The translations under genes were made by a program, and so were the position numbers. From positions 128,001 through 192,000 of the IMG/VR virus record IMGVR_UViG_3300035208_003026: a DNA stretch of 64,000 nucleotides; one strand, 5' to 3'. The DNA comes from a virus (Duplodnaviria; Caudoviricetes). Below are positions 1 to 64,000 of the stretch, piece by piece. The notes beneath the pieces were generated by a model, which was not told the DNA's origin, ran no database searches, and saw only the letters and a list, made by a program, of their open reading frames with translations. Positions within the stretch are counted from its first letter, which is position 1. Each line of letters begins with the position of its first letter.

Positions 1-20
1 AAGATTCTCAGTCATTATTT

Positions 21-3000
21 ATGTCTTTAGGATCTGAGTTGAATGCTATTGCTTCAAACTATGGAGCAACTCGTAAACAGGGTTCAAGAGCATCCGGCGT
101 AGCTCTTCTTACATTTAATGAAATTGAATCTGATATTCCTATCAACAAAGGTAGTGTTGTCGTTGCTTCTAACGGTGCATCTTTTACAGTTAATACATCT
201 CTAACTGTAGGTGTAGCTAATAAAAACACCTATAGAGCAACTGCTCAAAAGTATAGGGGTGCTTTAGATTTCGTAGGTATTGATGATCAATACGCTGTAG
301 AAGTATCTGTTAATGCAACTTCAACAGGTTCTGGTGGAAACATTTCCCGTTACAGTCTTACTTCAACAACTATTGCTGGAGTTTCTAGAGTAACAAATCC
401 GGCATCATTTGCTGGTGGTTCTCCAGCTGAAACAGACTCAGCATTTAAACGTAGAGTTTTAGGTATTTTCAGTGGAGCCAATACCGGTACTGAAACTGGA
501 TACCGTAATGTTGTTATGTCAGATCCTGATGTGGTTGATGCTATAGTTGTTGGACCTGGCGATCCTTTGATGACTCGTGATGGAACTCAAGTCTATGTAG
601 CTGAGGACAGAACTCGAACGATTACATCTGAGGGTACTGGTGGAAAAGTTGATATTTACGCCTATGGTTTTCGTCTTGCTGAAATTTTAGACTCTTTCAT
701 TTACTATGATAAGAGCAATAGAGATGATCCAACAGATATTGTAAATGACTATGTGCTTGGACAAATTGATGGTGATGAAAACAAGCTTGTAGTTACCAAG
801 AGAAAAGAGAATTTAGAAAACCAAGAATTGCCAAATCAGCCAGTTACAAATATTCTTGAGGTTTCTGGATCCTCTAGTGGTAGCCATTTCATTGAAAAGA
901 GCACAGATGACCTTGGTAGAGTTTCTGGCAATTATGAACTCGTATATGATGATGGAGTTTATGCTGGTTCACCTTGGGGCTTTGATCGCCTTCGTTGGGT
1001 AGATGATAGAGTTCGTGATCTTCCAGAAGATTTAACTAAAGGAAAATTTAACTCACAGGATTCAACCGGATTCTCTGATGTAACAAAGATTGGTGCAATT
1101 AAGCAAAATATTCAGGTTGTTAATGAGAACTCCAGGGTTAGCTCTTCTGATCGTTCTAGCATCTACCTATCTCATTATCCGGTTACTGCAGTAAGTCGTA
1201 TTTTTAACCAAACAACTGGTGAGCGATACATTATATCATCACAGAACCCAGATGGTGGTACTCAAAACACAACTGGTAGAATTACAATCACAGGATCCAC
1301 TCTTCCTGCTGTTAGTGATATTTTACAAGTAGATTACATTTGGTTGTTTGATTACGATCCTTATTGGGATTTTGATAATCGTGTCAATTCTGATAACATC
1401 CGAGATGTTGTTGATTCTATTGACTGGGGATATTCAAACGATGTTCGTCGTGAAGAAGTTATAGTTCAAGGAACTGGAACTCAACAACGTACTATTGAAG
1501 TTACTCATCCAGTTAATGCTGTAGTCTCTGTAAACACGTTTAAAGAAGATACAGATATAGAAGTTACTTTAGTTAGTAACAGAATAGCAATAGTTGCGTC
1601 TACACAGATTGTTAATGTTATATCTGTAGTAGATACAACATCTGGAGCTGAATACTACAATACAGGCCGAGATGATGGTTCTTTTAGTGGTGCTACAATT
1701 TATCTACCAACTGATACATCAGCTGAGGTTGGTGATATTGTAAACGTTAGATACAATGTTGAGGATAAGTTTACAACCAGTGGCGTAAGCGGATCTTTTA
1801 GTACTAACGTTATTACCCTTCCAGCCCAAACTAATATTGGTGATGGATACATTGTAGAAGTAAATTATTTGGCAGATATTCGTCAATTAGTTCCTGCTAC
1901 CACTTTGGCGAATTTCCCAATTTATCGAAATGCAAATGGTTTTCAGAATGCTGATTCCACACTTTTTGGTACACAGCCAACAACTCATATCTATTATCCG
2001 GTAATATCAATTGTTCCAGATCTAACCCCTCCAATCCAGAGAAACCTAAGGCGCGCACCTTCTCGTTTAAAAATGACGATTGCTGGTACAATATCTCCAG
2101 GTGTTTTGACAGTTTCTGGAACTTCTATCACTGGAATCTTTGATGGTGTATTTACTGCAACAGCTAATGGACAAGTTCATGATTTGTCATCATTAATTCG
2201 TAAGGCTCTTAAACTTACAAGTAATCAATCAATTCCAAATAATGTTGGAATAATATCATTAATTGCATTTGATAAGGTTCAAGCACAAGGTCAAGAAGTA
2301 ATTGCTGTAGAGCAACAATATGATGTATTTGGATATGAGATTTTAAATAACAATTTCTCAAAAGAAGAGGCTCTTGAAAATACATCACTTACAAGAACCC
2401 AGATAAAGATTCCAAAGACAATAACAAACGAAGATAATCTTCCAGTAATTGGAGAGAAGTTTAGAGTAACATTTTATGTCGGAACAACTGATGATTCTGA
2501 AAATGTATCATTCAGTAAAAGTGGTACTTTATATACTCAGAAAACATTTGCGTTTGTTGATATAGTTTCAATTTCAAGCGGTTTTACTTCAGGATCTTCT
2601 CAATCAGCAACTTTAACAATAGCTCCTCAAAATCAACCAACACAGGGTTCCAGATACACATCATATTATGATTATCTTGCTCCAAAGCAGAACGAGAGAA
2701 TCACGATTAGATATAATAAGAATCAAGTGATTAGTGATAATACATTTTCAATTGAAAGAACTAGACCAATCGGATCTGATGTTTTGGTAAAATCAGCAAT
2801 TCCAATTAGAATAAATATAACATTAGCTATAGTTGTAGAGAAGGGATATGAAACTTCTAGTTCTGTAGTTGCCCAAAATGTACAAGATGCAGTTACTCAA
2901 TCTCTTAATGCAGCTAAGCTTGGCACAACAATTGACGAATCAGATTCATTGATTATAGCTGGAGCAATTGCTGGCGTTGGTCGTGTACGTTCAACTCATT

Positions 3001-3101
3001 TCAACCGTGATGGTGAAGTTGGCCGTGTTCTCAGTATTGAGGCACAAAAAAATGAATACATCATTGCAAATGATGTCGTTGTTATAGTCGAAGAGCGATA
3101 A
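21..3101 (+). CDS. Baseplate J/gp6-like wedge protein (probably 5'-truncated by the window)
   Basis: Motifs typical of baseplate J (G..GNI....T..IAGV..VTNP..F.GG..AETD..F..R...GT..GY) and a J-like C-terminus (VQDAV...LN...LG...I.GV..V). The frame is open back to the window start. Confidence 0.75.
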   Translation: MSLGSELNAIASNYGATRKQGSRASGVALLTFNEIESDIPINKGSVVVASNGASFTVNTSLTVGVANKNTYRATAQKYRGALDFVGIDDQYAVEVSVNATSTGSGGNISRYSLTSTTIAGVSRVTNPASFAGGSPAETDSAFKRRVLGIFSGANTGTETGYRNVVMSDPDVVDAIVVGPGDPLMTRDGTQVYVAEDRTRTITSEGTGGKVDIYAYGFRLAEILDSFIYYDKSNRDDPTDIVNDYVLGQIDGDENKLVVTKRKENLENQELPNQPVTNILEVSGSSSGSHFIEKSTDDLGRVSGNYELVYDDGVYAGSPWGFDRLRWVDDRVRDLPEDLTKGKFNSQDSTGFSDVTKIGAIKQNIQVVNENSRVSSSDRSSIYLSHYPVTAVSRIFNQTTGERYIISSQNPDGGTQNTTGRITITGSTLPAVSDILQVDYIWLFDYDPYWDFDNRVNSDNIRDVVDSIDWGYSNDVRREEVIVQGTGTQQRTIEVTHPVNAVVSVNTFKEDTDIEVTLVSNRIAIVASTQIVNVISVVDTTSGAEYYNTGRDDGSFSGATIYLPTDTSAEVGDIVNVRYNVEDKFTTSGVSGSFSTNVITLPAQTNIGDGYIVEVNYLADIRQLVPATTLANFPIYRNANGFQNADSTLFGTQPTTHIYYPVISIVPDLTPPIQRNLRRAPSRLKMTIAGTISPGVLTVSGTSITGIFDGVFTATANGQVHDLSSLIRKALKLTSNQSIPNNVGIISLIAFDKVQAQGQEVIAVEQQYDVFGYEILNNNFSKEEALENTSLTRTQIKIPKTITNEDNLPVIGEKFRVTFYVGTTDDSENVSFSKSGTLYTQKTFAFVDIVSISSGFTSGSSQSATLTIAPQNQPTQGSRYTSYYDYLAPKQNERITIRYNKNQVISDNTFSIERTRPIGSDVLVKSAIPIRINITLAIVVEKGYETSSSVVAQNVQDAVTQSLNAAKLGTTIDESDSLIIAGAIAGVGRVRSTHFNRDGEVGRVLSIEAQKNEYIIANDVVVIVEER

Positions 3102-6100
3102 TGGCAAACCTTAGAATCCTAAATATAAATGCATCAGATTCCAGGACAATCAAGGTAAGATTTTCAGCTCCGTTGGCTGAAGATATTGGTAAGTCCAATA
3201 TTTTAATTGAATCCGAGATTAATAATGTTCCGGATGTCGAGGTATTAAATGTTTTTATTAGAGATGAAATTCTTGAAATTGAAACACTACCACACACACC
3301 ATTTGCAAGATACAAAGTAACATTCAGATCCACAAATGCTGTAAAGTTCCGCAGCTATGATGAGCATCAATTTTTAATTGAAGATGATCGTTCAAATGTT
3401 GTTAAAGTTCTCGGAGCTGAAAATGATTACAACCCAACTAGAGATTTGTTTGTAAGTTATCTAGGTGGCCCAAACTCTGTTTACAATTTGTCTCGTGAAA
3501 CAGTTATCAGAACCATTCTAAATCAGGTTTCTGATATGCTTAACAAGGCTAAGGCAGATGTTCGTCAGGCTAAAACTGCAAACTATCTTGAAGTTGAAAT
3601 AAAGGATGAACGTAAAACTCGTCGATATGGTCCTTGGGATCGTCTTCTTCAAGAAGGTGCGTTTGAAGTTACTCGGGTTGGCTTAACACCTACGAACGAA
3701 ACACTTGATGGAGTTATTCCATTTGATTACTTTCCAAAAGAGCCAATTACTCTTCAAAGAGAAGTTGTAACAGATGAGGTTCTTGTTCTTGGATATGGAT
3801 CTGGTACTTACAATGATATTACTCTAACACTTAAAAAAAAGCCTGTGACCAAAGTTACAAGTATTCAAATTAAGTATGAGAATGGTAATGTTTGGACATA
3901 CAACATTGAATCATTAGGATATAGGATCAATGATCCTAAGTATGATCCATATGGTCGTCGTTTAGTTACTCTAAGCAATAATCAGATTAAATTAAACGAG
4001 GATATTAAAGAGGATTCAAGTTTTGTATTGCCTGGTGGTACTGATACTATAATTGTATCATATGAATACAAATCACTTGGTAGAGTTATTGCAACTAATA
4101 GTGTAGAGGTTATTGAAGTTGTGCAGCAAATTCGTGAACCAGCTCCTGCTCTAACAACGATGTTCACTGTAAAAAATGCACCAATAGTTACCTCAACTGA
4201 TGGTACTCCAAGTTCCGGTGGTATTATATTTTACGATCCTTATTCAGTAACACCATTTCGTAATACTCCATCAGCATTCGTTAACGAGATTCCATTCAGA
4301 GAGGGTGGCCTTCCAAGTCGTCCTGGTGACTATTCAGTAGATTATGAAACTGGACGTGTTTTTGTTTATGGAGCAGTAGATAATGATGGTACGGGATATT
4401 TACCACCAACCATGACCTACTATTACAGAAAGACATATGTTCTAAACCTTGACTACACTTATGTTCCAGAATTTAGAGACCTTGTAGCGTCTCCATTGCG
4501 AGAACTTATTGGAAAGACTGCAAAGATTAACTACAAGTATGAACAAACCCTTGTACCTGATATTGATTACAAAGCAAATGTCCATGTGGAAACTCGTGAT
4601 GAAAGAATACTTAACAGACTAGCATCAATTGATTCAATATACACAGAGAACTCTCCAATCACAGATGTTTTCAAAATCTTTAACGAGACTACTGGTGAGA
4701 TTTATACTGTTAGAAGGTTTAATGAACATAGGATTTGGTTTGATTACAGAACTGCACCAAACATCAGTGAACCAAAAAGAGAGCGATGTTCATTCACTGC
4801 TGTGCTAAATGAACCTCTCATTCTTGAGAGTGAATTTATCAATATTAGTGGTATTCGTGTTTTGAAGTTTCAGCTTCAAAATGAAAACATAATAGCCGGC
4901 ACTGAGGATGTAATAGGATCAAGCTTCAATTCTAGCGTTTCATTTAGTCAAACGGATATTTTTGACAAAGAGTTATATTATGATGCTCAGGAATTAAGTG
5001 AAACAACAAATACCAACAGATTGCTTGTTGGACAATATCAAATAAACTATCGTAATGGTATTGTTTATGTTGGTGTTATACCTACTCAGACTTTGAATGT
5101 TGGTACGGTATCTTACAGGAAACCGGTCATAAATCCTGAACATTCTCATATTATTGCTGTATCTAAGGTTTATTCATCTATAAATGCAAACTTTGGTACT
5201 AACAAAGAGATCAACTATGAATCGTTTGACGAGGGAGAGATTGTACCAGTACCAACTCTACTTGATTTCTCTGATGAAAGATTCATTGCAGAAGATGTTA
5301 CAGATCCATTTATTTATAACAATGGAACAATAACCGTAAACGATGATATCAAGATTGTTCGTGGTATTTACGATGCATTTGATTTAAACAATAATATAGA
5401 CCCAACAAACTTTGCAGAAACAGCTACCTGGGATGCTAATATTATCACTCTGGATGATACTGGTATTTTCAAAAATGTTCGAACTGTAGTTGGTACTGGA
5501 CTTATTGTTACAGTACCGTTCATATCTCCTGGTATTGAGCTAAAAACCGTACAAAGCGTTGTTAGAGTTTCAGATAGACAACAATTACTTGATGGATATC
5601 AGACAGTTTCTGGTAATGTGATAACAATATCTCCAACTTCAGGAGCTAATGTTGGTGATATTATAGATGTTGTCTATACGGTTGTACTTAATGGTTCTTC
5701 AACTCCTATAATTGACTATAATAGAGGTGATTTATTTATAGATTACACATGTCTTGTTGATGAGATTATTATTTCGTACGAGTGGGGTGATAACGTAATT
5801 GACTTCAGAGAAAGTAATGTACTTGATGAGAATGACAATTATTACGTTACATATCTAATCGGTGCTCTTAGAACATCGCTGTTGGAAAATTTTGGTTCTT
5901 TGGTAAGAGTTCCAGAGCTTCAGGTCTTTGATGATGAATTAGATCGTGAAACATATCGTGATTTGATTCAAGGAGCTTTACAGACATTTACACAAGGACC
6001 AACAATTCCAGCTATAAAACAGCTGATTGCTCAGGTAACTCAAATAGATCCAAGGATTCGAGAGGTTACTTGGTGGTCTCTTGGCGTAAGCTATCTTGAA

Positions 6101-9100
6101 AAACTTGATTGTACAGTACTAGGCTCTCCATATCTCACATCAGGATGCTACGATCAGGGTATAGCTATTAAAGAAAGAGGCGATGGTGTTACTCTTCCAA
6201 TCTCAAACAACTTAAGATTGGAGGAAGGAACACTAGAAATGTGTGTCATTCCTGAGTGGAATGGTATTGACAATGATGCAACGTTATCTTTCTACTTAGA
6301 AAAAGATGGTTATGCTCTTGAATCTGATCAGATTTACATTGGTACAACGTCTTTCCATCCAGAAATTGATAAATATGGTCGCTTTACAGTTAATCGAACT
6401 GATAGTAAGGGCCCAGAAGGTGTTCCGGCTCTAATCTTTACAAAGACTGGCGCGTTTATCTATTACGATCCTGATAATAAACAATGGAAAATTCTAGCAA
6501 AGGAGGTTCCAGGCGTTAGTGGATCTGTTTACAAGGGCAATATTAGGACTACCGGTGATTTTTATGATGTGAAATTCATCCCATCTCTTGGAGAAATCTC
6601 AGATGTACTAAGATCAGATCTTGAAAATATCGATTTTGAGTTCTATCTCGATGGATATGATAGCTCTTCGCCAGATGGATACTCTCCTGGCGATGGTTAC
6701 AGCATTGTTCCTGGATATTCTTTTGATGGTATTCAGTTCATGAGTGATGATCGTCACTATTTCTTTGACTTTGGGCTTAATGAAAACGAGAATAGATTTT
6801 CTATCTACAAAGATGGTCGTGGATATCTTGTATTTGAAGTCTGGGATATGGGTGGTTTAGGTAAATTTAACCCAGAGAGACGTTCTGTTTATCAAGTTTC
6901 CGCAGATATTCAAAACTGGCAGGCTGGTAGAAAGCATCATATTGCAACGTCATGGGTTTTAAACTCAACTGACAACCGCGATGAGATGCATTTGTACATT
7001 GATGGATTCGAAACACCGAATCTAGCTCGTTATGGTAACGTTCCAGCAATAGCTAGCACAGAAAGATTCAGAACTATAGTACCTGAAGAGGTTGTTGGAA
7101 CTATTACAAGTAAATCGATAGCTGGAAATGACCTCATAACAAATCAAGGGTCTGCAACTGTACGTTCCGAAACTATAAATTTCCAGGCCCAGGGTATTGT
7201 TATTGGCAATACTATCGAAATTCTTGAACAGAACTTCGTAACATACACCATTGTTGATGTTTTTGCTAATGAATTGACGCTTTCTTCTGTAATGCCAGCC
7301 ACTTTGGAAGATGCAAGGTTCTCCGTGAATCCTGTAGAGTTTGTTGTAGGTACAGAGATTGATGTTTACACAAACATTGGTGTATTTACAAAATCTGGAA
7401 GCGTTGAAACTGAGATTCCAGGTGTTAGAGCTGACATCCCGAGCTATTCTATTGAGAGAAACGCTCTAAATCAGAGAATTTTGAAAGTTCTTGGTAATCT
7501 GGATATTGGTGATACTGTTTTGATCAAGACTTTCGGTCTAAACCACAGACGTTGTAAGACGAATGTATTCCTTTGGAGCGAAAATTCGATTCTCAAGACC
7601 AATCTGCCGCCTCCAATCAACCTCGATGACGTTATTGTTCGTACAATTGCTCTTCCATTGATAGCAATTGGTCCAGATAACTCAACTTTGATAGGTGGAA
7701 CGTTTGTTGCGAATATAGATGGGTATACTCAGCCTTCAAATTCTGTTGAAGGAAGATATTTTGATATCAGAGTTACTGGAGATAACGTAGATTGGAGTAC
7801 TCCAGTCGAAGTTACACTAAACGGAGACTCTACTGGTGGTCCAACAGAAACAATTTTGTTCATTTCACCCGGAAAGAAAACAACAACATACAAATGGCGT
7901 ACTTTCAGCTCTATAGTTGTACAAGCAACACCACTTTCAATCGCTTATAATTCTACATCAGTTGAAATAAAAGATACATATTCAATTACAGAACCTGCGG
8001 GAAACAATTTGTACCCAGTTATCAGATATTCTTATAGAACATCTTCTGGTGGTTCTCTGCAAAGTGATGACGGTGGTACAATTGTAAGCAATTCTCTCGG
8101 ATATTTCCCTGCATCAGAAGTTGGTAACTTATTATCAATCACTTCTCCCGTTGGAGCAGCTGGATTGTATGAAATTGTTGAAAAAATTAACGATACAACT
8201 GTCAGATTAAATAGTGCTGTCGGAATTCCGTTCACAAACGGTTTTTATGAGTCATTCAAAGTAAATATTGGACGATCTGGCTTTGCAAATGGGTTTTTAT
8301 TTTTTGAAAGAGCTGGTTTTACGAATGAACCGTTCATTTTACCAGCCGGATACTATGAACTTGACTATGCAACTTATCTTAAGGTTCCATTTAAACCATT
8401 AACATCTGAAACCGGCATTATCGGCAACGACTTAACTCTTCAGAACCCTGCTAAGGCTGTAATTGACGAATTCCGTATTCTAAATCGTCAACTTACAGAT
8501 ACTCGTATCGGAGAGACGCTTGGAACCAACGAAGAATCGATTACAACTGGCGCTACCAAATTTGCACCATATGTTACGAACCAAGATACACTAGCATTAT
8601 TACATTTCGAGGAATTGCCACCTAAAAATGATTCATCCTTCTACAAATTCGCTAAAAAGGAGTACGTACAATCAGGTCAAGGTCCAAACTCTCGTTTTGG
8701 ACACTCAATTGTTATTCGTGACAAAGGTGTGGCTTTTGATAACCAGGGAAATCTGGATACATCGGGAGAAGGTTTAATTGAGTTCTGGATTAGTCCTCGT
8801 TTTGATACTTACAACGATCCTAACGTTCGTGTTTACTTCGATGCGGCTTCAAACGTCGTTGAAGAGGTAACTTCAATTACAAAAGGACGTGTAAACCTTT
8901 CTGGACGTGCAAGTAAGATAGTTTACGTTCGTCTAGCTGATGATACAAAACTTCAGGGAACCGAATACTTCAACGGTGGTAGTATTGATACCGATGGAAA
9001 AACAATTATCCTGAAGACTTTACTTCCGTTCCAAAATACGCCGGTTCATGTATCATACATACCATCTGGTGTAAATGGAGATCGCATAACTATAGCCAAG

Positions 9101-9784
9101 GATAAAGAGGGATACCTCAATCTGACGGTCAATGCTAGCGGTAAGGAATATCAGACCAGGCAGCAGATTTTCTGGCCAAGAGATACTTGGCACAGGGTTC
9201 GTGCATCCTTTAAATTCAATAGAAAGGATAACAAAGACGAACTCAGATTGTTCATTGATGGTGAAGAAAAGGGTGCTCTACTCTTTGGACAGGGAGATGC
9301 TCTATTTGGAACTGGTTTAATCTGGGGTCAATCTGCTCTGGGTGGAGAAATGAGTCAGAGCTATATTGCTGATATAAACTTTAAAGATACTGTTCAACAG
9401 TTTTCATTAGGTCAAGACTATGCTGGAAACTTTGGTGCTGAAGCAAGATTCGATAATCTAAAGCTATCTAACAAAGCCTATAATCCTCTAATGGTAGCTG
9501 GTCAGCCAGTAGATGTTTATTGGAGTACAAACAAGGAATACCTATACCCATCCATTGAGGATGCATATACAACACTACTATGGGATTTCGATCAAAACAT
9601 TGGAAAGACTGAGGATTTTGCAGTGATTAGAGATCCAGCTTATGGCATTTTCAACTTTGACATTGATATCATTGACTCTTTTGATATAGTTACAGGTGAT
9701 GAACGTGTCCGTATTGTGTTAGAAGCTTTAATAAATGCCTTAAAACCAGCCACCTCTAAAGTTGGAATCTACTACGTGAAGTGA
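3101..9784 (+). CDS. Giant baseplate/tail structural protein with a gpI/wedge-like segment and LamG (concanavalin-like) modules
   Basis: Directly follows baseplate J (TAATG overlap). GPTIPAIKQLIAQVT is a P2 gpI-like motif; EGTLEMCVIPEW, EGLIEFWISP, HHIATSW..MHLYIDG and WHRVRASF..LFIDG are LamG-like strands. It ends in ALKPATSKV, typical of wedge proteins. Confidence 0.6.
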   Translation: MANLRILNINASDSRTIKVRFSAPLAEDIGKSNILIESEINNVPDVEVLNVFIRDEILEIETLPHTPFARYKVTFRSTNAVKFRSYDEHQFLIEDDRSNVVKVLGAENDYNPTRDLFVSYLGGPNSVYNLSRETVIRTILNQVSDMLNKAKADVRQAKTANYLEVEIKDERKTRRYGPWDRLLQEGAFEVTRVGLTPTNETLDGVIPFDYFPKEPITLQREVVTDEVLVLGYGSGTYNDITLTLKKKPVTKVTSIQIKYENGNVWTYNIESLGYRINDPKYDPYGRRLVTLSNNQIKLNEDIKEDSSFVLPGGTDTIIVSYEYKSLGRVIATNSVEVIEVVQQIREPAPALTTMFTVKNAPIVTSTDGTPSSGGIIFYDPYSVTPFRNTPSAFVNEIPFREGGLPSRPGDYSVDYETGRVFVYGAVDNDGTGYLPPTMTYYYRKTYVLNLDYTYVPEFRDLVASPLRELIGKTAKINYKYEQTLVPDIDYKANVHVETRDERILNRLASIDSIYTENSPITDVFKIFNETTGEIYTVRRFNEHRIWFDYRTAPNISEPKRERCSFTAVLNEPLILESEFINISGIRVLKFQLQNENIIAGTEDVIGSSFNSSVSFSQTDIFDKELYYDAQELSETTNTNRLLVGQYQINYRNGIVYVGVIPTQTLNVGTVSYRKPVINPEHSHIIAVSKVYSSINANFGTNKEINYESFDEGEIVPVPTLLDFSDERFIAEDVTDPFIYNNGTITVNDDIKIVRGIYDAFDLNNNIDPTNFAETATWDANIITLDDTGIFKNVRTVVGTGLIVTVPFISPGIELKTVQSVVRVSDRQQLLDGYQTVSGNVITISPTSGANVGDIIDVVYTVVLNGSSTPIIDYNRGDLFIDYTCLVDEIIISYEWGDNVIDFRESNVLDENDNYYVTYLIGALRTSLLENFGSLVRVPELQVFDDELDRETYRDLIQGALQTFTQGPTIPAIKQLIAQVTQIDPRIREVTWWSLGVSYLEKLDCTVLGSPYLTSGCYDQGIAIKERGDGVTLPISNNLRLEEGTLEMCVIPEWNGIDNDATLSFYLEKDGYALESDQIYIGTTSFHPEIDKYGRFTVNRTDSKGPEGVPALIFTKTGAFIYYDPDNKQWKILAKEVPGVSGSVYKGNIRTTGDFYDVKFIPSLGEISDVLRSDLENIDFEFYLDGYDSSSPDGYSPGDGYSIVPGYSFDGIQFMSDDRHYFFDFGLNENENRFSIYKDGRGYLVFEVWDMGGLGKFNPERRSVYQVSADIQNWQAGRKHHIATSWVLNSTDNRDEMHLYIDGFETPNLARYGNVPAIASTERFRTIVPEEVVGTITSKSIAGNDLITNQGSATVRSETINFQAQGIVIGNTIEILEQNFVTYTIVDVFANELTLSSVMPATLEDARFSVNPVEFVVGTEIDVYTNIGVFTKSGSVETEIPGVRADIPSYSIERNALNQRILKVLGNLDIGDTVLIKTFGLNHRRCKTNVFLWSENSILKTNLPPPINLDDVIVRTIALPLIAIGPDNSTLIGGTFVANIDGYTQPSNSVEGRYFDIRVTGDNVDWSTPVEVTLNGDSTGGPTETILFISPGKKTTTYKWRTFSSIVVQATPLSIAYNSTSVEIKDTYSITEPAGNNLYPVIRYSYRTSSGGSLQSDDGGTIVSNSLGYFPASEVGNLLSITSPVGAAGLYEIVEKINDTTVRLNSAVGIPFTNGFYESFKVNIGRSGFANGFLFFERAGFTNEPFILPAGYYELDYATYLKVPFKPLTSETGIIGNDLTLQNPAKAVIDEFRILNRQLTDTRIGETLGTNEESITTGATKFAPYVTNQDTLALLHFEELPPKNDSSFYKFAKKEYVQSGQGPNSRFGHSIVIRDKGVAFDNQGNLDTSGEGLIEFWISPRFDTYNDPNVRVYFDAASNVVEEVTSITKGRVNLSGRASKIVYVRLADDTKLQGTEYFNGGSIDTDGKTIILKTLLPFQNTPVHVSYIPSGVNGDRITIAKDKEGYLNLTVNASGKEYQTRQQIFWPRDTWHRVRASFKFNRKDNKDELRLFIDGEEKGALLFGQGDALFGTGLIWGQSALGGEMSQSYIADINFKDTVQQFSLGQDYAGNFGAEARFDNLKLSNKAYNPLMVAGQPVDVYWSTNKEYLYPSIEDAYTTLLWDFDQNIGKTEDFAVIRDPAYGIFNFDIDIIDSFDIVTGDERVRIVLEALINALKPATSKVGIYYVK

Positions 9785-9788
9785 AACT

Positions 9789-9875
9789 ATGACTAAACCA
9801 AAAGATGTTAATTTTATATTCCAAAAACATCTAACACAAACTATAGCTGATTTTTTAGGCATTAGTCAGTTATAG
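9789..9875 (+). pseudogene. 28-aa micro-ORF / helix-turn-helix relic
   Basis: Translates MTKPKDVNFIFQKHLTQTIADFLGISQL*; TQTIADFLGISQ resembles an HTH motif. It overlaps an imperfect inverted repeat (9841-9875). Confidence 0.3.
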
Positions 9876-9910
9876 ATAAATAGAATCATTAATGATAATA
9901 GGAGAATGCT

Positions 9911-12900
9911 GTGACCGTTCGCAAATCAGTTTCTTATCTCGAAAATCGTTGGTATGATGGTCAAAGAGTTGATCAGATCGATATGAATATTGAACAAAAT
10001 CGAAACGTCAGTTATGACTCTTCGATCGTTCAAAATCATTTCGGTTCTGGTGTTGTACCGCTTTCTCCTGTTCAAAAAGTTCTTTTTGATACAGAGAATC
10101 TGTTCCCAGATCAGGTTGCACTTATTGCATCTAATGATTTTGACGGAACTGGTTTACGACCATTAGAACAACCAACGGATAATTCTCTTGGAAACCAACT
10201 TGAAGTTGAACTAACAGACTCTAATCCAGAGATTTACCCATGGCATTGGCAATCAACTGCAATGGGCCGTCTTTGTACTAAAGTGTTAGTTATCGGTTTA
10301 GATTTCCAAGGAAACCTACAGTATGATAGGTTTTACTTCTACAAGAAAGAAAAACAGGTCACAAAAAAACACTATTCAAAAATACTTACAGTATTCTTTA
10401 ATGACTTTTTTGGTAATAATAACTGTTCTAGAAAGCTTGGTGGTCGTGTAATAATAAGAGAAACATCAAGCTTTCAGCTATCTCGTGATCCTGTGATGAT
10501 TGAACAGGACGTACAACCAAACCTTTTCTTCCGTGACTTTAAAGTTTCAAACACATCAGTTGGGGCGAACCCAACAGCTACTTTATACCAAACAATTCAA
10601 ACAGCTATAGGTACTGAATATAATGTTGATTCTTTATGGATCAATACTACAGTTAAGCGCGATTTTGAATTAGTAGCTGATGATATTACTACACGTCTTG
10701 GTGAGAAATTCTTAGCTAATAACAATAACATCCAAAAAATCTCATTGCTTTTAGGGGTTAGAAAAGACACTACTTCCGATACTGACAAAGAATACGACTG
10801 GAGTGGAGAACTTTTAGTTAGTGTTTATGAGCTGCAAAGTTCGATAAGTTGTCCAACCGATTTGGTCCCAGAGCTTGCTATCGAGTTCGAACCAAATCCA
10901 ATTCCATTAACCCAATTCAGTTTGGATCAGGATGATTTTAAGAGACTTGGCTATGTTCTTTCGGACGTTTTACAGCCCATTGATCTAATCTTCAGTAATA
11001 CGTTGCTTTCAGATACTATAAATCCAATAATCGTTCCTGGTAAATTCTATATTTTTACAATAGGTCGTGCTGGAGATGCTAGTACAGGAACTCTATTTAC
11101 AGGTATTGGAAATTCTCAGACTACAAATGATCGATTCACTATATTCACATCTGAATGGACAGATGTTCCTGAAGAGGATATGTGGTATCAGGTATGGTCA
11201 GATTCCGCAAAGGTAGCCGATGGATTCGCCTATGACGATGGCAATGGGATGGAAATCTCAAAAACCAATACAAATACATTGGGAGCTGTTGTTGACTACG
11301 TATTCGATCAAAAAGCATTTGCAGATGTTGGTCAAAACACATTAAATACAGCTGTGGTTAAAGCAGTTCTTGTACAGTCAGTACAGGAGCAAGATGAAAG
11401 AACTGGTAATCCAGTATATGCTCGTCAGAAGTTTGAACCGTCATTTAGTTTTGTAACTACTACAAACCTAGAGACTCTAAGAGAAACTTCTGAACCAGTT
11501 GTTATCGGTTGCGCTCGTGATACAAATCCAAAATCAGGAGAAGACATTAGCGGAACTCAACTTTTTCCAGGTCTTGCCAAGGGAAATGTATTTCATGTTC
11601 TTGCACCAAATTCCGACCTTATATCACAACAACTCATTGGCTCGGCTTTAATTCCGAATGATGAATGTCAAGCAAAGGAATACAAAATTGTATCTACAGT
11701 ATTATGCACTGATGGATATGGTGATATCAATGGTGATGGAATTGTAGATGATCTTGACATTTTTAGAGCTTCGGAACTTCTTGGAGAATCTTTACTTTTA
11801 TCATCAACTCAACTAAAAATACTTAATGGTGAAATTGATACTCTAGAAATTATCAGGGGAGACGTTGATGGTGATGGCTATATCACAGCTACAGATATAA
11901 ATCATATTACAGCGTATGTAGCAAAAACAAGAGCTAGTTTTGATATTGGAGATACATTCCAACGTTTGGAGATAATTGTCCAACGTCCAACTGGTAGGGC
12001 TGATGGTTATTATGACTGTGGTGATGGATACATTAGACTTGATGGATATTCTTTACAAAACATTGTAAGTGTATCAGATTTAACAGATAAAGAACTTGAA
12101 GTTTACGGATACAATGGATTTCCTGATGTTGAAGCTGAAGATCCTGCTTATCAGTTAGTTCCATTTGAGGCAATACCATTCAGAGTTCGTTCAAGTCTTT
12201 TCTGGGAAGATTATCTCCTTCAGTTCAAATCAAATGCCCGTGAAGTTCCTGTTACATTTACATCATCGACAACACCGGATAATTTATTAACATCTCTTGG
12301 TACTTGTGATGAATCTAATGATTCTATTTGTCAAGAAACGTTTACATTTGGAGCAAATGTATGTGACCCTGGTGTTAACGATTTTTATGTACCAAACAAT
12401 CTGATTATGGGTAACGGCCAGATACTTGATAGATATGGTAACTTCCATAAACAGGACATTGAACTTCACGTAATTACCATAGAAATTCCTGAAGTACCTC
12501 TTGGCCGTGGTGTTCTTGACGTATTCAACAAACTTGTTGTCAATCATGAAAATGGAAGAACCTCCGCAGGATTTACTGCAGCTAGATTCTCTGATTGTAC
12601 ATTTGTTGAGTCTGATGCTTTGGTAAAAAACCAAATTAGGTTTGGGCTGTCAATTGCATCTATTGCTCCAAGTCTAGATGGTTACAACTGGGATTTGGGA
12701 TACGGTGTCATCTCTGATGACTACCTGGCAGCATACATCGATCAGGAAGAAGGCATTCTATATTTCACGATGAAAGATGCTTTAAGTTCGGCTATTTACC
12801 CAGAGCTTAGACCAAAAATTCAGATTACAGCGTATCTAAAAAAGGCTGGTTGGAACAATACGCCATTAACAGTACCAAGAGATCAGGTAATTGGATTACT

Positions 12901-12925
12901 ATCAAGTAACGATCCGTATCCGTAA
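9911..12925 (+). CDS. Large virion structural protein with a dockerin-like duplicated Ca-binding loop
   Basis: GGAGA SD upstream of a GTG start. The N-terminus WYDGQRVDQIDMNIEQ is a baseplate-type start. Contains GDINGDGIVDDLD (11720) and GDVDGDGYITATD (11858). Confidence 0.55.
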   Translation: MTVRKSVSYLENRWYDGQRVDQIDMNIEQNRNVSYDSSIVQNHFGSGVVPLSPVQKVLFDTENLFPDQVALIASNDFDGTGLRPLEQPTDNSLGNQLEVELTDSNPEIYPWHWQSTAMGRLCTKVLVIGLDFQGNLQYDRFYFYKKEKQVTKKHYSKILTVFFNDFFGNNNCSRKLGGRVIIRETSSFQLSRDPVMIEQDVQPNLFFRDFKVSNTSVGANPTATLYQTIQTAIGTEYNVDSLWINTTVKRDFELVADDITTRLGEKFLANNNNIQKISLLLGVRKDTTSDTDKEYDWSGELLVSVYELQSSISCPTDLVPELAIEFEPNPIPLTQFSLDQDDFKRLGYVLSDVLQPIDLIFSNTLLSDTINPIIVPGKFYIFTIGRAGDASTGTLFTGIGNSQTTNDRFTIFTSEWTDVPEEDMWYQVWSDSAKVADGFAYDDGNGMEISKTNTNTLGAVVDYVFDQKAFADVGQNTLNTAVVKAVLVQSVQEQDERTGNPVYARQKFEPSFSFVTTTNLETLRETSEPVVIGCARDTNPKSGEDISGTQLFPGLAKGNVFHVLAPNSDLISQQLIGSALIPNDECQAKEYKIVSTVLCTDGYGDINGDGIVDDLDIFRASELLGESLLLSSTQLKILNGEIDTLEIIRGDVDGDGYITATDINHITAYVAKTRASFDIGDTFQRLEIIVQRPTGRADGYYDCGDGYIRLDGYSLQNIVSVSDLTDKELEVYGYNGFPDVEAEDPAYQLVPFEAIPFRVRSSLFWEDYLLQFKSNAREVPVTFTSSTTPDNLLTSLGTCDESNDSICQETFTFGANVCDPGVNDFYVPNNLIMGNGQILDRYGNFHKQDIELHVITIEIPEVPLGRGVLDVFNKLVVNHENGRTSAGFTAARFSDCTFVESDALVKNQIRFGLSIASIAPSLDGYNWDLGYGVISDDYLAAYIDQEEGILYFTMKDALSSAIYPELRPKIQITAYLKKAGWNNTPLTVPRDQVIGLLSSNDPYP

Positions 12926-12946
12926 TTTGTGATATATGCGACTAGT

Positions 12947-13117
12947 ATGGGTAAGAAATACCGTCGCACCAAAGGAGAAGCTAGGCGTCAACTTTGTGGT
13001 TGTCTTCGTTTCGAAAATGAAATTATAAGAATTGCTGTCGAGAGAGCCAGAAAAGATATTCTAGATAAAGAAGATAGAAGAATTTTTGAGGAACTTTCAC
13101 TTAATGGAGTGGTATGA
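12947..13117 (+). CDS. Small basic hypothetical protein
   Basis: ATG at 12947; its stop overlaps the next start (ATGA). Confidence 0.5.
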   Translation: MGKKYRRTKGEARRQLCGCLRFENEIIRIAVERARKDILDKEDRRIFEELSLNGVV

Positions 13118-14268
13118 GAATTAAGATACAGCAATTTCTATTTGGTAAGTGCCATTCATGGTCAATTATTGGTCAGAATCTTGGGAGGGCACTTATCAAA
13201 ATGGGACATGATGTTGACTTCATTTCAACTGATGGATTTGAAGAGAGATATTGTCCACAAGATCTTAGACCTCATGTTAAGCTTTCTGGTATAAATGGCA
13301 ATGATCTAATTAAGGAAGTTCCAAAGCTTGGACAATATGATTGTCAGATTAGTTATACAGCACCTCATAATTGGCCACATTACCTGATGAATGGTACTAA
13401 GAATAGATTTGGTATCTGGAATTACGAGTACAATAATAAGAAGTTCTCTGATTCTTTCAGAGTGTTGCTTTCTGGGTTTGCAAAATACTACCGAGCTTGT
13501 GATTTAGTTCTTCCATCATCAGGCTTCAGCAAAGAAGTATTCTTGTCTATGGGTATTCCAGAGGAAAACATGAGAGTAATTCCTCACGGAATTAACCTAG
13601 AGGATTTTGCTGAGAAGAATCCTTGGAAGTTGAATACAAAGAAGACAAAGAAGATACTGTTAAATATTGCTCAGCCACATCGTCGTAAGGCATTACATTT
13701 AGCTCTCAAAGCTTTTGGAGAAGCATTTACCAAGAATGATGACGTTGTCTTGGTAGCGAAAGTCTTCAAGTCAAATAATTCAGGTAGTCAATTTGATGTG
13801 GACTTTAACGAAATCTATCGTCAATTTGAAAAGAAGTATCCTAATCACGCTGAGGTAGAACTTGTTCACAGTTACATTCCAAACATTGCCGATATCTATG
13901 CAGCTTGTGATGTAAACTTTTCTGCTACATATGCTGAGTGTTGGCATTTACCATCACTTGAAGCATTGGCCTCTGGATGTATCAATGTTGTTCCTCGTTA
14001 CGGTGGTCAGCTTGACTTCTGTAATGATTCGAACTCATTGTTAATTGATGGTTCAATTGTTAGAGCACCAAGAGATCATCAGTATTGGAATTTCAATCCA
14101 TATGCTGTTCATTACGAAATTAACGTAGATGATGCAGCAAGCAAACTACAATTTGCTGTCCAAAACTATAACTCTTTGGTAACTAATTTCCAGTCGAGTA
14201 TGTTAGAAACAGTTACAAAATATACATGGGAGAATTCTGCTAAATGTATTCTTGATCTTTGTAAATAG
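13114..14268 (+). CDS. Glycosyltransferase, GT4 (GT-B) family
   Basis: GHDV, VIPHGIN, RKALH, YAACDV...ECWHLPSLEALASG (E-x7-E motif), YTWENSA. Confidence 0.9.
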   Translation: MRIKIQQFLFGKCHSWSIIGQNLGRALIKMGHDVDFISTDGFEERYCPQDLRPHVKLSGINGNDLIKEVPKLGQYDCQISYTAPHNWPHYLMNGTKNRFGIWNYEYNNKKFSDSFRVLLSGFAKYYRACDLVLPSSGFSKEVFLSMGIPEENMRVIPHGINLEDFAEKNPWKLNTKKTKKILLNIAQPHRRKALHLALKAFGEAFTKNDDVVLVAKVFKSNNSGSQFDVDFNEIYRQFEKKYPNHAEVELVHSYIPNIADIYAACDVNFSATYAECWHLPSLEALASGCINVVPRYGGQLDFCNDSNSLLIDGSIVRAPRDHQYWNFNPYAVHYEINVDDAASKLQFAVQNYNSLVTNFQSSMLETVTKYTWENSAKCILDLCK

Positions 14269-14348
14269 TCAGGATCTTTTCTTTAAACGATAAATAAACC
14301 CTAAAAGTTACCCCAGATCTTATTATCTAAATTAGATCCTTATAAAAT

Positions 14349-14364
14349 AGCAAGTACCGTGCCA
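14349..14364 (-). promoter_or_regulatory. Perfect sigma54 (-24/-12) promoter consensus on the minus strand
   Basis: The reverse complement reads TGGCAC-GGTAC-TTGCT, matching TGGCAC-N5-TTGCW, and lies in an intergenic region. Confidence 0.5.
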
Positions 14365-14366
14365 AC

Positions 14367-14582
14367 ATGCCAATCCAGAATGAAAAAAATTTAGCTATTG
14401 TTATCCCAGTTTTCAACAATTGGTTATACACACAGAAGACTTTGAAATATCTTCAACATCTTCCAAACGATCATCTGGTTATTATAGTAGATAATGGTTC
14501 AGATGATCAAACAAAGAAGTTGATATCTATACCATGCCGCGAGGTTGCGGCGAAACAGATTTTGGAGCTTTGTGTAAAATGA
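14367..14582 (+). pseudogene. Truncated GT2 N-terminus fused to a GT4-like C-terminal tail (recombination scar)
   Basis: AIVIPVFNN...IIVDNGSDD is a GT2 start. The tail EVAAKQILELCVK matches the end of the upstream GT4 (ENSAKCILDLCK). Confidence 0.65.
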
Positions 14583-15280
14583 AAAAGTTATCTATAGCAA
14601 TTCCTGTATGGAACAATTGGAGATTCACCAAGAATGTGTTGCTATTTTTTCAGAAACATAATGCAGATTTTTTAGAAATTATTGTGGTTGATAATGGAAG
14701 CTCTGATGAAACAGAGTGTGAAATTAGAAAACTTTCCGAATCTATGGATAATCTTCTCTATATTAGAAATGATATGAATTTGGGATTTGCCGCGGCTGTA
14801 AATATAGCTTTTCGTGCAAGTAAAGGTAGAGTTGTTTTGTTTTTGAATAATGATATAATGTTTTCATGTAAAAATATTGAGTGGTTAGAGAGATTATCAG
14901 ATTCAATAGATGATAATTCTTTTGTTGGGCCAACTGGTGGTTTGATAGATGAACAATTTAATTTTGTGTATGAAACAAAAGATCCATTCAAAGAGATAAA
15001 TTATGTTTCAGGTTGGTTTTTATGTGCTAGCAGAAAGTTATTAACTAGTTTGTGTGATAAAGATTTTGGTCCGTTTGATGATAAAACATTCGTATCTTAT
15101 TTTGAAGATACTGATTTGAGTTTTAGAGCACGCGAGATTGGTGTTAGATTTGTTATTTGTAATGTTCCAGTTCATCATATTGGGAAACAAACATCTGTTA
15201 AAATTGGATTGTCTAAAATGTATGCTTCTTCTAGGAAAAAATTCATACAGAAATGGAATGGCAGATGGAAGAGAAAATAA
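14579..15280 (+). CDS. Glycosyltransferase, GT2 family
   Basis: SIAIPVWN, VVDNGSSD, NLGFAAAVN, FLNND, YFEDTDLSFR. Start moved to the ATG at 14579 (ATGA overlap). Confidence 0.9.
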   Translation: MKKLSIAIPVWNNWRFTKNVLLFFQKHNADFLEIIVVDNGSSDETECEIRKLSESMDNLLYIRNDMNLGFAAAVNIAFRASKGRVVLFLNNDIMFSCKNIEWLERLSDSIDDNSFVGPTGGLIDEQFNFVYETKDPFKEINYVSGWFLCASRKLLTSLCDKDFGPFDDKTFVSYFEDTDLSFRAREIGVRFVICNVPVHHIGKQTSVKIGLSKMYASSRKKFIQKWNGRWKRK

Positions 15281-15383
15281 AACAAAAACTAAAATTATCA
15301 AATCTTTATAATCAATCAAGAAAGACGTTCTTGGAATTATGGGAAAAACGCACAGGGGAATTACACCAGCTCAAAGATTGAAA

Positions 15384-15500
15384 ATGCATTGGAAATGTAA
15401 ATGTTGACATGAATAGCTTACTACAATGTGTGTAGTTCAAAAAGGGCATTGGTGTCCTAAATATCATAAGTGTTATAAGTGTGCTGGGAGTACAAGATAA
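15384..15500 (+). pseudogene. Decayed zinc-ribbon domain (W-x-C-x-C-G-H-x-W...G-x-W-C-P type, DUF4379-like)
   Basis: MHWKCKC*HE*LTTMCVVQKGHWCPKYHKCYKC, with stop codons at the conserved G (TGA) and W (TAG) positions. Confidence 0.6.
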
Positions 15501-15501
15501 T

Positions 15502-16300
15502 ATGAGTAAGTTGTATATTTTAACATTGCATTGGAATAATGTTGTCAATCTAAAAAGATTACATGATTCTTTAATTAGATCTTTAAAAGATATTGATTAT
15601 GTTTGGTATATTAAAGATAACGGATCGGTGGATGGTTCTGAAGAATATATTAAATCGATATTGTCTGATAATATAAAATGTCATTTTACCAAACATAATA
15701 GACATTCATTTTCAGAGGGTATGAATATACTTTTTGAAAAGTGTAATCCTAATGACGAAGATTTAGTATTATTATTAAATAATGATTTGTGGTTTGATGA
15801 TGAGTTGTCAATTAAAAATATGATCAGTATTATTGATAATGATCTTGATGTTGGAGTTGTTGGAGCGAGATTGCTTTATCCAAATAATAATTTGCAACAT
15901 GCCGGTGTGGTTTTTTTGAAAAGATATTCATATCTTCCATTTCATTATAGACATAATGAAAAATCAACACCTAAAGATGAAAAAAATAAAGAGTTTCAAG
16001 CGGTAACTGCAGCTCTAGCATTAACAAGAGCAAAGTATTATAAGAACGTTTGTAGTACTAATAAAAGTGGTCGTCCAGGTTTGGACGAGATTTTTTTTTT
16101 TTTGGTGCTTTGAAGACATCGATGCTTGTTTATCGATTAAATATAAACAAGGAAAGAAGATAATGTATTGTGGCAAGACTAAAGTTTATCATGAAGAGAG
16201 TGTTTCTTTAAAAAAGAATCCTGTAAATAAAATGATGATGCCACATAATGTTAATATGTTTAAAAAGAAATGGAATGGAATATATAAGTTAGAAGATTAA
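15502..16300 (+). pseudogene. GT2 glycosyltransferase split by a frameshift in a T13 tract
   Basis: The N-part (KDNGSVDGS, LLNND, LQHAG, AVTAA, GLDE) and the C-part (WCFEDIDACL, VYHEES) are in different frames, joined at poly-T 16091-16103. Confidence 0.85.
16091..16103 (+). repeat. T13 homopolymer tract inside a GT2 gene
   Basis: 13 consecutive T. T12 or T9 would restore the frame. Confidence 0.95.
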
Positions 16301-16343
16301 ATATGATAAAATTTTGCATTTACACTTCACAGGAAATAATTAA

Positions 16344-17093
16344 ATGAATCATCACATTATCACATCATCCACCAAGGTGTATCTCCGCTTCAAAGAGAAA
16401 TATCCAGAAACTCAGTTGATGTCAACTGCGTTTGAGGGATTCTTGGAATTAGGTGCGGAAGTTGTGCCTTTTTATTGGATTGATGATATTGATGAGATGG
16501 AAGATCTTGGTCCGGATACTTTTGTGTGTGGATACATTGGTGATGTACACCGTAGTCTTCAAAAAATGGGTAAGTCCATTCCTGAACCGTTGGATTATCC
16601 AGAATCACTGCAAGAATTCTTGGGAAGAAAGATTTACAAATCAACGTTAGGTGAAGTTCGTCATGGCGTTGAAAAGGTATTTGTTAAACCTGTTGAACAG
16701 AAATTGTTCACTGGGTTTGTGTTCGACGGATCTTGGGCTTCAAGAAGACGTATAGTAACTATCGAGGACAGCACACCAGTTTGGGTTTCGGAATGTATTG
16801 AGATGGATTCTGAATACAGGTGCATCGTTCTGAACGGTGATATCATTGATGTGCGAAGATACAAAGGGGATTGGGCGCTAGCTCCCTTACGAGAAGTTGT
16901 TGAAAGAGCGGTGCAGTGTTTTGAACTTTCTGGTAAAGCGCCAGCATGCTATACTCTTGATTTTGCTGTGAATAATATAGGGACTGTTTTGGTCGAGGCT
17001 AATGATGGGTTTGCTTTTGGACATTATGGGATGTCTCCAGTAGCTTATGCAACCTGTTTGGCTGCTAGATTAATGCAGCTAGCTAGTGGTTAG
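16344..17093 (+). CDS. ATP-grasp domain protein (R2K/DUF4343-like)
   Basis: DYPESL, FVKP...KLFTG, SEYRC, YKGD, LDF...LVEANDGFAFGHYG. Confidence 0.8.
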   Translation: MNHHIITSSTKVYLRFKEKYPETQLMSTAFEGFLELGAEVVPFYWIDDIDEMEDLGPDTFVCGYIGDVHRSLQKMGKSIPEPLDYPESLQEFLGRKIYKSTLGEVRHGVEKVFVKPVEQKLFTGFVFDGSWASRRRIVTIEDSTPVWVSECIEMDSEYRCIVLNGDIIDVRRYKGDWALAPLREVVERAVQCFELSGKAPACYTLDFAVNNIGTVLVEANDGFAFGHYGMSPVAYATCLAARLMQLASG

Positions 17094-18045
17094 GCAATAT
17101 CGGTCTAAGTATTTCCCATTTTCTGCAGGTGTCCCATGGAAAACTGAACGTGGAAAGTACATTGTACCAGAGATTGATTCAGCAATTTGGCATAAGGTAA
17201 CCGGAGGCCGTGATATTATTATCACGGCCTTTGGTGGTTTGTTTGAATCTTTCTTTTCTCTATCTGTAGTAGAAGCTTTAAACTCTTTCGATTCTTCGCA
17301 TAAACTGTACTGGCTAGGTAATCCTAGTTACGAGTTCTTTGTGCGAGCGCAAGGGTTGAGTAAGGTCAGTAACATCAACCTTACTTCAGAGACTTTAAAG
17401 AGTTATCCAGTTCCGTTGTTCTTCGATCAGGATAACAATGCGTACATGAATGTTCTCAATAACTACCTTACCAGGACATCTTACTGGGGGAAATACCCGC
17501 AACAAGTTGATGCTCCAGTGGTAGAGCAGATATTCAGGAATGCAATGATTCCATGGCAAAATTATATTCCAGTAATGCGCAAAGCTGGTTCAGAGTTCTA
17601 TAACGAACTTGAAAAAGTAAATCATATTACATATCGATCAAAGATTGTAACTATTATACATAACATAAACAATGATGATACACTAAAATGGAACATACAC
17701 AATATTAAAGAATTTGCTCAATTAGCTGGTATAAATGGTTTGAAAGTTGTACTGTTTACTCATAATCCATTGATTTTCCATGGGACAAAAATGATAGTAC
17801 ATCAATATGATATTAGAAAGATAATTCAAGTACTTCAAAAATCTTGGATGGTATTATCAACAGATGTACATTGGTTGTTGATATCATTGATGATATCAGA
17901 TGCTAAAGTAATATCAAAATACATAGATGGACCATACGATTTGTTCAAAAATGCCGAGATTCTTCAGGTGCAGAATGATATATTTACAGACAAAAATTGG
18001 GTATCACCGATTGATGTTATTACTATTTGTGAAGGATTTTTATGA
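17086..18045 (+). CDS. Divergent GT9/heptosyltransferase-like GT-B protein
   Basis: IIITAFGGLFESFFSLSVVEAL resembles the GT9 N-terminus (GD...P...L); VLSTDVHWLLIS resembles GNDSGPMHLA. Confidence 0.45.
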   Translation: MVRQYRSKYFPFSAGVPWKTERGKYIVPEIDSAIWHKVTGGRDIIITAFGGLFESFFSLSVVEALNSFDSSHKLYWLGNPSYEFFVRAQGLSKVSNINLTSETLKSYPVPLFFDQDNNAYMNVLNNYLTRTSYWGKYPQQVDAPVVEQIFRNAMIPWQNYIPVMRKAGSEFYNELEKVNHITYRSKIVTIIHNINNDDTLKWNIHNIKEFAQLAGINGLKVVLFTHNPLIFHGTKMIVHQYDIRKIIQVLQKSWMVLSTDVHWLLISLMISDAKVISKYIDGPYDLFKNAEILQVQNDIFTDKNWVSPIDVITICEGFL

Positions 18046-18803
18046 CCGATACTACTCTTATGATGATTACTTATAATCGTCTAGACTTTACTTCAAAAAC
18101 TTTAATGGATTTGTTTGGTACAGACCCTGGTCGTAACTTCAACCTAGTTATTGTAGATAATGGATCTAGTGATGGAACGGTTGATGTCTTGGATACGATG
18201 GAAAAGGTAAAAGAGTTTAATGGTGAAGGTAGACTCAAAAAACTTGTTGTGGTTAAGCTTCCGCAGAATAAGGGTATCGCTGTTGGCCGGAATATAGCTT
18301 TGAAGAAAGCTGATGAGCTTGGTACCAAATGGTACTGTACAATTGATAATGATGTGAATATGCCAAATGGCTGGCTTCAAGAATGTGTTGAGATTCTTGA
18401 AGAAAATAAAGGATTCGGAATTGTTGGTGTAAATATGGAGGACACAATTTATCCAATGATTACAATGGGTTCGCATAAATTCCAAGAAAAACCTCAAGGG
18501 AATTTGGGAACGGCTTGCATGGTATTCCGCAAGCAGGTGCATCAGATGATTGGTTTCTTTACTACAGAGTACGGGATGTATGGGGAAGAGGATGCTGACT
18601 TTGGGATGAGGGCTAGAGTTGCTGGTTTTAAAATGGGGTATATTGAACGTATGGGAACTCATCTTGGGGCTGATGAGACTGAGGTTGGTGAGTATAGGGT
18701 TTTTAAAACAAAGCAACATGCAGACAATCTAGCATTATTTAAACAGAATTGTGCGCGATATTCTCAAAGAACAAAAGCACTTTTCATCCCATATAAGGAT
18801 TAA
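18042..18803 (+). CDS. Glycosyltransferase, GT2 family
   Basis: ITYNR, IVDNGSSDGT, NKGIAVGRN, IDND, YGEEDADFGMR. Confidence 0.9.
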   Translation: MTDTTLMMITYNRLDFTSKTLMDLFGTDPGRNFNLVIVDNGSSDGTVDVLDTMEKVKEFNGEGRLKKLVVVKLPQNKGIAVGRNIALKKADELGTKWYCTIDNDVNMPNGWLQECVEILEENKGFGIVGVNMEDTIYPMITMGSHKFQEKPQGNLGTACMVFRKQVHQMIGFFTTEYGMYGEEDADFGMRARVAGFKMGYIERMGTHLGADETEVGEYRVFKTKQHADNLALFKQNCARYSQRTKALFIPYKD

Positions 18804-20761
18804 TGATGGAGCAAGATCTAATCATTAAGATACCGGTATCTGGATTTAAGCCATACATCCAATCTATGCGTAACTGTAACAATATTAATAATGGATTGGT
18901 TTTACTTCCAAAAACCGGAACTCTTACACTAGACTTTAGTAATACAGAAGCAATGTCCTGTACGATCAATTTTAAGCGAGATGGTGGCAATGGGTTAATT
19001 TTCTCAAATATTGGAAGTTTAAGCAATGAATATCAGATTACATCGACAACATCTCAATCGGTTACATTTAATCTAGGAACAAATAGAGTAATAAGACTTA
19101 ATAGAACAGCAAGATCTCGTGGTAATGTAGTTGTTTTAGATGTATCTTTGTTTGGTGATAAGTTACAATCTAATTGGAATTCTGAATTAAAGAAAAGTAA
19201 AGAACATGGCTGTCTTCGTTTAGTTGGCGATAAACTTTTCGCATCTGAAGGAGCTTTCATCAAGGGGATTGGGATAACAATTAGAACAGATCCTCCAAAT
19301 GTATGCACTACAGATGGTGAAGGAATCAAGTTTACATCATCTTGTCAGGTTCTAAGTCTTAACATACCAAATCAAATAAAGGAAGTTTCAAAATTAGCTA
19401 AAGCGAAAGCTGATAGCTTAATTGTGTTTGATACGAACAATTCTGGATTCAACAGAGCGTATTGTAACAACTTTGCGTCATCGTCATCTGGTAATATAAT
19501 CCTAGACCATAAAGGATCTTACACAGTTCCGGTACAATCAGTTATAGCTGGGAATAGATATGCAGTTCACATTTCCGTTTCAAGAATAGATGGAAATGGA
19601 AAAGTAATGTTTGGTTTAATGCCAGACAAAGACAGTAACGCATCTATGTTTGTCACAGTAGGTGGTGTATCAAGTAATGATTTTGTTCTTTACACTACGC
19701 CATCAATAATTAATCATGGATATTCTGTATCAGTTTGGCGTCATCCTTCAGCTACGGGAAAGTTAAAGATTAAGAGAATCTTTATAGAACAAACTGATGC
19801 TGATAATGTTTCTGAAAGACCATTAAACAAACAAAATCACTTTACATTAATTAGGGAATCGGCTCCAGTAAATCCAGATGATGTATACAAATCTATTGAA
19901 TCAATAGGCTCTCCAGCATTTGAAATTACTGATGTAGTTAAAAAGTACGAAGCATTGTCAAAGCACTTTGCAATTTTCCCAATTCCAATAACTCAACTTG
20001 GAGCTTTAGATATTGCTGGAAAAGCAAATGTGTATGGCTTTAAAGCCAGACAATGGTTGTATAGAGCTCAAACCATACTTCCAAATATTGTCCACGATCC
20101 TAAGTCTGATATTCTTATATGTGATGCTGACTGTGTTATTGCATCGTCTCGCGTTTGGATAAGTGAATTTCGTGGAGATAAACGAGATTGTCTTGCCGCA
20201 TTGAGCGAATCAAAAACGATCTATACTCCATCATTGGAAAACAAAATCATGTTAAACACATGGTTCCCAAATGCTGAAGTTATCCTGTGTGATTTACCAC
20301 TTCCCAAAATATTGGATAAACAATCTGATGACACTTACTACTTTTATGTAGAAGATAATGCTGGATACACTCAACATTTGATAGACATTTGGGATGAGCA
20401 ACAAACACTTTGTATTGTTGGTACGAAGCTCAAGATACCAAATAGTATGAAGTACCTTTCAGATTACACTGATCATAGCGTTCTATCAGATTACCTATCT
20501 AGAAGTAAGGGATTGATTAGTTTAACAACTAATACTAATTTCAAATCATCATTCATAGAATTAGCACTTAGTATGGGTGTTCCAGTTACTACCAACAATA
20601 CTAAATATCTTGGTAAAGCAAGTATTATCAGGCACACTAAATCAAGTATGGTTTCACCCACACTATTTAAGAATGGTTTGAATAGAATTATACAACCCGT
20701 ACAAAATCCAAATCATAATGATAATGTAGTTGAATCTTTGAGAACATTAGGTGTTGTATGA
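18803..20761 (+). CDS. Hypothetical protein: beta-rich N-terminal modules plus a degenerate GT-B-like C-terminus
   Basis: The C-terminal IYTPS...IELALSMGVPVTT resembles GT-B (EAL..G.PV). Located in the glycan island. Confidence 0.4.
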   Translation: MMEQDLIIKIPVSGFKPYIQSMRNCNNINNGLVLLPKTGTLTLDFSNTEAMSCTINFKRDGGNGLIFSNIGSLSNEYQITSTTSQSVTFNLGTNRVIRLNRTARSRGNVVVLDVSLFGDKLQSNWNSELKKSKEHGCLRLVGDKLFASEGAFIKGIGITIRTDPPNVCTTDGEGIKFTSSCQVLSLNIPNQIKEVSKLAKAKADSLIVFDTNNSGFNRAYCNNFASSSSGNIILDHKGSYTVPVQSVIAGNRYAVHISVSRIDGNGKVMFGLMPDKDSNASMFVTVGGVSSNDFVLYTTPSIINHGYSVSVWRHPSATGKLKIKRIFIEQTDADNVSERPLNKQNHFTLIRESAPVNPDDVYKSIESIGSPAFEITDVVKKYEALSKHFAIFPIPITQLGALDIAGKANVYGFKARQWLYRAQTILPNIVHDPKSDILICDADCVIASSRVWISEFRGDKRDCLAALSESKTIYTPSLENKIMLNTWFPNAEVILCDLPLPKILDKQSDDTYYFYVEDNAGYTQHLIDIWDEQQTLCIVGTKLKIPNSMKYLSDYTDHSVLSDYLSRSKGLISLTTNTNFKSSFIELALSMGVPVTTNNTKYLGKASIIRHTKSSMVSPTLFKNGLNRIIQPVQNPNHNDNVVESLRTLGVV

Positions 20762-21336
20762 GTATAAATGTTTTCGTTGGATACTATCAAGATAAGAATC
20801 AAACTCGTAATGATGAGCTTATGGAATGTATGCGTTGTAACATCAATAATCCATACATCAACTATGTTTTGATAGAGTCAGATGAACGCATGAAGTATAA
20901 TGATTACTTCAGGATTATCAACGCTTATTCGGATCCTAATGATGTGAATGTTATCATGAATCTAGATATCTATCTAGATCCTGAAAGCTGTTCTTTACTA
21001 GAAAAAATCAAGCCCAAAGAGATGTTTGCCTTATGTCGATGGGAGAAACAACCGAATGGGGAATTGAAGTTCGCTGACAGACCTGATAGTCAGGATGCGT
21101 GGGTTTTCAGAGGTTATATAGACATAAATGTTGACTTTCATCTTGGGTACGCTGGCTGCGATAACAGGTTAGCAAAAGTCTTTGCAGATGCTGGTTGGAA
21201 AGTAACTAATCCAAGTAGGACGATAAAGACAATACATATACATTCTTCTAATATCAGAAATTACAAACCAGGCAAACATAACAAGATGATGGTAGAAGGT
21301 CCGTATTTAACTCTTACCCCAACAATATTGGAGTAA
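20758..21336 (+). CDS. Putative GT-A-like protein
   Basis: IMNLDIY, ALCRW, DSQDAW, LG..GCDNRLA and H-x-H near the C-terminus give a GT-A-like layout. Confidence 0.5.
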   Translation: MSINVFVGYYQDKNQTRNDELMECMRCNINNPYINYVLIESDERMKYNDYFRIINAYSDPNDVNVIMNLDIYLDPESCSLLEKIKPKEMFALCRWEKQPNGELKFADRPDSQDAWVFRGYIDINVDFHLGYAGCDNRLAKVFADAGWKVTNPSRTIKTIHIHSSNIRNYKPGKHNKMMVEGPYLTLTPTILE

Positions 21337-21337
21337 C

Positions 21338-22273
21338 ATGAAGGTTCTGTATTTACCAATTGGACAGCAAGAAGGTACGGAAAGAGCGTTTCGTCGTTTT
21401 GCTGATACTATAGTTTTTGATTTCACGCAATCGAGAGATCCTAACAGTGAATTTACCAGAATAGCTCTGGAGTTTAAACCAGATCTTGTTCATATGCAGC
21501 TGCAAATGACAAGTAGTATTAAACCAGAGACAATTCGTAATTTGAAAAACCAATTACCAAACACAATATTTACCAATTGGTCTGGTGATATTAGAAGAAA
21601 ACCAGACCATAACTATATTGCAACGTCTACAGCTGTTGATTATTCCCTTATGTCCAATGTTGGACAAATGGAGCTTCATGAAGGTAGTGGATGTAAAAAT
21701 GTGAGATACTGGCAAATTGGTTTTGATAAACAAGCTTATTATCCTAAAAACTATAATCTTTTCAAATATGATGTTTCATTTATTGGAAATTATTATGGAA
21801 ATATGTTCCCAGATGGACATATAAGATCATCAATAGCTGAAAGATTAAAGAATACATATAGTGATCGTGCTGGTATTTTTGGAACTGGTTATAAGAAGAT
21901 CAGGGTTCGTGCATGTGATATCAAAGATACTAATGAGATTTACAACAACTCGGCTTGTGTTGTCAGTGTAAGCAATTTCAATGATGTTAGCCATTATTTC
22001 TCTGATAGAATGTTGATGTGTTTAGCATCTGGTCGTCCAACAATTGCATACAGGTTTCCTGGTTCAGAAAGCTACTTTACCGATCGCGGGGATTTGTTAA
22101 TTGCAAATGATGAGCAACAGGTTTTTGACCTTGTAAAGGAATGTCTTGAAAAACCAGAATGGGCATCCGAGATTGGCACTAATGGAAGCCGAAGAGTTTT
22201 GGCTGAGCATACATTCGAATCAAGAATTCTTGAACTATTTTCAATTGTAGGTTTACTTGACAGGGTTGGCTAA
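21338..22273 (+). CDS. CgeB/Glyco_trans_1_2 family glycosyltransferase
   Basis: YDVSFIG, YFSDRMLMCLASG, IGTNG..RVLAEHTFESR. Confidence 0.85.
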   Translation: MKVLYLPIGQQEGTERAFRRFADTIVFDFTQSRDPNSEFTRIALEFKPDLVHMQLQMTSSIKPETIRNLKNQLPNTIFTNWSGDIRRKPDHNYIATSTAVDYSLMSNVGQMELHEGSGCKNVRYWQIGFDKQAYYPKNYNLFKYDVSFIGNYYGNMFPDGHIRSSIAERLKNTYSDRAGIFGTGYKKIRVRACDIKDTNEIYNNSACVVSVSNFNDVSHYFSDRMLMCLASGRPTIAYRFPGSESYFTDRGDLLIANDEQQVFDLVKECLEKPEWASEIGTNGSRRVLAEHTFESRILELFSIVGLLDRVG

Positions 22274-22274
22274 C

Positions 22275-23174
22275 ATGAATGTGAAAAAGGTAATATTCTT
22301 CAATGCGTTCCATAAAGGAGATCTTCATTTATCCAGAACAATGGTAAAGAGATTTGTTGAGGCTTTTCCTGATATTGAATTTGGATACATGCACCAGAAT
22401 GATCCTTATCTGTTAAAAGATCTTGGGTTGAAATACTACGGATGGAGAAGGCTTTCATCAAAGGACCAAACAGGTGTCGTTCAAATTGACGACACATTGT
22501 ATTTGAATACTTGGTTCTGCTCTTATGATAATGAGTTTATGAACAGGTACAACGGTATTACTTTTGATACGTTGTATTTTGTTTTCGAGAAGCATTTGTC
22601 TCTTTTCGGTCGAACTTGGGCGGATATCGAAAAGGATCCGAAAGAGCTTTACCCATCCATAGATTGGTCAAAATACAACTGTGCTGGTGTTGATAGGTAT
22701 AGAGCCATTGAATTCCCAAAGTACAAAAAGAATGTAATAATTTGCAATGGTCCAGCTCTATCTGGTCAATCAAAACCATTTGATTGGAATATAATTATTG
22801 ATTATTTATCACGTAAATTTCCTAATGTTCAGTTTATCTGTACAGATAATGGATACAAGAAAAAGACATCAAATGTAGCTTTTACAAGTGATATTATTGG
22901 AATTAAGGAATGTGATCTTAACGAAATTGCTTACTTATCAACTTTTTGTGAAGTAATTATAGGAAGAACGTCTGGGCCAAATTCCTATACGATGATTAAG
23001 GAAAATTCTTTCGACAGTCGCAAAACATTACTTTCATTTTCTAGCATCAATGCGCCTATTTTCTATTTAGATGTAATGGCTGAGAAAATCAAGTACGATG
23101 CTGATGTTAGAAATTACGATATAGATGACATTCAGGAAATCGAAAGATTGATAACCGAAGCTATCGAAAAATAA
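22275..23174 (+). CDS. Putative GT-B-like (GT9-related) protein
   Basis: FNAFHKGDLH and DLNEIAYLS..CEVIIGRTSGP motifs. Confidence 0.5.
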   Translation: MNVKKVIFFNAFHKGDLHLSRTMVKRFVEAFPDIEFGYMHQNDPYLLKDLGLKYYGWRRLSSKDQTGVVQIDDTLYLNTWFCSYDNEFMNRYNGITFDTLYFVFEKHLSLFGRTWADIEKDPKELYPSIDWSKYNCAGVDRYRAIEFPKYKKNVIICNGPALSGQSKPFDWNIIIDYLSRKFPNVQFICTDNGYKKKTSNVAFTSDIIGIKECDLNEIAYLSTFCEVIIGRTSGPNSYTMIKENSFDSRKTLLSFSSINAPIFYLDVMAEKIKYDADVRNYDIDDIQEIERLITEAIEK

Positions 23175-23183
23175 GGGAGTAAG

Positions 23184-25346
23184 ATGAAGAAGGCATGTAT
23201 CACCGGCATCACTGGTCAAACTGGCTCATATTTAGCAGAGATTCTGATTGAAAAGGGTTACGAAGTTCACGGTTTAATTCGTCGAAGTTCTTCGTTTAGT
23301 ACGGGTAGAATCGAGCATATCTACAATGACATCAAGCTTGCTTATGGTGATCTTTCAGATTACGGAAGTATTTCTAATTGGGTTCGAGAAGTACAGCCGG
23401 ATGAGTTTTACAACCTTGGAGCTATGAGTCATGTTCGTGTATCTTTTGATATTCCTGAGTACACGATGGATATTGGAGCAACTGGAGTAATTCGTTGCTT
23501 GGAAGCATTATCCAATTTTTCTCCGCATACACACTTTGTACAAGCTAGTACATCAGAGATGTTTGGATCGGTACCACCTCCTCAAAATGAGAAGACGGTC
23601 CTTCATCCACGCTCACCTTATGGTGCGGCAAAGATTGCAGGATTCTGGAGTACTGTAAATTACAGAGAAGCTGGGAAGCTTTTTGCTGCAAACTCCATGT
23701 CTTTTAATCATGAAACAGTAGCTGATTTTATGCCTGTTATTTTCAAGCAAAATGGAATAATGGATATTAAACCAATATCAGAAGTAGTTTGTGACCATTG
23801 TAATATTGGTTTTGATTTATCTCGTGACGAATATCAAGAGGGAGAGGTAAAGAATGATGTTGATATTTGGGATGCTAATGGATGGACGAGAGTAAAATTT
23901 GCTTCTGGATATTCTCATAAACATGCCGGAATGAATAAGAATCCCAGATTTGTAAATGCTAGAAACTCAGCATATATGGCAACTGATACTCATGTTGTTA
24001 TTATGTGTGATGGTAGTGAAAAAGAGATTAAGGATATTTCAATTGGTGATAAAATTGGAAACGTTTCTACTTTTCCAAATTCTAATATAAAAAATGTTAA
24101 AAATATAGAGGAAGCTAGGTTGATTGGTTTTATCGTTGGTGATGGGTGTGTAACTTCAAATCATTTAAAATTAACAGCAAAAACCAAAGAAAAGATGGCT
24201 GTCTATACAGATATCTGGGAGAAGATGGGTGGAAATGTTCGTTATCAGCAGACAAAATCTGGATTTTCTGATGGTGATATTTGGCAAGCAAATTTGACAG
24301 GAAAGCCAGAGTGGGTCCGTTCTCTTGATGTGTATGATTCTTTTGGTAATAAGAGAATTCCTGTTGAAATTCTCAATAGTACAAATGATATAAAACATGC
24401 ATTTCTTCTAGGATACAATGATGCTGATGGATTGAAAAATAACCCATGTAATTATGTGTTTAAAAACTTCAAAACAAATTCAGCAACATTAGCTATGGGT
24501 TTGTTGTACTTGGTTTCACAAACAACATCTCAACAATACAATATTACAGTAGAAGAATCTGAAAAATGGGAATACAAAACTTTGTATTACTCAATAAATC
24601 TACTTAGCGATAATCCAAGATGTAATGCTCGTGAGTCTGTTAAAAAGTATGTTGTAGTAAAACCAATGCTAGATAATGGAAAATCTATATTATCAATTCA
24701 TAAAGAAACGGGCATTTCATACCAATTTATTCACAAAGTGAAACATGGTTATGTTCCTACTAGCAAATCTCATCTCGAAAAACCACAAAATGAAGTTAAA
24801 AAAATCATTGAAATGAATGATTTTGACGGATGGTTTTTTGACCTTGAAACAGAAAGTGGAACATTTCATTGTGGAATTGGATGCGGTCATGTTCACAATA
24901 GTCCGCGAAGAGGTGAGACTTTTGTGACGCGTAAAATCACAAGGGCAGCAACCAGAATCAAGCTAGGTCTACAAGACAAACTCGTTCTTGGAAATCTAGA
25001 CGCGCAACGAGATTGGAACCATGCAAAGGACGTTGCTAGAGCAATTCACTTGATGGCAACAGCACCAAAAGCGGATGATTGGGTTGTAGCCTCCGGGGAA
25101 ATGTACTCTGTAAAAGACTTCTTGGTAAAGGTATTTGACAAGCTTGGATTACATTGGGAAGAGTTTGTTGAGTTTGATTCTAAGTATCTAAGACCAACAG
25201 AGGTTGATGCTTTATGTGGTGATCCTTCAAAGATAAAGTCTGAACTTGGATGGAAACCAGAATATACTTTTGATCAGTTAGTAGATGAAATGGTCGAGCA
25301 TGATCTAAAACTTGCTACTCAGGAAAGTAAGTTAAAGAGTTTGTGA
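23184..25346 (+). CDS. gmd: GDP-mannose 4,6-dehydratase, intein-containing
   Basis: [43 protein letters not shown]|intein|[28 protein letters not shown]. Confidence 0.97.
23715..24899 (+). mobile_element. Intein (395 aa) with LAGLIDADG endonuclease, starting with Thr
   Basis: Interrupts NHE|SPRRG. Has block B TDTH, the endonuclease motifs GFIVGDG and LLGYNDADG, block F FFDLET, and ends VHN|S. Confidence 0.93.
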
Positions 25347-25352
25347 GGAATA

Positions 25353-27863
25353 ATGAAGAAGATTCTTGTAACTGGTGCGTCATCATTTTTAGGGCATCAT
25401 GTCATGCCTTTACTGGAGAATTATAACACTTCCTTTGAGCCAGAATGGTTAACTGGTGATCGTGGAACACGTTTAATCCCACGATTTGAGATTTTTGCTC
25501 CTAGTTCTAAAGAACTAAATCTACTGAACCGTGATTCAGTTATCGCGTACATCAAGAAACACAAACCAGATACTATTCTTCATATGGCAGCTTTATGCGG
25601 AGGTATTGGAGCAAATAAGAAGCGTCCAGGAGATTTCATTCTTCACAATACAAAGATGGCTACGAATCTGTTTGATGCCATCTCTGAGGTGAATTTCTGG
25701 GACAATCCATCTATGACCCGTCAGGTTGTTACTCATTTTTATGGCCTCGGATCTGTTTGTGGGTATCCAAAAAACTGTCCAGTACCATTCAAGGAAGAAG
25801 ATTTATGGAATGGGTTTCCAGAGGAAACCAATGCTCCATATGGAACTGCTAAGCGTCATATGATTGTCATGCAAGATGCCTACAGACTTCAACATGGCCT
25901 TCGAGGTGCTCATCTAATCCCAGTGAATTTGTATGGTGAATATGATCACTTTAACCTGGATAACTCTCATGTTATGCCTGCTTTGATTAATAAGTTCATA
26001 GCAGCAAAACAAAATGAAGATGAATCTGTGGAAGTTTGGGGAGATGGAACTCCAACTCGTGAATTTCTATATGCTGGGGATTGTGCGGAGGCTATTGTAA
26101 GAGCTGTAGTTACGGGATTTGATTATCCAATACCGGTTAATATTGGTACAGGACATGATATATCTATTAAAGACTTGGCAGATCTAATCAAAGAAGTTGT
26201 TGGCTTCGATGGTGAGATTAGGTTCACTGGAGAAGTTTCCGTGAATGGCCAACCAAAGCGCCGTTTGGATGTATCTCGCGCCCGAGATGTGTTGGGTTTT
26301 ACAGCGAAGACTGACCTAAGAACAGGTTTAGAGAAGACGGTAGCTTGGTACCAAAAGTCTAAATCTAAACCCGTGGGACAAATGGAAAACAAAACAGAGT
26401 ACGAAGCACTTTCAAAACTAAATAGAATAATCAATCTATTAGAAAAGAATACTGAAGAAGTGTTTGATCAGATTAGTAGAAACCCCAAAGATACTAGAAT
26501 GGAAGCAATTATCAACAAGTATCTTGGTTTATTGACATTATCATTAGAGCGCGCACAAGCTCTTAGAAATTCTAAGACAGCCGAAGTTGGTGGAGTCTAT
26601 GGTGGTGGGGCAATCTTTGTCAAGGCAAAGCCTGCTGGTGAAATCGAACCTGTAGCTGTTGATTTGCAGAGTTTGGTTGCAATGATAAGGAATGCAATCG
26701 GAGAGCCTGAGCTTTTGAAGCGTATTGCGGCTCACATCGATTCAATCAAGCCTAATTTCAACACAATCACTCAAGAGAATAAAGAGTTTTTGCTTGGGTT
26801 AATTGCTAGAGCGCAACAAGCTCATAAACCCAATACTCAAAAGCCTGGAATTGATCTACATACACAGATTCCTTTGAGTTTTATCAAACCTGAGACTTTA
26901 AAGAGAGATAGTGATGCGTATCGAACTTATACAGAAAAGTTTAAGTTCAACGAGTATAAGGGATCTATCAATCCAGTTGAGTTTTTGGTTAGAGCTGGCC
27001 TTGACCGAGGTGTTGCAGAGAATCGTGTCAAAAACGGTTTGGGTAACCAGAAAAATCGCGCAGAAGTTCTAAAGGCTATTGGTATAAATGACAATCCAAT
27101 TGCTTCCAAGATTACATCAACAAATCCCGTTCAGCAGCAAGAGCTGAGAAAGTTGGCAGCACAGATCAATGCCATTAAGGATGATTCTGAAAAGCCAAAA
27201 TACAATAGGGTTATCCGTAAAGATCCTTACGGTGAAGTAATTGAATTCGAGAAAAAACCAGATGTTCAGGAATCTTTAAAAGTCATCTCCGAAAGTACTG
27301 AGAAAGCTCAAAACATTTTCAATAAAAAAACTCAAAATCTTCCAAATAATCTTTTCGGTGATGATATCAAGAAGTTCAACGGATCTTTAGGTATTACATC
27401 TGCTGAAGATAAGCTGGAACGAGATCTGTCATTCTATGAGCATGCAGAGGTCTACAAGAGAGAGAAGGCAAAGAATGCTATCTTTGGAGTTGGTCATGGA
27501 TCTTTCCGTCGTGGAGGAATGCCAGAGGATGAAGATCATCGTAATGTGAAATACTTAAGCGAACACGAATCCGATTTCATGAAAGCTGCTGAAAAATTCG
27601 CAAAAGAACACGGAATTCCAGTTTCGGATTTGGTTCGATACAAACGTGGTAAGAGATTGCCCGATGGTAATTTATTGAATAATATTGGAGTCACTGACAC
27701 TGAAATAATGATGTCAACCATCAAGCTGCCTCGTTCAAACAGAACTAAAGTCGAGAAAACAAACGTTAATCGATCCTGTAAGGTCGAGAGTAAGAAGAAG
27801 TATACGTTAATTGGTTCTGTAAAGAAGTTTGTATCTTCAGTTATCGAATCGATTAAATGGTAA
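25353..27863 (+). CDS. fcl: GDP-L-fucose synthase (N-terminal ~340 aa) with a ~490-aa unrelated C-terminal extension
   Basis: HMAALCGGIGAN, LGSVCGYPK, EETNAPYGTAK, PVNLYG, SHVMPALI, VWGDGTPTREFLY, GQPKRRLD. Confidence 0.9.
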   Translation: MKKILVTGASSFLGHHVMPLLENYNTSFEPEWLTGDRGTRLIPRFEIFAPSSKELNLLNRDSVIAYIKKHKPDTILHMAALCGGIGANKKRPGDFILHNTKMATNLFDAISEVNFWDNPSMTRQVVTHFYGLGSVCGYPKNCPVPFKEEDLWNGFPEETNAPYGTAKRHMIVMQDAYRLQHGLRGAHLIPVNLYGEYDHFNLDNSHVMPALINKFIAAKQNEDESVEVWGDGTPTREFLYAGDCAEAIVRAVVTGFDYPIPVNIGTGHDISIKDLADLIKEVVGFDGEIRFTGEVSVNGQPKRRLDVSRARDVLGFTAKTDLRTGLEKTVAWYQKSKSKPVGQMENKTEYEALSKLNRIINLLEKNTEEVFDQISRNPKDTRMEAIINKYLGLLTLSLERAQALRNSKTAEVGGVYGGGAIFVKAKPAGEIEPVAVDLQSLVAMIRNAIGEPELLKRIAAHIDSIKPNFNTITQENKEFLLGLIARAQQAHKPNTQKPGIDLHTQIPLSFIKPETLKRDSDAYRTYTEKFKFNEYKGSINPVEFLVRAGLDRGVAENRVKNGLGNQKNRAEVLKAIGINDNPIASKITSTNPVQQQELRKLAAQINAIKDDSEKPKYNRVIRKDPYGEVIEFEKKPDVQESLKVISESTEKAQNIFNKKTQNLPNNLFGDDIKKFNGSLGITSAEDKLERDLSFYEHAEVYKREKAKNAIFGVGHGSFRRGGMPEDEDHRNVKYLSEHESDFMKAAEKFAKEHGIPVSDLVRYKRGKRLPDGNLLNNIGVTDTEIMMSTIKLPRSNRTKVEKTNVNRSCKVESKKKYTLIGSVKKFVSSVIESIKW

Positions 27864-27870
27864 AGGGTAA

Positions 27871-28836
27871 ATGGATATGGGTAAGAAAAAGAAAGTTATA
27901 ATCACTGGTAGTGGTGGTTTTATTTTTGGCAATTTCATCAGGCAGGTGTTTTATGCCAAGATACCATATACTATCTCAAGTATAGATAGGGTTCGTGATT
28001 CTCATATTATTCACAATATCTATATAAATCAAGATCATCAATTTTATATAGCTGATGTTAGAGATCCTCATACACTTCGTGTAATATTTGAGAAAGAACG
28101 ACCTGATATTGTTATTCATGGAGCTGCTGAAAGCTGTATAGATAATGGTATTGATACTCTTTCATTTACTACTTCAAATGTTGTAGGTACTCAAAACATT
28201 ATAGATCAGTGTCTTGCAATTAATGCAAAACTTATTTATATAAGTACTGATAAAGTATACGGATCACTTCCAAATGAGCAAGCATCTCCTTGGACTGAGG
28301 ATTTTCCTCTTAATCCAAAAAATATATATTCAGCTACAAAAGCAGCTGGTGAGCTATTGATACAAGCGGCATCTCAGACACATAATTTGAAGTTTAACAT
28401 TGTTCGTGCATCTAATAATTATGGACCATGGCAAACTACCGAAAAACTCATTCCTCGTATTATTGAGAGAGTTTTGACTAACAAAGATATTTCAATTTAC
28501 GGAAAGGGTGATCAGATCCGAGATTGGATTCATGTAAATGATACATGTTCAGCTTTGTTTAAAGTAGTTGATAATGGTAGTAATGGTGAAACATATAATA
28601 TAACAGCTAAACAAGAATTCACTAACTTAGAGGTTGCCCAGATTATATGTAATACATTAGGTAAAGGCCATGAGTTGTTGAAGCATGTTGAAGATAGACC
28701 TGGCCATGATTTTAGATATGCGATGAGTAATGAAAAAATCAAAGCTCTTGGTTGGGTACCTGAATATAAGTTTCGCGAAGGAATTGCGCAAACATGTCAA
28801 TGGTATGTAAATAATAAGTTTGCTTTGCAACTGTGA
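27871..28836 (+). CDS. rfbB: dTDP-glucose 4,6-dehydratase
   Basis: TGSGGFIF, HGAAES, ISTDKVYG, YSATKAA, SNNYGPWQ..EKLIP, RDWIHV, DRPGHDFRYA. Confidence 0.88.
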   Translation: MDMGKKKKVIITGSGGFIFGNFIRQVFYAKIPYTISSIDRVRDSHIIHNIYINQDHQFYIADVRDPHTLRVIFEKERPDIVIHGAAESCIDNGIDTLSFTTSNVVGTQNIIDQCLAINAKLIYISTDKVYGSLPNEQASPWTEDFPLNPKNIYSATKAAGELLIQAASQTHNLKFNIVRASNNYGPWQTTEKLIPRIIERVLTNKDISIYGKGDQIRDWIHVNDTCSALFKVVDNGSNGETYNITAKQEFTNLEVAQIICNTLGKGHELLKHVEDRPGHDFRYAMSNEKIKALGWVPEYKFREGIAQTCQWYVNNKFALQL

Positions 28837-28852
28837 TATAGATAGGAAAAAT

Positions 28853-30232
28853 ATGGGTACTGAATCTAAAACCGAGGTCTTGCAAAGAGAGGAAATAGTG
28901 AACGACATCAACGATAAGCCACAAGTAGATGAAGAAAAATTGGCCAAACTAAAAGCGCGAGCTGCGCAGAAAAGGGCCGAAGAAGAAGCAGCGCAAGCTG
29001 AACCACAGGAGGAAGTGATGCCACCACGTATTGTAGAAGATCGTAAGAAGAGTCTTCGTTTTGGTGTAATTGGCTCTGGACAATGTGGTAGTAGAATTTC
29101 TGAACAATTTTATGCTCTTGGATATCCAACGGTAGTTATGAATACAGCTCCACAGGATTTGGAAGATATCAAAGTTCCGGAACAAAATAAGCTTTTGTTA
29201 GATTTTGGTCTAGGTGGTGCTGCTAAAGATCTTAGTATTGGGTATGATGCGGCCGATGCATATCGTGCAGCAATTAACCAATTGGTTCAGACCAAACTTA
29301 GTGATGCTCAAGTTTTTGTATTCTGTACATCTCTTGGGGGTGGTTCTGGCGCTGGTTCAGTTGAAATTATTGTTGACATTCTTGCACAGATTGGAAAGCC
29401 GGTTGTAGTTCTTACTGTTTTGCCTAAGGCTTCAGAAGATTCTCAGCTTAAACACAATGCTTGGCAGACTCTTCATAAGTTCACTAAGATGTTTAACGAA
29501 GGTAAGATCGACAATATTATTACCGTTGATAATGCCAAGATTGAATCTTTGTATTCAGACGTTGGACCATTCAACTTTTTCAAAGTCTCTAATAAGGCTA
29601 TTGTTCAACCTATCGATGTGTTCAATACCATGAGTCGTCGTAAGGACGAAGGTCTCAAGGTTCTAGACTCAACTGAGTTCGGTAAATTGTTTATCGATGG
29701 TAAAGGATTTACTGTATATGGCGAGATGTCAGTTGAGGATTACGAAGATGAGATGGCAATTGCCACCGCTATCGTTGAATCTCTTAAGGGCAATTTGTTA
29801 GCTTCTGGTTTTGATATTCGCCAGGCCAGATACGCTGGTTTCATGTTAGTAGCTCCAGAGAGTGTTTGGAATAAAATTCCAAGTTCATCTTTGGATTTTG
29901 CACAGCATATGATTAATGATGCGTGTGATTCTCCACTTGCTGTTTTTCATGGTGTTTACCGTGAGGATACTGGTGAGGATTGTATCAAGGTATACAGCAT
30001 GTTCTCTGGTCTTGGTTTGCCTGAGGAGCGTATTGATCAGCTCAAGGCTGAAGCGCAAGCAAAGATGGCAAATGCTCAGCGCAAGGATGAAGACCGCAAG
30101 ATGACCATGAAGGTTGATGTTGGCGAAGAGACCATGAACAAGGTTGATGAAATTAAGAAGAAGATTCAACAGAAGGCTTCTTCATTCAACAAGTTGCATG
30201 GTGGAGCTATCAAAGATCGTCGGAAGCTATAA
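28853..30232 (+). CDS. Tubulin/FtsZ superfamily GTPase (CetZ/PhuZ-like)
   Basis: GSGQCGSRI (T1), LGGGSGAGS (tubulin signature), VDNAK, VLDSTEF (T7 loop), SGLGLP..RI. ATG at 28853 with AGGA upstream. Confidence 0.88.
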   Translation: MGTESKTEVLQREEIVNDINDKPQVDEEKLAKLKARAAQKRAEEEAAQAEPQEEVMPPRIVEDRKKSLRFGVIGSGQCGSRISEQFYALGYPTVVMNTAPQDLEDIKVPEQNKLLLDFGLGGAAKDLSIGYDAADAYRAAINQLVQTKLSDAQVFVFCTSLGGGSGAGSVEIIVDILAQIGKPVVVLTVLPKASEDSQLKHNAWQTLHKFTKMFNEGKIDNIITVDNAKIESLYSDVGPFNFFKVSNKAIVQPIDVFNTMSRRKDEGLKVLDSTEFGKLFIDGKGFTVYGEMSVEDYEDEMAIATAIVESLKGNLLASGFDIRQARYAGFMLVAPESVWNKIPSSSLDFAQHMINDACDSPLAVFHGVYREDTGEDCIKVYSMFSGLGLPEERIDQLKAEAQAKMANAQRKDEDRKMTMKVDVGEETMNKVDEIKKKIQQKASSFNKLHGGAIKDRRKL

Positions 30233-30786
30233 TGAATGAAAACCTTTATCTGGTAACAAACTTTGTACTAGACAACCTAGATGCAAAGGTTCCGGTAGTA
30301 GAAGGTTCATGGCATAAAATCACTGAGGACGAAGTCCTTTACAACTTTAGAAAACATAAAGATGTAAAGTGTCTCGTCCTTAATGGTAATGGTTTGGCCG
30401 AAATAAGAACAACCTCATTTACCGGAAAGCTCTCCGTACCTCTTGTAGCTTTGGACTTTGCGAAGACCATGGACGAATTTGTTTGTTCTGCTTGTATAGT
30501 TCAATTTAAAGAAAATTTTAGTTCGTTCAAGCAAGTTAAGCTTGGTGAACTTCAGGATTGGGTTCAGTCTTGTAAAGATGGAGCGTTTTATGCCAATGAA
30601 AAAACAAGGGGTTTCATTACGGCAGAAAATGTTCTCAACGCATCTTTACCAGATGGTGTTATAGTGTACATACCAGATTGTGTTGGGCTTATTCCTTGTA
30701 AGTTTGATAGTGATGGGAAGTTATCGAAGTTTGGGCTGAACATGATGATGGGTTATGCGGTATTTGCAAATGTGGAGGAAATATGA
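30232..30786 (+). CDS. Hypothetical protein
   Basis: ORF coupled to its neighbours by overlapping stop/start codons. Confidence 0.6.
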   Translation: MNENLYLVTNFVLDNLDAKVPVVEGSWHKITEDEVLYNFRKHKDVKCLVLNGNGLAEIRTTSFTGKLSVPLVALDFAKTMDEFVCSACIVQFKENFSSFKQVKLGELQDWVQSCKDGAFYANEKTRGFITAENVLNASLPDGVIVYIPDCVGLIPCKFDSDGKLSKFGLNMMMGYAVFANVEEI

Positions 30787-31277
30787 AATATTCACTAGTT
30801 ATCAATGCTAAAGGACCAAAACCATCAGATTTTGCCGTATATCTTACGGACGCAAAAGAACATATAGATAAGGATGCTTCTTGGTTCGCTGTTGGAAGGC
30901 TTCAGAGCGTTCATTTTAATGCAAGTTCTGATAACTTCATTCCAAAAGTAAGTGGTAGTTTTGTTGGTGTTTCGATTAGCAAGTGCGATGAACCAGATCT
31001 GAGTGGAGGTTTCAATGTCTTTTATTCAGGTTTTGCTATGATTAATGATGAAAACCAGAGAGCTTTAACTGAATTATATATTCGTAAGGGATATGATGTT
31101 ATCGGTTTAGTTAAGGAAATAGATTTTGATGTTGATGTAAATGGTAAAGCAAAGCTCTATATCGAAACTTGTAATCCGGTCGAGTTGTATGGAGATGATA
31201 CAACTCCATGGTATAAAGATATTCAAGATTGGGTAGATCTTAAAGTTATATCTTTCAAAGAGGTATCTAATGGATAA
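30783..31277 (+). CDS. Hypothetical protein
   Basis: GGAGG SD and ATGA overlap. Confidence 0.65.
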   Translation: MKYSLVINAKGPKPSDFAVYLTDAKEHIDKDASWFAVGRLQSVHFNASSDNFIPKVSGSFVGVSISKCDEPDLSGGFNVFYSGFAMINDENQRALTELYIRKGYDVIGLVKEIDFDVDVNGKAKLYIETCNPVELYGDDTTPWYKDIQDWVDLKVISFKEVSNG

Positions 31278-31383
31278 GTGGGCAATTTTGGTTTGGGACG
31301 AAGAAGAGTTGACTATGGTTACCGAGTACATTGATGGTATTTGGGGCGCTGCAACTCCAGAAGAAGAAATAGTTTGGCACTGA
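31270..31383 (+). CDS. 37-aa acidic micro-protein
   Basis: MDKWAILVWDEEELTMVTEYIDGIWGAATPEEEIVWH*, with a GAGGT SD; fills the gap between genes. Confidence 0.45.
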   Translation: MDKWAILVWDEEELTMVTEYIDGIWGAATPEEEIVWH

Positions 31384-31392
31384 CGGAGTAGA

Positions 31393-34149
31393 ATGACATC
31401 AATTGTCAGATTCGATAACTCATGTAAAATTGTTGATGAAGATGACCTGGAACTATACAAAGCCCTGGACAACGAACTCAGCTTTCAAATTAAAGGAGCT
31501 GAGTTCTCAGCGGCGTATCAAGGTTACATCAATGAGTCAGGAGAATTTGTAACTTGGGACGGTAAGCGGCATTTGCTAAATAGTAATGGTAAATTTCCTG
31601 TTGGTTTACTTCCCAGAGTTCAGGAGTTTTTTTCTCGAAGAGGAATTTATGTTCCTGTAATCGATCAGAGAACATTAAGAAGTCCATTATTAGAACTTGA
31701 TATTTCTGGTAATTTGCAGAAATTAGGAAAGATTCCACGACCATATCAAATTATGGCTGCAGAAACAGCTGTTGGAACAGATCGCGGCATTATTCGTATG
31801 GCCACGGGCGCTGGAAAGTGCAATTCTATTGATTCATTACATATAACCGAAAATGGATTATTAGATTATAAAGAACTTCTTGAAGATATTTCTTTACCAG
31901 AAGGCTGTTGTATTCCGTATGATATAAAAGTTTCTACATCTAAAGTTTTTGGTGAGACTGATTCGTCTTCTATGATTTATAGAGATGGATATGGGAAATC
32001 ATTAAAGATAACAACTTCTTATGGTTACAATTTAACAGCAACTTATAATCATAAGATTCAAGTAATAGATAAAGATGGAAATTTTGTTTGGAAGAAATTT
32101 CTGGATTTATCATGTGATGATTATGCTCTTATTTCATATAATAATATGATGTTTGGCAATGATCAAATGTCTAAAGATGAAGCTTATTGGCTTGGTTTGT
32201 TGTTTGGAGACGGTTCTTTAACATTAAAACATCAGGTAAGTTTCACAAATATGGATGAACATATTCTGAATTTTGTAAAATTATTTTTGGATAATAATAA
32301 TATTCTTTATAAAGAATATAATACAAAAAGTAAAGCTAAAAATATAAATATTTATAGTTTAAAATATAGAGATTATTTATATAATATGGGTTTTGGTTAT
32401 GAAAAAAGTATACATAAAACTGTTCCGAAGCATATACGAAAATTAAATGAAAAATCTTTAGCTATGTTTTTGCGCGGAATTTACGAAACAGATGGATGGG
32501 TTGAAAATAAAGGGTCTAAAATATGTATTTGTTTAGGTTTATCTAATAAAAAAGCAATAGATCAAATTCATTTGCTTTTAGCAAATTTTGGAATTATAGC
32601 ATCAAGACGTTTAAAGAAAACAACACATCAAGATAGTCATATATTAACAATTTATAGAGATTATATTGATGTATTTAATGATAGGATTGGGTTTGATCCA
32701 AATGGTAAAAAGTTTAAAAGAATACAACAATTAAAAAATTGTAAACATAATTCAAATCAAAAAATTTCAAATATAAAATATAGAATAAAAAGTATAATTA
32801 ACAGTGTTCCTTTTGAGAAAAAATTATGTCCTATAAAATGGGAAACTGTAAAATCATGGCTAGGAAAATGTGCATGGAGGGAACCTTCAAAAGAAAATCT
32901 TATATGTTTACTGTCTTTTATAATTAATAGATATAAATCATCTGATGCCAAGTATTTATTATTACAGATAACTGATGTTTTTTGCGATAAAATAAAAAAA
33001 ATAGAAGAAACATATGTAGATAATTATGATTTTGTTATACCAAAAACTCATAGTTTTATATCTCAGGGTTTTATAAATCATAATACACTCGTATCTGCTT
33101 TGATAGCTTCAAAGATTGGTAAAAAGGCATTGATATTAGTAATTGGTAAAGATCTTTTATACCAGACAAATAATTTTTTTACCAAAGTCTTTGGACAGGA
33201 AATTGGTATTATTGGAGATGGTAAGTGTGAGATTAGGGATATTAATGTTGCTACTATCTGGAGTGTTGGTCAGGCACTTGGAATTAAGCAAAATGCAACA
33301 ATTGATGATGATAATGATTCTGAAAAGAAAGTTGATTCTTCTAAATTCAAAAATATTAGACAAATGTTACTTGATTCTGATTTGGTCCTGATCGATGAAT
33401 GCCATCTTGCAGCTTGCGATACTGTTCAGGCAATATCTCGCAACATCAAGGGTGAATATGTTTACGGTATGTCTGCAAGTCCTTGGCGTGATGATGGTGC
33501 TGATATGCTTATCGAGGCGTTTTTGGGCCGAAAGATTGTGGATATTGGTGCTCGTAGTTTGATCGATCAGGGATATCTTGTGGAACCGAACATCAGATTT
33601 CTAGCTCCTAAACCTTACAAGTTCAAGAGTGGTCAGTATCAAAGTATCTACTCCAAGTATATCGTAGAAAATGAGCAACGAAACGGAATGGTAATCAAGG
33701 GAGCGCAGAAGTTGGTCGAGCAAGGCTTCGTCCCGCTGGTGCTGTTCCACACGATTAAGCATGGCGATACTCTGTTCAAGGAGCTGAAGAAGAGTATTCC
33801 AACCGCCTTACTGAGCGGAAAGGATAACTCAAATGTTCGAGAAAAGATCAAGACAGAATTGGAAGATGGTAAGTTGAAGTGTTTAGTTGCTTCAAAGATC
33901 TTTGACCTAGGAATTGATTTACCAATTCTATCTGGACTTGTTATTGCTGGTGGAGGAAAATCTTCTGTTCGAGCCCTTCAAAGGATAGGTCGAGTAATTA
34001 GACCATATCCTGGTAAAAATACAGCAGCTGTAATCGATTTTAGTGACCAAGCTCCTTATTTAAGTGATCATGCAGATATTCGTCGTCAAATCTATGAATC
34101 GGAGTTTAATGTTCAATGGCCACAAGAAAAAAGCAACAAGGAAAGTTAA
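31393..34149 (+). CDS. Superfamily II DNA helicase (UvsW/XPB-like), intein-containing
   Basis: PRPYQ, ATGAGK|intein|T, DECH, SASP, DLGID.P, QRIGRVIR. Confidence 0.92.
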   Translation: MTSIVRFDNSCKIVDEDDLELYKALDNELSFQIKGAEFSAAYQGYINESGEFVTWDGKRHLLNSNGKFPVGLLPRVQEFFSRRGIYVPVIDQRTLRSPLLELDISGNLQKLGKIPRPYQIMAAETAVGTDRGIIRMATGAGKCNSIDSLHITENGLLDYKELLEDISLPEGCCIPYDIKVSTSKVFGETDSSSMIYRDGYGKSLKITTSYGYNLTATYNHKIQVIDKDGNFVWKKFLDLSCDDYALISYNNMMFGNDQMSKDEAYWLGLLFGDGSLTLKHQVSFTNMDEHILNFVKLFLDNNNILYKEYNTKSKAKNINIYSLKYRDYLYNMGFGYEKSIHKTVPKHIRKLNEKSLAMFLRGIYETDGWVENKGSKICICLGLSNKKAIDQIHLLLANFGIIASRRLKKTTHQDSHILTIYRDYIDVFNDRIGFDPNGKKFKRIQQLKNCKHNSNQKISNIKYRIKSIINSVPFEKKLCPIKWETVKSWLGKCAWREPSKENLICLLSFIINRYKSSDAKYLLLQITDVFCDKIKKIEETYVDNYDFVIPKTHSFISQGFINHNTLVSALIASKIGKKALILVIGKDLLYQTNNFFTKVFGQEIGIIGDGKCEIRDINVATIWSVGQALGIKQNATIDDDNDSEKKVDSSKFKNIRQMLLDSDLVLIDECHLAACDTVQAISRNIKGEYVYGMSASPWRDDGADMLIEAFLGRKIVDIGARSLIDQGYLVEPNIRFLAPKPYKFKSGQYQSIYSKYIVENEQRNGMVIKGAQKLVEQGFVPLVLFHTIKHGDTLFKELKKSIPTALLSGKDNSNVREKIKTELEDGKLKCLVASKIFDLGIDLPILSGLVIAGGGKSSVRALQRIGRVIRPYPGKNTAAVIDFSDQAPYLSDHADIRRQIYESEFNVQWPQEKSNKES
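31819..33084 (+). mobile_element. Intein (422 aa) with LAGLIDADG endonuclease in the helicase Walker A motif
   Basis: Starts with C after GK; TYNH, LGLLFGDG, LRGIYETDG, NYDF; ends NHN|T. Visibly more AT-rich than the exteins. Confidence 0.95.
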
Positions 34150-34739
34150 GCGGTCTTACTGTTGACGGTACGCCCAATGCGTATTGGCGCAGGTTTAAAG
34201 AAAGACTTGAGGCTTATGAAGAGGTCCCAGTTAAAGACTGGAAAGAAGAGCAAATGCTCGGTCATATCATTAAGCGATACAAAGATGTAATGGAAGTTGA
34301 CTTTGCTCTTTCGTATTCTGGTCCTCCTACAAAATGTAAAGAGATTTATTGTCTTCGAAGAACAATCTTAGCTCTTGGTGCTGATGATGGTCCAACTGTC
34401 AAGCAGTATATTGATTGGGTTTTTGATACAAAAATCATACCTCAGAAGATGACAATCTCAAGTATTGCGTTCTTCTTTACCACAAATCTAGTTCTAACAT
34501 TCAAGAAAGATATGCGTAAGCAGAATCGTATATCTAGAGCAACGGAATTACCAAAAGAATATTCTGATATAGCTATTGCTTTTGAATTAGATGTAAAAAC
34601 TTATGGAGATTTAGCCTTTGCTAAGGTTGCTCTGGAAGATGATCCAAACAATGAGGATCTTAGTGTTTACTCTAATCTTTTTGGTAAATTGAGAGAGATT
34701 GGGTTTGATGATATTGTTCTAGGATCGATAGAGGGATAA
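34116..34739 (+). CDS. Hypothetical protein (replication module)
   Basis: ORF between the helicase and the loader, with overlapping boundaries. Confidence 0.65.
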   Translation: MATRKKQQGKLSGLTVDGTPNAYWRRFKERLEAYEEVPVKDWKEEQMLGHIIKRYKDVMEVDFALSYSGPPTKCKEIYCLRRTILALGADDGPTVKQYIDWVFDTKIIPQKMTISSIAFFFTTNLVLTFKKDMRKQNRISRATELPKEYSDIAIAFELDVKTYGDLAFAKVALEDDPNNEDLSVYSNLFGKLREIGFDDIVLGSIEG

Positions 34740-35161
34740 TGGAAATATCGATTGGCTCAATGATCAAGATATTCTGTCTAGGTGGTGTTATGGAAGCTGG
34801 AAAGCTGATCGAACGCACTAAAGAGCAAATGGTGCTTGAGCTGATCGATAAATCCTACACGATTATTCAGAATCCTGATCAGAACATTATCGCAATTAAG
34901 ATCTCTGCTTACGAAAGAAAGTCGAGCACCGAGGATGAGGTGTTTGTTGACGTTGAGCTAAAACCCGAACGCTATGCTCGCAAAGAGGATTTGCGAGCAG
35001 CTAGCCTTGCTGAGTTGCACAAACTTAAAGCAAATGAAGAGCGTAAAAGGGCTAGAGAAAAGCTAACGAGTTATCAATTGACAGCACAACCAGAGGTGGC
35101 TTTTGGACTTCCAGACTTCAGCAAATCCGTTTCTAAATATCCCAAGAAAAAAACTCGATGA
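34739..35161 (+). CDS. Hypothetical protein
   Basis: GAGGG SD and TAATG overlap. Confidence 0.6.
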   Translation: MEISIGSMIKIFCLGGVMEAGKLIERTKEQMVLELIDKSYTIIQNPDQNIIAIKISAYERKSSTEDEVFVDVELKPERYARKEDLRAASLAELHKLKANEERKRAREKLTSYQLTAQPEVAFGLPDFSKSVSKYPKKKTR

Positions 35162-35828
35162 TGCTCTAAGTGACATCAAAGATCATTACTCTGACCAGAA
35201 TGGCCTTCTTACAAAAGAAGGCGCTATTCTTACTGAGGTTTTCTATGGGTATTACAACTCCAATATTCCTGTGGATTATTGGTGGAGAGATATGTCCGAT
35301 TTCATCGGACCACCTATCCTTAAGAATTTCTATAATTCTTATGTAGAAGATATTAAAACAGCTTACAAAGATGGTAAGCGTGCCCGTTTGGGAGGCTCAC
35401 ATGGTGTAGGTAAAAGTATGACATGTGCGTGTATTCTCAAACGTGTTGTAGAAACTCAAAAGTATAGTACTTTGTATATTAATCTTACAGATATAATTCA
35501 TGTACTCTTAACTTCATCGCACGAAGATAAAATCTATGCCAGACAAAATCTTTTAAGTGTAGATTTTTTGGTAATAGATGAATTTGATGAGAGATTTATG
35601 GGATCAGAAAATGCTGCTGATTTATTTGGTCGTATTTTGGAACCTATTTTAAGAACAAGAATTCAAAATAGAATGCCTTTGTTAATATGTACGAATACAG
35701 CAAAAATTGAAGATTCTTTTTCTGGACCTTTAAAAGCAAGTATAGAAAGCTTATTCAACTTAATAAAGCTTGTACCTGTTATTGGTGGTAAAGATGTTCG
35801 TGCAATGATTAAAAATGGTGAGTTATGA
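35103..35828 (+). CDS. DnaC/IstB-like AAA+ helicase loader
   Basis: GSHGVGKS Walker A, VDFLVIDE Walker B, ILRTR..N..P..ICTN. Lies directly upstream of dnaB; GAGGTG precedes the TTG start. Confidence 0.82.
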   Translation: MDFQTSANPFLNIPRKKLDDALSDIKDHYSDQNGLLTKEGAILTEVFYGYYNSNIPVDYWWRDMSDFIGPPILKNFYNSYVEDIKTAYKDGKRARLGGSHGVGKSMTCACILKRVVETQKYSTLYINLTDIIHVLLTSSHEDKIYARQNLLSVDFLVIDEFDERFMGSENAADLFGRILEPILRTRIQNRMPLLICTNTAKIEDSFSGPLKASIESLFNLIKLVPVIGGKDVRAMIKNGEL

Positions 35829-37282
35829 TGGAAGAACTCGATCTCAAAGTCCTTAAAGGTATCCTTACTGATAAAGTAAATGCCTTAACATTTGCTCATA
35901 GATATGATCACACTTTATTCGATGAGGATTCTGAGCGTTTTGCTAAGCTTGTAATTGATTACATCAAGCATTTCCGTACGCCGCCCACAAAGCGTACCCT
36001 TATTGATCGGCATAAGAACAATTCCCACATTACAGACATTATTGAAGGCGCTTGGGATGAAGTGGATGCTGTTGAATCCAATGCATACGAATTCCAGTAT
36101 GATCTTGGAGAGTTAAAGAAGCGATATCAGCAACGTGCTGTGGAGATAATCCGTGAACGTGCGGCAACTGAGGATCCTGATTCTCCAGAGAATCCAGATG
36201 AGTACTTTAACAAGTTATCTCTTGAGATATCTCGCGTTACTTCTCTTGATATGGAGAGAACTCACACACAAATGCCTGTTGGGGATTATGTGGATGAGTT
36301 CCAGGAGGGCTATGATTCTAGACGCCAAAGTCCAGAAGAATCCCCTGAGATTAAGACTGGGTATTCCATGATTGATGCTGTCACTGGTGGGGTATCCCCT
36401 GGTGAACTCATTATGATAGGCGCAGAAACAAATGGGGGTAAGTCTATGATGCTTAATAACATGGGTAAACAAATTTGGATGCAGGGAAATACTCTAGATA
36501 CTGAAGGCAATTTCCAGCGTGGGTATAACATATTATATTTTTCATTAGAGATGCCATATCAGGATTGTTTTATTAGATTCTTGGCATCCCTAGCCAATGT
36601 TCCTCAAAGATCTTTGCAGAAGTCTCTTCTTACCAGAGAAGAGGAAAAAAGAGTTCAACAAGCTTATGATTTTATAAAGAGATATCAGGAAGCCGGGTAT
36701 TATTTTGACATTGTAGACGTTCCTCGAAATCTTACTATCGAGGAAGTGGAGCTAAGGTATCACGATGCCATGTTACGTTATCGCCCAGAAGTAGTCATTG
36801 TGGATTACATGGGTTTGATGCATAGCAAGGCACTTGCAAAAGAGCAAGACTGGTTGAAGCTTGGTGGGATTGCATCATCACTTCACGAGTTTGCTAGAGC
36901 TTATGATTGTGTAGTTATTACAGCTGCTCAGCTTACGGACCTTAAGAGGAATGCTGGTTCTTATAGTTCGCAAGAAGATGGTCGTCAAGTTGGTGTACAT
37001 AGATGGGGACGTTCAAGTTTGATTATGCACAACGTCAATCTAGGTATACAGATTGAAACAAGACCAAATGAGAGATCATTCCCAGATTTAAAGATTCATG
37101 TTGTAAAGAACAGAAAAGGACCATTGGGTCAAGGAAATCTCGTAAAGAATTTTGCCAATGCATCACTAGTTGATGTTCCTTTTGATCAGAGAGAAATACC
37201 CGGAGATGTATCTTCAGATATCCCAAACTTGATTAAAGCTATTCAAGATGCCAAAAATGCCAAGGCAAGCGATTCTAAATGA
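35825..37282 (+). CDS. dnaB: Replicative DNA helicase, DnaB family
   Basis: TGYSMID..TGG, GAETNGGKS, FSLEM, VIVDYMGL, AAQL, KNRKGP. Confidence 0.9.
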   Translation: MMEELDLKVLKGILTDKVNALTFAHRYDHTLFDEDSERFAKLVIDYIKHFRTPPTKRTLIDRHKNNSHITDIIEGAWDEVDAVESNAYEFQYDLGELKKRYQQRAVEIIRERAATEDPDSPENPDEYFNKLSLEISRVTSLDMERTHTQMPVGDYVDEFQEGYDSRRQSPEESPEIKTGYSMIDAVTGGVSPGELIMIGAETNGGKSMMLNNMGKQIWMQGNTLDTEGNFQRGYNILYFSLEMPYQDCFIRFLASLANVPQRSLQKSLLTREEEKRVQQAYDFIKRYQEAGYYFDIVDVPRNLTIEEVELRYHDAMLRYRPEVVIVDYMGLMHSKALAKEQDWLKLGGIASSLHEFARAYDCVVITAAQLTDLKRNAGSYSSQEDGRQVGVHRWGRSSLIMHNVNLGIQIETRPNERSFPDLKIHVVKNRKGPLGQGNLVKNFANASLVDVPFDQREIPGDVSSDIPNLIKAIQDAKNAKASDSK

Positions 37283-37455
37283 ATACACCAGATACTATAG
37301 CTAGAGCAGTAAGAATTGAGATAGATCCTCTTACTGGTGATGTATATTTGGTATTTAAGGTTATTGATGAGGCGTTTAAACAAAATGTTCGAGAAAACTG
37401 GGAGCAGGATATTGAAGTAAAGGTTCTTGGAAGAGACCTTGTAAAACGGAGTTAA
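37279..37455 (+). CDS. 58-aa hypothetical protein
   Basis: MNTPDTIARAVRIEIDPLTGDVYLVFKV...; ATGA overlap with the dnaB stop. Confidence 0.55.
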   Translation: MNTPDTIARAVRIEIDPLTGDVYLVFKVIDEAFKQNVRENWEQDIEVKVLGRDLVKRS

Positions 37456-37456
37456 T

Positions 37457-37717
37457 ATGCCATGTTATGAACATCTGTGTCAATTTTGCAAACATGAATG
37501 GGAAGATACTTACAGTATCCATGCTGAAGTACCAAAAATTTGCCCAGAATGTAAAACTGAAGGACAAGTCAAGAGACTTATTTCAGGAGGCGGATCTGTT
37601 AAAGTAGAATTGACAGGTAAAGAACTTATACAACAACTCTGGAAAGAGGGAAAGCAAATTGCCAAAGAAGCAAGAAAGAATGAAAACCTAGCTGCTAGTT
37701 TATATGGACGAAAATAG
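37457..37717 (+). CDS. FmdB-family zinc-ribbon protein
   Basis: MPCYEHLCQFCKHEWE...CPEC...VKRLIS. Confidence 0.85.
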   Translation: MPCYEHLCQFCKHEWEDTYSIHAEVPKICPECKTEGQVKRLISGGGSVKVELTGKELIQQLWKEGKQIAKEARKNENLAASLYGRK

Positions 37718-38384
37718 GAGTATTTTGAATAAGGAAACAAAAGCAGAGAGGATAAGTAATCTTCTAGAGAGATTAGTAACGCTTAGACGCAAATGTTTGA
37801 AATCAAAAAATGTAAAACTTAGGAAAGAATTTGAACAAGTCCAAGAGTTATGTATAATAGAGTTGGATTATTTGATAAGGACACATACAAGAAGATATAA
37901 AAGCTTCTCAAATTATGATGATCTTTGTCAGGATGGAAGATTAGCATTGTATTCTGCATTGCAGAATTACGAGCCTGAGAAGGGTGATTTTTATTGGTGG
38001 GCGAATAAGTACATAAAAACCAAGATTAGTCGAGAGGCCAATCGCCACTCCACTATAAAGATACCTATTAAGCATACCAAACATGTTACCCCGTATAAAG
38101 TTTCTCAGTTGCCTATTATTGTTGATAACAGTTTAAATGCTGTTGAAAATATGGAAAAAGGTGAGTTTGAGATATCTATTAGATCAGCAGTTAAAAAACT
38201 TCCTGATGACCAGCGTAGGGTAATAGAACTACATTACGAAATGAGCGGTGGTAGTTCTCATCATTCTGAATCGCAGAGCATTGGTAAAATCTGTGACAAA
38301 CTAAGTATTACTAGAGTGAATTGTATGAAACTGCTCAATGAAGCAAAAAAGACACTAAGACAAGAGCTGTCTGAAGTTTATTGA
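37704..38384 (+). CDS. RNA polymerase sigma factor, sigma70 family
   Basis: Region 2 (DDLCQDGRLALYSALQNYEPEKGDFYWWA) and region 4 (LPDDQRRVIELHY...ICDKLSITR...AKKTLR). Confidence 0.88.
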   Translation: MDENRSILNKETKAERISNLLERLVTLRRKCLKSKNVKLRKEFEQVQELCIIELDYLIRTHTRRYKSFSNYDDLCQDGRLALYSALQNYEPEKGDFYWWANKYIKTKISREANRHSTIKIPIKHTKHVTPYKVSQLPIIVDNSLNAVENMEKGEFEISIRSAVKKLPDDQRRVIELHYEMSGGSSHHSESQSIGKICDKLSITRVNCMKLLNEAKKTLRQELSEVY

Positions 38385-38395
38385 GGAAATGAAAC

Positions 38396-41300
38396 ATGGC
38401 GGATCAAAAGTTTACTTTCAAAGAAGCACACGAGATTGCACTTCAGTATTTTCGCGGAGGAGAAATCTCCGCATCTGTGTATCTGAATAAATACGCAATG
38501 AAGGACAACGATGCAAACATCGTTGAACCAACTCCAGACTACATGCATAGAAGGCTTGCTGGAGAATTTGCTAGAATAGACTCAGAGAAGTATGGTCTAA
38601 ACTATCAAGAACGATATGATGTTTACTTTTCCGCCATGAAAGACTTCGGCCGTATCGTTCCGCAAGGATCGGTCATGGCTGCAGTTGGTAATCCATATCA
38701 AGTAATGTCTGCGTCTAACTGTGTTGTAGAAGCATCTCCTGAAGATTCTATTTCTGGAATCTTCAGAACTGCTCACAATTTAGCTCAGTTGTATAAGAGA
38801 CGTTGTGTTGCAGAGGGATCTAAAGTTGTTACAAAAGAGCATGGACCGATTAATATCGAAAATGTTCTTCCTGGTATGCATATTCTATCTTTTGATATTG
38901 ATGAACAAAAGACGGTTTATAACAAGGTCTTGGACAAATTTGAGTCTAATGTTAATGAAGATGATAGAATTATCGTAAGATATTCAAATGGTACAGAGCT
39001 AAGAACATCCAAGAAACATCCAATTCTTGAGTTTGGCGAGCAAGGTTTCGGTTACACTGAAGCTGGTAACATTAAAGCAGGAAGTATCAATGTTCGACCA
39101 GAAAATATCAATCTAACTGATTTGAATACTGGAGATTGGGATATTAACGCCACAGACGCACACGATCTTGCATGGTTTGTTGGTGCTCATATTGGTGATG
39201 GGTCTGCTGATTATGTTGTTACTGGTGATGATCGTGGTCGATATGATAGGATTCGTTTTAGAATCTCAGGTGACAATGAAGAGGTTGTGGAACAGTACAG
39301 GAACATTCATAATCATCTGACTACTAATTCAGCAAATTACCATAAGTCATATCGTACAGATTATCAGACGACATGTTGGGAGTTTTCATCAGCTGTAAAG
39401 GCAAATGAGGATATTCTCAATGAGTTGATAGGTAATCAGGTTGGGTCTAAGACGTATTCTGCGTTTGTTCCTAACTCGATTGATTCTGACTTTAAAATGT
39501 GGTCATTCATAGCTGGTCTTATTGATACAGATGGAACAGTTAAACAAGATGGGCAGCAGATTGTTATTGGCATCTGTGCCAGGAAGGTGATCGATCAGGT
39601 GGCTGTATTTTTACAGTCCAAGGGAATTAGTACACATCTGATTGTTCGTGACGATGTTCGCGATAATGAACATACCATTTACCAATTGTGTATTCATTAT
39701 GATATGAATCTATGGGATGGTTTAGCGAACCGCATGGCTCATGATGAAAAACGAAATGCTCTTCGTGTTTACTTGTATGAGAATATGACTAAGCAGCATT
39801 CGTTGCGAAAGCCAATTAATCAGAGTGAATATGAACACATTCTTAAACATTATGATTGTCTTACAAAAGACTGGAAAAATCCTAATCATAAACTTTTAGC
39901 AGCGAACATCTATTACATGAAAAAGGCAGATGTTCGTGGAGTTGGTAAAACGTTTTTGAATCAGCTTGTTGATTTTGGAGTCTTTTCTAAGGATGAGGCT
40001 GATTCTATAGTTAGCAGAGTATCTGTAATTGAGGTTGTTCAGGATACCGAGTCAAAAAAGTATTATGACATTGAAGTTGAGAATACAAACAATTTCTATT
40101 GTGGTAATGGTGGGTTGGTTTTAATTCATAACTGCGGTGTTGGTTTTGATCTTTCAAGCCTACGTCCAGAAGGTTCGAGTGTCAATAATGCCGCTCGTAC
40201 AACTACTGGTGCCTGGAGTTTTGCAGATTTATATTCTACTGTAACTCGTTTGGTTGGTCAAGCGGGTCGTCGTGGAGCCTTGATGCTTACAATGGATGTT
40301 CATCATCCTGATGTGCTCAAGTTTGCTACAATGAAGCATGACCTAACCAAGGTTACTGGGGCAAATATTTCTTTGCGTTTGAGTGATGAATTCCTCAAGG
40401 CAGTTGATGAGGGTACTGATTATGAGGTTCGTTGGCCTGTTAACGATCCTAATCCAAAGATTCGTAAACGAGTGGATGCTCGCAAGGTTTGGGAAGTTAT
40501 TGTAGAGTCTGCTACGAAGAGTGCAGAGCCTGGTCTTATTCTTTGGACTAATGCTGTTCGAACTCTTCCTGCTCATTGCTATCCTCAATTCGTTTCTGTT
40601 TCTACAAACCCATGTTCCGAGATTATTCTTTCGGCTTCTGATAGCTGCCGATTGATTTCAATGAACTTGACTGCTTATATTCGTAATGCTTTTGAAAGAG
40701 ATGCATTCTTCGACTTTGAAGCATTTAAGAAAGATGCTGCTATCGCAGCTCAAATGGGTGACAATCTTGTTGACCTAGAAATTGAGCTGATTGATAGAAT
40801 CATCAATACCATTAAATCTACAGCAACAACGCTTGAAGATTCAGAGTGGGAAATTGAGATCTGGAAGAAGCTACGTAAAGCTGGTCATGATGGTCGTCGT
40901 ACTGGTCTAGGAACTCATGGTCTTGCAGATGCTCTCGCACAGCTTCGGCTTCGATATGATTCGGATGATGCAAATGCAATGGTAGATCAAATCTATCGCC
41001 ACTTCAAGGAATCCATTTATCAAGCTTCTGCTGACTTAGCAAAGATTCGTGGACCATTCCCTGCGTTTGATCCTAAATATGAAGTTGGTCATCCTTTCAT
41101 CTCTGCATTGCCTGAGAGCACTCAGCGAGAAATGATGGAGAGTGGTCGTCGAAATATTTCGATGCTAACTCAAGCACCTACTGGTTCGGTGTCAATCATC
41201 TCAAAGGTTGGCGAGTTTGATCTATTCAATGTGTCATCTGGTGTTGAGCCTGTCTTCCGCGTTGCTTATACAAGACGTAAGAAGGTTAATCCAGATGATG

Positions 41301-42400
41301 AGGGATCGAGAGTAGATTTCAGAGATGCCAACGGGGATTGCTGGCAAGAATATAGAATCTTCTCTGGTAATGCAAAGGCTTATCTTGATAAGTTTGGTCT
41401 TGATGAGGATACGAAGCTTCCAGAGTTTTTTGTCAGTTCTGATGAGATTAACTGGACAAAGCGTATTCGTATTCAGGCAACTGAACAGAGACATATCGAT
41501 CACTCCATTTCAAGTACCATTAACCTTCCGGCTGGTACGCCTAACTCTGTTGTTGCTGAGTTGTATTTAGAAGCTTGGAAACAGGGTTTGAAGGGTGTTA
41601 CTGTTTATGTTGATGGTTCAAGAGATGGTGTGCTTGTTACTGGAGAAAAGCAAGCCCTGAAGTGTGACAATTATCTGATCGGACATTACAATCAGGTATT
41701 TGATAAGGATGGTTTTGAACTCTGGGATGCTTTTGATCAGAAATTCCAGGAGATTTCTAAGAAGCTCAGGGACATCGCAGAGGCCAAGAGAAATGCTCAG
41801 GCTAACTTCGATTGGAATGCTGCTGAAGCTGTGGAGTTTCCAAAAATGCGAAAGCAAGATGTTTATGATGTTTTTGCACCAATCTTCAGTGATCCTGAGC
41901 GTGCTTACGCTCCTAAACGTCCAGCAGTCTTAGAATCTAAAACTCATAAGATCAGGATTGATTTTGGAAATGGTGAACCAAGGAATGCTTATGTTACAGT
42001 TTCCTTCTTCCCCAACTCCAAGCGACCATACGAGATTCTTGTTCAGGCTCCTAACTTTGGGCTTGGAGAAAAGGATCTTCAAATCCTGGAGTTGACTGCT
42101 CGAACAACATCCATGAATCTAAGACATGGAGTGCCGATTCCATTCATTTGTGAGCAGCTTGATAAGATTGGCGGACAGTATCTGTTCTCTCTTCCAACCA
42201 ATATTGCAAGAGTTCTTCGCCATTATGCTGGTGAAGAGGAGCTTGTGGAAGATGAGGGTGCTGATATTGAAGAGTTTGACCGTAAGAATGCGGTATCTCT
42301 TGAGAAATGTCCATCATGTGGCCAGCGTACTTATAGAAGAACTGGTGCTGCTTGTGGGCATTGCGAAAATCCGAAGTGTACTTATAGTAGTTGCGGATGA
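38396..42400 (+). CDS. nrdJ: Class II (B12-dependent) ribonucleotide reductase with intein and C-terminal TSCPD/Zn-ribbon
   Basis: NKYAMKD, SNC, GRRGALM, TGANIS, EPG, TNPCSEI, GRRTGLG, APTGS, SSTINLP, KGVTVY.DGSR, PKRP, CPSC...C..C...SSCG. Confidence 0.92.
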   Translation: MADQKFTFKEAHEIALQYFRGGEISASVYLNKYAMKDNDANIVEPTPDYMHRRLAGEFARIDSEKYGLNYQERYDVYFSAMKDFGRIVPQGSVMAAVGNPYQVMSASNCVVEASPEDSISGIFRTAHNLAQLYKRRCVAEGSKVVTKEHGPINIENVLPGMHILSFDIDEQKTVYNKVLDKFESNVNEDDRIIVRYSNGTELRTSKKHPILEFGEQGFGYTEAGNIKAGSINVRPENINLTDLNTGDWDINATDAHDLAWFVGAHIGDGSADYVVTGDDRGRYDRIRFRISGDNEEVVEQYRNIHNHLTTNSANYHKSYRTDYQTTCWEFSSAVKANEDILNELIGNQVGSKTYSAFVPNSIDSDFKMWSFIAGLIDTDGTVKQDGQQIVIGICARKVIDQVAVFLQSKGISTHLIVRDDVRDNEHTIYQLCIHYDMNLWDGLANRMAHDEKRNALRVYLYENMTKQHSLRKPINQSEYEHILKHYDCLTKDWKNPNHKLLAANIYYMKKADVRGVGKTFLNQLVDFGVFSKDEADSIVSRVSVIEVVQDTESKKYYDIEVENTNNFYCGNGGLVLIHNCGVGFDLSSLRPEGSSVNNAARTTTGAWSFADLYSTVTRLVGQAGRRGALMLTMDVHHPDVLKFATMKHDLTKVTGANISLRLSDEFLKAVDEGTDYEVRWPVNDPNPKIRKRVDARKVWEVIVESATKSAEPGLILWTNAVRTLPAHCYPQFVSVSTNPCSEIILSASDSCRLISMNLTAYIRNAFERDAFFDFEAFKKDAAIAAQMGDNLVDLEIELIDRIINTIKSTATTLEDSEWEIEIWKKLRKAGHDGRRTGLGTHGLADALAQLRLRYDSDDANAMVDQIYRHFKESIYQASADLAKIRGPFPAFDPKYEVGHPFISALPESTQREMMESGRRNISMLTQAPTGSVSIISKVGEFDLFNVSSGVEPVFRVAYTRRKKVNPDDEGSRVDFRDANGDCWQEYRIFSGNAKAYLDKFGLDEDTKLPEFFVSSDEINWTKRIRIQATEQRHIDHSISSTINLPAGTPNSVVAELYLEAWKQGLKGVTVYVDGSRDGVLVTGEKQALKCDNYLIGHYNQVFDKDGFELWDAFDQKFQEISKKLRDIAEAKRNAQANFDWNAAEAVEFPKMRKQDVYDVFAPIFSDPERAYAPKRPAVLESKTHKIRIDFGNGEPRNAYVTVSFFPNSKRPYEILVQAPNFGLGEKDLQILELTARTTSMNLRHGVPIPFICEQLDKIGGQYLFSLPTNIARVLRHYAGEEELVEDEGADIEEFDRKNAVSLEKCPSCGQRTYRRTGAACGHCENPKCTYSSCG
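38804..40132 (+). mobile_element. Intein (443 aa) with LAGLIDADG endonuclease in RNR
   Basis: KRR|CVAEGS..., TSKKH, VGAHIGDG, IAGLIDTDG, YYDIEV, IHN|CGVG. Confidence 0.95.
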
Positions 42401-42774
42401 TTGAACGTTCTGTTTATCTAGATAGAGAAGATTGCAAGCTCATCGAAGAGGAAGAGCGGAATCTTTTCGTGCGGGGCATCCTGGAAGCAATGGGTGTTCC
42501 GCTCGAAGAGGCTTGGCCGGATATATCTCTTTCGGTCGAGCAGAAAATCAAACTTAGAGGTCTTCTTGGTAAATTGGAGATGGAAATTATCGATGATGGA
42601 GATAGAGGATATACTATCTATCATCAAAATACAAAACTTGCAGAATGGTTTAAACCAAGATTTATCTTACGAGAAGATAAAGGGGCGAGAATTCTTAACA
42701 AGAAACTTTACTATGAGATGGTCATAAAAACTTGGAGTGTTTTTGACCAACAGGAGAATAATACTAATGACTAG
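42397..42774 (+). CDS. Hypothetical protein
   Basis: ATGA overlap with the nrdJ stop. Confidence 0.6.
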   Translation: MIERSVYLDREDCKLIEEEERNLFVRGILEAMGVPLEEAWPDISLSVEQKIKLRGLLGKLEMEIIDDGDRGYTIYHQNTKLAEWFKPRFILREDKGARILNKKLYYEMVIKTWSVFDQQENNTND

Positions 42775-43108
42775 AGTAACCGAAATTAGCAAAGAACAGT
42801 TGGCACCTATCGTTACGGCTCGCACCAAGACCATTGAATTGGCCCAGGCTGCTGAGCAGGCAATCAAGGATGCGCGTATGGCCGAGTTGGAGTTTAAGGT
42901 TCAGATTCAACAGCTTTACCTTGAGAAGGGTTTGGATTCCAATTGTCGAGTTGACATCAATACCGGTGCTGTAACTTGGCCAGATGTTGCTATTCAGGCA
43001 GTTGCCGTTGCTGTAGAAGAAGATGTCAAGTCAGAGGAAGTAAAACCACGTAAGAAGGCAAAGAAAAAGGACACGGTTGTAGTTGATGAAGATGAGACAA
43101 CTGTCTAA
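42767..43108 (+). CDS. Hypothetical coiled-coil protein
   Basis: AGGAGA SD upstream of the ATG at 42767. Confidence 0.6.
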   Translation: MTRVTEISKEQLAPIVTARTKTIELAQAAEQAIKDARMAELEFKVQIQQLYLEKGLDSNCRVDINTGAVTWPDVAIQAVAVAVEEDVKSEEVKPRKKAKKKDTVVVDEDETTV

Positions 43109-43117
43109 GGATAAGTA

Positions 43118-43870
43118 ATGAAAATAACAGACCTTGCAGCATTAGTGCAAGTCCGCAACCATGTTTTGACAGTCATTAACGATAAATCTGTTACCAACAG
43201 AGATGATTTCAAGCCTCTTAATGAGGCAAGGATGAAGTTGGATAAGAAGTTTGTTGAGATTGTTAAAACACTAGATGTGGATTCGATTTTTCCTAACGAA
43301 CTTCTTCTTGTGAAGGTTAGTGGAAATCCAACATCTAAAGAACTTGAAACTTGGAGAGATCTTTTCGAAGCGTCTCGTAACGATCCTGATTTCAAGATCT
43401 TTACAAACGATGGTGTTTCTATTGTTCAACTTTCTATTGATCCAAAGTCTGAAGTAAGAGTTTGTCCAGCAATTGAGCCTAGAAGCATTGAGGTTTCCCC
43501 CAATATTTCAATTGCTAAGAAAGTACAGCTTAATCTTCCTTTTCAAACCCATGAAAAACCAGCTGATCCAACATTAAGCATTGCAGCTGATGTTTTGACA
43601 GAGGTTGCTAATGGTGAAATTAAGAAGCTTGAAGCAAATTTAGCTAAGCTTAAAGAGCAGAACGTTACAATTGCTCCCGCGGTATTGGCAGAGGCTGCAA
43701 AACCGATTCAGGCTCCTGAAGAGGAAAAGTTGGCGGTTGTTGAGAAAGTTAGAAAGACAAAACTAACAGAAGCATCGCAAGATCCTGATATTGCAGCAGC
43801 TATTGCTCGTCAAAAGGAAGAGTTGAAGATTCAGGGTCGTTCGAATAAGAAAGTTAAGAAGGATGATTAA
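43118..43870 (+). CDS. Hypothetical protein
   Basis: AAGGA SD; 250-aa ORF. Confidence 0.6.
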   Translation: MKITDLAALVQVRNHVLTVINDKSVTNRDDFKPLNEARMKLDKKFVEIVKTLDVDSIFPNELLLVKVSGNPTSKELETWRDLFEASRNDPDFKIFTNDGVSIVQLSIDPKSEVRVCPAIEPRSIEVSPNISIAKKVQLNLPFQTHEKPADPTLSIAADVLTEVANGEIKKLEANLAKLKEQNVTIAPAVLAEAAKPIQAPEEEKLAVVEKVRKTKLTEASQDPDIAAAIARQKEELKIQGRSNKKVKKDD

Positions 43871-44666
43871 TAAAGGTGAGCTTATTCCGTTAAAGGATAA
43901 GCTCTGGTTAACTAAACAAAAACACGCCGGTCGTGTCGTTGCGAAATCCCATCAAGAGATTTTTGGGATGATCAAGGGCATGGCCAGTGGCCTTTCTCTT
44001 AAGGTATTAGGAGATGTTGTAGAAGAAATCATTCGAAAGAATGATTGTATACCAACGTTTCTTAACTATCAAGGGTTTCCAAGTCCTATTTGTGCATCTT
44101 TGAATAATGAAATTGTTCATGGGTTTGCTCGTGACATTAAATTGCAAGATGGAGATGTTCTAAAGGTTGATATTGGTGCAACTTTTGAAGGTGCAATTGC
44201 GGATTGTGCATTTACTTATGTTTTTGGTAAGTTGAAGAATCCAGAGATTGGGAGAATGCTTGTTTCATGTCAGCAAGCTCTGTATGATGCTATAGATGTT
44301 GTAAAGCCCGGAAAACAAATAGGCGTAATCGGAAAAGCTATTTGGGAAAGATCAAAAACTGATGGCTTTGGTGTAATTACTACCTATGGTGGACATGGTA
44401 TTAGTTATAATAAGCTACATGATTCACCATTTATCTCTAATAAATCAAGTGAGAATCTAGGAATTACAATTCAGCCAGGAATGTCATTTGCAATAGAACC
44501 AATGTTTGTACTTGGTACCAATACTAATACCAAAACTCTAAAGGATAAATGGACAGTGATTACTAAAGATATAGGATGTCATTATGAACACTCTATTACC
44601 CTTGATGATGATGGAAACTTACATATCATTACAGATCATGGTCTAAGTGCAAAGAATTTTCTGTAA
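43863..44666 (+). CDS. map: Methionine aminopeptidase, type I
   Basis: FLNYQGFP..ICASLNNEIVHG, VDIG, ADCA, GGHGI, H, IEPM, HYEHSI. Confidence 0.93.
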   Translation: MINKGELIPLKDKLWLTKQKHAGRVVAKSHQEIFGMIKGMASGLSLKVLGDVVEEIIRKNDCIPTFLNYQGFPSPICASLNNEIVHGFARDIKLQDGDVLKVDIGATFEGAIADCAFTYVFGKLKNPEIGRMLVSCQQALYDAIDVVKPGKQIGVIGKAIWERSKTDGFGVITTYGGHGISYNKLHDSPFISNKSSENLGITIQPGMSFAIEPMFVLGTNTNTKTLKDKWTVITKDIGCHYEHSITLDDDGNLHIITDHGLSAKNFL

Positions 44667-44684
44667 AGAAATAAGGGGTCGAGG

Positions 44685-44942
44685 ATGAAAATCGTTTTCG
44701 ATGATGGTGGGTACATTGAGTTTCAGCGATCTAAGAAAGCACATCATGTTTTTGTGATGATTGCTGCAAAAGATTCAACTAACCCATTGAAACTATTAGT
44801 AAATTCTGCTGAGATTCAACTTAGTCAATTGATAGAGGCCGTAAAATCAGTATCAGGCCCGTTAATGTTAGAAGGAAAGACCAATGACCAAAACAATCAA
44901 GACAGCCAAGACATCACTCCAGACAATTCAGAACATTCATAG
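44685..44942 (+). CDS. Hypothetical protein
   Basis: GGGG/GAGG SD. Confidence 0.55.
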   Translation: MKIVFDDGGYIEFQRSKKAHHVFVMIAAKDSTNPLKLLVNSAEIQLSQLIEAVKSVSGPLMLEGKTNDQNNQDSQDITPDNSEHS

Positions 44943-45210
44943 CCGTAAGCTGACGAATAATACCCAAAGGGTAGGTCTGCGGTTGTTAACCGCAGCCGGA
45001 GAGTGGATTCCCCGTTCTCAGCTTGCCAGGATTCCATCTGCCACTGCTCGTGTTCGGGATCTTCGCAAGGAGCAGTTTGGGTCATTACAGGTTGAATGTA
45101 GAAGTTCTGATGACTTAAAAAAGAAGACTTCCAAGAGGACGTTTTATTATCGAATCAACGCAAGCCGAGTTACCAAAAAGCAGTTAGACAAGCTATTTCC
45201 AACAGTATAA
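44884..45210 (+). CDS. Winged-helix DNA-binding protein (putative)
   Basis: LRLL...GEWI...L.....ARVRDLRK...G..VEC...FYYRI pattern; basic protein. Confidence 0.55.
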   Translation: MTKTIKTAKTSLQTIQNIHSRKLTNNTQRVGLRLLTAAGEWIPRSQLARIPSATARVRDLRKEQFGSLQVECRSSDDLKKKTSKRTFYYRINASRVTKKQLDKLFPTV

Positions 45211-45237
45211 TACGTAACTAGATTCTAAAAGCATAAG

Positions 45238-45270
45238 AGCCCCAGAAGATTTTTCCTTCTGGGGCTTTTT
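45238..45270 (+). terminator. Rho-independent terminator
   Basis: AGCCCCAGAAG-loop-CTTCTGGGGCT followed by a T-run. Confidence 0.85.
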
Positions 45271-45326
45271 CGTTGCGCATAATCAGGAATATACTTGAAA
45301 AACACCCTGAATCAGGCTGAGGACTA

Positions 45327-48300
45327 ATGGTACTACCTTATGTAAATCCAGATGGAGTGAACCCGTCTTTTGTCTATACTCGATACCCGTGTGACTTTGA
45401 CGATCCTCGTCCTACGGATACTCGTGGTTTACCTGTTACAGTAGATAATAAAACACCTGTAAAAGCTGAAGTTGTAAACAGACAAAGAGAGTCAATTCTA
45501 GCTATTGAAGCTGAACTAGGCATTCAGCCAAGTGGTACTTTTACAACTGTACGAGCGCGTCTTGATGCTTTAGATTCACTTATTTGGGAATCTGATGGCT
45601 ATGTTGAAGGACCAAGTTCATCTACTTATAACGCAATTGCCAGGTTTGAAGACAGTACAGGAAAATTAATTCAGAATTCTGTAGTAACAATATCTGATAC
45701 TGGAGATATACAAGGGGCAACGATTGACGGATATAATATTCCTGATATTGCTTATGATGTTGCTAATATTAATCTAACATCACTTAATGATGTTAATGGA
45801 ATTACAAGCCCTCTTGATGGATACTATCTCAGAGGAAATGGATCTTATTGGCAAGGTAGAGTTTTTTCAAATGATGTTTTGTCCTTGGCTGATGTTAAAG
45901 GAGCTTCATCATCAACAGATAATGCTATTGCCAGGTTTAATTTAACTACAGGAAAATTAATTCAGAATTCTTTGGTAACAATATCTGATACTGGAATTAT
46001 TGATGGCGTAAATTCTGTATCACTTAATTTATTACCTAATGGATCTTATCCATCTTGGCAAGAAGGTTTGATATTCTATGATTCAACAAATCATACTCTT
46101 GTTGCTTATAATGATCAATCTGATGTAACTCAACAAATAGGACAAGAATTCTATTTGAGAATTGTCAATAAAACAGGAGTTATTATTCCTAATGGTTCTG
46201 TTGTATACGTAAATGGAGCACAAGAAAATCGTCCAACAGTTGCTTTAGCTCAGGCAAATGATCCTGTAAAGGTATTAGCAACTGGTATAGCTACTCATGA
46301 TATTGCAATCAATCAGGAAGGTTTAATAACAATTAAAGGCACAGTAAATGGTATTGATACTAGAGCGTTTACGGCCGGTGACTTTCTTTACGTTAGTCCA
46401 AGTGTTGCTGGTGGTTTAACAAATATCAAACCACTTGGTCAACATTATGTTTGGTTTGTTGGTGTTGCTTTAAATAGTACTGTTAATGGATCTGTTGTTG
46501 TTAGTACGCAAGGGCCTATTAATCTAACATCGCTTCATGATGTTAATGGTATTTCTTCAGCTCTTGATGGATATTATCTCAGAGGAGATGGAACGATTTG
46601 GGAAGGACGCGAATTCTCAAGTGATGTTCTTGAATTAGCTGATGTTAAAGGACCAGTATCATCAACAGATAATGCTATTGCTAGATTTGATTTAAGTACA
46701 GGAAAATTAATTCAGAATTCTGTAGTAACAATATCTGATACTGGAAATATCCAAGGAGCAACAATTGATGGATATAATATTCCTGATATTGTTTATGATG
46801 TTGCTTATAATGTCACCTATCGCGATTCATTGCATGTTGCTGGTCGTGCCGAACTTCCGCAGGTAGCGCAGGCTCGTGTGGGGAGCCATGTGACGTGCGG
46901 AAATCTCGGTGACGAGTTTGTAGCTATAGCAGCCAATACTTATCCTATCGATAAAGAGTTCGTGATTGCGTCCATCGCGTCGCCTGGTGTTCAGTGGGTT
47001 TGGCGGAATCCTGAAACTGGGCGGTTGGGATTCGATCCTTCGGAATCCCTGAAATGGGTTTGTGCATTAAGTGCAGAACGTATTTTACTTCGACACAACG
47101 CAGGTACAATTACCGATGCTATTGTTGATGGCGGATGGGCGGCTTCGACTGGTGAGCAATTAACGGCTGGATACGGTGGAACACCAACACTTTCAGAATC
47201 ATTGTACGGAGGCAAGCCTGGACTATCATTCGATACTAGTTCGTGGATAAAATTTGTACTACCAGATCGTTGTCATCCCGATGCGAATTGGGGTTATTTG
47301 TGTTCAACACAATTAACGGACGATGCGCTTACTGCAAACCATAACGTTCTTGATGTTGATTCTGGTGCTACTGATACTGACACGTACCGTCTCGGTATCT
47401 ATGATGCGTCTGAAATGTTTCACGTAATGGTAACTGATTCGACGACGCGGTTCAATAGCGTTGCAAACGATGAATTGTACATGGCTCCAATTCGTGGGCC
47501 GTCATTATTGAATGAGCACAGACAGACGTTCGGGTTCTTTAGTGATACTGGTTACACTACGTATTGTAATTGCCGTCCTGGATATACAAAATCTAAAATC
47601 GTAACGACGTATATTGGCGATACAGCCCCTGTTGTTTATATAAATGTGCAGGCGAACGGGGCGAATATTGGTTCTCAGGTTTTCAACAGGATCGATTTTT
47701 TTAACGGATATCCTGGTGATCTTTATCTTCGAAACTATGATCGATACGTTAATGCCGGTCTGCCTGATATACGTGTAATCTGCATTGGGGACTCAATAAC
47801 ATGGGGAGCCGGTTTATCGAACGAGCAAAGTTGGCCAGTTCTGCTGTCATCTGACAGCTCTATCGCTGCAGGTTTTGATTCCAATGGTGTAACAGCTCAT
47901 TATAACGTCGAAAATCTTGGTATTTCCGGCTGGCAAACAGGCAATGTGATTCAAGCGCTATCAAGTAGGATTGGTCCATTTGTGCCATTCGAAGGTCGTG
48001 TGCGAAACGGGAGAACGATCACAATTGTTCTCATCGGGATCAATGACGTAATAGTAACTCCGGCAGGTACAGATATTGGGGAGCGTGCAGCTGAAATTTC
48101 TGATCGAATCTACGAGATTTGCGACCGATTAACACCACAAGGCGCATATGTGATCTTGCAAACGTTGTTACCAGCCACCAGTGCGTGGTTGGACACTGAT
48201 AAACAATCGATACGAACTAGTATCAATAATACAATTATTAATAGTGGAACAAACCATGCAGATTCTGTTTTTCAGTCTCACATCATATCTGGTTTAACTG

Positions 48301-50222
48301 ATCCGACTGGTGCTGGTTACGGCGATGGGCTACACCCTAGTGCCACAGGCGCGGCGCTACTCGCGGCTGCCCTGGTCCCAGAAATCCAAGTTGTTCAATT
48401 ACTACTCGGATTGCAGGATATTTATGGGGATAGCCTAGTAGCATTCTGGCATGGCAATGACATGCAAGTTATTTCAACTATTAATGTTGCTAGCGTGACT
48501 GGTAGGATTGATAGCAATGTAACTAATCTTGATGATACTGTGTATCTTAATACTGGAACCGTAGGCGGGCGAAAAGCTTGGGGTGCTGATTCGTCAGGAA
48601 CAAAGGTATTAAGATCTTTAAGTGTTCCTGCATATAAATCAGTCGTAGCTGTCGCTACATCTCCCGCATTACCATTTACTACTTGGCAAGATTTAGTACG
48701 TTCAACGACATACTTGATAGAAGGTTATAACGGTCAAAGCAATCTCAGGCAGCCTGCTAACCAGACTATCTATGTAGACGGCAATAATACGTTAGATATG
48801 GCTTCGGGCACTCATATATTGGAGGCTTCTGGTGCGATCGATTATACTAGGATTGACCTAGGCGGTAATGATGGGGGCGGGACTTGGCTTTCGTATACTG
48901 GGTTAGTGTATTGTTTAAACGCTCAGCAGACAGAGGCCCAAAGAGAAGCAGCCAACGCTCTTCTAAGGGATCATTTCTCAATACCACCGGGGTCCGCTTG
49001 GTTAGCTAACCAAATAGCACTTCTCATTCCTACAGGGATCACTACCCTATGTATTGGAGATGATGTTGTAGTTTCAGGGGGTGAGATTAATGAATGGGCT
49101 AATAGGACTGGCTCGAATATCACCCCTGTATCTACTGCTAAAGCCTCGGTCATTACGGTAAATGGCCGCAAGGGAGGGCTATTCTCAACCAATGCCGCTG
49201 CCATGGGTTACGGATTAGCAACCGGTCAATTAACCCAAATAGCCGTTGCGCGGTGGGATGATACATTAACACTACCAGGCTATTGCGGTTTGATTGGTGG
49301 TCAAAACGCCACTTCAGGAAGGTTAATTACCGATGTTGGAGTTCCTCATCTTTACAATAGTGCAGGGGAGATTATCTATCGTGATGGTCGTCTCGGGGAC
49401 ACGATTGATAATGAGATTCATATCTGGGAATCTAACTCTGCCACGAGCAACACTTCATCGAGGCAACTAGGTTGTGGTGATTCTACTCCCGCGGGTAACT
49501 GGCGCGGTCCGATATTCTTTGTACTTCAAGCAAGTATCCAACTTAGTACAGAACAAAGATCGGGCTTAGTTGAGTTGCTTCGTCAATATTACGGACTTGA
49601 AGACAGAGCCCAGAAGCTAAGTGCTTTGGTCTCCAATTTGACTGCTATTTATGGTTCAGACTTAACAGAGATTTGGGTCGGTGATGCTGTTCAATTCGAC
49701 GTCGCTACTAGAGCGGCGGCTTGGCCAGGGAGTAAAAATAGCCTTCCTCTTAATTATCAAGGGTCGTATTTTGGAGAGTCGATAGTAAATGGTAGAGTCG
49801 GAATTTTAGCACCCGATACCACTACTAGGTGGCTGGAAAACCCTACATCCACAGCCCCAAAATCTATTGTAGCCGTCGCCGTTGCTCCTACAATACCAGT
49901 AACAGCCCAGTGTAACCTGGCAATGGCATGGGGTACATCTGGTACCGATGCGTCTATATTCGTGGCGACAGACGGAACTTGGAGTGCTTCGGGCTGGACC
50001 CACTATTGTGATGGTTATGCGTCTGCAGATCCGGGTGTTGGGCTTCATGTTTACCAGGCCGATAAGGCTACAAATACTACCCCCGGCGTGAGAGTTGGCG
50101 GCCTAGGCGGTACCGTACCTTATCCAGCTGATATCCTAACTGTAATGAGTCTCTCAGTCGTTCCTACGGATGAGCAACGGGCGGCGCACACAGCATTGCT
50201 TGAAGAGTATTATTCTATATAA
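45327..50222 (+). CDS. Tail fibre/receptor-binding protein with internal repeats, an SGNH esterase and three tandem lectin-like modules
   Basis: Repeated GPxSSTDNAIARF..TGKLIQNS; SGNH blocks GDSIT, NLGISG, GIND, DGLHP; three ~200-aa modules each ending in (E/A)QR...LL...(Y/F). Confidence 0.75.
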   Translation: MVLPYVNPDGVNPSFVYTRYPCDFDDPRPTDTRGLPVTVDNKTPVKAEVVNRQRESILAIEAELGIQPSGTFTTVRARLDALDSLIWESDGYVEGPSSSTYNAIARFEDSTGKLIQNSVVTISDTGDIQGATIDGYNIPDIAYDVANINLTSLNDVNGITSPLDGYYLRGNGSYWQGRVFSNDVLSLADVKGASSSTDNAIARFNLTTGKLIQNSLVTISDTGIIDGVNSVSLNLLPNGSYPSWQEGLIFYDSTNHTLVAYNDQSDVTQQIGQEFYLRIVNKTGVIIPNGSVVYVNGAQENRPTVALAQANDPVKVLATGIATHDIAINQEGLITIKGTVNGIDTRAFTAGDFLYVSPSVAGGLTNIKPLGQHYVWFVGVALNSTVNGSVVVSTQGPINLTSLHDVNGISSALDGYYLRGDGTIWEGREFSSDVLELADVKGPVSSTDNAIARFDLSTGKLIQNSVVTISDTGNIQGATIDGYNIPDIVYDVAYNVTYRDSLHVAGRAELPQVAQARVGSHVTCGNLGDEFVAIAANTYPIDKEFVIASIASPGVQWVWRNPETGRLGFDPSESLKWVCALSAERILLRHNAGTITDAIVDGGWAASTGEQLTAGYGGTPTLSESLYGGKPGLSFDTSSWIKFVLPDRCHPDANWGYLCSTQLTDDALTANHNVLDVDSGATDTDTYRLGIYDASEMFHVMVTDSTTRFNSVANDELYMAPIRGPSLLNEHRQTFGFFSDTGYTTYCNCRPGYTKSKIVTTYIGDTAPVVYINVQANGANIGSQVFNRIDFFNGYPGDLYLRNYDRYVNAGLPDIRVICIGDSITWGAGLSNEQSWPVLLSSDSSIAAGFDSNGVTAHYNVENLGISGWQTGNVIQALSSRIGPFVPFEGRVRNGRTITIVLIGINDVIVTPAGTDIGERAAEISDRIYEICDRLTPQGAYVILQTLLPATSAWLDTDKQSIRTSINNTIINSGTNHADSVFQSHIISGLTDPTGAGYGDGLHPSATGAALLAAALVPEIQVVQLLLGLQDIYGDSLVAFWHGNDMQVISTINVASVTGRIDSNVTNLDDTVYLNTGTVGGRKAWGADSSGTKVLRSLSVPAYKSVVAVATSPALPFTTWQDLVRSTTYLIEGYNGQSNLRQPANQTIYVDGNNTLDMASGTHILEASGAIDYTRIDLGGNDGGGTWLSYTGLVYCLNAQQTEAQREAANALLRDHFSIPPGSAWLANQIALLIPTGITTLCIGDDVVVSGGEINEWANRTGSNITPVSTAKASVITVNGRKGGLFSTNAAAMGYGLATGQLTQIAVARWDDTLTLPGYCGLIGGQNATSGRLITDVGVPHLYNSAGEIIYRDGRLGDTIDNEIHIWESNSATSNTSSRQLGCGDSTPAGNWRGPIFFVLQASIQLSTEQRSGLVELLRQYYGLEDRAQKLSALVSNLTAIYGSDLTEIWVGDAVQFDVATRAAAWPGSKNSLPLNYQGSYFGESIVNGRVGILAPDTTTRWLENPTSTAPKSIVAVAVAPTIPVTAQCNLAMAWGTSGTDASIFVATDGTWSASGWTHYCDGYASADPGVGLHVYQADKATNTTPGVRVGGLGGTVPYPADILTVMSLSVVPTDEQRAAHTALLEEYYSI
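45609..46805 (+). repeat. Internal direct repeats in the tail-fibre gene (A-B-A'...B-A)
   Basis: Blocks 45609-45764, 45768-45995 and 46518-46805; a 51-nt stretch is identical at 45654-45704 and 46695-46745. Confidence 0.9.
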
Positions 50223-50432
50223 TACTTTAGTGGTTATATTATCTAAAATGGATATTTTAAGAATGTTAATGACTAAAAACGATTCTTGTAAAAATTAATG
50301 AGAATGATATCTTTTTAGGCTATATAGTAGCAGTAATTATATTCAAAGACAGATAGGTAAAATGTTCGATATATCCCAGAGTTAAGTTTGGAAAATTCTT
50401 CATGGAAAAAGATGGACGTTTATGGAGGTAAT

Positions 50433-51713
50433 TTGACTTCTTGGGATATTGGAATTATTGGGGCTGGTGTTGCTGGAGTATTTGCAGCTCTCCGTTTAGC
50501 AGAGAAACATAGACATTTAAAAGTTGTTGTCTTTGAGTTTGGGCCTCCACCACCAAATTGTCTACGGCAGGATCCTATTCATATAAAGCGTCGCCGAAGA
50601 CAATTAGAAGGTTGGCTTGGATGTTTCCCAACTGGTGATGGAAAGATTTATTTAGATGATGATACTCAAAAAGTATCAGAGATTGTAGATGGACGACGCG
50701 TTCGGCCGATTAAAGATTGGTTTGCCGAACAATTGGGTGAGGTAAATACATCCAAAATCATTAAACCAAAACAACCATCTCTTAACATAAAAAAGGCTAT
50801 ACAGGATAAGGGATTTGATCTTAATGTTCATTCATATGAACAATGGGTACCAGATCAGATTCATCAATTATCCAAGATTTCTGCTGAAAAAATCGAAGCT
50901 GCAGGTAATGTGTTTTTAAGTTTCGATACTGAAGTTTATAGCTTTTTAAAGAATGGGAAGAAATTTAGTGTTAATACATCTCAGGGTGATTTCAGTTGTA
51001 AGAAATTGATCATGAGTGTTGGGCGCACTGGTTGGAGATGGGTTAACTCTCAGTATAAAAATCTTGGACTTCTATCAGAAGAACGCGGAATGGTGAAATA
51101 TGGTGTTCGAGTTGAAATGCCATCAAGCGCTCTTAAAGACTTTAACAAATCTCATTGTTCATTAATTCGAAGTGATTTAGAAATTGGGCCTTTAAGCTGG
51201 ATGGGTTCAATCATTCAAGAAGATCATGAGGGTGTAACACTTGCTGCTTTTAGGTCTAATGAAGACCGTTGGAAGAGTGATAAAGTTTTCTTCTCTGTAC
51301 AGAAAAATATTCCATTTTCTGAGGCTTCAATACCATTAAGAGGCATTATTCCAACTGATGTTAAGAGTTATGTAGATAGAATAGCTCAGCTATCTCATTG
51401 TCTTTCTGGTGAGCGTGTTGGAAGAGAGAAGATCACAAACTTCTCAAAAGGTCTTGGTGATTTGGCATTAATGCCTGAGTATGGTTGGGTAACATCAACT
51501 CTTAAAGAGATAGAATCGATCTTTCCTAATTTGATTGGTCGAGGGTATTTTCACGTTCCAGACATTGATACAAATATAAGTACTATCAATATAGCAAATA
51601 ACCTAGAGACAGAAATTGATGGTTTGTTTGTTGCTGGTGAGAGTGCTGGTATTAAGGGAATAGCAGCTGCCGGTATAACTGGAGCTTGTGCTGCCGAAGG
51701 AGCCGCGAAATGA
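50433..51713 (+). CDS. FAD-dependent oxidoreductase (COG2509-like)
   Basis: IIGAGVAG Rossmann motif, GDGK, VGRTG, GVRVE, LET.IDGLFVAGESAG..GI..A...G. GGAGG precedes the TTG at 50433. Confidence 0.8.
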   Translation: MTSWDIGIIGAGVAGVFAALRLAEKHRHLKVVVFEFGPPPPNCLRQDPIHIKRRRRQLEGWLGCFPTGDGKIYLDDDTQKVSEIVDGRRVRPIKDWFAEQLGEVNTSKIIKPKQPSLNIKKAIQDKGFDLNVHSYEQWVPDQIHQLSKISAEKIEAAGNVFLSFDTEVYSFLKNGKKFSVNTSQGDFSCKKLIMSVGRTGWRWVNSQYKNLGLLSEERGMVKYGVRVEMPSSALKDFNKSHCSLIRSDLEIGPLSWMGSIIQEDHEGVTLAAFRSNEDRWKSDKVFFSVQKNIPFSEASIPLRGIIPTDVKSYVDRIAQLSHCLSGERVGREKITNFSKGLGDLALMPEYGWVTSTLKEIESIFPNLIGRGYFHVPDIDTNISTINIANNLETEIDGLFVAGESAGIKGIAAAGITGACAAEGAAK

Positions 51714-52102
51714 TGGTAAAAGCAAACTCTGGAAATACAACATCTAACTCATATAGTTCTGGTCATGATAATTACGACAAATATAAAGATCATGATCAAT
51801 TTGTATATGACGAGAATAGTTCTGGAAAGTCTTTTATAAAGCAAGATTCGGAACTGTATAATGAAGAAGAAGCTGCAATTCCAGGATCATCTGTTCGTGT
51901 AAAGTGTACTAATACTGATTGGAAGATTTACATAAACGGAGTTGAAGTCTTAGTTTTGAAGGAATCTAGATTCACGGCAAAGGAACGTGATTGGCTTCAA
52001 ACTACTCAAGGTTTCTTATTTTTGCTTAATGGGGCTAAGCAGGGTTGGAATTCCGTCTCTGAATTCAAGAGACAAATCAAAGACAGACCAGAGGTTCAAT
52101 GA
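51710..52102 (+). CDS. Hypothetical protein
   Basis: AAGGAG SD and ATGA overlap. Confidence 0.6.
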   Translation: MMVKANSGNTTSNSYSSGHDNYDKYKDHDQFVYDENSSGKSFIKQDSELYNEEEAAIPGSSVRVKCTNTDWKIYINGVEVLVLKESRFTAKERDWLQTTQGFLFLLNGAKQGWNSVSEFKRQIKDRPEVQ

Positions 52103-52287
52103 TTATTTTCCACAGCACAAAAAGAATACAAGATCAAGCGTTTATGATTTTTACAAACGAAGATGGTGCTATGATTCAGATTCCGGTAGATGATAAAACC
52201 CAATCCGTGTTTTTACATCATTTTGATCGTCTATCTCATGGAATGAAACCGGTCGAGGATGACTCTAGGGAAGCCTCACATAAGTGA
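52099..52287 (+). CDS. Hypothetical protein
   Basis: GAGGT SD and ATGA overlap. Confidence 0.55.
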   Translation: MIIFHSTKRIQDQAFMIFTNEDGAMIQIPVDDKTQSVFLHHFDRLSHGMKPVEDDSREASHK

Positions 52288-52302
52288 AGGAGTCCTCTTT
52301 TT

Positions 52303-52947
52303 ATGAGTTATGTTCAGTATGTAATCGACATAGAATCTACAGGGCTAGACCCTATTAAGAATGATATTATAGAAGTTTGTTTTTGGCGTCTTGGAGATGC
52401 TGAAAGTAAGACTTGGTGGTTGACACCTTTGTCTCCAGAGAATATCGAAGAGGAAGCTTTGCAGATAAATAAACATCTCAGAGAAGATATTCTTCACCAA
52501 ACAAAAGAAGGAAGAGAAAAATACAGACATCCATCTGAAGTTCTTCCTGAGATTGAAATGTGGCTAATGGAAGATGGAGCAGCCGCAGAAGAGCGTGTGT
52601 TCATTGGTCAGAACCCAATGTTCGATTACGAGTTCCTTCTTGCTCTTTGGCGCAAAATGAAGGTAGAAAAGGAGTTCCCGTTTGGTTATTGGATTCCTAA
52701 CCGTGATGGTACAGAGCGTAACCAAGGCTACATCATAGATACCATGCAACTCGCTCGATTCATTGATGTATGCACCGGAAAGAAGCGTGCTCGTTATGGT
52801 CTTGGAGCCTTGGTTAAAGACTTTGGCGTGACCAAATCAACAGCTCACAGAGCTGATGGTGACGTTAAAATGACTAAAGAACTGTATGAGAAAATGATTG
52901 GGGTTCTTAGAGATCCAATCATTGGAGCTTTTAACGAAACTTACTGA
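52303..52947 (+). CDS. DEDDh 3'-5' exonuclease (DnaQ-like)
   Basis: IDIESTG, GQNPMFD, IDT, AHRADGD. Confidence 0.9.
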   Translation: MSYVQYVIDIESTGLDPIKNDIIEVCFWRLGDAESKTWWLTPLSPENIEEEALQINKHLREDILHQTKEGREKYRHPSEVLPEIEMWLMEDGAAAEERVFIGQNPMFDYEFLLALWRKMKVEKEFPFGYWIPNRDGTERNQGYIIDTMQLARFIDVCTGKKRARYGLGALVKDFGVTKSTAHRADGDVKMTKELYEKMIGVLRDPIIGAFNETY

Positions 52948-52948
52948 T

Positions 52949-53074
52949 ATTGTGCAAAGAAAGCTCCACTGCTTTAGCCGTTTGAATAAATTCGGTATGG
53001 AACACACGAATTAAAAAGCCTTGAGAACGTAAGTTCAATAGGAAGCCCCTATTCTTTAGATTGGGGTAGTTCAC
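52949..53074 (+). mobile_element. 126-bp non-autonomous IS200/IS605-derived element (PATE-like, omegaRNA-like 3' end)
   Basis: Left AAGCTCCACTGCTTTAGCCG end motif; internal TTGAGAAC-GTAA-GTTCAA hairpin; right end GAAGCCCCTATTCTTTAGATTGGGGTAGTTCAC. Inserted directly after TGAT. Confidence 0.7.
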
Positions 53075-53086
53075 AACGAGAAGTAA

Positions 53087-53461
53087 ATGTTATCTAGCAT
53101 TGGCATTTTCAGGTACACTCCAGAGAAATTGTACATTGAGGTTGATCCTGGTATTGCTGATTACTATAGAAGTTTAATACCCAAATACTTCAAAGTACAT
53201 ACAACTCGATATGCTCCACATATCTCTGTTGTACGAGAAGAGAATCCCAATAATAAGTGGGGTTTGTATAATGGTGCTCAGTTTGTCTTTGAATATGATT
53301 CATACATACACAACGATGGAGGTGTGTATTGGTGGTTGAATGTTCGAAGTAAGATTCTGAGCAACCTTCGTGTTGAGCTTGGATTACCAAGATGGTCTAA
53401 GTTGTCAAGACCACCAGATGGATCTGATAACTTTCACATTACAATAGGTAATACTAAATAA
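53087..53461 (+). CDS. 2H phosphoesterase (two HxS/T motifs)
   Basis: APHISVV and NFHITIG. Confidence 0.75.
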   Translation: MLSSIGIFRYTPEKLYIEVDPGIADYYRSLIPKYFKVHTTRYAPHISVVREENPNNKWGLYNGAQFVFEYDSYIHNDGGVYWWLNVRSKILSNLRVELGLPRWSKLSRPPDGSDNFHITIGNTK

Positions 53462-53703
53462 TGAATGTAAGAATTGGAAAGAATCAAGAGATTTTTAAAG
53501 AGAACGGCGAAGTATCTTTTTCAGCCTCTGATAAATTAACATCTTTGGTGTATGAAATTCTTAGAGATGTTGCACCTTCAGGTGCGGTAGAAGGAAAACT
53601 TCGTCAGGTTGAAGAAGAATCAATTGATGGTGAAATTACATACACCAACGGTTGGTTGGCTAAGTATGCAAAACACTTAGCTGATAGAATTCGAAAACTA
53701 TGA
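53461..53703 (+). CDS. Hypothetical protein
   Basis: Coupled ORF. Confidence 0.6.
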   Translation: MNVRIGKNQEIFKENGEVSFSASDKLTSLVYEILRDVAPSGAVEGKLRQVEEESIDGEITYTNGWLAKYAKHLADRIRKL

Positions 53704-54554
53704 AGATACTTATTGGTTCTGGCAACTTTTCCGGCTCTAATCTTATGGTATCAAGGTGGCTGGAAAACATGCCACAGCATGAGTTTAAAGTAGCCGCATG
53801 GTACCGGAACCATAAGTATCTTAATACTATCGATTGGTGTATCGATTGTCTTCAAGATACTCGTGTTGGAGAATTGAACTATTTTGATGAACGTTTTGGT
53901 ATTCAAGGGCCTTGTGTAAATCATGATTTAGCTGATGAAATCATTGATGATTTACTACTTTGGAGCCCAGACTTAGTGATTTCTGATTGCGATTCGTTTA
54001 CTGTAGCTTTGTCTAAAGTTCTCGGAATACCTTTATGGTATTGTTCGGGAATGTTGCAAATGATCGGTATCGAACATGATCGTAAAGAAATACAAACTAA
54101 AAAATGGGATAGAATAAAGAGATACCTTGAGACGTTGCCTAAGGGAGACGCTTACCTAGTGTATTCTCCTTTATGTGACATTTCTTCACGTCCATTTTTA
54201 AAGAATGGTTTTGAGTGGATTCGACCGTACTCGATAACACCTCAGGAAGACACTGAGTTTTCAGATATTCGGAAGGCATTACCTGAGAAAGCCTTATTGA
54301 GTACTGGTGAGACATCTCTGGTATCGGATTGCGTGTATTCTGGAAGAACCACATTCATTTGTCCAGATCCGAATGATCCTGAACAGGTTCTAAATGCTCA
54401 GCTATTGGAATGGTATGGGTGCGGTCGAAACATTGGAAGGCCGCAAAGCATTGAGTTTGTAAAACGAATAACTCAAGGATACAACCAAAGCCCTGTGCTT
54501 TCTATTCAGAAATGGAAGCAACTAGACGAAAGATTGGAAGAATTCAAGAGTTGA
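53700..54554 (+). CDS. Divergent MJ1255/Glyco_trans_1_3-like glycosyltransferase
   Basis: MKILIG, PDLVISDCD, STGETSLVSDCVY.G, EQVLNA. Confidence 0.55.
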   Translation: MKILIGSGNFSGSNLMVSRWLENMPQHEFKVAAWYRNHKYLNTIDWCIDCLQDTRVGELNYFDERFGIQGPCVNHDLADEIIDDLLLWSPDLVISDCDSFTVALSKVLGIPLWYCSGMLQMIGIEHDRKEIQTKKWDRIKRYLETLPKGDAYLVYSPLCDISSRPFLKNGFEWIRPYSITPQEDTEFSDIRKALPEKALLSTGETSLVSDCVYSGRTTFICPDPNDPEQVLNAQLLEWYGCGRNIGRPQSIEFVKRITQGYNQSPVLSIQKWKQLDERLEEFKS

Positions 54555-54564
54555 AAGTTTTGTC

Positions 54565-54593
54565 TTGCAAACTTGATCTTGATGTGGTAGGTT
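54565..54593 (+). promoter_or_regulatory. Sigma70-type promoter, probably driving a leaderless transcript
   Basis: TTGCAA-17 nt-TAGGTT with an extended TG; the ATG lies 7 nt downstream and has no SD. Confidence 0.5.
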
Positions 54594-54599
54594 CGATGT

Positions 54600-55202
54600 A
54601 TGAACAGAGTTGCTTTTGACATTGGAAATGTTCTATGCCATGTGGATATCGGTGTTCTTTTCAAAACCCTGTTGGATTTATCTGTTGTAGAGTCCGAAAA
54701 ACAGGCACATGAATTCATGGATTCAATTCATGAACAACAAGACATCGGAGCATGTAATCTCAAACAAGGATTAGTTAGAGCCAATCCTCTGTTAAGCGAG
54801 GATGTAATAAAGAAATTACACGAAGTGTGGATTGATATCGCTCGTCCATCAGATGTAATGTTGAGTCTTGTTGAGGAGTTGATAGACAAACATGGATATG
54901 AAGTTTCGTTACTATCAAATATAGGACTTGATCATTCTGATATGTTGCGTCAGAAGTGTCCAGTTTTCAAGAGATGTAATCAGCACTTCTCTTGTGATAT
55001 TGGAATAAGTAAACCGTCAAAGAAATTCTATGAAAGCTTTATATCTAGATATGGATGGGATAGTAATGTATTGTTCTTTGATGATCGATTAGAGAATGTT
55101 CAAGCAGCGAATGGTTATCTTACAGGCGTTTTGTTTGACGTTGAGAAGTATGATTCTGATGAGCTTGCTGCGCAAGCAATGCGTAAGCATCTTATTTTGT
55201 AG
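54600..55202 (+). CDS. HAD-superfamily phosphatase (YihX-like)
   Basis: AFDIGNVL, LLSN, GISKP, FFDDRLENV. Confidence 0.85.
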   Translation: MNRVAFDIGNVLCHVDIGVLFKTLLDLSVVESEKQAHEFMDSIHEQQDIGACNLKQGLVRANPLLSEDVIKKLHEVWIDIARPSDVMLSLVEELIDKHGYEVSLLSNIGLDHSDMLRQKCPVFKRCNQHFSCDIGISKPSKKFYESFISRYGWDSNVLFFDDRLENVQAANGYLTGVLFDVEKYDSDELAAQAMRKHLIL

Positions 55203-55240
55203 GATATATTCTCTAGTGGTGATTAAGCCATTGGAGAATT

Positions 55241-55426
55241 ATGTCTGGAATAACACATCACAAAACGTTAACGGCACAAGAGGCTCTTGAATATATCGCA
55301 TTTGCTGTTTGGCAAAGAGATCTACCTGATGGTTTTGATGGTCAGATTACATGCGAATTGAATGATGATGGTTCGGTCGAGGTGTATGCAGTTGACCAAG
55401 ACTCGGATATTCAGCCATTGAATTGA
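55241..55426 (+). CDS. Hypothetical protein
   Basis: GGAGA SD. Confidence 0.55.
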   Translation: MSGITHHKTLTAQEALEYIAFAVWQRDLPDGFDGQITCELNDDGSVEVYAVDQDSDIQPLN

Positions 55427-55477
55427 CCATGATAATATCTTGAAGTTGGGAGTTGCTTCTGTCGAAACTTCAAGTTA

Positions 55478-55669
55478 GTGGATCATGATGAAGTAAAGAG
55501 ACAAGTTATTTTTCTGGCAAGAGAGGGTTTTCTATTGCCAGACTATCCGGAGTGTGGTAACATCTTCACCTCGATAGCGAAGCTTTGGCTAGCAAGTGTG
55601 ATACTTGCGGCAAAAGATCTCCAAATAGAAGCATATTTTCCCACAGGTATAAACAATGGCAAAAGTTAA
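55478..55669 (+). CDS. Hypothetical protein
   Basis: Short ORF overlapping the PARP start. Confidence 0.35.
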   Translation: MDHDEVKRQVIFLAREGFLLPDYPECGNIFTSIAKLWLASVILAAKDLQIEAYFPTGINNGKS

Positions 55670-57119
55670 AACTGATAAGCTTCCTGCATTCACTGATTAT
55701 GAAGTTCCTGTTGGCTGGATTTTGGAGCTTAACTTTTTTGATATGACTGGTGAAAAAGCTGGGACACGTGGTACGTCATCAAAGATGTATCATATGGAAC
55801 TTCAAATTGCTAAGGATGGTAGGTGTCAGCTTTTTACACAGTATGGACCTACTGGTAAAATACAAGCTTCTGAGTATCGAAATTTTGGAGTTGATCGTAC
55901 TGCCGCTGAAGCAGAATTTAATTCCATTAAGAAGTCAAAACTCAAAAAGGGGTATGTTGAAATTGATGTAGCTCAGCGAGTTATTGGGTCTGATCAAGCT
56001 AAGAAGCATGTTAAGGTAGTATCTTTTAAGAATGATAATGGTATTGTAGATTCAATTCAAAAGCCCAATCTACATGTAGAAACTTCTAGGATTATTTCTA
56101 CTTTGATGGGAGCAACTAATAAGTGGGTTATTCAAACGCTTAAATGTCCTCTTGGCCAATTAACAAATGATCAGGTTGATAAAGGGCGTCAATGTTTAGT
56201 AAATGCCAAACAGATTGTTTCATCATCTAAAGATACTAAAGAGTTATTAGATATTACTAATCAATTCTATGGACTAATTCCACACAACCTCGGATCTGGG
56301 GCTCGTGGTCAAATGTCTCATCTACTTCTTGATACAATTGAAAAAATTGATCAGAAGGAATATGATTTAGATACATTGTTAGATGCTAAAGCTATTGGAG
56401 CTACACTTGGTAGTGATTCTACTTATGATCAGTATAAATCACTAGATACTGAATTTGTTTTTATTAATCATACAGATCCTAGATTTCTATGGTTAGATAA
56501 ACTAATTCAAGATACCAAAGCATCTAACCATAAGCATCTTGGAAAGATTGTTTTACTGAATGCTTGGGATATTCAACGCAATAACGAGAGAGATCAATTT
56601 CTTATTAGAGCAAAACAGATTGCATCTCAATGTGGAAAACAAGTAATTCCAGATCAAATGTCTATAGTTACCAAACGAACTGATGTATACGATAAAACTC
56701 TTTTCGAAAATGCAAATATAATTCCTTTATTTCATGGAACTCGTACTCAAAACCTTACAGGAATTCTTAAACAGGGTATGTTGATCCGTCCATCTGGTGT
56801 TGTTATTAGCGGAAATATGTACGGAAATGCACTCTATAATGGAAAGTCGAGTAAAGCTATAAACTATACTGATATTAGATCATCATATTGGGCTAATGGA
56901 AATGATGATAAAGCATTTTTGTTTGTATCAGATTGCGCATTAGGAAATCAGTTTATAGCAAAATCATCTGGACAATATACATTAAAGTCTATTGAACCAT
57001 ATCATTCTGTGTGGGCTAAAGGTGGGCAGAGTGGTGTGATTAATGATGAGATGATGTTGTACAGAACAGATCAGCATAACATTAGATATTTGTTGGAGTT
57101 TACTTGTCTACAAAATTAA
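55656..57119 (+). CDS. Poly(ADP-ribose) polymerase with WGR, regulatory and catalytic domains
   Basis: WGR-like (SKMYHMEL...TQYGPTG...F....KSKLKKGY); regulatory (PLGQLT..Q, TNQFYGLIPH); catalytic H-Y-E (LFHGTR, GNMYGNALY, SSKAINY, ALG, YHSV, NDEMMLY...IRYL). Confidence 0.88.
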   Translation: MAKVKTDKLPAFTDYEVPVGWILELNFFDMTGEKAGTRGTSSKMYHMELQIAKDGRCQLFTQYGPTGKIQASEYRNFGVDRTAAEAEFNSIKKSKLKKGYVEIDVAQRVIGSDQAKKHVKVVSFKNDNGIVDSIQKPNLHVETSRIISTLMGATNKWVIQTLKCPLGQLTNDQVDKGRQCLVNAKQIVSSSKDTKELLDITNQFYGLIPHNLGSGARGQMSHLLLDTIEKIDQKEYDLDTLLDAKAIGATLGSDSTYDQYKSLDTEFVFINHTDPRFLWLDKLIQDTKASNHKHLGKIVLLNAWDIQRNNERDQFLIRAKQIASQCGKQVIPDQMSIVTKRTDVYDKTLFENANIIPLFHGTRTQNLTGILKQGMLIRPSGVVISGNMYGNALYNGKSSKAINYTDIRSSYWANGNDDKAFLFVSDCALGNQFIAKSSGQYTLKSIEPYHSVWAKGGQSGVINDEMMLYRTDQHNIRYLLEFTCLQN

Positions 57120-57125
57120 CAATAA

Positions 57126-57322
57126 ATCAAGTTTCAATGTAGTTGTGGTTTTATATGGACGACTACACCTAACAGTATCACTAATGGCCATTGGTGTTTG
57201 CGTTGTGCACATAAGGTCCCAATTACCATAGATGATATGCAAATACAAAGAAATGGTGTCCAGATTGTGCGTTGAAGAAACGAATAAATGGTTTAAAAAA
57301 GAGTAGAGCAAAGGTAAAGTAA
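57126..57322 (+). pseudogene. Decayed zinc-ribbon repeat relic
   Basis: IKFQCSCGFIWTTTPNSITNGHWCLRCA, then in another frame KWCPDCA...*; no start codon. Confidence 0.6.
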
Positions 57323-57325
57323 ACA

Positions 57326-57919
57326 ATGACACTTGATATTGTTCTGTTAAGTCTTTTGTGTTTGGGCCTCTTTGTAAGTGCCGTTTACGAAGCAATGTCC
57401 TGGGCAACCATCTTGATGGTCGTTAGTGGTATTTATTACCATTTCTGGCATCGGAATGTGTTTAAGATGATTGCTGACAACTATCAGAATATTATACCAA
57501 TCGGTATTGGGTATTTGGTAATTGGTATTGTGTGGTCGTTTGCTAAATGGGTTTTGCTTCTGTTAAAGTTCAAAGCTTTCAGAAACGAGAATTGGGCTGC
57601 GTACAACAACGATGCGTTGAGATATAATGGCCCAAGAACGTTTCAAGGAATCCTTATTTCAGATACCCCAAAAGCATCTAGGTTCAAGCCAGAAATTGTT
57701 GGTTGGATGTGTTGGTGGCCGCTTTCCGCGATTGGAACGTTAATCAATGATCCTGTCAGGAAGGCTTTTTATTTCGCGTTCGATATGCTTGCTGGTTCAT
57801 ATCAGCGAATTGCTGATAAGATTGTTCCAAAGATGGAAGAGTCTGCTGGTAAGCACGTTGATTCCAGATCAGAAACCGTCGAAGAATTCGCACAACGTAT
57901 TGAAAGGCAAAGACGTTGA
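57326..57919 (+). CDS. Membrane protein
   Basis: Several hydrophobic segments and GWMCWWPLS. Confidence 0.7.
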   Translation: MTLDIVLLSLLCLGLFVSAVYEAMSWATILMVVSGIYYHFWHRNVFKMIADNYQNIIPIGIGYLVIGIVWSFAKWVLLLLKFKAFRNENWAAYNNDALRYNGPRTFQGILISDTPKASRFKPEIVGWMCWWPLSAIGTLINDPVRKAFYFAFDMLAGSYQRIADKIVPKMEESAGKHVDSRSETVEEFAQRIERQRR

Positions 57920-58197
57920 TCTTTGGACCTTCACGTTGCTCCGAGATACTGTCAGAAAGGTGTTCGCAATGGAACTCTCAGAAGAGAAGCAAAGTTGTGA
58001 GCACCTTTCAAAAGTATGCGAAGATAACCAGCGCAACACGCGATATCCGTGACTTCGACTCAAGATGTCGTGTCATTGATGCGTTGAAACGCGAAGCGAA
58101 GCATACGGTGTTCAGTGATTTGGTTCTTGACGAAGACTCCAAACATCGGTTATACTACTGCATTCGATCCGTGATGGAAGAGTCTTTGAGATACTGA
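57916..58197 (+). CDS. Hypothetical protein
   Basis: Coupled ORF. Confidence 0.4.
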   Translation: MIFGPSRCSEILSERCSQWNSQKRSKVVSTFQKYAKITSATRDIRDFDSRCRVIDALKREAKHTVFSDLVLDEDSKHRLYYCIRSVMEESLRY

Positions 58198-58211
58198 TAA
58201 GGAATACGATA

Positions 58212-59330
58212 ATGAGAGATACTCTATTAGAGAACAAAGCTCTGCTCTATGTAGCTACCACTGGGGCAGGTCTTTCATTTCAGTACAACCTTTGGAAGAA
58301 GCCTGGATGCTCGAAGTATCTAGTTGGCTTCTTTACGCCGTATGCAAAAACTGAATTGCAGGAGTTCATTGGATACGAACCCGAAGGATCGTTCGTATCC
58401 AAAGAAGTTGCATATGACTTGGCAATGGCTTCGTATATTCGAGCTGCTAAGTTCAAAGTTCAGGAAGCTAGTGATGGTGAGCCTATTGGTATTGGTATTA
58501 CCGCTGCGGTTGCCACAAATCGAATCCCCCGTGGCGAACAAAGGGCTTTTATTTGTGTTATTACTAAAGACAAAGCCCTTCTTCATGAAGTAAAATTGGA
58601 AAAGACACTAGGCGAAAGTCATCGTGAGGCTCATGATCAAATCATCGCAGCTGAGGCTGAGAATGTCTTGATTTGCGCCATTAATTGGATGACTCACCCG
58701 TATACCAATTGTACAAATGAAGCATTGGATAGGTTTTACCAATATCCAACATTCCTTGCTAACTCCAGAACGAAAGATTCTTTCGGAGCGTCTCTGTATC
58801 TCCCAGCATCTCTAAATCCAATTCATGATGGTCACAGAGAGCTTGCTCGAACTGCAGAATCTGTTTGTGTTGGCGCTTTAAGTGATGGTGGCTGTAAGTA
58901 TCTAATTTCAACAGTGAGCCCTCATAAGGGTGAAATGACTCTGCAGGAAATGTTATTCAAGGCCGGAATGTTGCGAGCCGAAAAAACGTTCCTGGGTTTT
59001 GAATTTACCAAAGATGAACCTTTGTTTTTGGACAAAGCCAGGAAGCGTCCGAATTCCATTTTTATAATTGGTGCAGATACAATGGAACGGTTCCTTGATT
59101 CGAAATGGGGGCCGAATCCTGAAGAGCTTCTTAAAGAACTAAAAGAACTAAAAACTACTTTCTTGGTAATGGGTCGAGTTGTTGATGGTGTTTTTAAGAC
59201 CACCGATGACATTACAGTGCCAAATGGTTACAAAGATCTGTTTGTACCAATGGATGGTAGGGTTGATATTTCATCAACTGAGATTAGAGAAAAATCAGCT
59301 GTAGAAACATTAGAGGTAATTAATGGCTAA
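58212..59330 (+). CDS. CinA/PncC-like domain fused to a NadD-like nucleotidyltransferase
   Basis: N-terminal TTGAG...PGCS...PYA...FVSKEVA..LA...GIGITA (CinA_C-like); C-terminal ASLNPIHDGH (HxGH), IIGADT, DISSTEIR. Confidence 0.78.
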   Translation: MRDTLLENKALLYVATTGAGLSFQYNLWKKPGCSKYLVGFFTPYAKTELQEFIGYEPEGSFVSKEVAYDLAMASYIRAAKFKVQEASDGEPIGIGITAAVATNRIPRGEQRAFICVITKDKALLHEVKLEKTLGESHREAHDQIIAAEAENVLICAINWMTHPYTNCTNEALDRFYQYPTFLANSRTKDSFGASLYLPASLNPIHDGHRELARTAESVCVGALSDGGCKYLISTVSPHKGEMTLQEMLFKAGMLRAEKTFLGFEFTKDEPLFLDKARKRPNSIFIIGADTMERFLDSKWGPNPEELLKELKELKTTFLVMGRVVDGVFKTTDDITVPNGYKDLFVPMDGRVDISSTEIREKSAVETLEVING

Positions 59331-59523
59331 TCCTGAAAAGCTATCCCTATGGGATCGATTATTTAATAGATACAGACGATCAATTCATAGTCGAGGCTCT
59401 GAGAATTGGAGTATTCATCAGTATGGAGTACATTGTTATAACTATTCAAGAGACTATGTAGAGTATCTTGTAATTGATCGCTTGACTGGCTCCGAAAGAA
59501 TTGAGAAGAAGTATCTAAACTAA
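59323..59523 (+). CDS. Hypothetical protein
   Basis: GAGGT SD. Confidence 0.55.
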   Translation: MANPEKLSLWDRLFNRYRRSIHSRGSENWSIHQYGVHCYNYSRDYVEYLVIDRLTGSERIEKKYLN

Positions 59524-59858
59524 TGACACCTCTAATATCTATAGGTTTAGAACCCAATATTGTTGAGGCCATCAAAGCAGAGGTTGGTCACGTTATGAAG
59601 TTAGAACAAAGGGACTCTAGTAGAGATGTTGGTGTTAAGTGGGTCTGGCCAAAAGTAGAAAACTGCTCTTGCCATATTTATGCTCCATGTTCTCGTTGTT
59701 TTAATAATGTACCAACAGTAGATAAAGCTATCGAAGTCCAAGAACTAGGTCCAGAAGACTCTGGATTTGAAGTCTACGTTCCATACGAACAGCTTGTTGA
59801 GGCTTACGCCGAAATAGATAAACTAGAGAAACAACTGAGTGCTTCATTATTACTCTAA
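59523..59858 (+). CDS. Hypothetical protein with a CxCH-x3-PC-x2-C metal-binding motif
   Basis: NCSCHIYAPCSRC. Confidence 0.55.
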   Translation: MTPLISIGLEPNIVEAIKAEVGHVMKLEQRDSSRDVGVKWVWPKVENCSCHIYAPCSRCFNNVPTVDKAIEVQELGPEDSGFEVYVPYEQLVEAYAEIDKLEKQLSASLLL

Positions 59859-59884
59859 TATACTGAAACTATAGTTTTAATAGC

Positions 59885-59919
59885 AAGAAAAAGGGCCGTG
59901 AATACGGCCCTTTTCTTTT
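59885..59919. terminator. Bidirectional intrinsic terminator between convergent genes
   Basis: AAGAAAAAGGGCCGT-GAAT-ACGGCCCTTTTCTTTT. Confidence 0.88.
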
Positions 59920-59926
59920 GTGTTAT

Positions 59927-60250
59927 TCAGCTGATGGGTGGGACAATTGATAGATGTTGCGTTTTGATAGAAGCAATTACATCTACCATATTACAAATCC
60001 AAACAGTATCACCATTCACAGATAGTGGTTCTGCATGAGATGCATCAAAGACAACTTCATCTCCCTTTTCTAGTTCTGGTTTTGTAAATGTTCCTTGAAC
60101 TAGTTCACCAGGACCAACCTCTACAATCTTTCCAATCCTAAGATTGCCTGGTCTTGAAGTCTGAGGAAGGAAGATTCCTCCAGATGTTTGCCCCATTCCA
60201 CCTTCTTGAACATTAATTGCTACATTTCCATTTCTCATTTTCAGATGCAT
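59927..60250 (-). CDS. groES: Co-chaperonin GroES
   Basis: TSGGIFLP, GKIVEVGPG, GDEVVF, DVIA; AGGAGA SD. Confidence 0.88.
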   Translation of the reverse strand: MHLKMRNGNVAINVQEGGMGQTSGGIFLPQTSRPGNLRIGKIVEVGPGELVQGTFTKPELEKGDEVVFDASHAEPLSVNGDTVWICNMVDVIASIKTQHLSIVPPIS

Positions 60251-60348
60251 ATTGTCTCCTATTTCCTAATTCGAAGCGTTTAAGACCAACCAAATGTGTC
60301 CTGTTATTGAACGGGTCGAGGGATTCTCTCTCGGCCTTTTTCTGTTTC

Positions 60349-61383
60349 ATGTTCACCCAGGGTTACACATTCGATGATGTCCTGCTTATTCCAAAGCACT
60401 CAAACATAGAGTCAAGATCTCAGGTTGAGACCTCTGTTGAGTTACCAAGAGGTATTAAGTTAACCATTCCTCTTGTGAGTGCAAACATGAAAACGGTTAC
60501 CGGTGTAAAAATGGCAAAAACCATTCGTACACTAGGAGGGCTTGCGATTTTACACAGGTTTGGTGACTACAAAGATTTGTGTTTGGATTTTCACGAAGCA
60601 AATATACCAATAGATCCGGTGGTTTTCCCTGGAGCTGTTGGAATGTCCGTTGGAATCAAACCTAAAGATATTGAATTGGTTAAAGAGCTGTATGATACCA
60701 GATGCCGTATTTTCTGTGTAGATGTAGCTCATGGAGATCATTCGTCAGTTGCTTCATTTGTAAATGAGCTTAGGATAAAGCATTGTCCTAATGCTTGTAT
60801 CATTGCTGGTAATGTTGTCACCGAATCTGGAGCTAATCTGCTATGGGAGGCTGGAGCAGATATCATTAAGTGTGGAGTTGGTTCAGGGAGCACGTGTAGT
60901 ACAAGAATTGAAACAGGAAATGGATATCCGCAATTATCAGCACTTCAAAATGTAACAAATGGACTTTACCGATCACGAAAAATTGATGGTAAAGATATGT
61001 ATCCTATGTTTATTGCTGATGGCGGGATAAAGAGTGCTGGTGATTGTGTAAAGGCATTGTGTTTTGCTGATTTAGTGATGATTGGAAACTTATTTGCAGG
61101 AACAGATGAAGCTCCTGGAGAAATCATCACAGTAAATGGTCAGAGGTATAAATCATATGCCGGAAGCTCTACTCATAAACAAAACCATGTTGAAGGTGTT
61201 GTAGCTTTGGTACCTTACAAAGGAAGAGTTAATGATGTTGTTCAGAGATTGGTCGAGGGGATTAAAAGTGGATGCTCGTACCAGGGAGTATCCAAAATTC
61301 AAGATCTCACAAACAATCCTCAGTTTGTAGTGATTTCAAATGCGGGATTAATTGAATCTCACCCACATAACGTAAAGCTATAA
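60349..61383 (+). CDS. IMP dehydrogenase / GMP reductase family (no CBS domains)
   Basis: TFDDVLLIP, SANMKTVT, VDVAHG, AGNV, GVGSGSTCSTR, ADGGI, VEGV. Start moved to the ATG at 60349. Confidence 0.9.
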   Translation: MFTQGYTFDDVLLIPKHSNIESRSQVETSVELPRGIKLTIPLVSANMKTVTGVKMAKTIRTLGGLAILHRFGDYKDLCLDFHEANIPIDPVVFPGAVGMSVGIKPKDIELVKELYDTRCRIFCVDVAHGDHSSVASFVNELRIKHCPNACIIAGNVVTESGANLLWEAGADIIKCGVGSGSTCSTRIETGNGYPQLSALQNVTNGLYRSRKIDGKDMYPMFIADGGIKSAGDCVKALCFADLVMIGNLFAGTDEAPGEIITVNGQRYKSYAGSSTHKQNHVEGVVALVPYKGRVNDVVQRLVEGIKSGCSYQGVSKIQDLTNNPQFVVISNAGLIESHPHNVKL

Positions 61384-61393
61384 GAGAGATATT

Positions 61394-62431
61394 ATGACCG
61401 AAGTTCTTTTTACAGAGATTGAGAAGGCCAATTATGAAGCTATTAAAGCTCGCACAAACGAATCCGCTAACAAGTTGTTGGGATTGTACTTCCCAGTACT
61501 TGATCATGGCTTTGTATCGCTTGTTGATTACATGGGGTCAGATGCTGAGGTGGCAAGAGCCGCTCGTTGCAGCTATGGTGCTGGAACTAGGGCTATTTCC
61601 GACGACCGTGCTCTTATCCGGTACTTGGTGCGTCACAAACACACTTCCCCTCTTGAACAAGTAGAGTTCAAGCTTCATTGTAAAATGCCGATCTTTGTAG
61701 CTCGGCAGTGGGTGCGTCATCGTACAGCATCTTTGAATGAGATGTCTGGGCGTTACAGTATCATGCCTCTTCAGTTCTATTCTCCAAAGTTTGAAGACTT
61801 CAAACTCCAAGCTAAAGACAATAAGCAGGGACGTGATCGTGAAGTGGAACGTAATGTATACATTGAGAATCGTATCAGGTCGGATACAGCTCGCGCCTTA
61901 GTAACGGAAAACTACGAGATTGATCTTGGTAATGATGTAGCGCGTGAATTAGCGCGCATTGATCTTCCGCTTTCAACTTACACTGAGTGGTATTGGAAGA
62001 TGGATCTTAATAACCTCATGCGGTTCATGTATTTGCGTAGTGATTCTCATGCTCAGTTCGAGATTCGTGCATTCTCGGATGTTATTGCTGGTATCGTACA
62101 AGAGGTCGCTCCAGCTTCTTACGAAGCATGGTTGGACTACATGTTCACTGGTGCAGAGTTCTCTCATCAAGAAATGAAAGCGCTTCTAGCTCTTGGTAAT
62201 GAGCTTGGTGGTTGTGGCTCTGATCTAGGAGGTGGTTTTGAGGAGGTTATTCCGCCTGAAGATCAGTGGACCGAATGGGGAAAGCTCTTCGGGCTCTCCA
62301 AGAGAGAAGTTGCTGAATTCTTTGGTAAATTGAAGTTAAAGGAACGTCCAAACTATAAATTGGATTTGAGTAAAGCAAAGTCTCCAGAATACTACCAAAA
62401 AGAAGCTGAGAAGTATGTTCCAAAGATCTGA
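61394..62431 (+). CDS. thyX: Flavin-dependent thymidylate synthase
   Basis: AARCSY, HTSPLE, PIFVARQWVRHRTASLNEMSGRYS, ELAR..LP, HAQFEIR. Confidence 0.96.
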   Translation: MTEVLFTEIEKANYEAIKARTNESANKLLGLYFPVLDHGFVSLVDYMGSDAEVARAARCSYGAGTRAISDDRALIRYLVRHKHTSPLEQVEFKLHCKMPIFVARQWVRHRTASLNEMSGRYSIMPLQFYSPKFEDFKLQAKDNKQGRDREVERNVYIENRIRSDTARALVTENYEIDLGNDVARELARIDLPLSTYTEWYWKMDLNNLMRFMYLRSDSHAQFEIRAFSDVIAGIVQEVAPASYEAWLDYMFTGAEFSHQEMKALLALGNELGGCGSDLGGGFEEVIPPEDQWTEWGKLFGLSKREVAEFFGKLKLKERPNYKLDLSKAKSPEYYQKEAEKYVPKI

Positions 62432-62597
62432 AACTCCAACCATAAAAGTTATGGTTGTGTATGAGGAAACATCAAGAGGGTTAGTTAGAAAAGGTACCGC
62501 CTGTTTCTCAACCATTGAAGGAAAACTCAACATACACATGGAGAATGTTTTCCATGAAGATCCGTTTTCTCCAAAACTTGTATTCAAAGAAGTATAA
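62415..62597 (+). CDS. Hypothetical protein
   Basis: Short ORF before a terminator. Confidence 0.35.
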   Translation: MFQRSETPTIKVMVVYEETSRGLVRKGTACFSTIEGKLNIHMENVFHEDPFSPKLVFKEV

Positions 62598-62632
62598 AGA
62601 AAAAGCCCCGATTACTCGGGGCTTTCGCTTTT
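62598..62632. terminator. Bidirectional intrinsic terminator
   Basis: AAAAGCCCCGA-TTAC-TCGGGGCTTT between convergent genes. Confidence 0.82.
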
Positions 62633-62647
62633 GTGAAGCCAGAACAA

Positions 62648-64000
62648 TTACCGGAATGTTCCAGCGATGTCCATTGCTTGATCTCTTGTTAGATCGGGAT
62701 TGTCCAAAAGAACATCATCGATAGCAGCCAAGATTTGTCCCATAACAGGTCCTGGTTGAAACCCTTCAAGGATAAGATCTTTACCAGTGATTGGTCTGGG
62801 CAGTTTTGTAGGATCTTTTAGAGGCATCAATCCAACAATCCTAGTCCTGAGGTTTTCGTAGAGTTGAACTTCGGCAGCTTCCTCTTCTGGAGTGAAGTAT
62901 TTCTTACCAAGGTTATCAGCAATGGCAAGATCGATGCTGAAGTTCCAATCTTTGAAATCTCTTACAAACTTACGGCACGCTCTTGAAGTCCCTTCGGCCA
63001 TAAGCTTGTGTGGCCTCAAGTGTCGGTCAATGAGAACACTAACTCTCTCAATGATTTCTTGTGGTGCTTTCAGTCTAGTAAGAACAACCTCAACCATTTT
63101 AGCAGAGACTTCTTCATGTTTCTTGTACGATGTCCGCCCAATGGAATTTGTGCTTTGGATTCCCTTGTATCTCTTCCCAATATCATGGAGAAGAGCTGTA
63201 AGGTTTAGAATTAGTTCCATCCAAGGATCAATGTCCGACCTAACATAGTTACGACCATTTAGGTGCGTAAAGACCTGTAGCGTATGATTCCAGATGGTGA
63301 ATTCATGGTATGCACTGTCTTGATCAGTGTCCCAAGGTACCATTGGTTCGGTGTATCCTAGAGCTTCCATTTCTTCTTGAGTAGGATCAAAGATGAGTTC
63401 CATCAATCCCATTTGCTTCATAAGAGAAACGGCAAGGATTGGGTTTGGTCCATTCAGAAGACCTGGCTTGTATTTATCTCCATCTTTCTTACCTCCAAGC
63501 TCAGCCCAAATACGTTCATGAGAAATCTTCTCACTGAAAGCCTTTTGAACTTCAGGAAGCTTTGCAGCTTGAATAATAGCAGTATCAACATTAAGATTGA
63601 ACCTTGCTGCAAACCTAATGCAGCGCAGGATTCGAAGAGGATCATCCATGAATGTTTGAACTGGGTCAAGTGGTGTTCTGGCAATCTTATTTGTCAGGTC
63701 TTCCATCCCACCACAGAAGTCTTCAATCTCATTGGTATTGATATTGAAGAACATAGAGTTGATGGTCAGATCTCTTCTGGACGCATCTTCCTCTGGAGTC
63801 CCAAACTTCATCTCAGGAATTCTAGAATCAGTGTACGTTTCAGTCCTGAGATTAACAAAGTCGATTGGCAGACCTTCTAGACGAACCATGGCAGTAGCCA
63901 AATGCTTTGACTGCTCGGGATTCGCTTCGACAACGCTTACATTACCGGAAATAAGTCTAGCAAAATCTTCGCCAGTCATATTATCCACAGCAATATCAAT
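62648..64000 (-). CDS. cca: Class II CCA-adding tRNA nucleotidyltransferase with HD domain (5' end outside window)
   Basis: IDIAVD at the window edge, EDASRRDLTINS, DDPLRILR..RF, ERI, H..TI..HT...LLHDIGK...HE. The frame is open to the window end. Confidence 0.9.
   Translation of the reverse strand: MDIAVDNMTGEDFARLISGNVSVVEANPEQSKHLATAMVRLEGLPIDFVNLRTETYTDSRIPEMKFGTPEEDASRRDLTINSMFFNINTNEIEDFCGGMEDLTNKIARTPLDPVQTFMDDPLRILRCIRFAARFNLNVDTAIIQAAKLPEVQKAFSEKISHERIWAELGGKKDGDKYKPGLLNGPNPILAVSLMKQMGLMELIFDPTQEEMEALGYTEPMVPWDTDQDSAYHEFTIWNHTLQVFTHLNGRNYVRSDIDPWMELILNLTALLHDIGKRYKGIQSTNSIGRTSYKKHEEVSAKMVEVVLTRLKAPQEIIERVSVLIDRHLRPHKLMAEGTSRACRKFVRDFKDWNFSIDLAIADNLGKKYFTPEEEAAEVQLYENLRTRIVGLMPLKDPTKLPRPITGKDLILEGFQPGPVMGQILAAIDDVLLDNPDLTRDQAMDIAGTFR

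Follow-up and report, generated by a model that had tools for sequence, protein, structure and literature searches.

The window, i.e., the whole stretch of 64,000 nucleotides analysed, lies on a 209-kb contig that forms part of the genome of a phage-G-like myophage of ~430 kb. It opens within the gene of a baseplate J protein, the start of which is situated 165 bases ahead of the window, and continues with the genes of two large structural proteins and with a 16-kb island of glycosyltransferase (GT) and NDP-sugar genes; the gene of a fourth structural protein and a further transferase gene follow downstream (Table 1).

Table 1. Features of the window, with the nucleotide starts of the Asp-Gly-Tyr (DGY) tripeptides in the four structural genes.
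Feature	Position	Strand	Basis	DGY starts
Baseplate J / wedge protein, 1088 aa	1..3101	+	PF04865 (E 2e-18), phrog_6	1842
2227-aa baseplate-associated protein, laminin-G domain	3101..9784	+	PF13385, weak phrog_1160	5591, 6305, 6650, 6674, 6692, 7718
1004-aa beta-rich protein, dockerin-type EF-hand pair (residues 603-670)	9911..12925	+	PF00404	11711, 11873, 12002, 12023, 12041, 12677
GT4-type (GT-B) glycosyltransferase, first candidate priming enzyme	13114..14268	+	PF13439/PF00534	
Truncated 71-aa copy of GT2a start (gene remnant)	14367..14582	+	second match of GT2a profile	
GT2a, rhamnosyltransferase-like GT2, candidate chain extender	14579..15280	+	PF00535; TIGR01556 below cut-off	
GT2b	15502..16300	+	frame interrupted by T13 run, 16091-16103	
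Variable part of the island	16344..27863	+	profile matches	
RmlB-like dTDP-glucose 4,6-dehydratase	27871..28836	+	TIGR01181 (E 6e-96), below equivalog cut-off	
1631-aa fibre/spike-like protein, SGNH hydrolase domain	45327..50222	+	domain search	45594, 45726, 45816, 46566, 46767, 50010
Divergent GT1-like glycosyltransferase outside the island, second candidate enzyme	53700..54554	+	PF13528 (E 1.6e-7)	

The tripeptide DGY occurs 19 times in the four structural proteins (once in baseplate J and six times in each of the others), where 1.53 occurrences are expected from each protein's own composition (Poisson p ~1e-14). The recount reproduces the numbers given there, including the clusters at 6650-6700 and 12002-12049 and the single copy in the helicase intein (nucleotide start 31984), and the reported scarcity in the non-structural proteins of the window holds as well (1 observed vs 2.2 expected). 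Since four sites of the fibre-like protein form two pairs (residues 134/481 and 164/414) of an internal duplication, the window contains ~17 independent sites. The description of this protein as a tail fibre is not firm, an SGNH/GDSL hydrolase being its sole firm domain. The 1004-aa protein, which represents the DGY-richest family of the clade, gave an AlphaFold model with a mean pLDDT of 83.8 and weak Foldseek matches to phi812 baseplate chains (E 3e-5); the fold searches yielded no firm known fold, no homologue of the 2227-aa or the 1004-aa protein was found among cultured phages, and the sheath has no sequence match in the PDB.

Across the 209-kb contig, DGY is the most enriched of all 8000 tripeptides, and the morphogenesis block, defined by position, contains 32 copies vs 3.65 expected. 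No excess is seen in capsid, tube, tape-measure-like and non-structural proteins, and the major capsid protein possesses no DGY at all, with acceptor sites of another kind being possible. The enrichment formerly ascribed to virion proteins in general is thus retained for the outer ones and lost for capsid, tube and tape-measure-like proteins; it is limited to a subset of virion proteins, probably those facing outward. The related tripeptides DGF, NGY, EGY and DGW occur at baseline frequency, and in outer proteins Tyr is the next residue after one third of the Asp-Gly pairs, as against 4-9% in controls. Concerning the DNA level, DGY is encoded by nine different 9-mers with codon use close to background, and in the morphogenesis block its DNA pattern occurs 34 times in coding orientation vs 3 times on the opposite strand; it is therefore not a DNA repeat, in line with the selection on protein proposed initially. 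The enrichment also persists against 56 kaa of composition-matched beta-rich proteins from T4, phage G and three further phages, in which DGY is found 13 times vs 9.5 expected.

Because the outer set was picked from the DGY-bearing proteins of this genome, a proper test is provided only by other genomes and by the block defined by position. The enrichment recurs in related phages, with observed/expected values of 53/3.9, 46/2.1, 29/2.0, 22/2.0 and 21/1.9 for the outer set and 0-1 copies vs ~1 expected for the inner set of the same genomes. Homologues of baseplate J contain 26 DGY vs 5.2 expected, 36 homologues of the 2227-aa protein contain 230 vs 19.1, the fibre-like relatives in genome G033 contain 6 and 10, and the tripeptide recurs in ~15 unrelated proteins. 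The 1004-aa protein is represented in at least 320 clusters. The listed samples are of the landfill or groundwater type, with no RNA holder among them. The GT4 has two matches in prokaryote genomes, one of them in a Chitinophagales bin, on a 383-kb contig where the phage genes stand in the same order; since the bin names Pacearchaeota and Anaerovoracaceae disagree, no host is assigned. No link of this clade to the moraphage paper (PMC12619734) was established. The closest cultured relative is phage G (Bacillus/Lysinibacillus, NC_023719), with a capsid protein 53% identical and a related sheath C-terminus; it possesses no orthologue of the GT4 or of the GT1-like protein, and 100 kb of it contain 5 DGY where 4.6 are expected, a baseline value.

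The distribution within protein families points to repeated gain and loss of the tripeptide, as indicated by 174 and 103 parsimony changes in two homologue alignments, in which none of the other tripeptides ranked (3449 and 4229 in all) occupies as many distinct positions relative to expectation as DGY. It occupies 55 distinct positions in 37 homologues of the 2227-aa protein, and 981 copies are found at 33 positions in 130 homologues of the 1004-aa protein; gains occur in unrelated folds, insertions included, and the flanks exhibit no wider consensus. Several sites are 80-92% conserved, as expected of structural sites. Of the residues that replace Tyr in DGY columns, 17% are Phe, compared with 54% in other columns with a conserved Tyr; DGF accounts for only 10 of ~155 variants with DG intact. 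In the predicted structure of the 1004-aa protein, each of its six sites in the window falls in a loop, a turn or a strand end, solvent exposure being judged from secondary structure and insertions. With its many distinct positions, its predicted loops and a Tyr seldom swapped for Phe, DGY behaves as a portable tag read via the Tyr hydroxyl. From these comparisons it looks like a previously undescribed surface tag on outward-facing tail and baseplate proteins, at ~10x chance throughout the clade.

Among the sugar enzymes, the GT4 is the only transferase present in all near-complete genomes of the clade (15 of 15 at >= 90% completeness, 9 of them found without the GT4 query). It contains no transmembrane segment, always comes first in the island and is situated directly 3' of the DGY-richest gene in almost all loci; in the very DGY-rich genome G029 it is broken into frames of 291 and 94 aa (a real break or an assembly error). 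GT2a is common yet dispensable, being missing, like GT2b, from the complete genomes G043 and G044; its 71-aa remnant shows indels in a second strain. The frame of GT2b is complete (265 aa) in strains from two other runs, which have a T12 run. The variable part encodes a GT9-like protein of 319 aa, GT2c and a CgeB-like GT (PF13524), besides an R2K ATP-grasp protein, proteins of 652, 192 and 305 aa with no assigned function, a GDP-mannose dehydratase and a second epimerase/reductase; its content varies among relatives, and it is missing in group 2. The RmlB-like dehydratase adjoins the GT4 in minimal islands. No membrane initiator, flippase, polymerase or export gene is found in the island. The GT1-like gene, absent from the initial annotation, is present in all 14 near-complete genomes of groups 1 and 2; the group 3 genome, 94% complete, yielded no copy. 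PF13528 is matched by 25 of 26 homologues, and the protein lacks the usual N-terminal catalytic His.

The initial annotation had linked DGY to the island by their adjacency, which does not hold, the island being ~80 kb away in one relative with even more DGY. Nor is most of the island needed: two complete genomes without any GT2, in which the GT4 and the RmlB-like dehydratase stand alone, keep an 11-fold enrichment. Enrichment amounts to 12.7-fold in genomes that lack the GT2 pair and to 17.7-fold in those that have it (p 0.005; kinship is ignored, so the value is descriptive only). As a reader of DGY, the GT2a/GT2b pair is rejected since DGY persists without it, and the GT9-like gene is absent from groups 2 and 3; the candidates are narrowed from ~ten island enzymes to two, the GT4 and the GT1-like protein. 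A search for TET/JBP proteins gave no match anywhere, controls included, and so does not bear on a possible DNA-modifying role of the GT4. What remains of the supposed co-occurrence is a sugar-enzyme locus in every near-complete relative, and not most of the island genes. Group 3 possesses the GT4 with only 3-5-fold DGY enrichment, mostly owing to two proteins with tandem arrays, in which DAY and EGY are admitted as well, and was rejected as a tag-free control because of these arrays. As the search yielded no clade member lacking the tag or the GT4, co-occurrence cannot prove a link between them: it amounts to one evolutionary contrast with distant outgroups (phage G, Tunturi_5, Rctr197k, HyRo and T4, all without GT4 and without DGY enrichment), and the GT4 may be a mere core gene.

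The best reading of DGY is that of a putative Tyr O-glycosylation sequon, to which we give about an even chance. The initial proposal of a recognition site for modification thus keeps its footing in the composition controls, the loops, the Tyr not swapped for Phe and the sugar-enzyme locus, and loses that in island adjacency. DGY would be a recognition tag on exposed loops of outer sheath, neck, baseplate-rim and fibre proteins; a soluble phage glycosyltransferase would recognise the Asp-Gly turn and transfer the first sugar from an NDP-sugar to the Tyr hydroxyl, a step that would take place in the host cytoplasm and need no lipid carrier. The GT4 would be the best candidate enzyme, its donor possibly a dTDP-6-deoxy-sugar made by the RmlB-like enzyme, and the GT1-like protein would be the alternative. 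We know of no GT4 enzyme that glycosylates Tyr. The variable GT2, GT9-like, CgeB-like and GDP-sugar enzymes could extend and diversify the chain, the T12/T13 run of GT2b could toggle one extension on or off, and a variable glycan coat on the tail would result. The complete scheme, i.e., self-contained cytoplasmic Tyr glycosylation with a strict tripeptide sequon, one soluble GT-B and a lineage-specific tail glycan varied by gene exchange and a homopolymer switch, is proposed tentatively, at somewhat less than an even chance.

It is unlikely that DGY serves to dock an assembly chaperone or an accessory or decoration protein present in many copies, with the sugar island acting elsewhere, e.g., on the host surface. 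Portability, exposure and the preference of Tyr over Phe would suit a binding pocket no less than an active site, the tandem arrays of group 3 suit avidity, and most island genes can be lost or moved with little effect on enrichment; however, no candidate reader protein was found, three residues without flanking preference offer little binding energy, and both the lack of export and polymerisation genes and the position of the GT4 beside the DGY-richest gene speak against this reading. The contact in such docking would be a bound Asp-Gly turn with a hydrogen-bonded Tyr hydroxyl.

The Tyr might also receive another covalent change (phosphate, sulphate, methyl, nucleotide or cross-link) from a host or unrecognised phage enzyme, which we consider quite unlikely. 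The Tyr-hydroxyl signal is mute on the kind of adduct, the head module of groups 1 and 2 has a conserved tyrosine/dual-specificity phosphatase, and a phage tail protein is reported to be methylated in a host-dependent manner (PMC13445384). The ATP-grasp ligase of this island would also fit, but its gene was not seen in the islands of relatives. Searches of five complete genomes for Hanks kinases, Fic and PIMT gave no match (for the kinases, none above cut-off), and PARP occurs in two of these genomes; as readers these enzymes are rejected as absent or not conserved. For PIMT-family methyltransferases (isoaspartate/aspartimide), the controls matched in 14 of 14 cases.

Asp-Gly is a common turn pair, and DGY could be a turn with a structural or Ca-binding role that recurs in beta-rich tail proteins without any reader. 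Several sites are indeed highly conserved, window site 11873 takes up the canonical position (5-7) of a dockerin type I EF-hand loop (PF00404), and another site precedes the first loop; but this explains only the 0-2 sites per genome with the DxDxDG pattern, and 1 of the 39 outer-protein sites in this genome is in an EF-hand loop. Given also the preference for Tyr after Asp-Gly, the baseline frequency of the variant tripeptides and the fresh appearance of DGY in unrelated folds and insertions, a turn as the general cause is very improbable and largely refuted. Chance, composition bias, a few sites of shared ancestry or a DNA-level repeat have next to no probability and are refuted: T4 has a mild genome-wide excess (2.1-fold) and four fibre sites stem from one duplication, but DGY ranks first of 8000 in both this genome and G033, lies at dozens of independent positions and is bound to strand and frame with free codons.

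Whatever its reader, a fixed tripeptide re-arising on the exterior of a large virion constitutes a surface code, of which no description was found in the literature. If DGY is a sequon, substrate and a short enzyme list are named together, virion glycosylation would reach beyond small mycobacteriophages to a widespread uncultured clade, and a three-residue tag with a soluble enzyme could be used for glyco-engineering; the proposed Tyr glycosylation would be the first sequon-directed case found described, with a minimal portable tag.

Tyr O-glycosylation is described for S-layer proteins of Gram-positive bacteria (Paenibacillus alvei SpaA, Thermoanaerobacter; PMC2943079). If the proposed sequon is right, both cases would use a Tyr hydroxyl for attachment; they also resemble each other in that a surface protein has several sites and that rhamnose-type sugar pathways lie nearby. 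The analogy drawn initially does not extend to mechanism: the S-layer systems employ a WbaP-type initiator, a lipid carrier, ABC export and a membrane oligosaccharyltransferase during secretion, with variable site context and no sequon (PMC2943079), whereas the island of this half genome exhibits no Pfam match to such an initiator, exporter or oligosaccharyltransferase and no clear transmembrane protein.

Another parallel is offered by mycobacteriophages such as Che8, for which O-glycosylation of the virion by phage-encoded glycosyltransferases is reported (Freeman et al. 2023, PMID 37329881; via PMC11256854 and PMC13445384). Common to both are soluble phage-encoded enzymes and the proposal that they act within the host cell on structural proteins. 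There, modification is demonstrated, the capsid protein is reported as glycosylated and no sequon description was found; here, the proposal comes from sequence, and a strict portable Tyr word lies on outer tail and baseplate proteins and not in the major capsid protein. The sporadic GT/NDP-sugar clusters of jumbo phages, read as modifiers of the host surface (Iyer et al. 2021, PMC7824862), resemble the island in being polymorphic and in combining several GT families with sugar-nucleotide enzymes; in contrast to them, one GT4 is here a clade-wide core gene next to the tail genes.

The tripeptide Asp-Gly-Tyr (DGY) occurs 19 times in baseplate J, the 2227-aa and 1004-aa proteins and the 1631-aa fibre-like protein (1.53 expected), and ranks first there among 8000 tripeptides; the counts of the initial annotation proved exact on recount, and its remark that synonymous codons vary was borne out, codon choice being free and the DNA pattern tied to the coding strand. 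Four fibre sites stem from a duplication, which leaves about 17 independent sites out of 19. The whole contig contains 45 DGY (10.1 expected), 32 of them (3.65 expected) in the morphogenesis block, which is delimited by position alone; adding the fibre gene and an Fn3-type protein to this block raises the number to 39 (4.2 expected) and leaves 6 (5.9 expected) for the remainder of the contig. DGF, DGW, NGY, EGY, DAY and the permutations of DGY are all close to baseline.

The contig (208,980 bases, linear, viral, estimated completeness 49%), of which the window covers bases 128001-192000, belongs to a myophage, as judged from its terminase, portal, prohead protease, capsid, sheath and baseplate genes. 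Phage G is the nearest cultured relative (capsid protein identity 53%), complete relatives have genomes of 430-480 kb, and three studies yielded groundwater and landfill metagenomes that contain near-identical DNA; two of these metagenome runs may be the source of the contig. A Chitinophagales MAG includes a 383-kb contig that shares the tail genes, carries 13 DGY and has the glycosyltransferase (GT) island; it is probably this phage clade binned together with a bacterium.

DGY is carried by the sheath, the protein preceding it, the gene preceding the capsid gene, baseplate J, the fibres, the 2227-aa and 1004-aa proteins and several large proteins encoded between the head genes and those of the tail, and is absent from the capsid, tube-like, tape-measure-like and gp25-like proteins of this genome. 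Going by gene identity, the carriers would be the outer proteins of the particle. Among homologue families, enrichment is 30-fold (1004-aa), 12-fold (2227-aa), 10-fold (sheath) and 8-fold (1663-aa); the tube-like family has no DGY in 45 sequences, and the 1726-aa family 1 versus 7.4 expected. In five other genomes the outer set is enriched 11- to 22-fold, whereas the inner set has 0-1 versus about 1 expected. The sheath sites (residues 179-205) adjoin the position of a large insertion in a sister group, which suggests the outer surface of the sheath.

DGY is a portable word, strict and dependent on its Tyr, which a defined set of virion proteins carries across a large clade. The 130 homologues of the 1004-aa protein contain 981 DGY at 33 alignment positions, and the 37 of the 2227-aa protein 235 at 55, with 174 and 103 parsimony changes, respectively; in distinct positions relative to expectation, DGY exceeds all others among 3449 and 4229 tripeptides. 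It is also present within lineage-specific insertions, and site ages are mixed, some sites being old (80-92% conserved) and many recent. Where Tyr is lost at DGY columns, Val, Thr, Ile, Glu or Ser is found; Phe makes up 17% of the replacements versus 54% at other conserved Tyr columns (uncorrected for kinship), which points to the hydroxyl rather than ring packing. The flanks show no consensus except Tyr at -4, due to tandem spacing, and few Pro at +1.

The island comprises GT4, three GT2, a CgeB-like GT, a GT9-like protein, an ATP-grasp ligase, a GDP-mannose dehydratase, a second epimerase and an RmlB-like dehydratase; no membrane initiator, flippase or polymerase was recognised in it. GT2b is interrupted by the longest single-base run of the contig (T13), at a position where relatives have no T-run. 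Two metagenome runs match T13, yielding 203 aa, and two others, from two studies, have T12, yielding the full 265-aa protein; this may be slipped-strand (phase) variation affecting a glycan step, or the gene may simply be decaying. The strain sequenced here thus retains DGY while its GT2b is broken.

Among relatives the island is highly variable. In G002 some 80 kb separate it from the tail genes, which have 13 and 9 DGY; in two 100% complete genomes, G043 and G044, it consists of GT4, a membrane-anchored protein and an RmlB-like enzyme; these lack GT2 genes, have one extra GT-B gene each away from the island, and retain 21-22 DGY (about 2 expected). Of the proposed link to the adjoining island, adjacency does not hold up as worded, and the GT2 pair is dispensable.

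All 15 genomes with a completeness of at least 90% have GT4 (nine of them located without a GT4 query); in the DGY-rich G029 it is split into two frames. A divergent GT1-like gene occurs in 14 of 14 near-complete genomes of groups 1-2, two subdivisions of the clade, and had no match in the group 3 genome (94% complete). Phenols are typical GT1 acceptors, so such an enzyme would suit Tyr; the protein is without the usual N-terminal catalytic His. Group 3 has GT4 and a weaker enrichment (3- to 5-fold), its DGY being mostly tandem arrays of 4-residue spacing, as in the 2227-aa homologues L473, L477 and L472; the GxxxG repeats of FliH-type proteins resemble such arrays. No clade member without the tag was found, so that distant outgroups provide the single contrast behind the genomic link between DGY and sugar genes.

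Features and their positions (window coordinates unless marked contig or L; L, pieces of this contig or of relatives)
Position	Feature	Remarks
13114-14268	GT4	
14283-14323	34-41-base stretch between GT4 and GT2 remnant	Assemblies break here at double depth; no second copy in contig, hence shared with other DNA in samples
14367-14582	Decaying partial duplicate of GT2a start	Extra 1- and 2-base deletions in second strain
16091-16103	T-run in GT2b	
23184-27863	GDP-mannose dehydratase (720 aa), next epimerase (836 aa)	About twice usual length; likely insertions, e.g. inteins
28820-30232	Tubulin/TubZ-like gene	End of island in nearly all relatives
53700-54554	GT1-like gene	Close to FAD oxidoreductase and exonuclease genes
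55656-57119	PARP-like gene	
L067:3933-4976 (contig 59933-60979)	Tyrosine/dual-specificity phosphatase	Part of head module; conserved across groups 1-2
L068:2138-3931 (contig 78138-79934)	LAGLIDADG endonuclease gene	Splits capsid gene (76-aa start, 261-aa remainder), suggesting an intron
L068:4456-11814 (contig 80456-87817)	Protein after capsid gene	2453 aa (relatives: about 530-670 aa); recurrent DQI/NTD words point to expansion of a repeat here
L065:18389-19705	Trigger-factor gene, complete	Also in G033 and G029; could help in host finding
L040:15010-16023	320-345-aa protein, N-terminal hydrophobic anchor	Between GT4 and dehydratase, also in group 2 equivalents; retained in minimal island even without GT2 pair
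L049:17308-18434	GT4 of G029	Frames of 291 and 94 aa

We give about even chances to the reading that a phage glycosyltransferase, GT4 as first and the GT1-like enzyme as second candidate, would add a sugar to the Tyr hydroxyl of DGY. The observation of the initial annotation is confirmed, and its reading as a glycosylation site is partly supported. Surface exposure, a reader and the nature of this reader are presumed. A word so distributed might alternatively serve for docking, which is unlikely, albeit the foremost alternative. Slightly behind it stands another Tyr modification: phosphate would fit the tyrosine-type phosphatase gene conserved in groups 1-2, but no kinase partner for it was found, the five complete genomes searched contain no kinase above cut-off and no Fic or PIMT gene, and PARP is sporadic (two of five complete relatives). 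A plain structural turn is improbable, and the Ca-binding turn once considered largely fails as a general cause, EF-hand loops covering at most two sites per genome. In the predicted structure of the 1004-aa protein (mean pLDDT 83.8), the six sites lie in loops, one of them an EF-hand loop, apart from those in a hairpin and at the end of a strand. Chance is very improbable: DGY is 0.9- to 2.1-fold genome-wide in T4, phage G (100 kb, covering genes for head and tail), Tunturi_5, Rctr197k and HyRo, the enrichment persists against their composition-matched proteins (n=85; 13 versus 9.5 expected), where the initial annotation would have taken its disappearance as a refutation, and Tyr follows Asp-Gly in 27-44% of cases in outer proteins of groups 1 and 2 versus 4-9% in controls.

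New here are the finding that GT2 genes can be lost without loss of the tag, the narrowing to two candidate enzymes, the T-run variant, and the statistics on gain and loss and on Tyr-to-Phe replacement. No description of a DGY motif in phages was found in the literature, and DGY appears to be a real, so far undescribed surface tag. Tyr glycosylation of S-layers requires a lipid-linked membrane pathway and has variable site sequences (PMC2943079), whereas the DGY word is strict and its island has no recognised membrane initiator, flippase or polymerase; DGY is not a case of this system. Che8-type virion glycosylation reportedly places glycan on virion proteins of a phage (cited through PMC11256854 and PMC13445384); the DGY system would share this working mode and, if glycosylation is confirmed, would be a variation on known virion glycosylation.

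Follow-up and report, generated by a model that had tools for sequence, protein, structure and literature searches.

[quoted passage not shown] Among phages, the characterised NAD+-dependent ADP-ribosyltransferases (ARTs) include Alt, ModA and ModB of T4, which belong to the R-S-E class. These enzymes are mono-ARTs unrelated to PARPs and have neither a WGR nor a helical domain (PMC8120803). Genes for PARPs proper have also been reported from phages (Perina 2014, PMC4245714; Iyer 2022, PMC9503650). One of them, gp111 of Klebsiella phage vB_KpM_FBKp34 (QQV91759.1, 'poly [ADP-ribose] polymerase'), contains the WGR, PARP_reg and PARP catalytic domains, as we checked by Pfam, and lies amid nucleotide-metabolism genes with an anaerobic RNR nearby; relatives of gp111 occur in phages KP13-16 and 05F01, and the FBKp34 genome paper does not mention the gp111 PARP. 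In bacteria, HaPARP of Herpetosiphon aurantiacus and CdPARP of Clostridioides difficile CD160 are compact, zinc-finger-free proteins of WGR-HD-ART layout with the H-Y-E triad. Both carry out PARylation in vitro, in a DNA-dependent manner in the case of HaPARP, and the modification is reversed by cognate glycohydrolases (PMC8120803).

Here, we analysed a PARP gene found in a 64,000-nucleotide stretch (the window) of a 208,980-bp IMG/VR virus record, which is approximately 49% complete. The phage context proposed in an initial annotation of this DNA is borne out by the remaining content of the window, which encodes a baseplate wedge protein, a DnaB-like helicase, RNR and DNA helicases. The gene is present in a single copy, as a six-frame search of the contig gave only one PF00644 match (57.3 bits). 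Its features, in window coordinates, are as follows.

55656..57119, + strand: PARP gene, 487 aa, ATG start (ORF with three Pfam domains above cut-off)
55713..55985, + strand: WGR domain, approximately residues 20-110 (Pfam WGR at 38-104; strands at 22-76 and a helix at 81-97 in the model)
55986..56075, + strand: flexible linker, residues 111-140 (pLDDT <50 at 123-135; variable in the family alignment)
56076..56453, + strand: helical (autoinhibitory) domain, residues 141-266 (Pfam PARP_reg at 159-266; model helices at 141-262)
56454..57116, + strand: ART catalytic domain, residues 267-487 (Pfam PARP at 281-458; alignment to the PARP1 catalytic domain)

The Pfam matches reach 30.2 bits for WGR (cut-off 22), 50.6 bits for PARP_reg (cut-off 26.8) and 58.9 bits for the PF00644 catalytic domain (cut-off 26.7). 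The three domains thus follow one another in the PARP2/3 order within an ORF that runs exactly from 55656 to 57119, as had been annotated, and the start codon is backed by the N-terminus, which aligns with those of 35 homologues. Promoter and terminator scans performed no better than on shuffled sequence. The novelty that the annotation had implied does not hold, as phage PARPs have been known since Perina 2014 and the same three domains are found in FBKp34; the gene type is already on record in phages and this is not a novel type of system. Compared with this phage, which is huge and uncultured, FBKp34 is a cultured phage of 141 kb, and its gp111 is shorter (428 aa) and approximately 26% identical to the protein described here over 85% of the query. 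A megablast search of the PARP gene against phage records gave no match.

The human PARP1/PARP2 WGR-CAT core (4dqy, 7s6h, 7aeo, 6x0l) provided the best profile and fold matches, which extend across all three domains. The best PDB match of the phage protein was PARP1 (phmmer, E 1e-18), and the family profile scored PARP1 at 151 bits and PARP2 at 148, followed by PARP3 (109, compared with about 150 for PARP1/2), PARP4 (95) and tankyrase (44). The WGR domain is divergent; a profile built on it alone matched a single PDB entry, the PARP3 WGR (2eoc, E 1e-4). The AlphaFold2 model (pLDDT 84.5, pTM 0.73) matched PARP1 WGR-CAT bound to a double-strand break (4dqy_C, TM 0.67/0.71), PARP1 7s6h (E 4e-26) and, across all three domains, PARP2 7aeo and 6x0m, which are likewise DNA complexes, and comparison with PARP1 catalytic-domain structures showed the ART fold (TMt 0.72-0.78, E ~1e-20). 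At approximately 20% identity to PARP1/PARP2, the phage PARP is without their zinc fingers, BRCT domain and long basic N-terminal tail, and the first loop of its WGR domain carries 8 inserted residues.

Alignment to PARP1 places the catalytic triad at H360 (LFHGTR), Y394 and E465 (NDE), equivalent to H862, Y896 and E988, and the triad is invariant in 36/36 family members; the intact H-Y-E motif of the initial annotation was therefore confirmed. Invariant residues in these 36 sequences, which are 47-78% identical, also include G361, K400 and Y404, and the equivalents of PARP1 G863, K903 and Y907 are thus conserved. The distinction that had been drawn from the Alt/Mod mono-ARTs stands as well, given the H-Y-E motif and the fact that Pfam and PHROG matches are of the PARP type only (the sole PHROG match being phrog_23333). 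In the helical domain, 'LDTLLDA' aligns to 'LDNLLDI' of PARP1. L238, D239, L241 and D243 correspond there to PARP1 L765, D766, L768 and D770, both leucines being invariant and both aspartates nearly so.

The H-Y-E triad is no guarantee of polymerase activity, as PARP3 and PARP4 are mono-ARTs despite it. Human PARP3, moreover, has the same WGR-HD-ART layout, so this architecture can be that of a mono-transferase. In the phage PARP, equivalents of PARP1 K903 (K400) and M890 (M388) are present, and the position of Y986 is occupied by asparagine (N463). The product may accordingly be a mono-, oligo- or poly-ADP-ribose modification.

The most marked departure from PARP1 and PARP2 concerns the WGR domain. 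Its eponymous tripeptide reads Y63-G64-P65, with 'yGptG' aligning to 'WGRVG' of both PARP1 and PARP3, so that the WGR of the initial annotation stands as a Pfam domain but not as a W-G-R motif. Position 63 varies among Y, W, F and H in the family and corresponds, by a weak alignment (E 1e-4), to PARP2 W151, whose side chain stacks against the 5' ribose; replacement of this tryptophan by tyrosine is frequent in bacterial PARPs (PMC5966428). Position 65, equivalent to PARP1 R591, PARP2 R153 and PARP3 R103, is proline in 29/36 and alanine in 7/36 family sequences, and position 40, which corresponds to N127, the partner of this arginine in PARP2, is threonine in 27 and serine in 9 of the 36. The arginine is kept in PARP3, in gp111 of FBKp34 (a canonical F-G-R-V-G motif) and, by their published description, in HaPARP and CdPARP (Y-G-R), which are also paired with a PARG; the phage PARP has lost the arginine, and no PARG was found in its half-complete contig or in the relatives searched. 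G-R-V-G is likewise retained in relatives outside the phage PARP subfamily. On these alignments, the virus-only subfamily as a whole has lost the WGR arginine, as a derived trait. K43, Y45 and R75 of the WGR domain are invariant in the 36 sequences, and K43 and Y45 map, by the same weak alignment (E 1e-4), to K130 and Y132, which contact the DNA backbone on the 5' side in PARP2 (PMC6294510).

In PARP2, both R153A and N127A lose stable DNA binding and are essentially inactive (PMC6294510). Because the arginine lost here is the one whose mutation inactivates PARP2, canonical activation by DNA breaks is not assured for the phage PARP, and the break-activated response put forward in the initial annotation does not hold as stated. 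Since both the arginine and its asparagine partner have been lost across the subfamily, the activating ligand, or its coupling to catalysis, is probably not that of PARP2, which responds to a 5'-phosphorylated nick or break.

An altered WGR switch would also suit regulation other than damage sensing, as might be expected of a host-takeover or counter-defence effector that ADP-ribosylates host proteins, for example RNA polymerase, nucleases, translation factors or proteins of defence systems. Such an enzyme would resemble T4 Alt/ModA/ModB in function and use its WGR domain for DNA localisation alone. Phage ARTs of known role do target host proteins (PMC8120803), and ARTs are enriched in jumbo phages, where they are thought to serve in conflicts (PMC9503650). 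However, the helical and WGR domains are under strong purifying selection, and constitutive effectors need neither. Moreover, Pfam revealed no fusion of the phage PARP to virion or MuF-type domains, and the gene lies within a DNA- and nucleotide-metabolism block rather than with genes for early host takeover or for injected proteins. We thus regard this role as unlikely, though one to be kept in mind.

The block in question was defined in the IMG/VR loci, from which alone the synteny was drawn. Homologues of the phage PARP number more than 287, and those in IMG/VR are located on 13 contigs of 54-459 kb. In 8 of 14 loci, genes for an FAD-oxidoreductase-like protein, an RNase T-type exonuclease, a GT-like protein and a HAD protein precede PARP, which is followed by IMPDH/GMP reductase. 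The nearest relatives outside the family are metagenomic proteins; 150 of them (400-720 aa) scored at least 91 bits with the single-sequence query, in comparison to 70 bits for human PARP1. A scan of bacterial genomes gave a single match, on a 2.8-kb contig of an Omnitrophota MAG, which is probably phage carry-over. The PARP gene is best explained as a core gene that has passed vertically within a clade of huge, uncultured phages and is situated amid nucleotide- and DNA-metabolism genes.

Just downstream of PARP lies the remnant of a zinc-finger gene, and homing endonucleases are found at this place in relatives. The LAGLIDADG endonuclease and the multi-CxxC zinc-finger/CapR protein encoded there in relatives were considered as PARP partners and rejected, being variable genes. 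The small ORFs downstream of PARP gave no Pfam match and are not conserved in relatives, and no winged-helix partner could be recognised among them.

Such flux in the downstream region, together with the patchy distribution of PARP genes and their presumed horizontal movement (PMC4245714), could be taken to mean that the gene was recently captured and is decaying or non-functional. The ORF is intact, however, its homologues are full-length, synteny is conserved, and catalytic and structural residues are invariant in the 36 sequences. By these conservation data the idea appears effectively refuted, and we give it hardly any credence.

An enzyme that could reverse the modification is encoded in the same phage, 18 kb downstream of PARP.

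G000 C1:203485-203982 (contig coordinates): macrodomain protein, 165 aa (match to SCO6735, 5e3b, E 4e-35; PRIGCG motif)

SCO6735 removes Glu-linked ADP-ribose made by PARP (PMC5087735). Macrodomains of this SCO6735/TARG1 class were present in all 10 genomes checked, including 9/9 related contigs, but they never adjoin PARP, the distance being 11-161 kb. As the family is widespread in phages without PARP (493 records) and the co-occurrence was seen within one clade, it is weak evidence that the two are coupled. Of the two erasers named in the initial annotation, PARG and a macrodomain, only the latter was thus found, here and in the relatives. The PARG families PF05028 and PF10021 had no match in this contig, about half of a genome; PF10021 was found in 0/5 relatives, and PF05028 was above cut-off in 0/9, two of whose contigs are rated 100% complete. 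ARH occurs in 3/9 relatives only, and neither NUDIX nor ARH was detected in this half-complete contig.

The macrodomain bears on a further possibility, namely that the phage PARP transfers ADP-ribose to nucleic acids and so caps phosphorylated ends of the phage's DNA (or RNA) genome, the SCO6735-class macrodomain then removing the caps. PARP1-3 are reported in reviews to ADP-ribosylate nucleic acids, which counts for such an activity, as do the neighbouring exonuclease and DNA-metabolism genes. The macrodomain, in turn, belongs to the ALC1-like class, of which SCO6735 hydrolyses DNA-linked ADP-ribose (thymidine-ADPr; PMC9411070). That activity, however, is directed at DarT-type base adducts and not at phosphate-linked ends. 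A macrodomain whose family occurs in hundreds of PARP-less phages would equally suit anti-DarT counter-defence, apart from PARP. End capping therefore strikes us as very unlikely.

A second gene of potential relevance to ADP-ribosylation starts 1.1 kb downstream of PARP.

58212..59330, + strand: fusion of PncC(CinA)-like and NadD-like parts, 372 aa (Pfam CTP_transf_like at 200-361; profile and fold matches)

This neighbour carried only the atlas label 'cytidylyltransferase', and a single-sequence PDB search gave no match. Its family profile matched NadD (8aih/1kam, E 6e-6) and CinA (2a9s, E 0.03). Foldseek with the AF2 model (pLDDT 91.8, pTM 0.90) retrieved NadD (2h2a and 1kaq, TMt 0.55-0.59) and stand-alone CinA/PncC (5vu3 and 2a9s, TMt 0.66-0.69). 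A plain NMNAT identity was thus refined by the profile and fold searches to a PncC/CinA and NadD fusion. A general link between this fusion and PARP was rejected, as the fusion is absent from 9 related PARP contigs. There was also no PARP within 10 kb of fusion homologues at 17 viral loci, nor in 4 short metagenome loci. The contigs of the PARP homologues P0017 and P0120 are equal in size to those of the fusion homologues P0282 and P0279 (5539 and 6772 bp). The fusion is thus a candidate NAD-supply gene, its link to PARP being seen in this phage only. Nampt is carried by some relatives only, including 3/3 of the near-complete ones; NadE and Nampt were not found in this half-complete contig.

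Hyperactivation of PARP depletes NAD+ in eukaryotic cells, and in the same manner the phage enzyme might burn NAD+ against host metabolism or NAD+-dependent defences. NAD+ is indeed a central battleground of phage-host conflict (PMC9503650). Nevertheless, these phages encode NAD+ synthesis or salvage (the PncC-NadD fusion here, Nampt in relatives), the intact autoinhibitory domain points to tightly gated activity, and phage replication itself requires NAD+-dependent enzymes. The drain on NAD+ that the initial annotation had listed among possible roles is thus unlikely, and as the purpose of the enzyme we consider it highly improbable.

The phage PARP most likely acts in phage DNA metabolism, as an ADP-ribosyltransferase that consumes NAD and is gated by a ligand. 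We think it reasonably probable that it is a functional NAD+-dependent enzyme of the PARP1/2/3 architectural type that works through the following steps. The helical domain would hold the NAD+ site closed until a nucleic-acid ligand on the WGR domain opens it. The enzyme would then modify itself and those phage or host proteins that work on DNA in replication, recombination or packaging. Protein-proximal ADP-ribose would be removed by the clade-wide SCO6735/TARG1-class macrodomain, with no PARG involved. In this phage, the nearby PncC-NadD fusion may help to replace the NAD+ that has been consumed.

A more far-reaching variant is that the subfamily carries a rewired sensor with an extra WGR loop, triggered not by an ordinary nick or break but, for example, by a DNA end peculiar to the phage, by an intermediate of replication or packaging, or by DNA that has been modified. 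With the macrodomain and the NAD+ synthesis genes, it would then constitute a system for reversible ADP-ribosylation of phage nucleic-acid ends and not of proteins alone. We hold this to be quite unlikely.

The loss of this arginine from the WGR domain across the family amounts to a natural experiment on the allosteric switch between the WGR and helical domains. If the phage PARP is still gated by a ligand, the PARP1/2 model must understate how plastic the coupling is; otherwise, the WGR domain serves another job. A core gene of huge phages whose family is large and strongly conserved offers a good entry point to PARP signalling outside eukaryotes.

The PARP gene, which is present in a single copy in the contig, encodes a protein with WGR, PARP_reg and PARP catalytic domains in this order:

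55656–57119, + strand: PARP gene, ATG start, 487 residues
residues 38–104: WGR domain, Pfam 30.2 bits (cut-off 22)
residues 159–266: PARP_reg, the helical (autoinhibitory) domain, HD, Pfam 50.6 bits (cut-off 26.8)
residues 281–458: PARP catalytic domain, Pfam 58.9 bits (cut-off 26.7)

The top PDB match in phmmer is PARP1 (E 1e-18), followed by PARP2, PARP4 and PARP3, and alignments place H360 (in LFHGTR), Y394 and E465 (in NDE) on the catalytic H862, Y896 and E988 of PARP1, with K400 and Y404 as equivalents of K903 and Y907. Using 36 family members as input, we obtained a confident AlphaFold2 model (pLDDT 84.5, pTM 0.73), poorly defined only at the WGR–HD linker (residues 123–135) and the donor loop (379–386). 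In Foldseek, the full-length model superposes on PARP1 WGR-CAT bound to a double-strand break (4dqy_C, TM 0.67/0.71; 7s6h, E 4e-26) and also matches DNA-bound PARP2 (7aeo, 6x0m). Since the ORF, the three Pfam domains, the triad alignment and the full-length fold match all agree, the initial annotation of a complete WGR–regulatory–catalytic PARP with an H-Y-E triad was right in every particular. Its placement in a phage is borne out by the viral record itself (208,980 bp, IMG/VR), of which the window spans bases 128,001–192,000, and by a baseplate wedge protein and replication genes in the window, which encodes a DnaB-like helicase, other DNA helicases, ribonucleotide reductase, ThyX, an IMPDH/GMP-reductase-family protein and a CCA-adding enzyme. 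CheckV rates the record as ~49% complete, which implies a full genome near 400 kb.

With a threshold of E <= 1e-5, the protein has more than 287 homologues. Almost all of the 120 listed measure 480–510 aa, with the same three domains and 45–78% identity, and several among the matches listed lie on contigs of 240–459 kb. When 1.84 billion cluster representatives were searched exhaustively, 2152 clusters matched at E <= 1e-3, of which 31 reached E <= 1e-30. The family PARP was located on 13 IMG/VR contigs (54–459 kb), and the sole match in bacterial genomes was a 2.8-kb contig within a MAG bin. H360, G361, Y394, K400, Y404, N463, D464 and E465 are kept in all 36 aligned members, in which the HD residues L238/D239/L241/D243 (PARP1 L765/D766/L768/D770) are invariant or nearly so. 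This conservation marks a vertically inherited gene that purifying selection maintains rather than a recent acquisition. A phage-encoded PARP is not a new kind of gene, and the implied novelty could be upheld only in part. Perina et al. 2014 (PMC4245714) listed PARP genes of Aeromonas phage Aeh1 and Cellulophaga phage phi4:1, and Iyer et al. 2022 (PMC9503650) described phage ARTs that are near cellular PARPs and might poly-ADP-ribosylate. By tblastn, PARP-like genes were detected in 16 phage records (Klebsiella, Xanthomonas, Stenotrophomonas and Cellulophaga phages, and two uncultured huge phages). GenBank names the product gp111 of Klebsiella phage vB_KpM_FBKp34 a poly(ADP-ribose) polymerase and gives it WGR, regulatory and catalytic domains, all three confirmed by Pfam, as in our protein; the FBKp34 genome paper nowhere mentions this gene, and our literature search found no functional data on any phage PARP.

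The gene is preceded by a conserved block:

50388–55202, 5' of PARP: 441-aa FAD/GidA/HI0933-like oxidoreductase, two small ORFs, RNase T/DnaQ-type exonuclease, GT-like protein (glycosyltransferase match confined to its C-terminal part), HAD hydrolase

This arrangement leads into PARP in 8 of 14 loci and possibly has a role in nucleotide or DNA modification; a few genes separate PARP from the IMPDH/GMP-reductase gene 3' of it. A 124-aa ORF (53087–53461) has a sub-threshold match to 2H phosphoesterases (PF22547, E 2e-4) and also matches phrog_12204; 2H enzymes are members of NAD/ADP-ribose and RNA-repair networks. In the loci of the distant subclade (L010–L014), PARP is flanked by genes for HSP20 and a GroEL-type chaperonin, and in the related locus L007 a GroES (Cpn10) homologue adjoins the IMPDH gene, with a homologous ORF at 59927–60250 (− strand) of the window. 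PARP and the next ORF share the start context GGTA-N3-5-AAACAATG (55638–55658 and 57308–57328), which may be a phage-typical translation-initiation signal. The 200-bp gap past the PARP stop holds a frameshifted, stop-interrupted remnant (57126–57305; ~60 aa in two frames, CxxC...CPDC) of a 525-aa multi-CxxC treble-clef zinc-finger (DUF4379) plus CapR gene (tblastn E 5e-9), which is intact 3' of PARP in L002, L003, L004 and L014. Two other relatives carry a LAGLIDADG homing endonuclease directly 3' of PARP (L005:9574–10560 and L006:9557–10357), and this site looks like a hotspot of mobile or variable genes.

The WGR sensor is altered. In the 36-sequence alignment the W-G-R motif reads [Y/W/F]-G-[P/A]-T-G, with Pro (29/36) or Ala (7/36) at position 65, and the family profile puts it on PARP1 W589-G590-R591-V-G and PARP3 WGRVG; the first WGR loop also has an 8-residue insertion. 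As [Y/F]-G-R-V/T-G/D is kept in L010, L012 and L014, FBKp34 gp111 and seven out-family relatives, loss of the arginine is a derived change. In PARP2, R153 contacts both the 3'-side phosphate of the break and N127, the R153A and N127A variants have essentially no activity and no longer form stable complexes with DNA, and PARP1 R591 bridges WGR and zinc finger 1 (Obaji et al. 2018, PMC6294510). Mapped through PARP3, N127 corresponds to T/S40 (ungapped alignment), the 5'-side contacts K130/Y132 to invariant K43/Y45 and the stacking W151 to Y/W/F63, all approximately, because the WGR-only profile is divergent (a single PDB match, E 1e-4). With K43, Y45 and Y/W/F63 kept and the R153 and N127 equivalents replaced, the family retains half of PARP2's apparatus for DNA recognition and lacks the proposed Arg/Asn switch pair; the invariant basic residues R75, K98 and R108 might compensate. 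The DNA-break activation proposed initially is only partly supported, and the missing pair argues against assuming PARP2-like break sensing.

Of the partner genes that the initial annotation suggested looking for, PARG was not found and a macrodomain gene is present:

C1:203485–203982 of the whole record, G000 (L001:1399–1896): macrodomain protein, 165 aa, 18 kb 3' of PARP and ~11.5 kb past the window end

No PARG (either type), ARH or NUDIX was found in the ~49%-complete contig, and PARG was found in 0/5 and 0/9 relatives, two contigs rated 100% complete included. The macrodomain, first seen as a weak Macro match, is solid (Streptomyces SCO6735, 5e3b, E 4e-35), and it also matches Bacteroides BT1257 and, at 1e-6, the ALC1 macrodomain. 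A GDP-mannose dehydratase/epimerase-like gene comes next after it. SCO6735, which is DNA-damage-induced, strips PARP-made glutamate-linked mono-ADP-ribose off protein (PMC5087735) and also DarT-made thymidine-linked ADP-ribose off DNA (PMC9411070). Orthologues occur in 9/9 searchable related contigs. However, these relatives are kin, the macrodomain and PARP genes are never adjacent (separated by 11–31 kb in most genomes and by 161 kb in a single one), and the family occurs in 493 phage records, mostly without PARP, so that a PARP-independent anti-DarT role is as plausible as a writer–eraser pair. ARH is present in 3/9 relatives and a Nampt-family gene in 3/3 near-complete related contigs. In the related huge-phage contig G002 (IMGVR_UViG_3300028920_000022; complete, 459 kb) both lie with the macrodomain within ~7 kb (401.3–408.8 kb), ~20 kb from PARP, in what looks like a small NAD/ADP-ribose island:

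401332–402000: Nampt-family
403070–403972: ARH-family
408356–408805: macrodomain

A candidate NAD-supply gene lies closer to PARP:

58212–59330, + strand: PncC(CinA)-like and NadD-like fusion, 372 aa, 1.1 kb 3' of PARP

A profile of its family detects NadD enzymes (E 6e-6), both the H-x-G-H and the ISST-x-x-R motif being conserved, and, weakly in the N-terminal half, CinA; the high-confidence AF2 model (pLDDT 91.8, pTM 0.90) resembles NadD structures in the C-terminal half and stand-alone CinA/PncC proteins in the N-terminal half. These matches in both halves identify the fusion. It has 89 homologues, some on 190–433 kb contigs; it was not found in 9 related PARP contigs, nor was PARP found near its homologues at 17 viral and 4 metagenome loci. 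The fusion family is spread widely among large phages and not tied to PARP; two pairs of equal-sized contigs hint at linkage in closer relatives. NadE was not found in the ~49%-complete contig. Conservation of the whole autoinhibitory apparatus, together with the co-encoded NAD+ synthesis genes, argues against a PARP that acts as a constitutive host-takeover toxin, and likewise against one that serves as an NAD+ drain. By homology, the most economical explanation is a ligand-gated ADP-ribosyltransferase operating within phage DNA metabolism, whose ADP-ribosylation may be reversible via the macrodomain.
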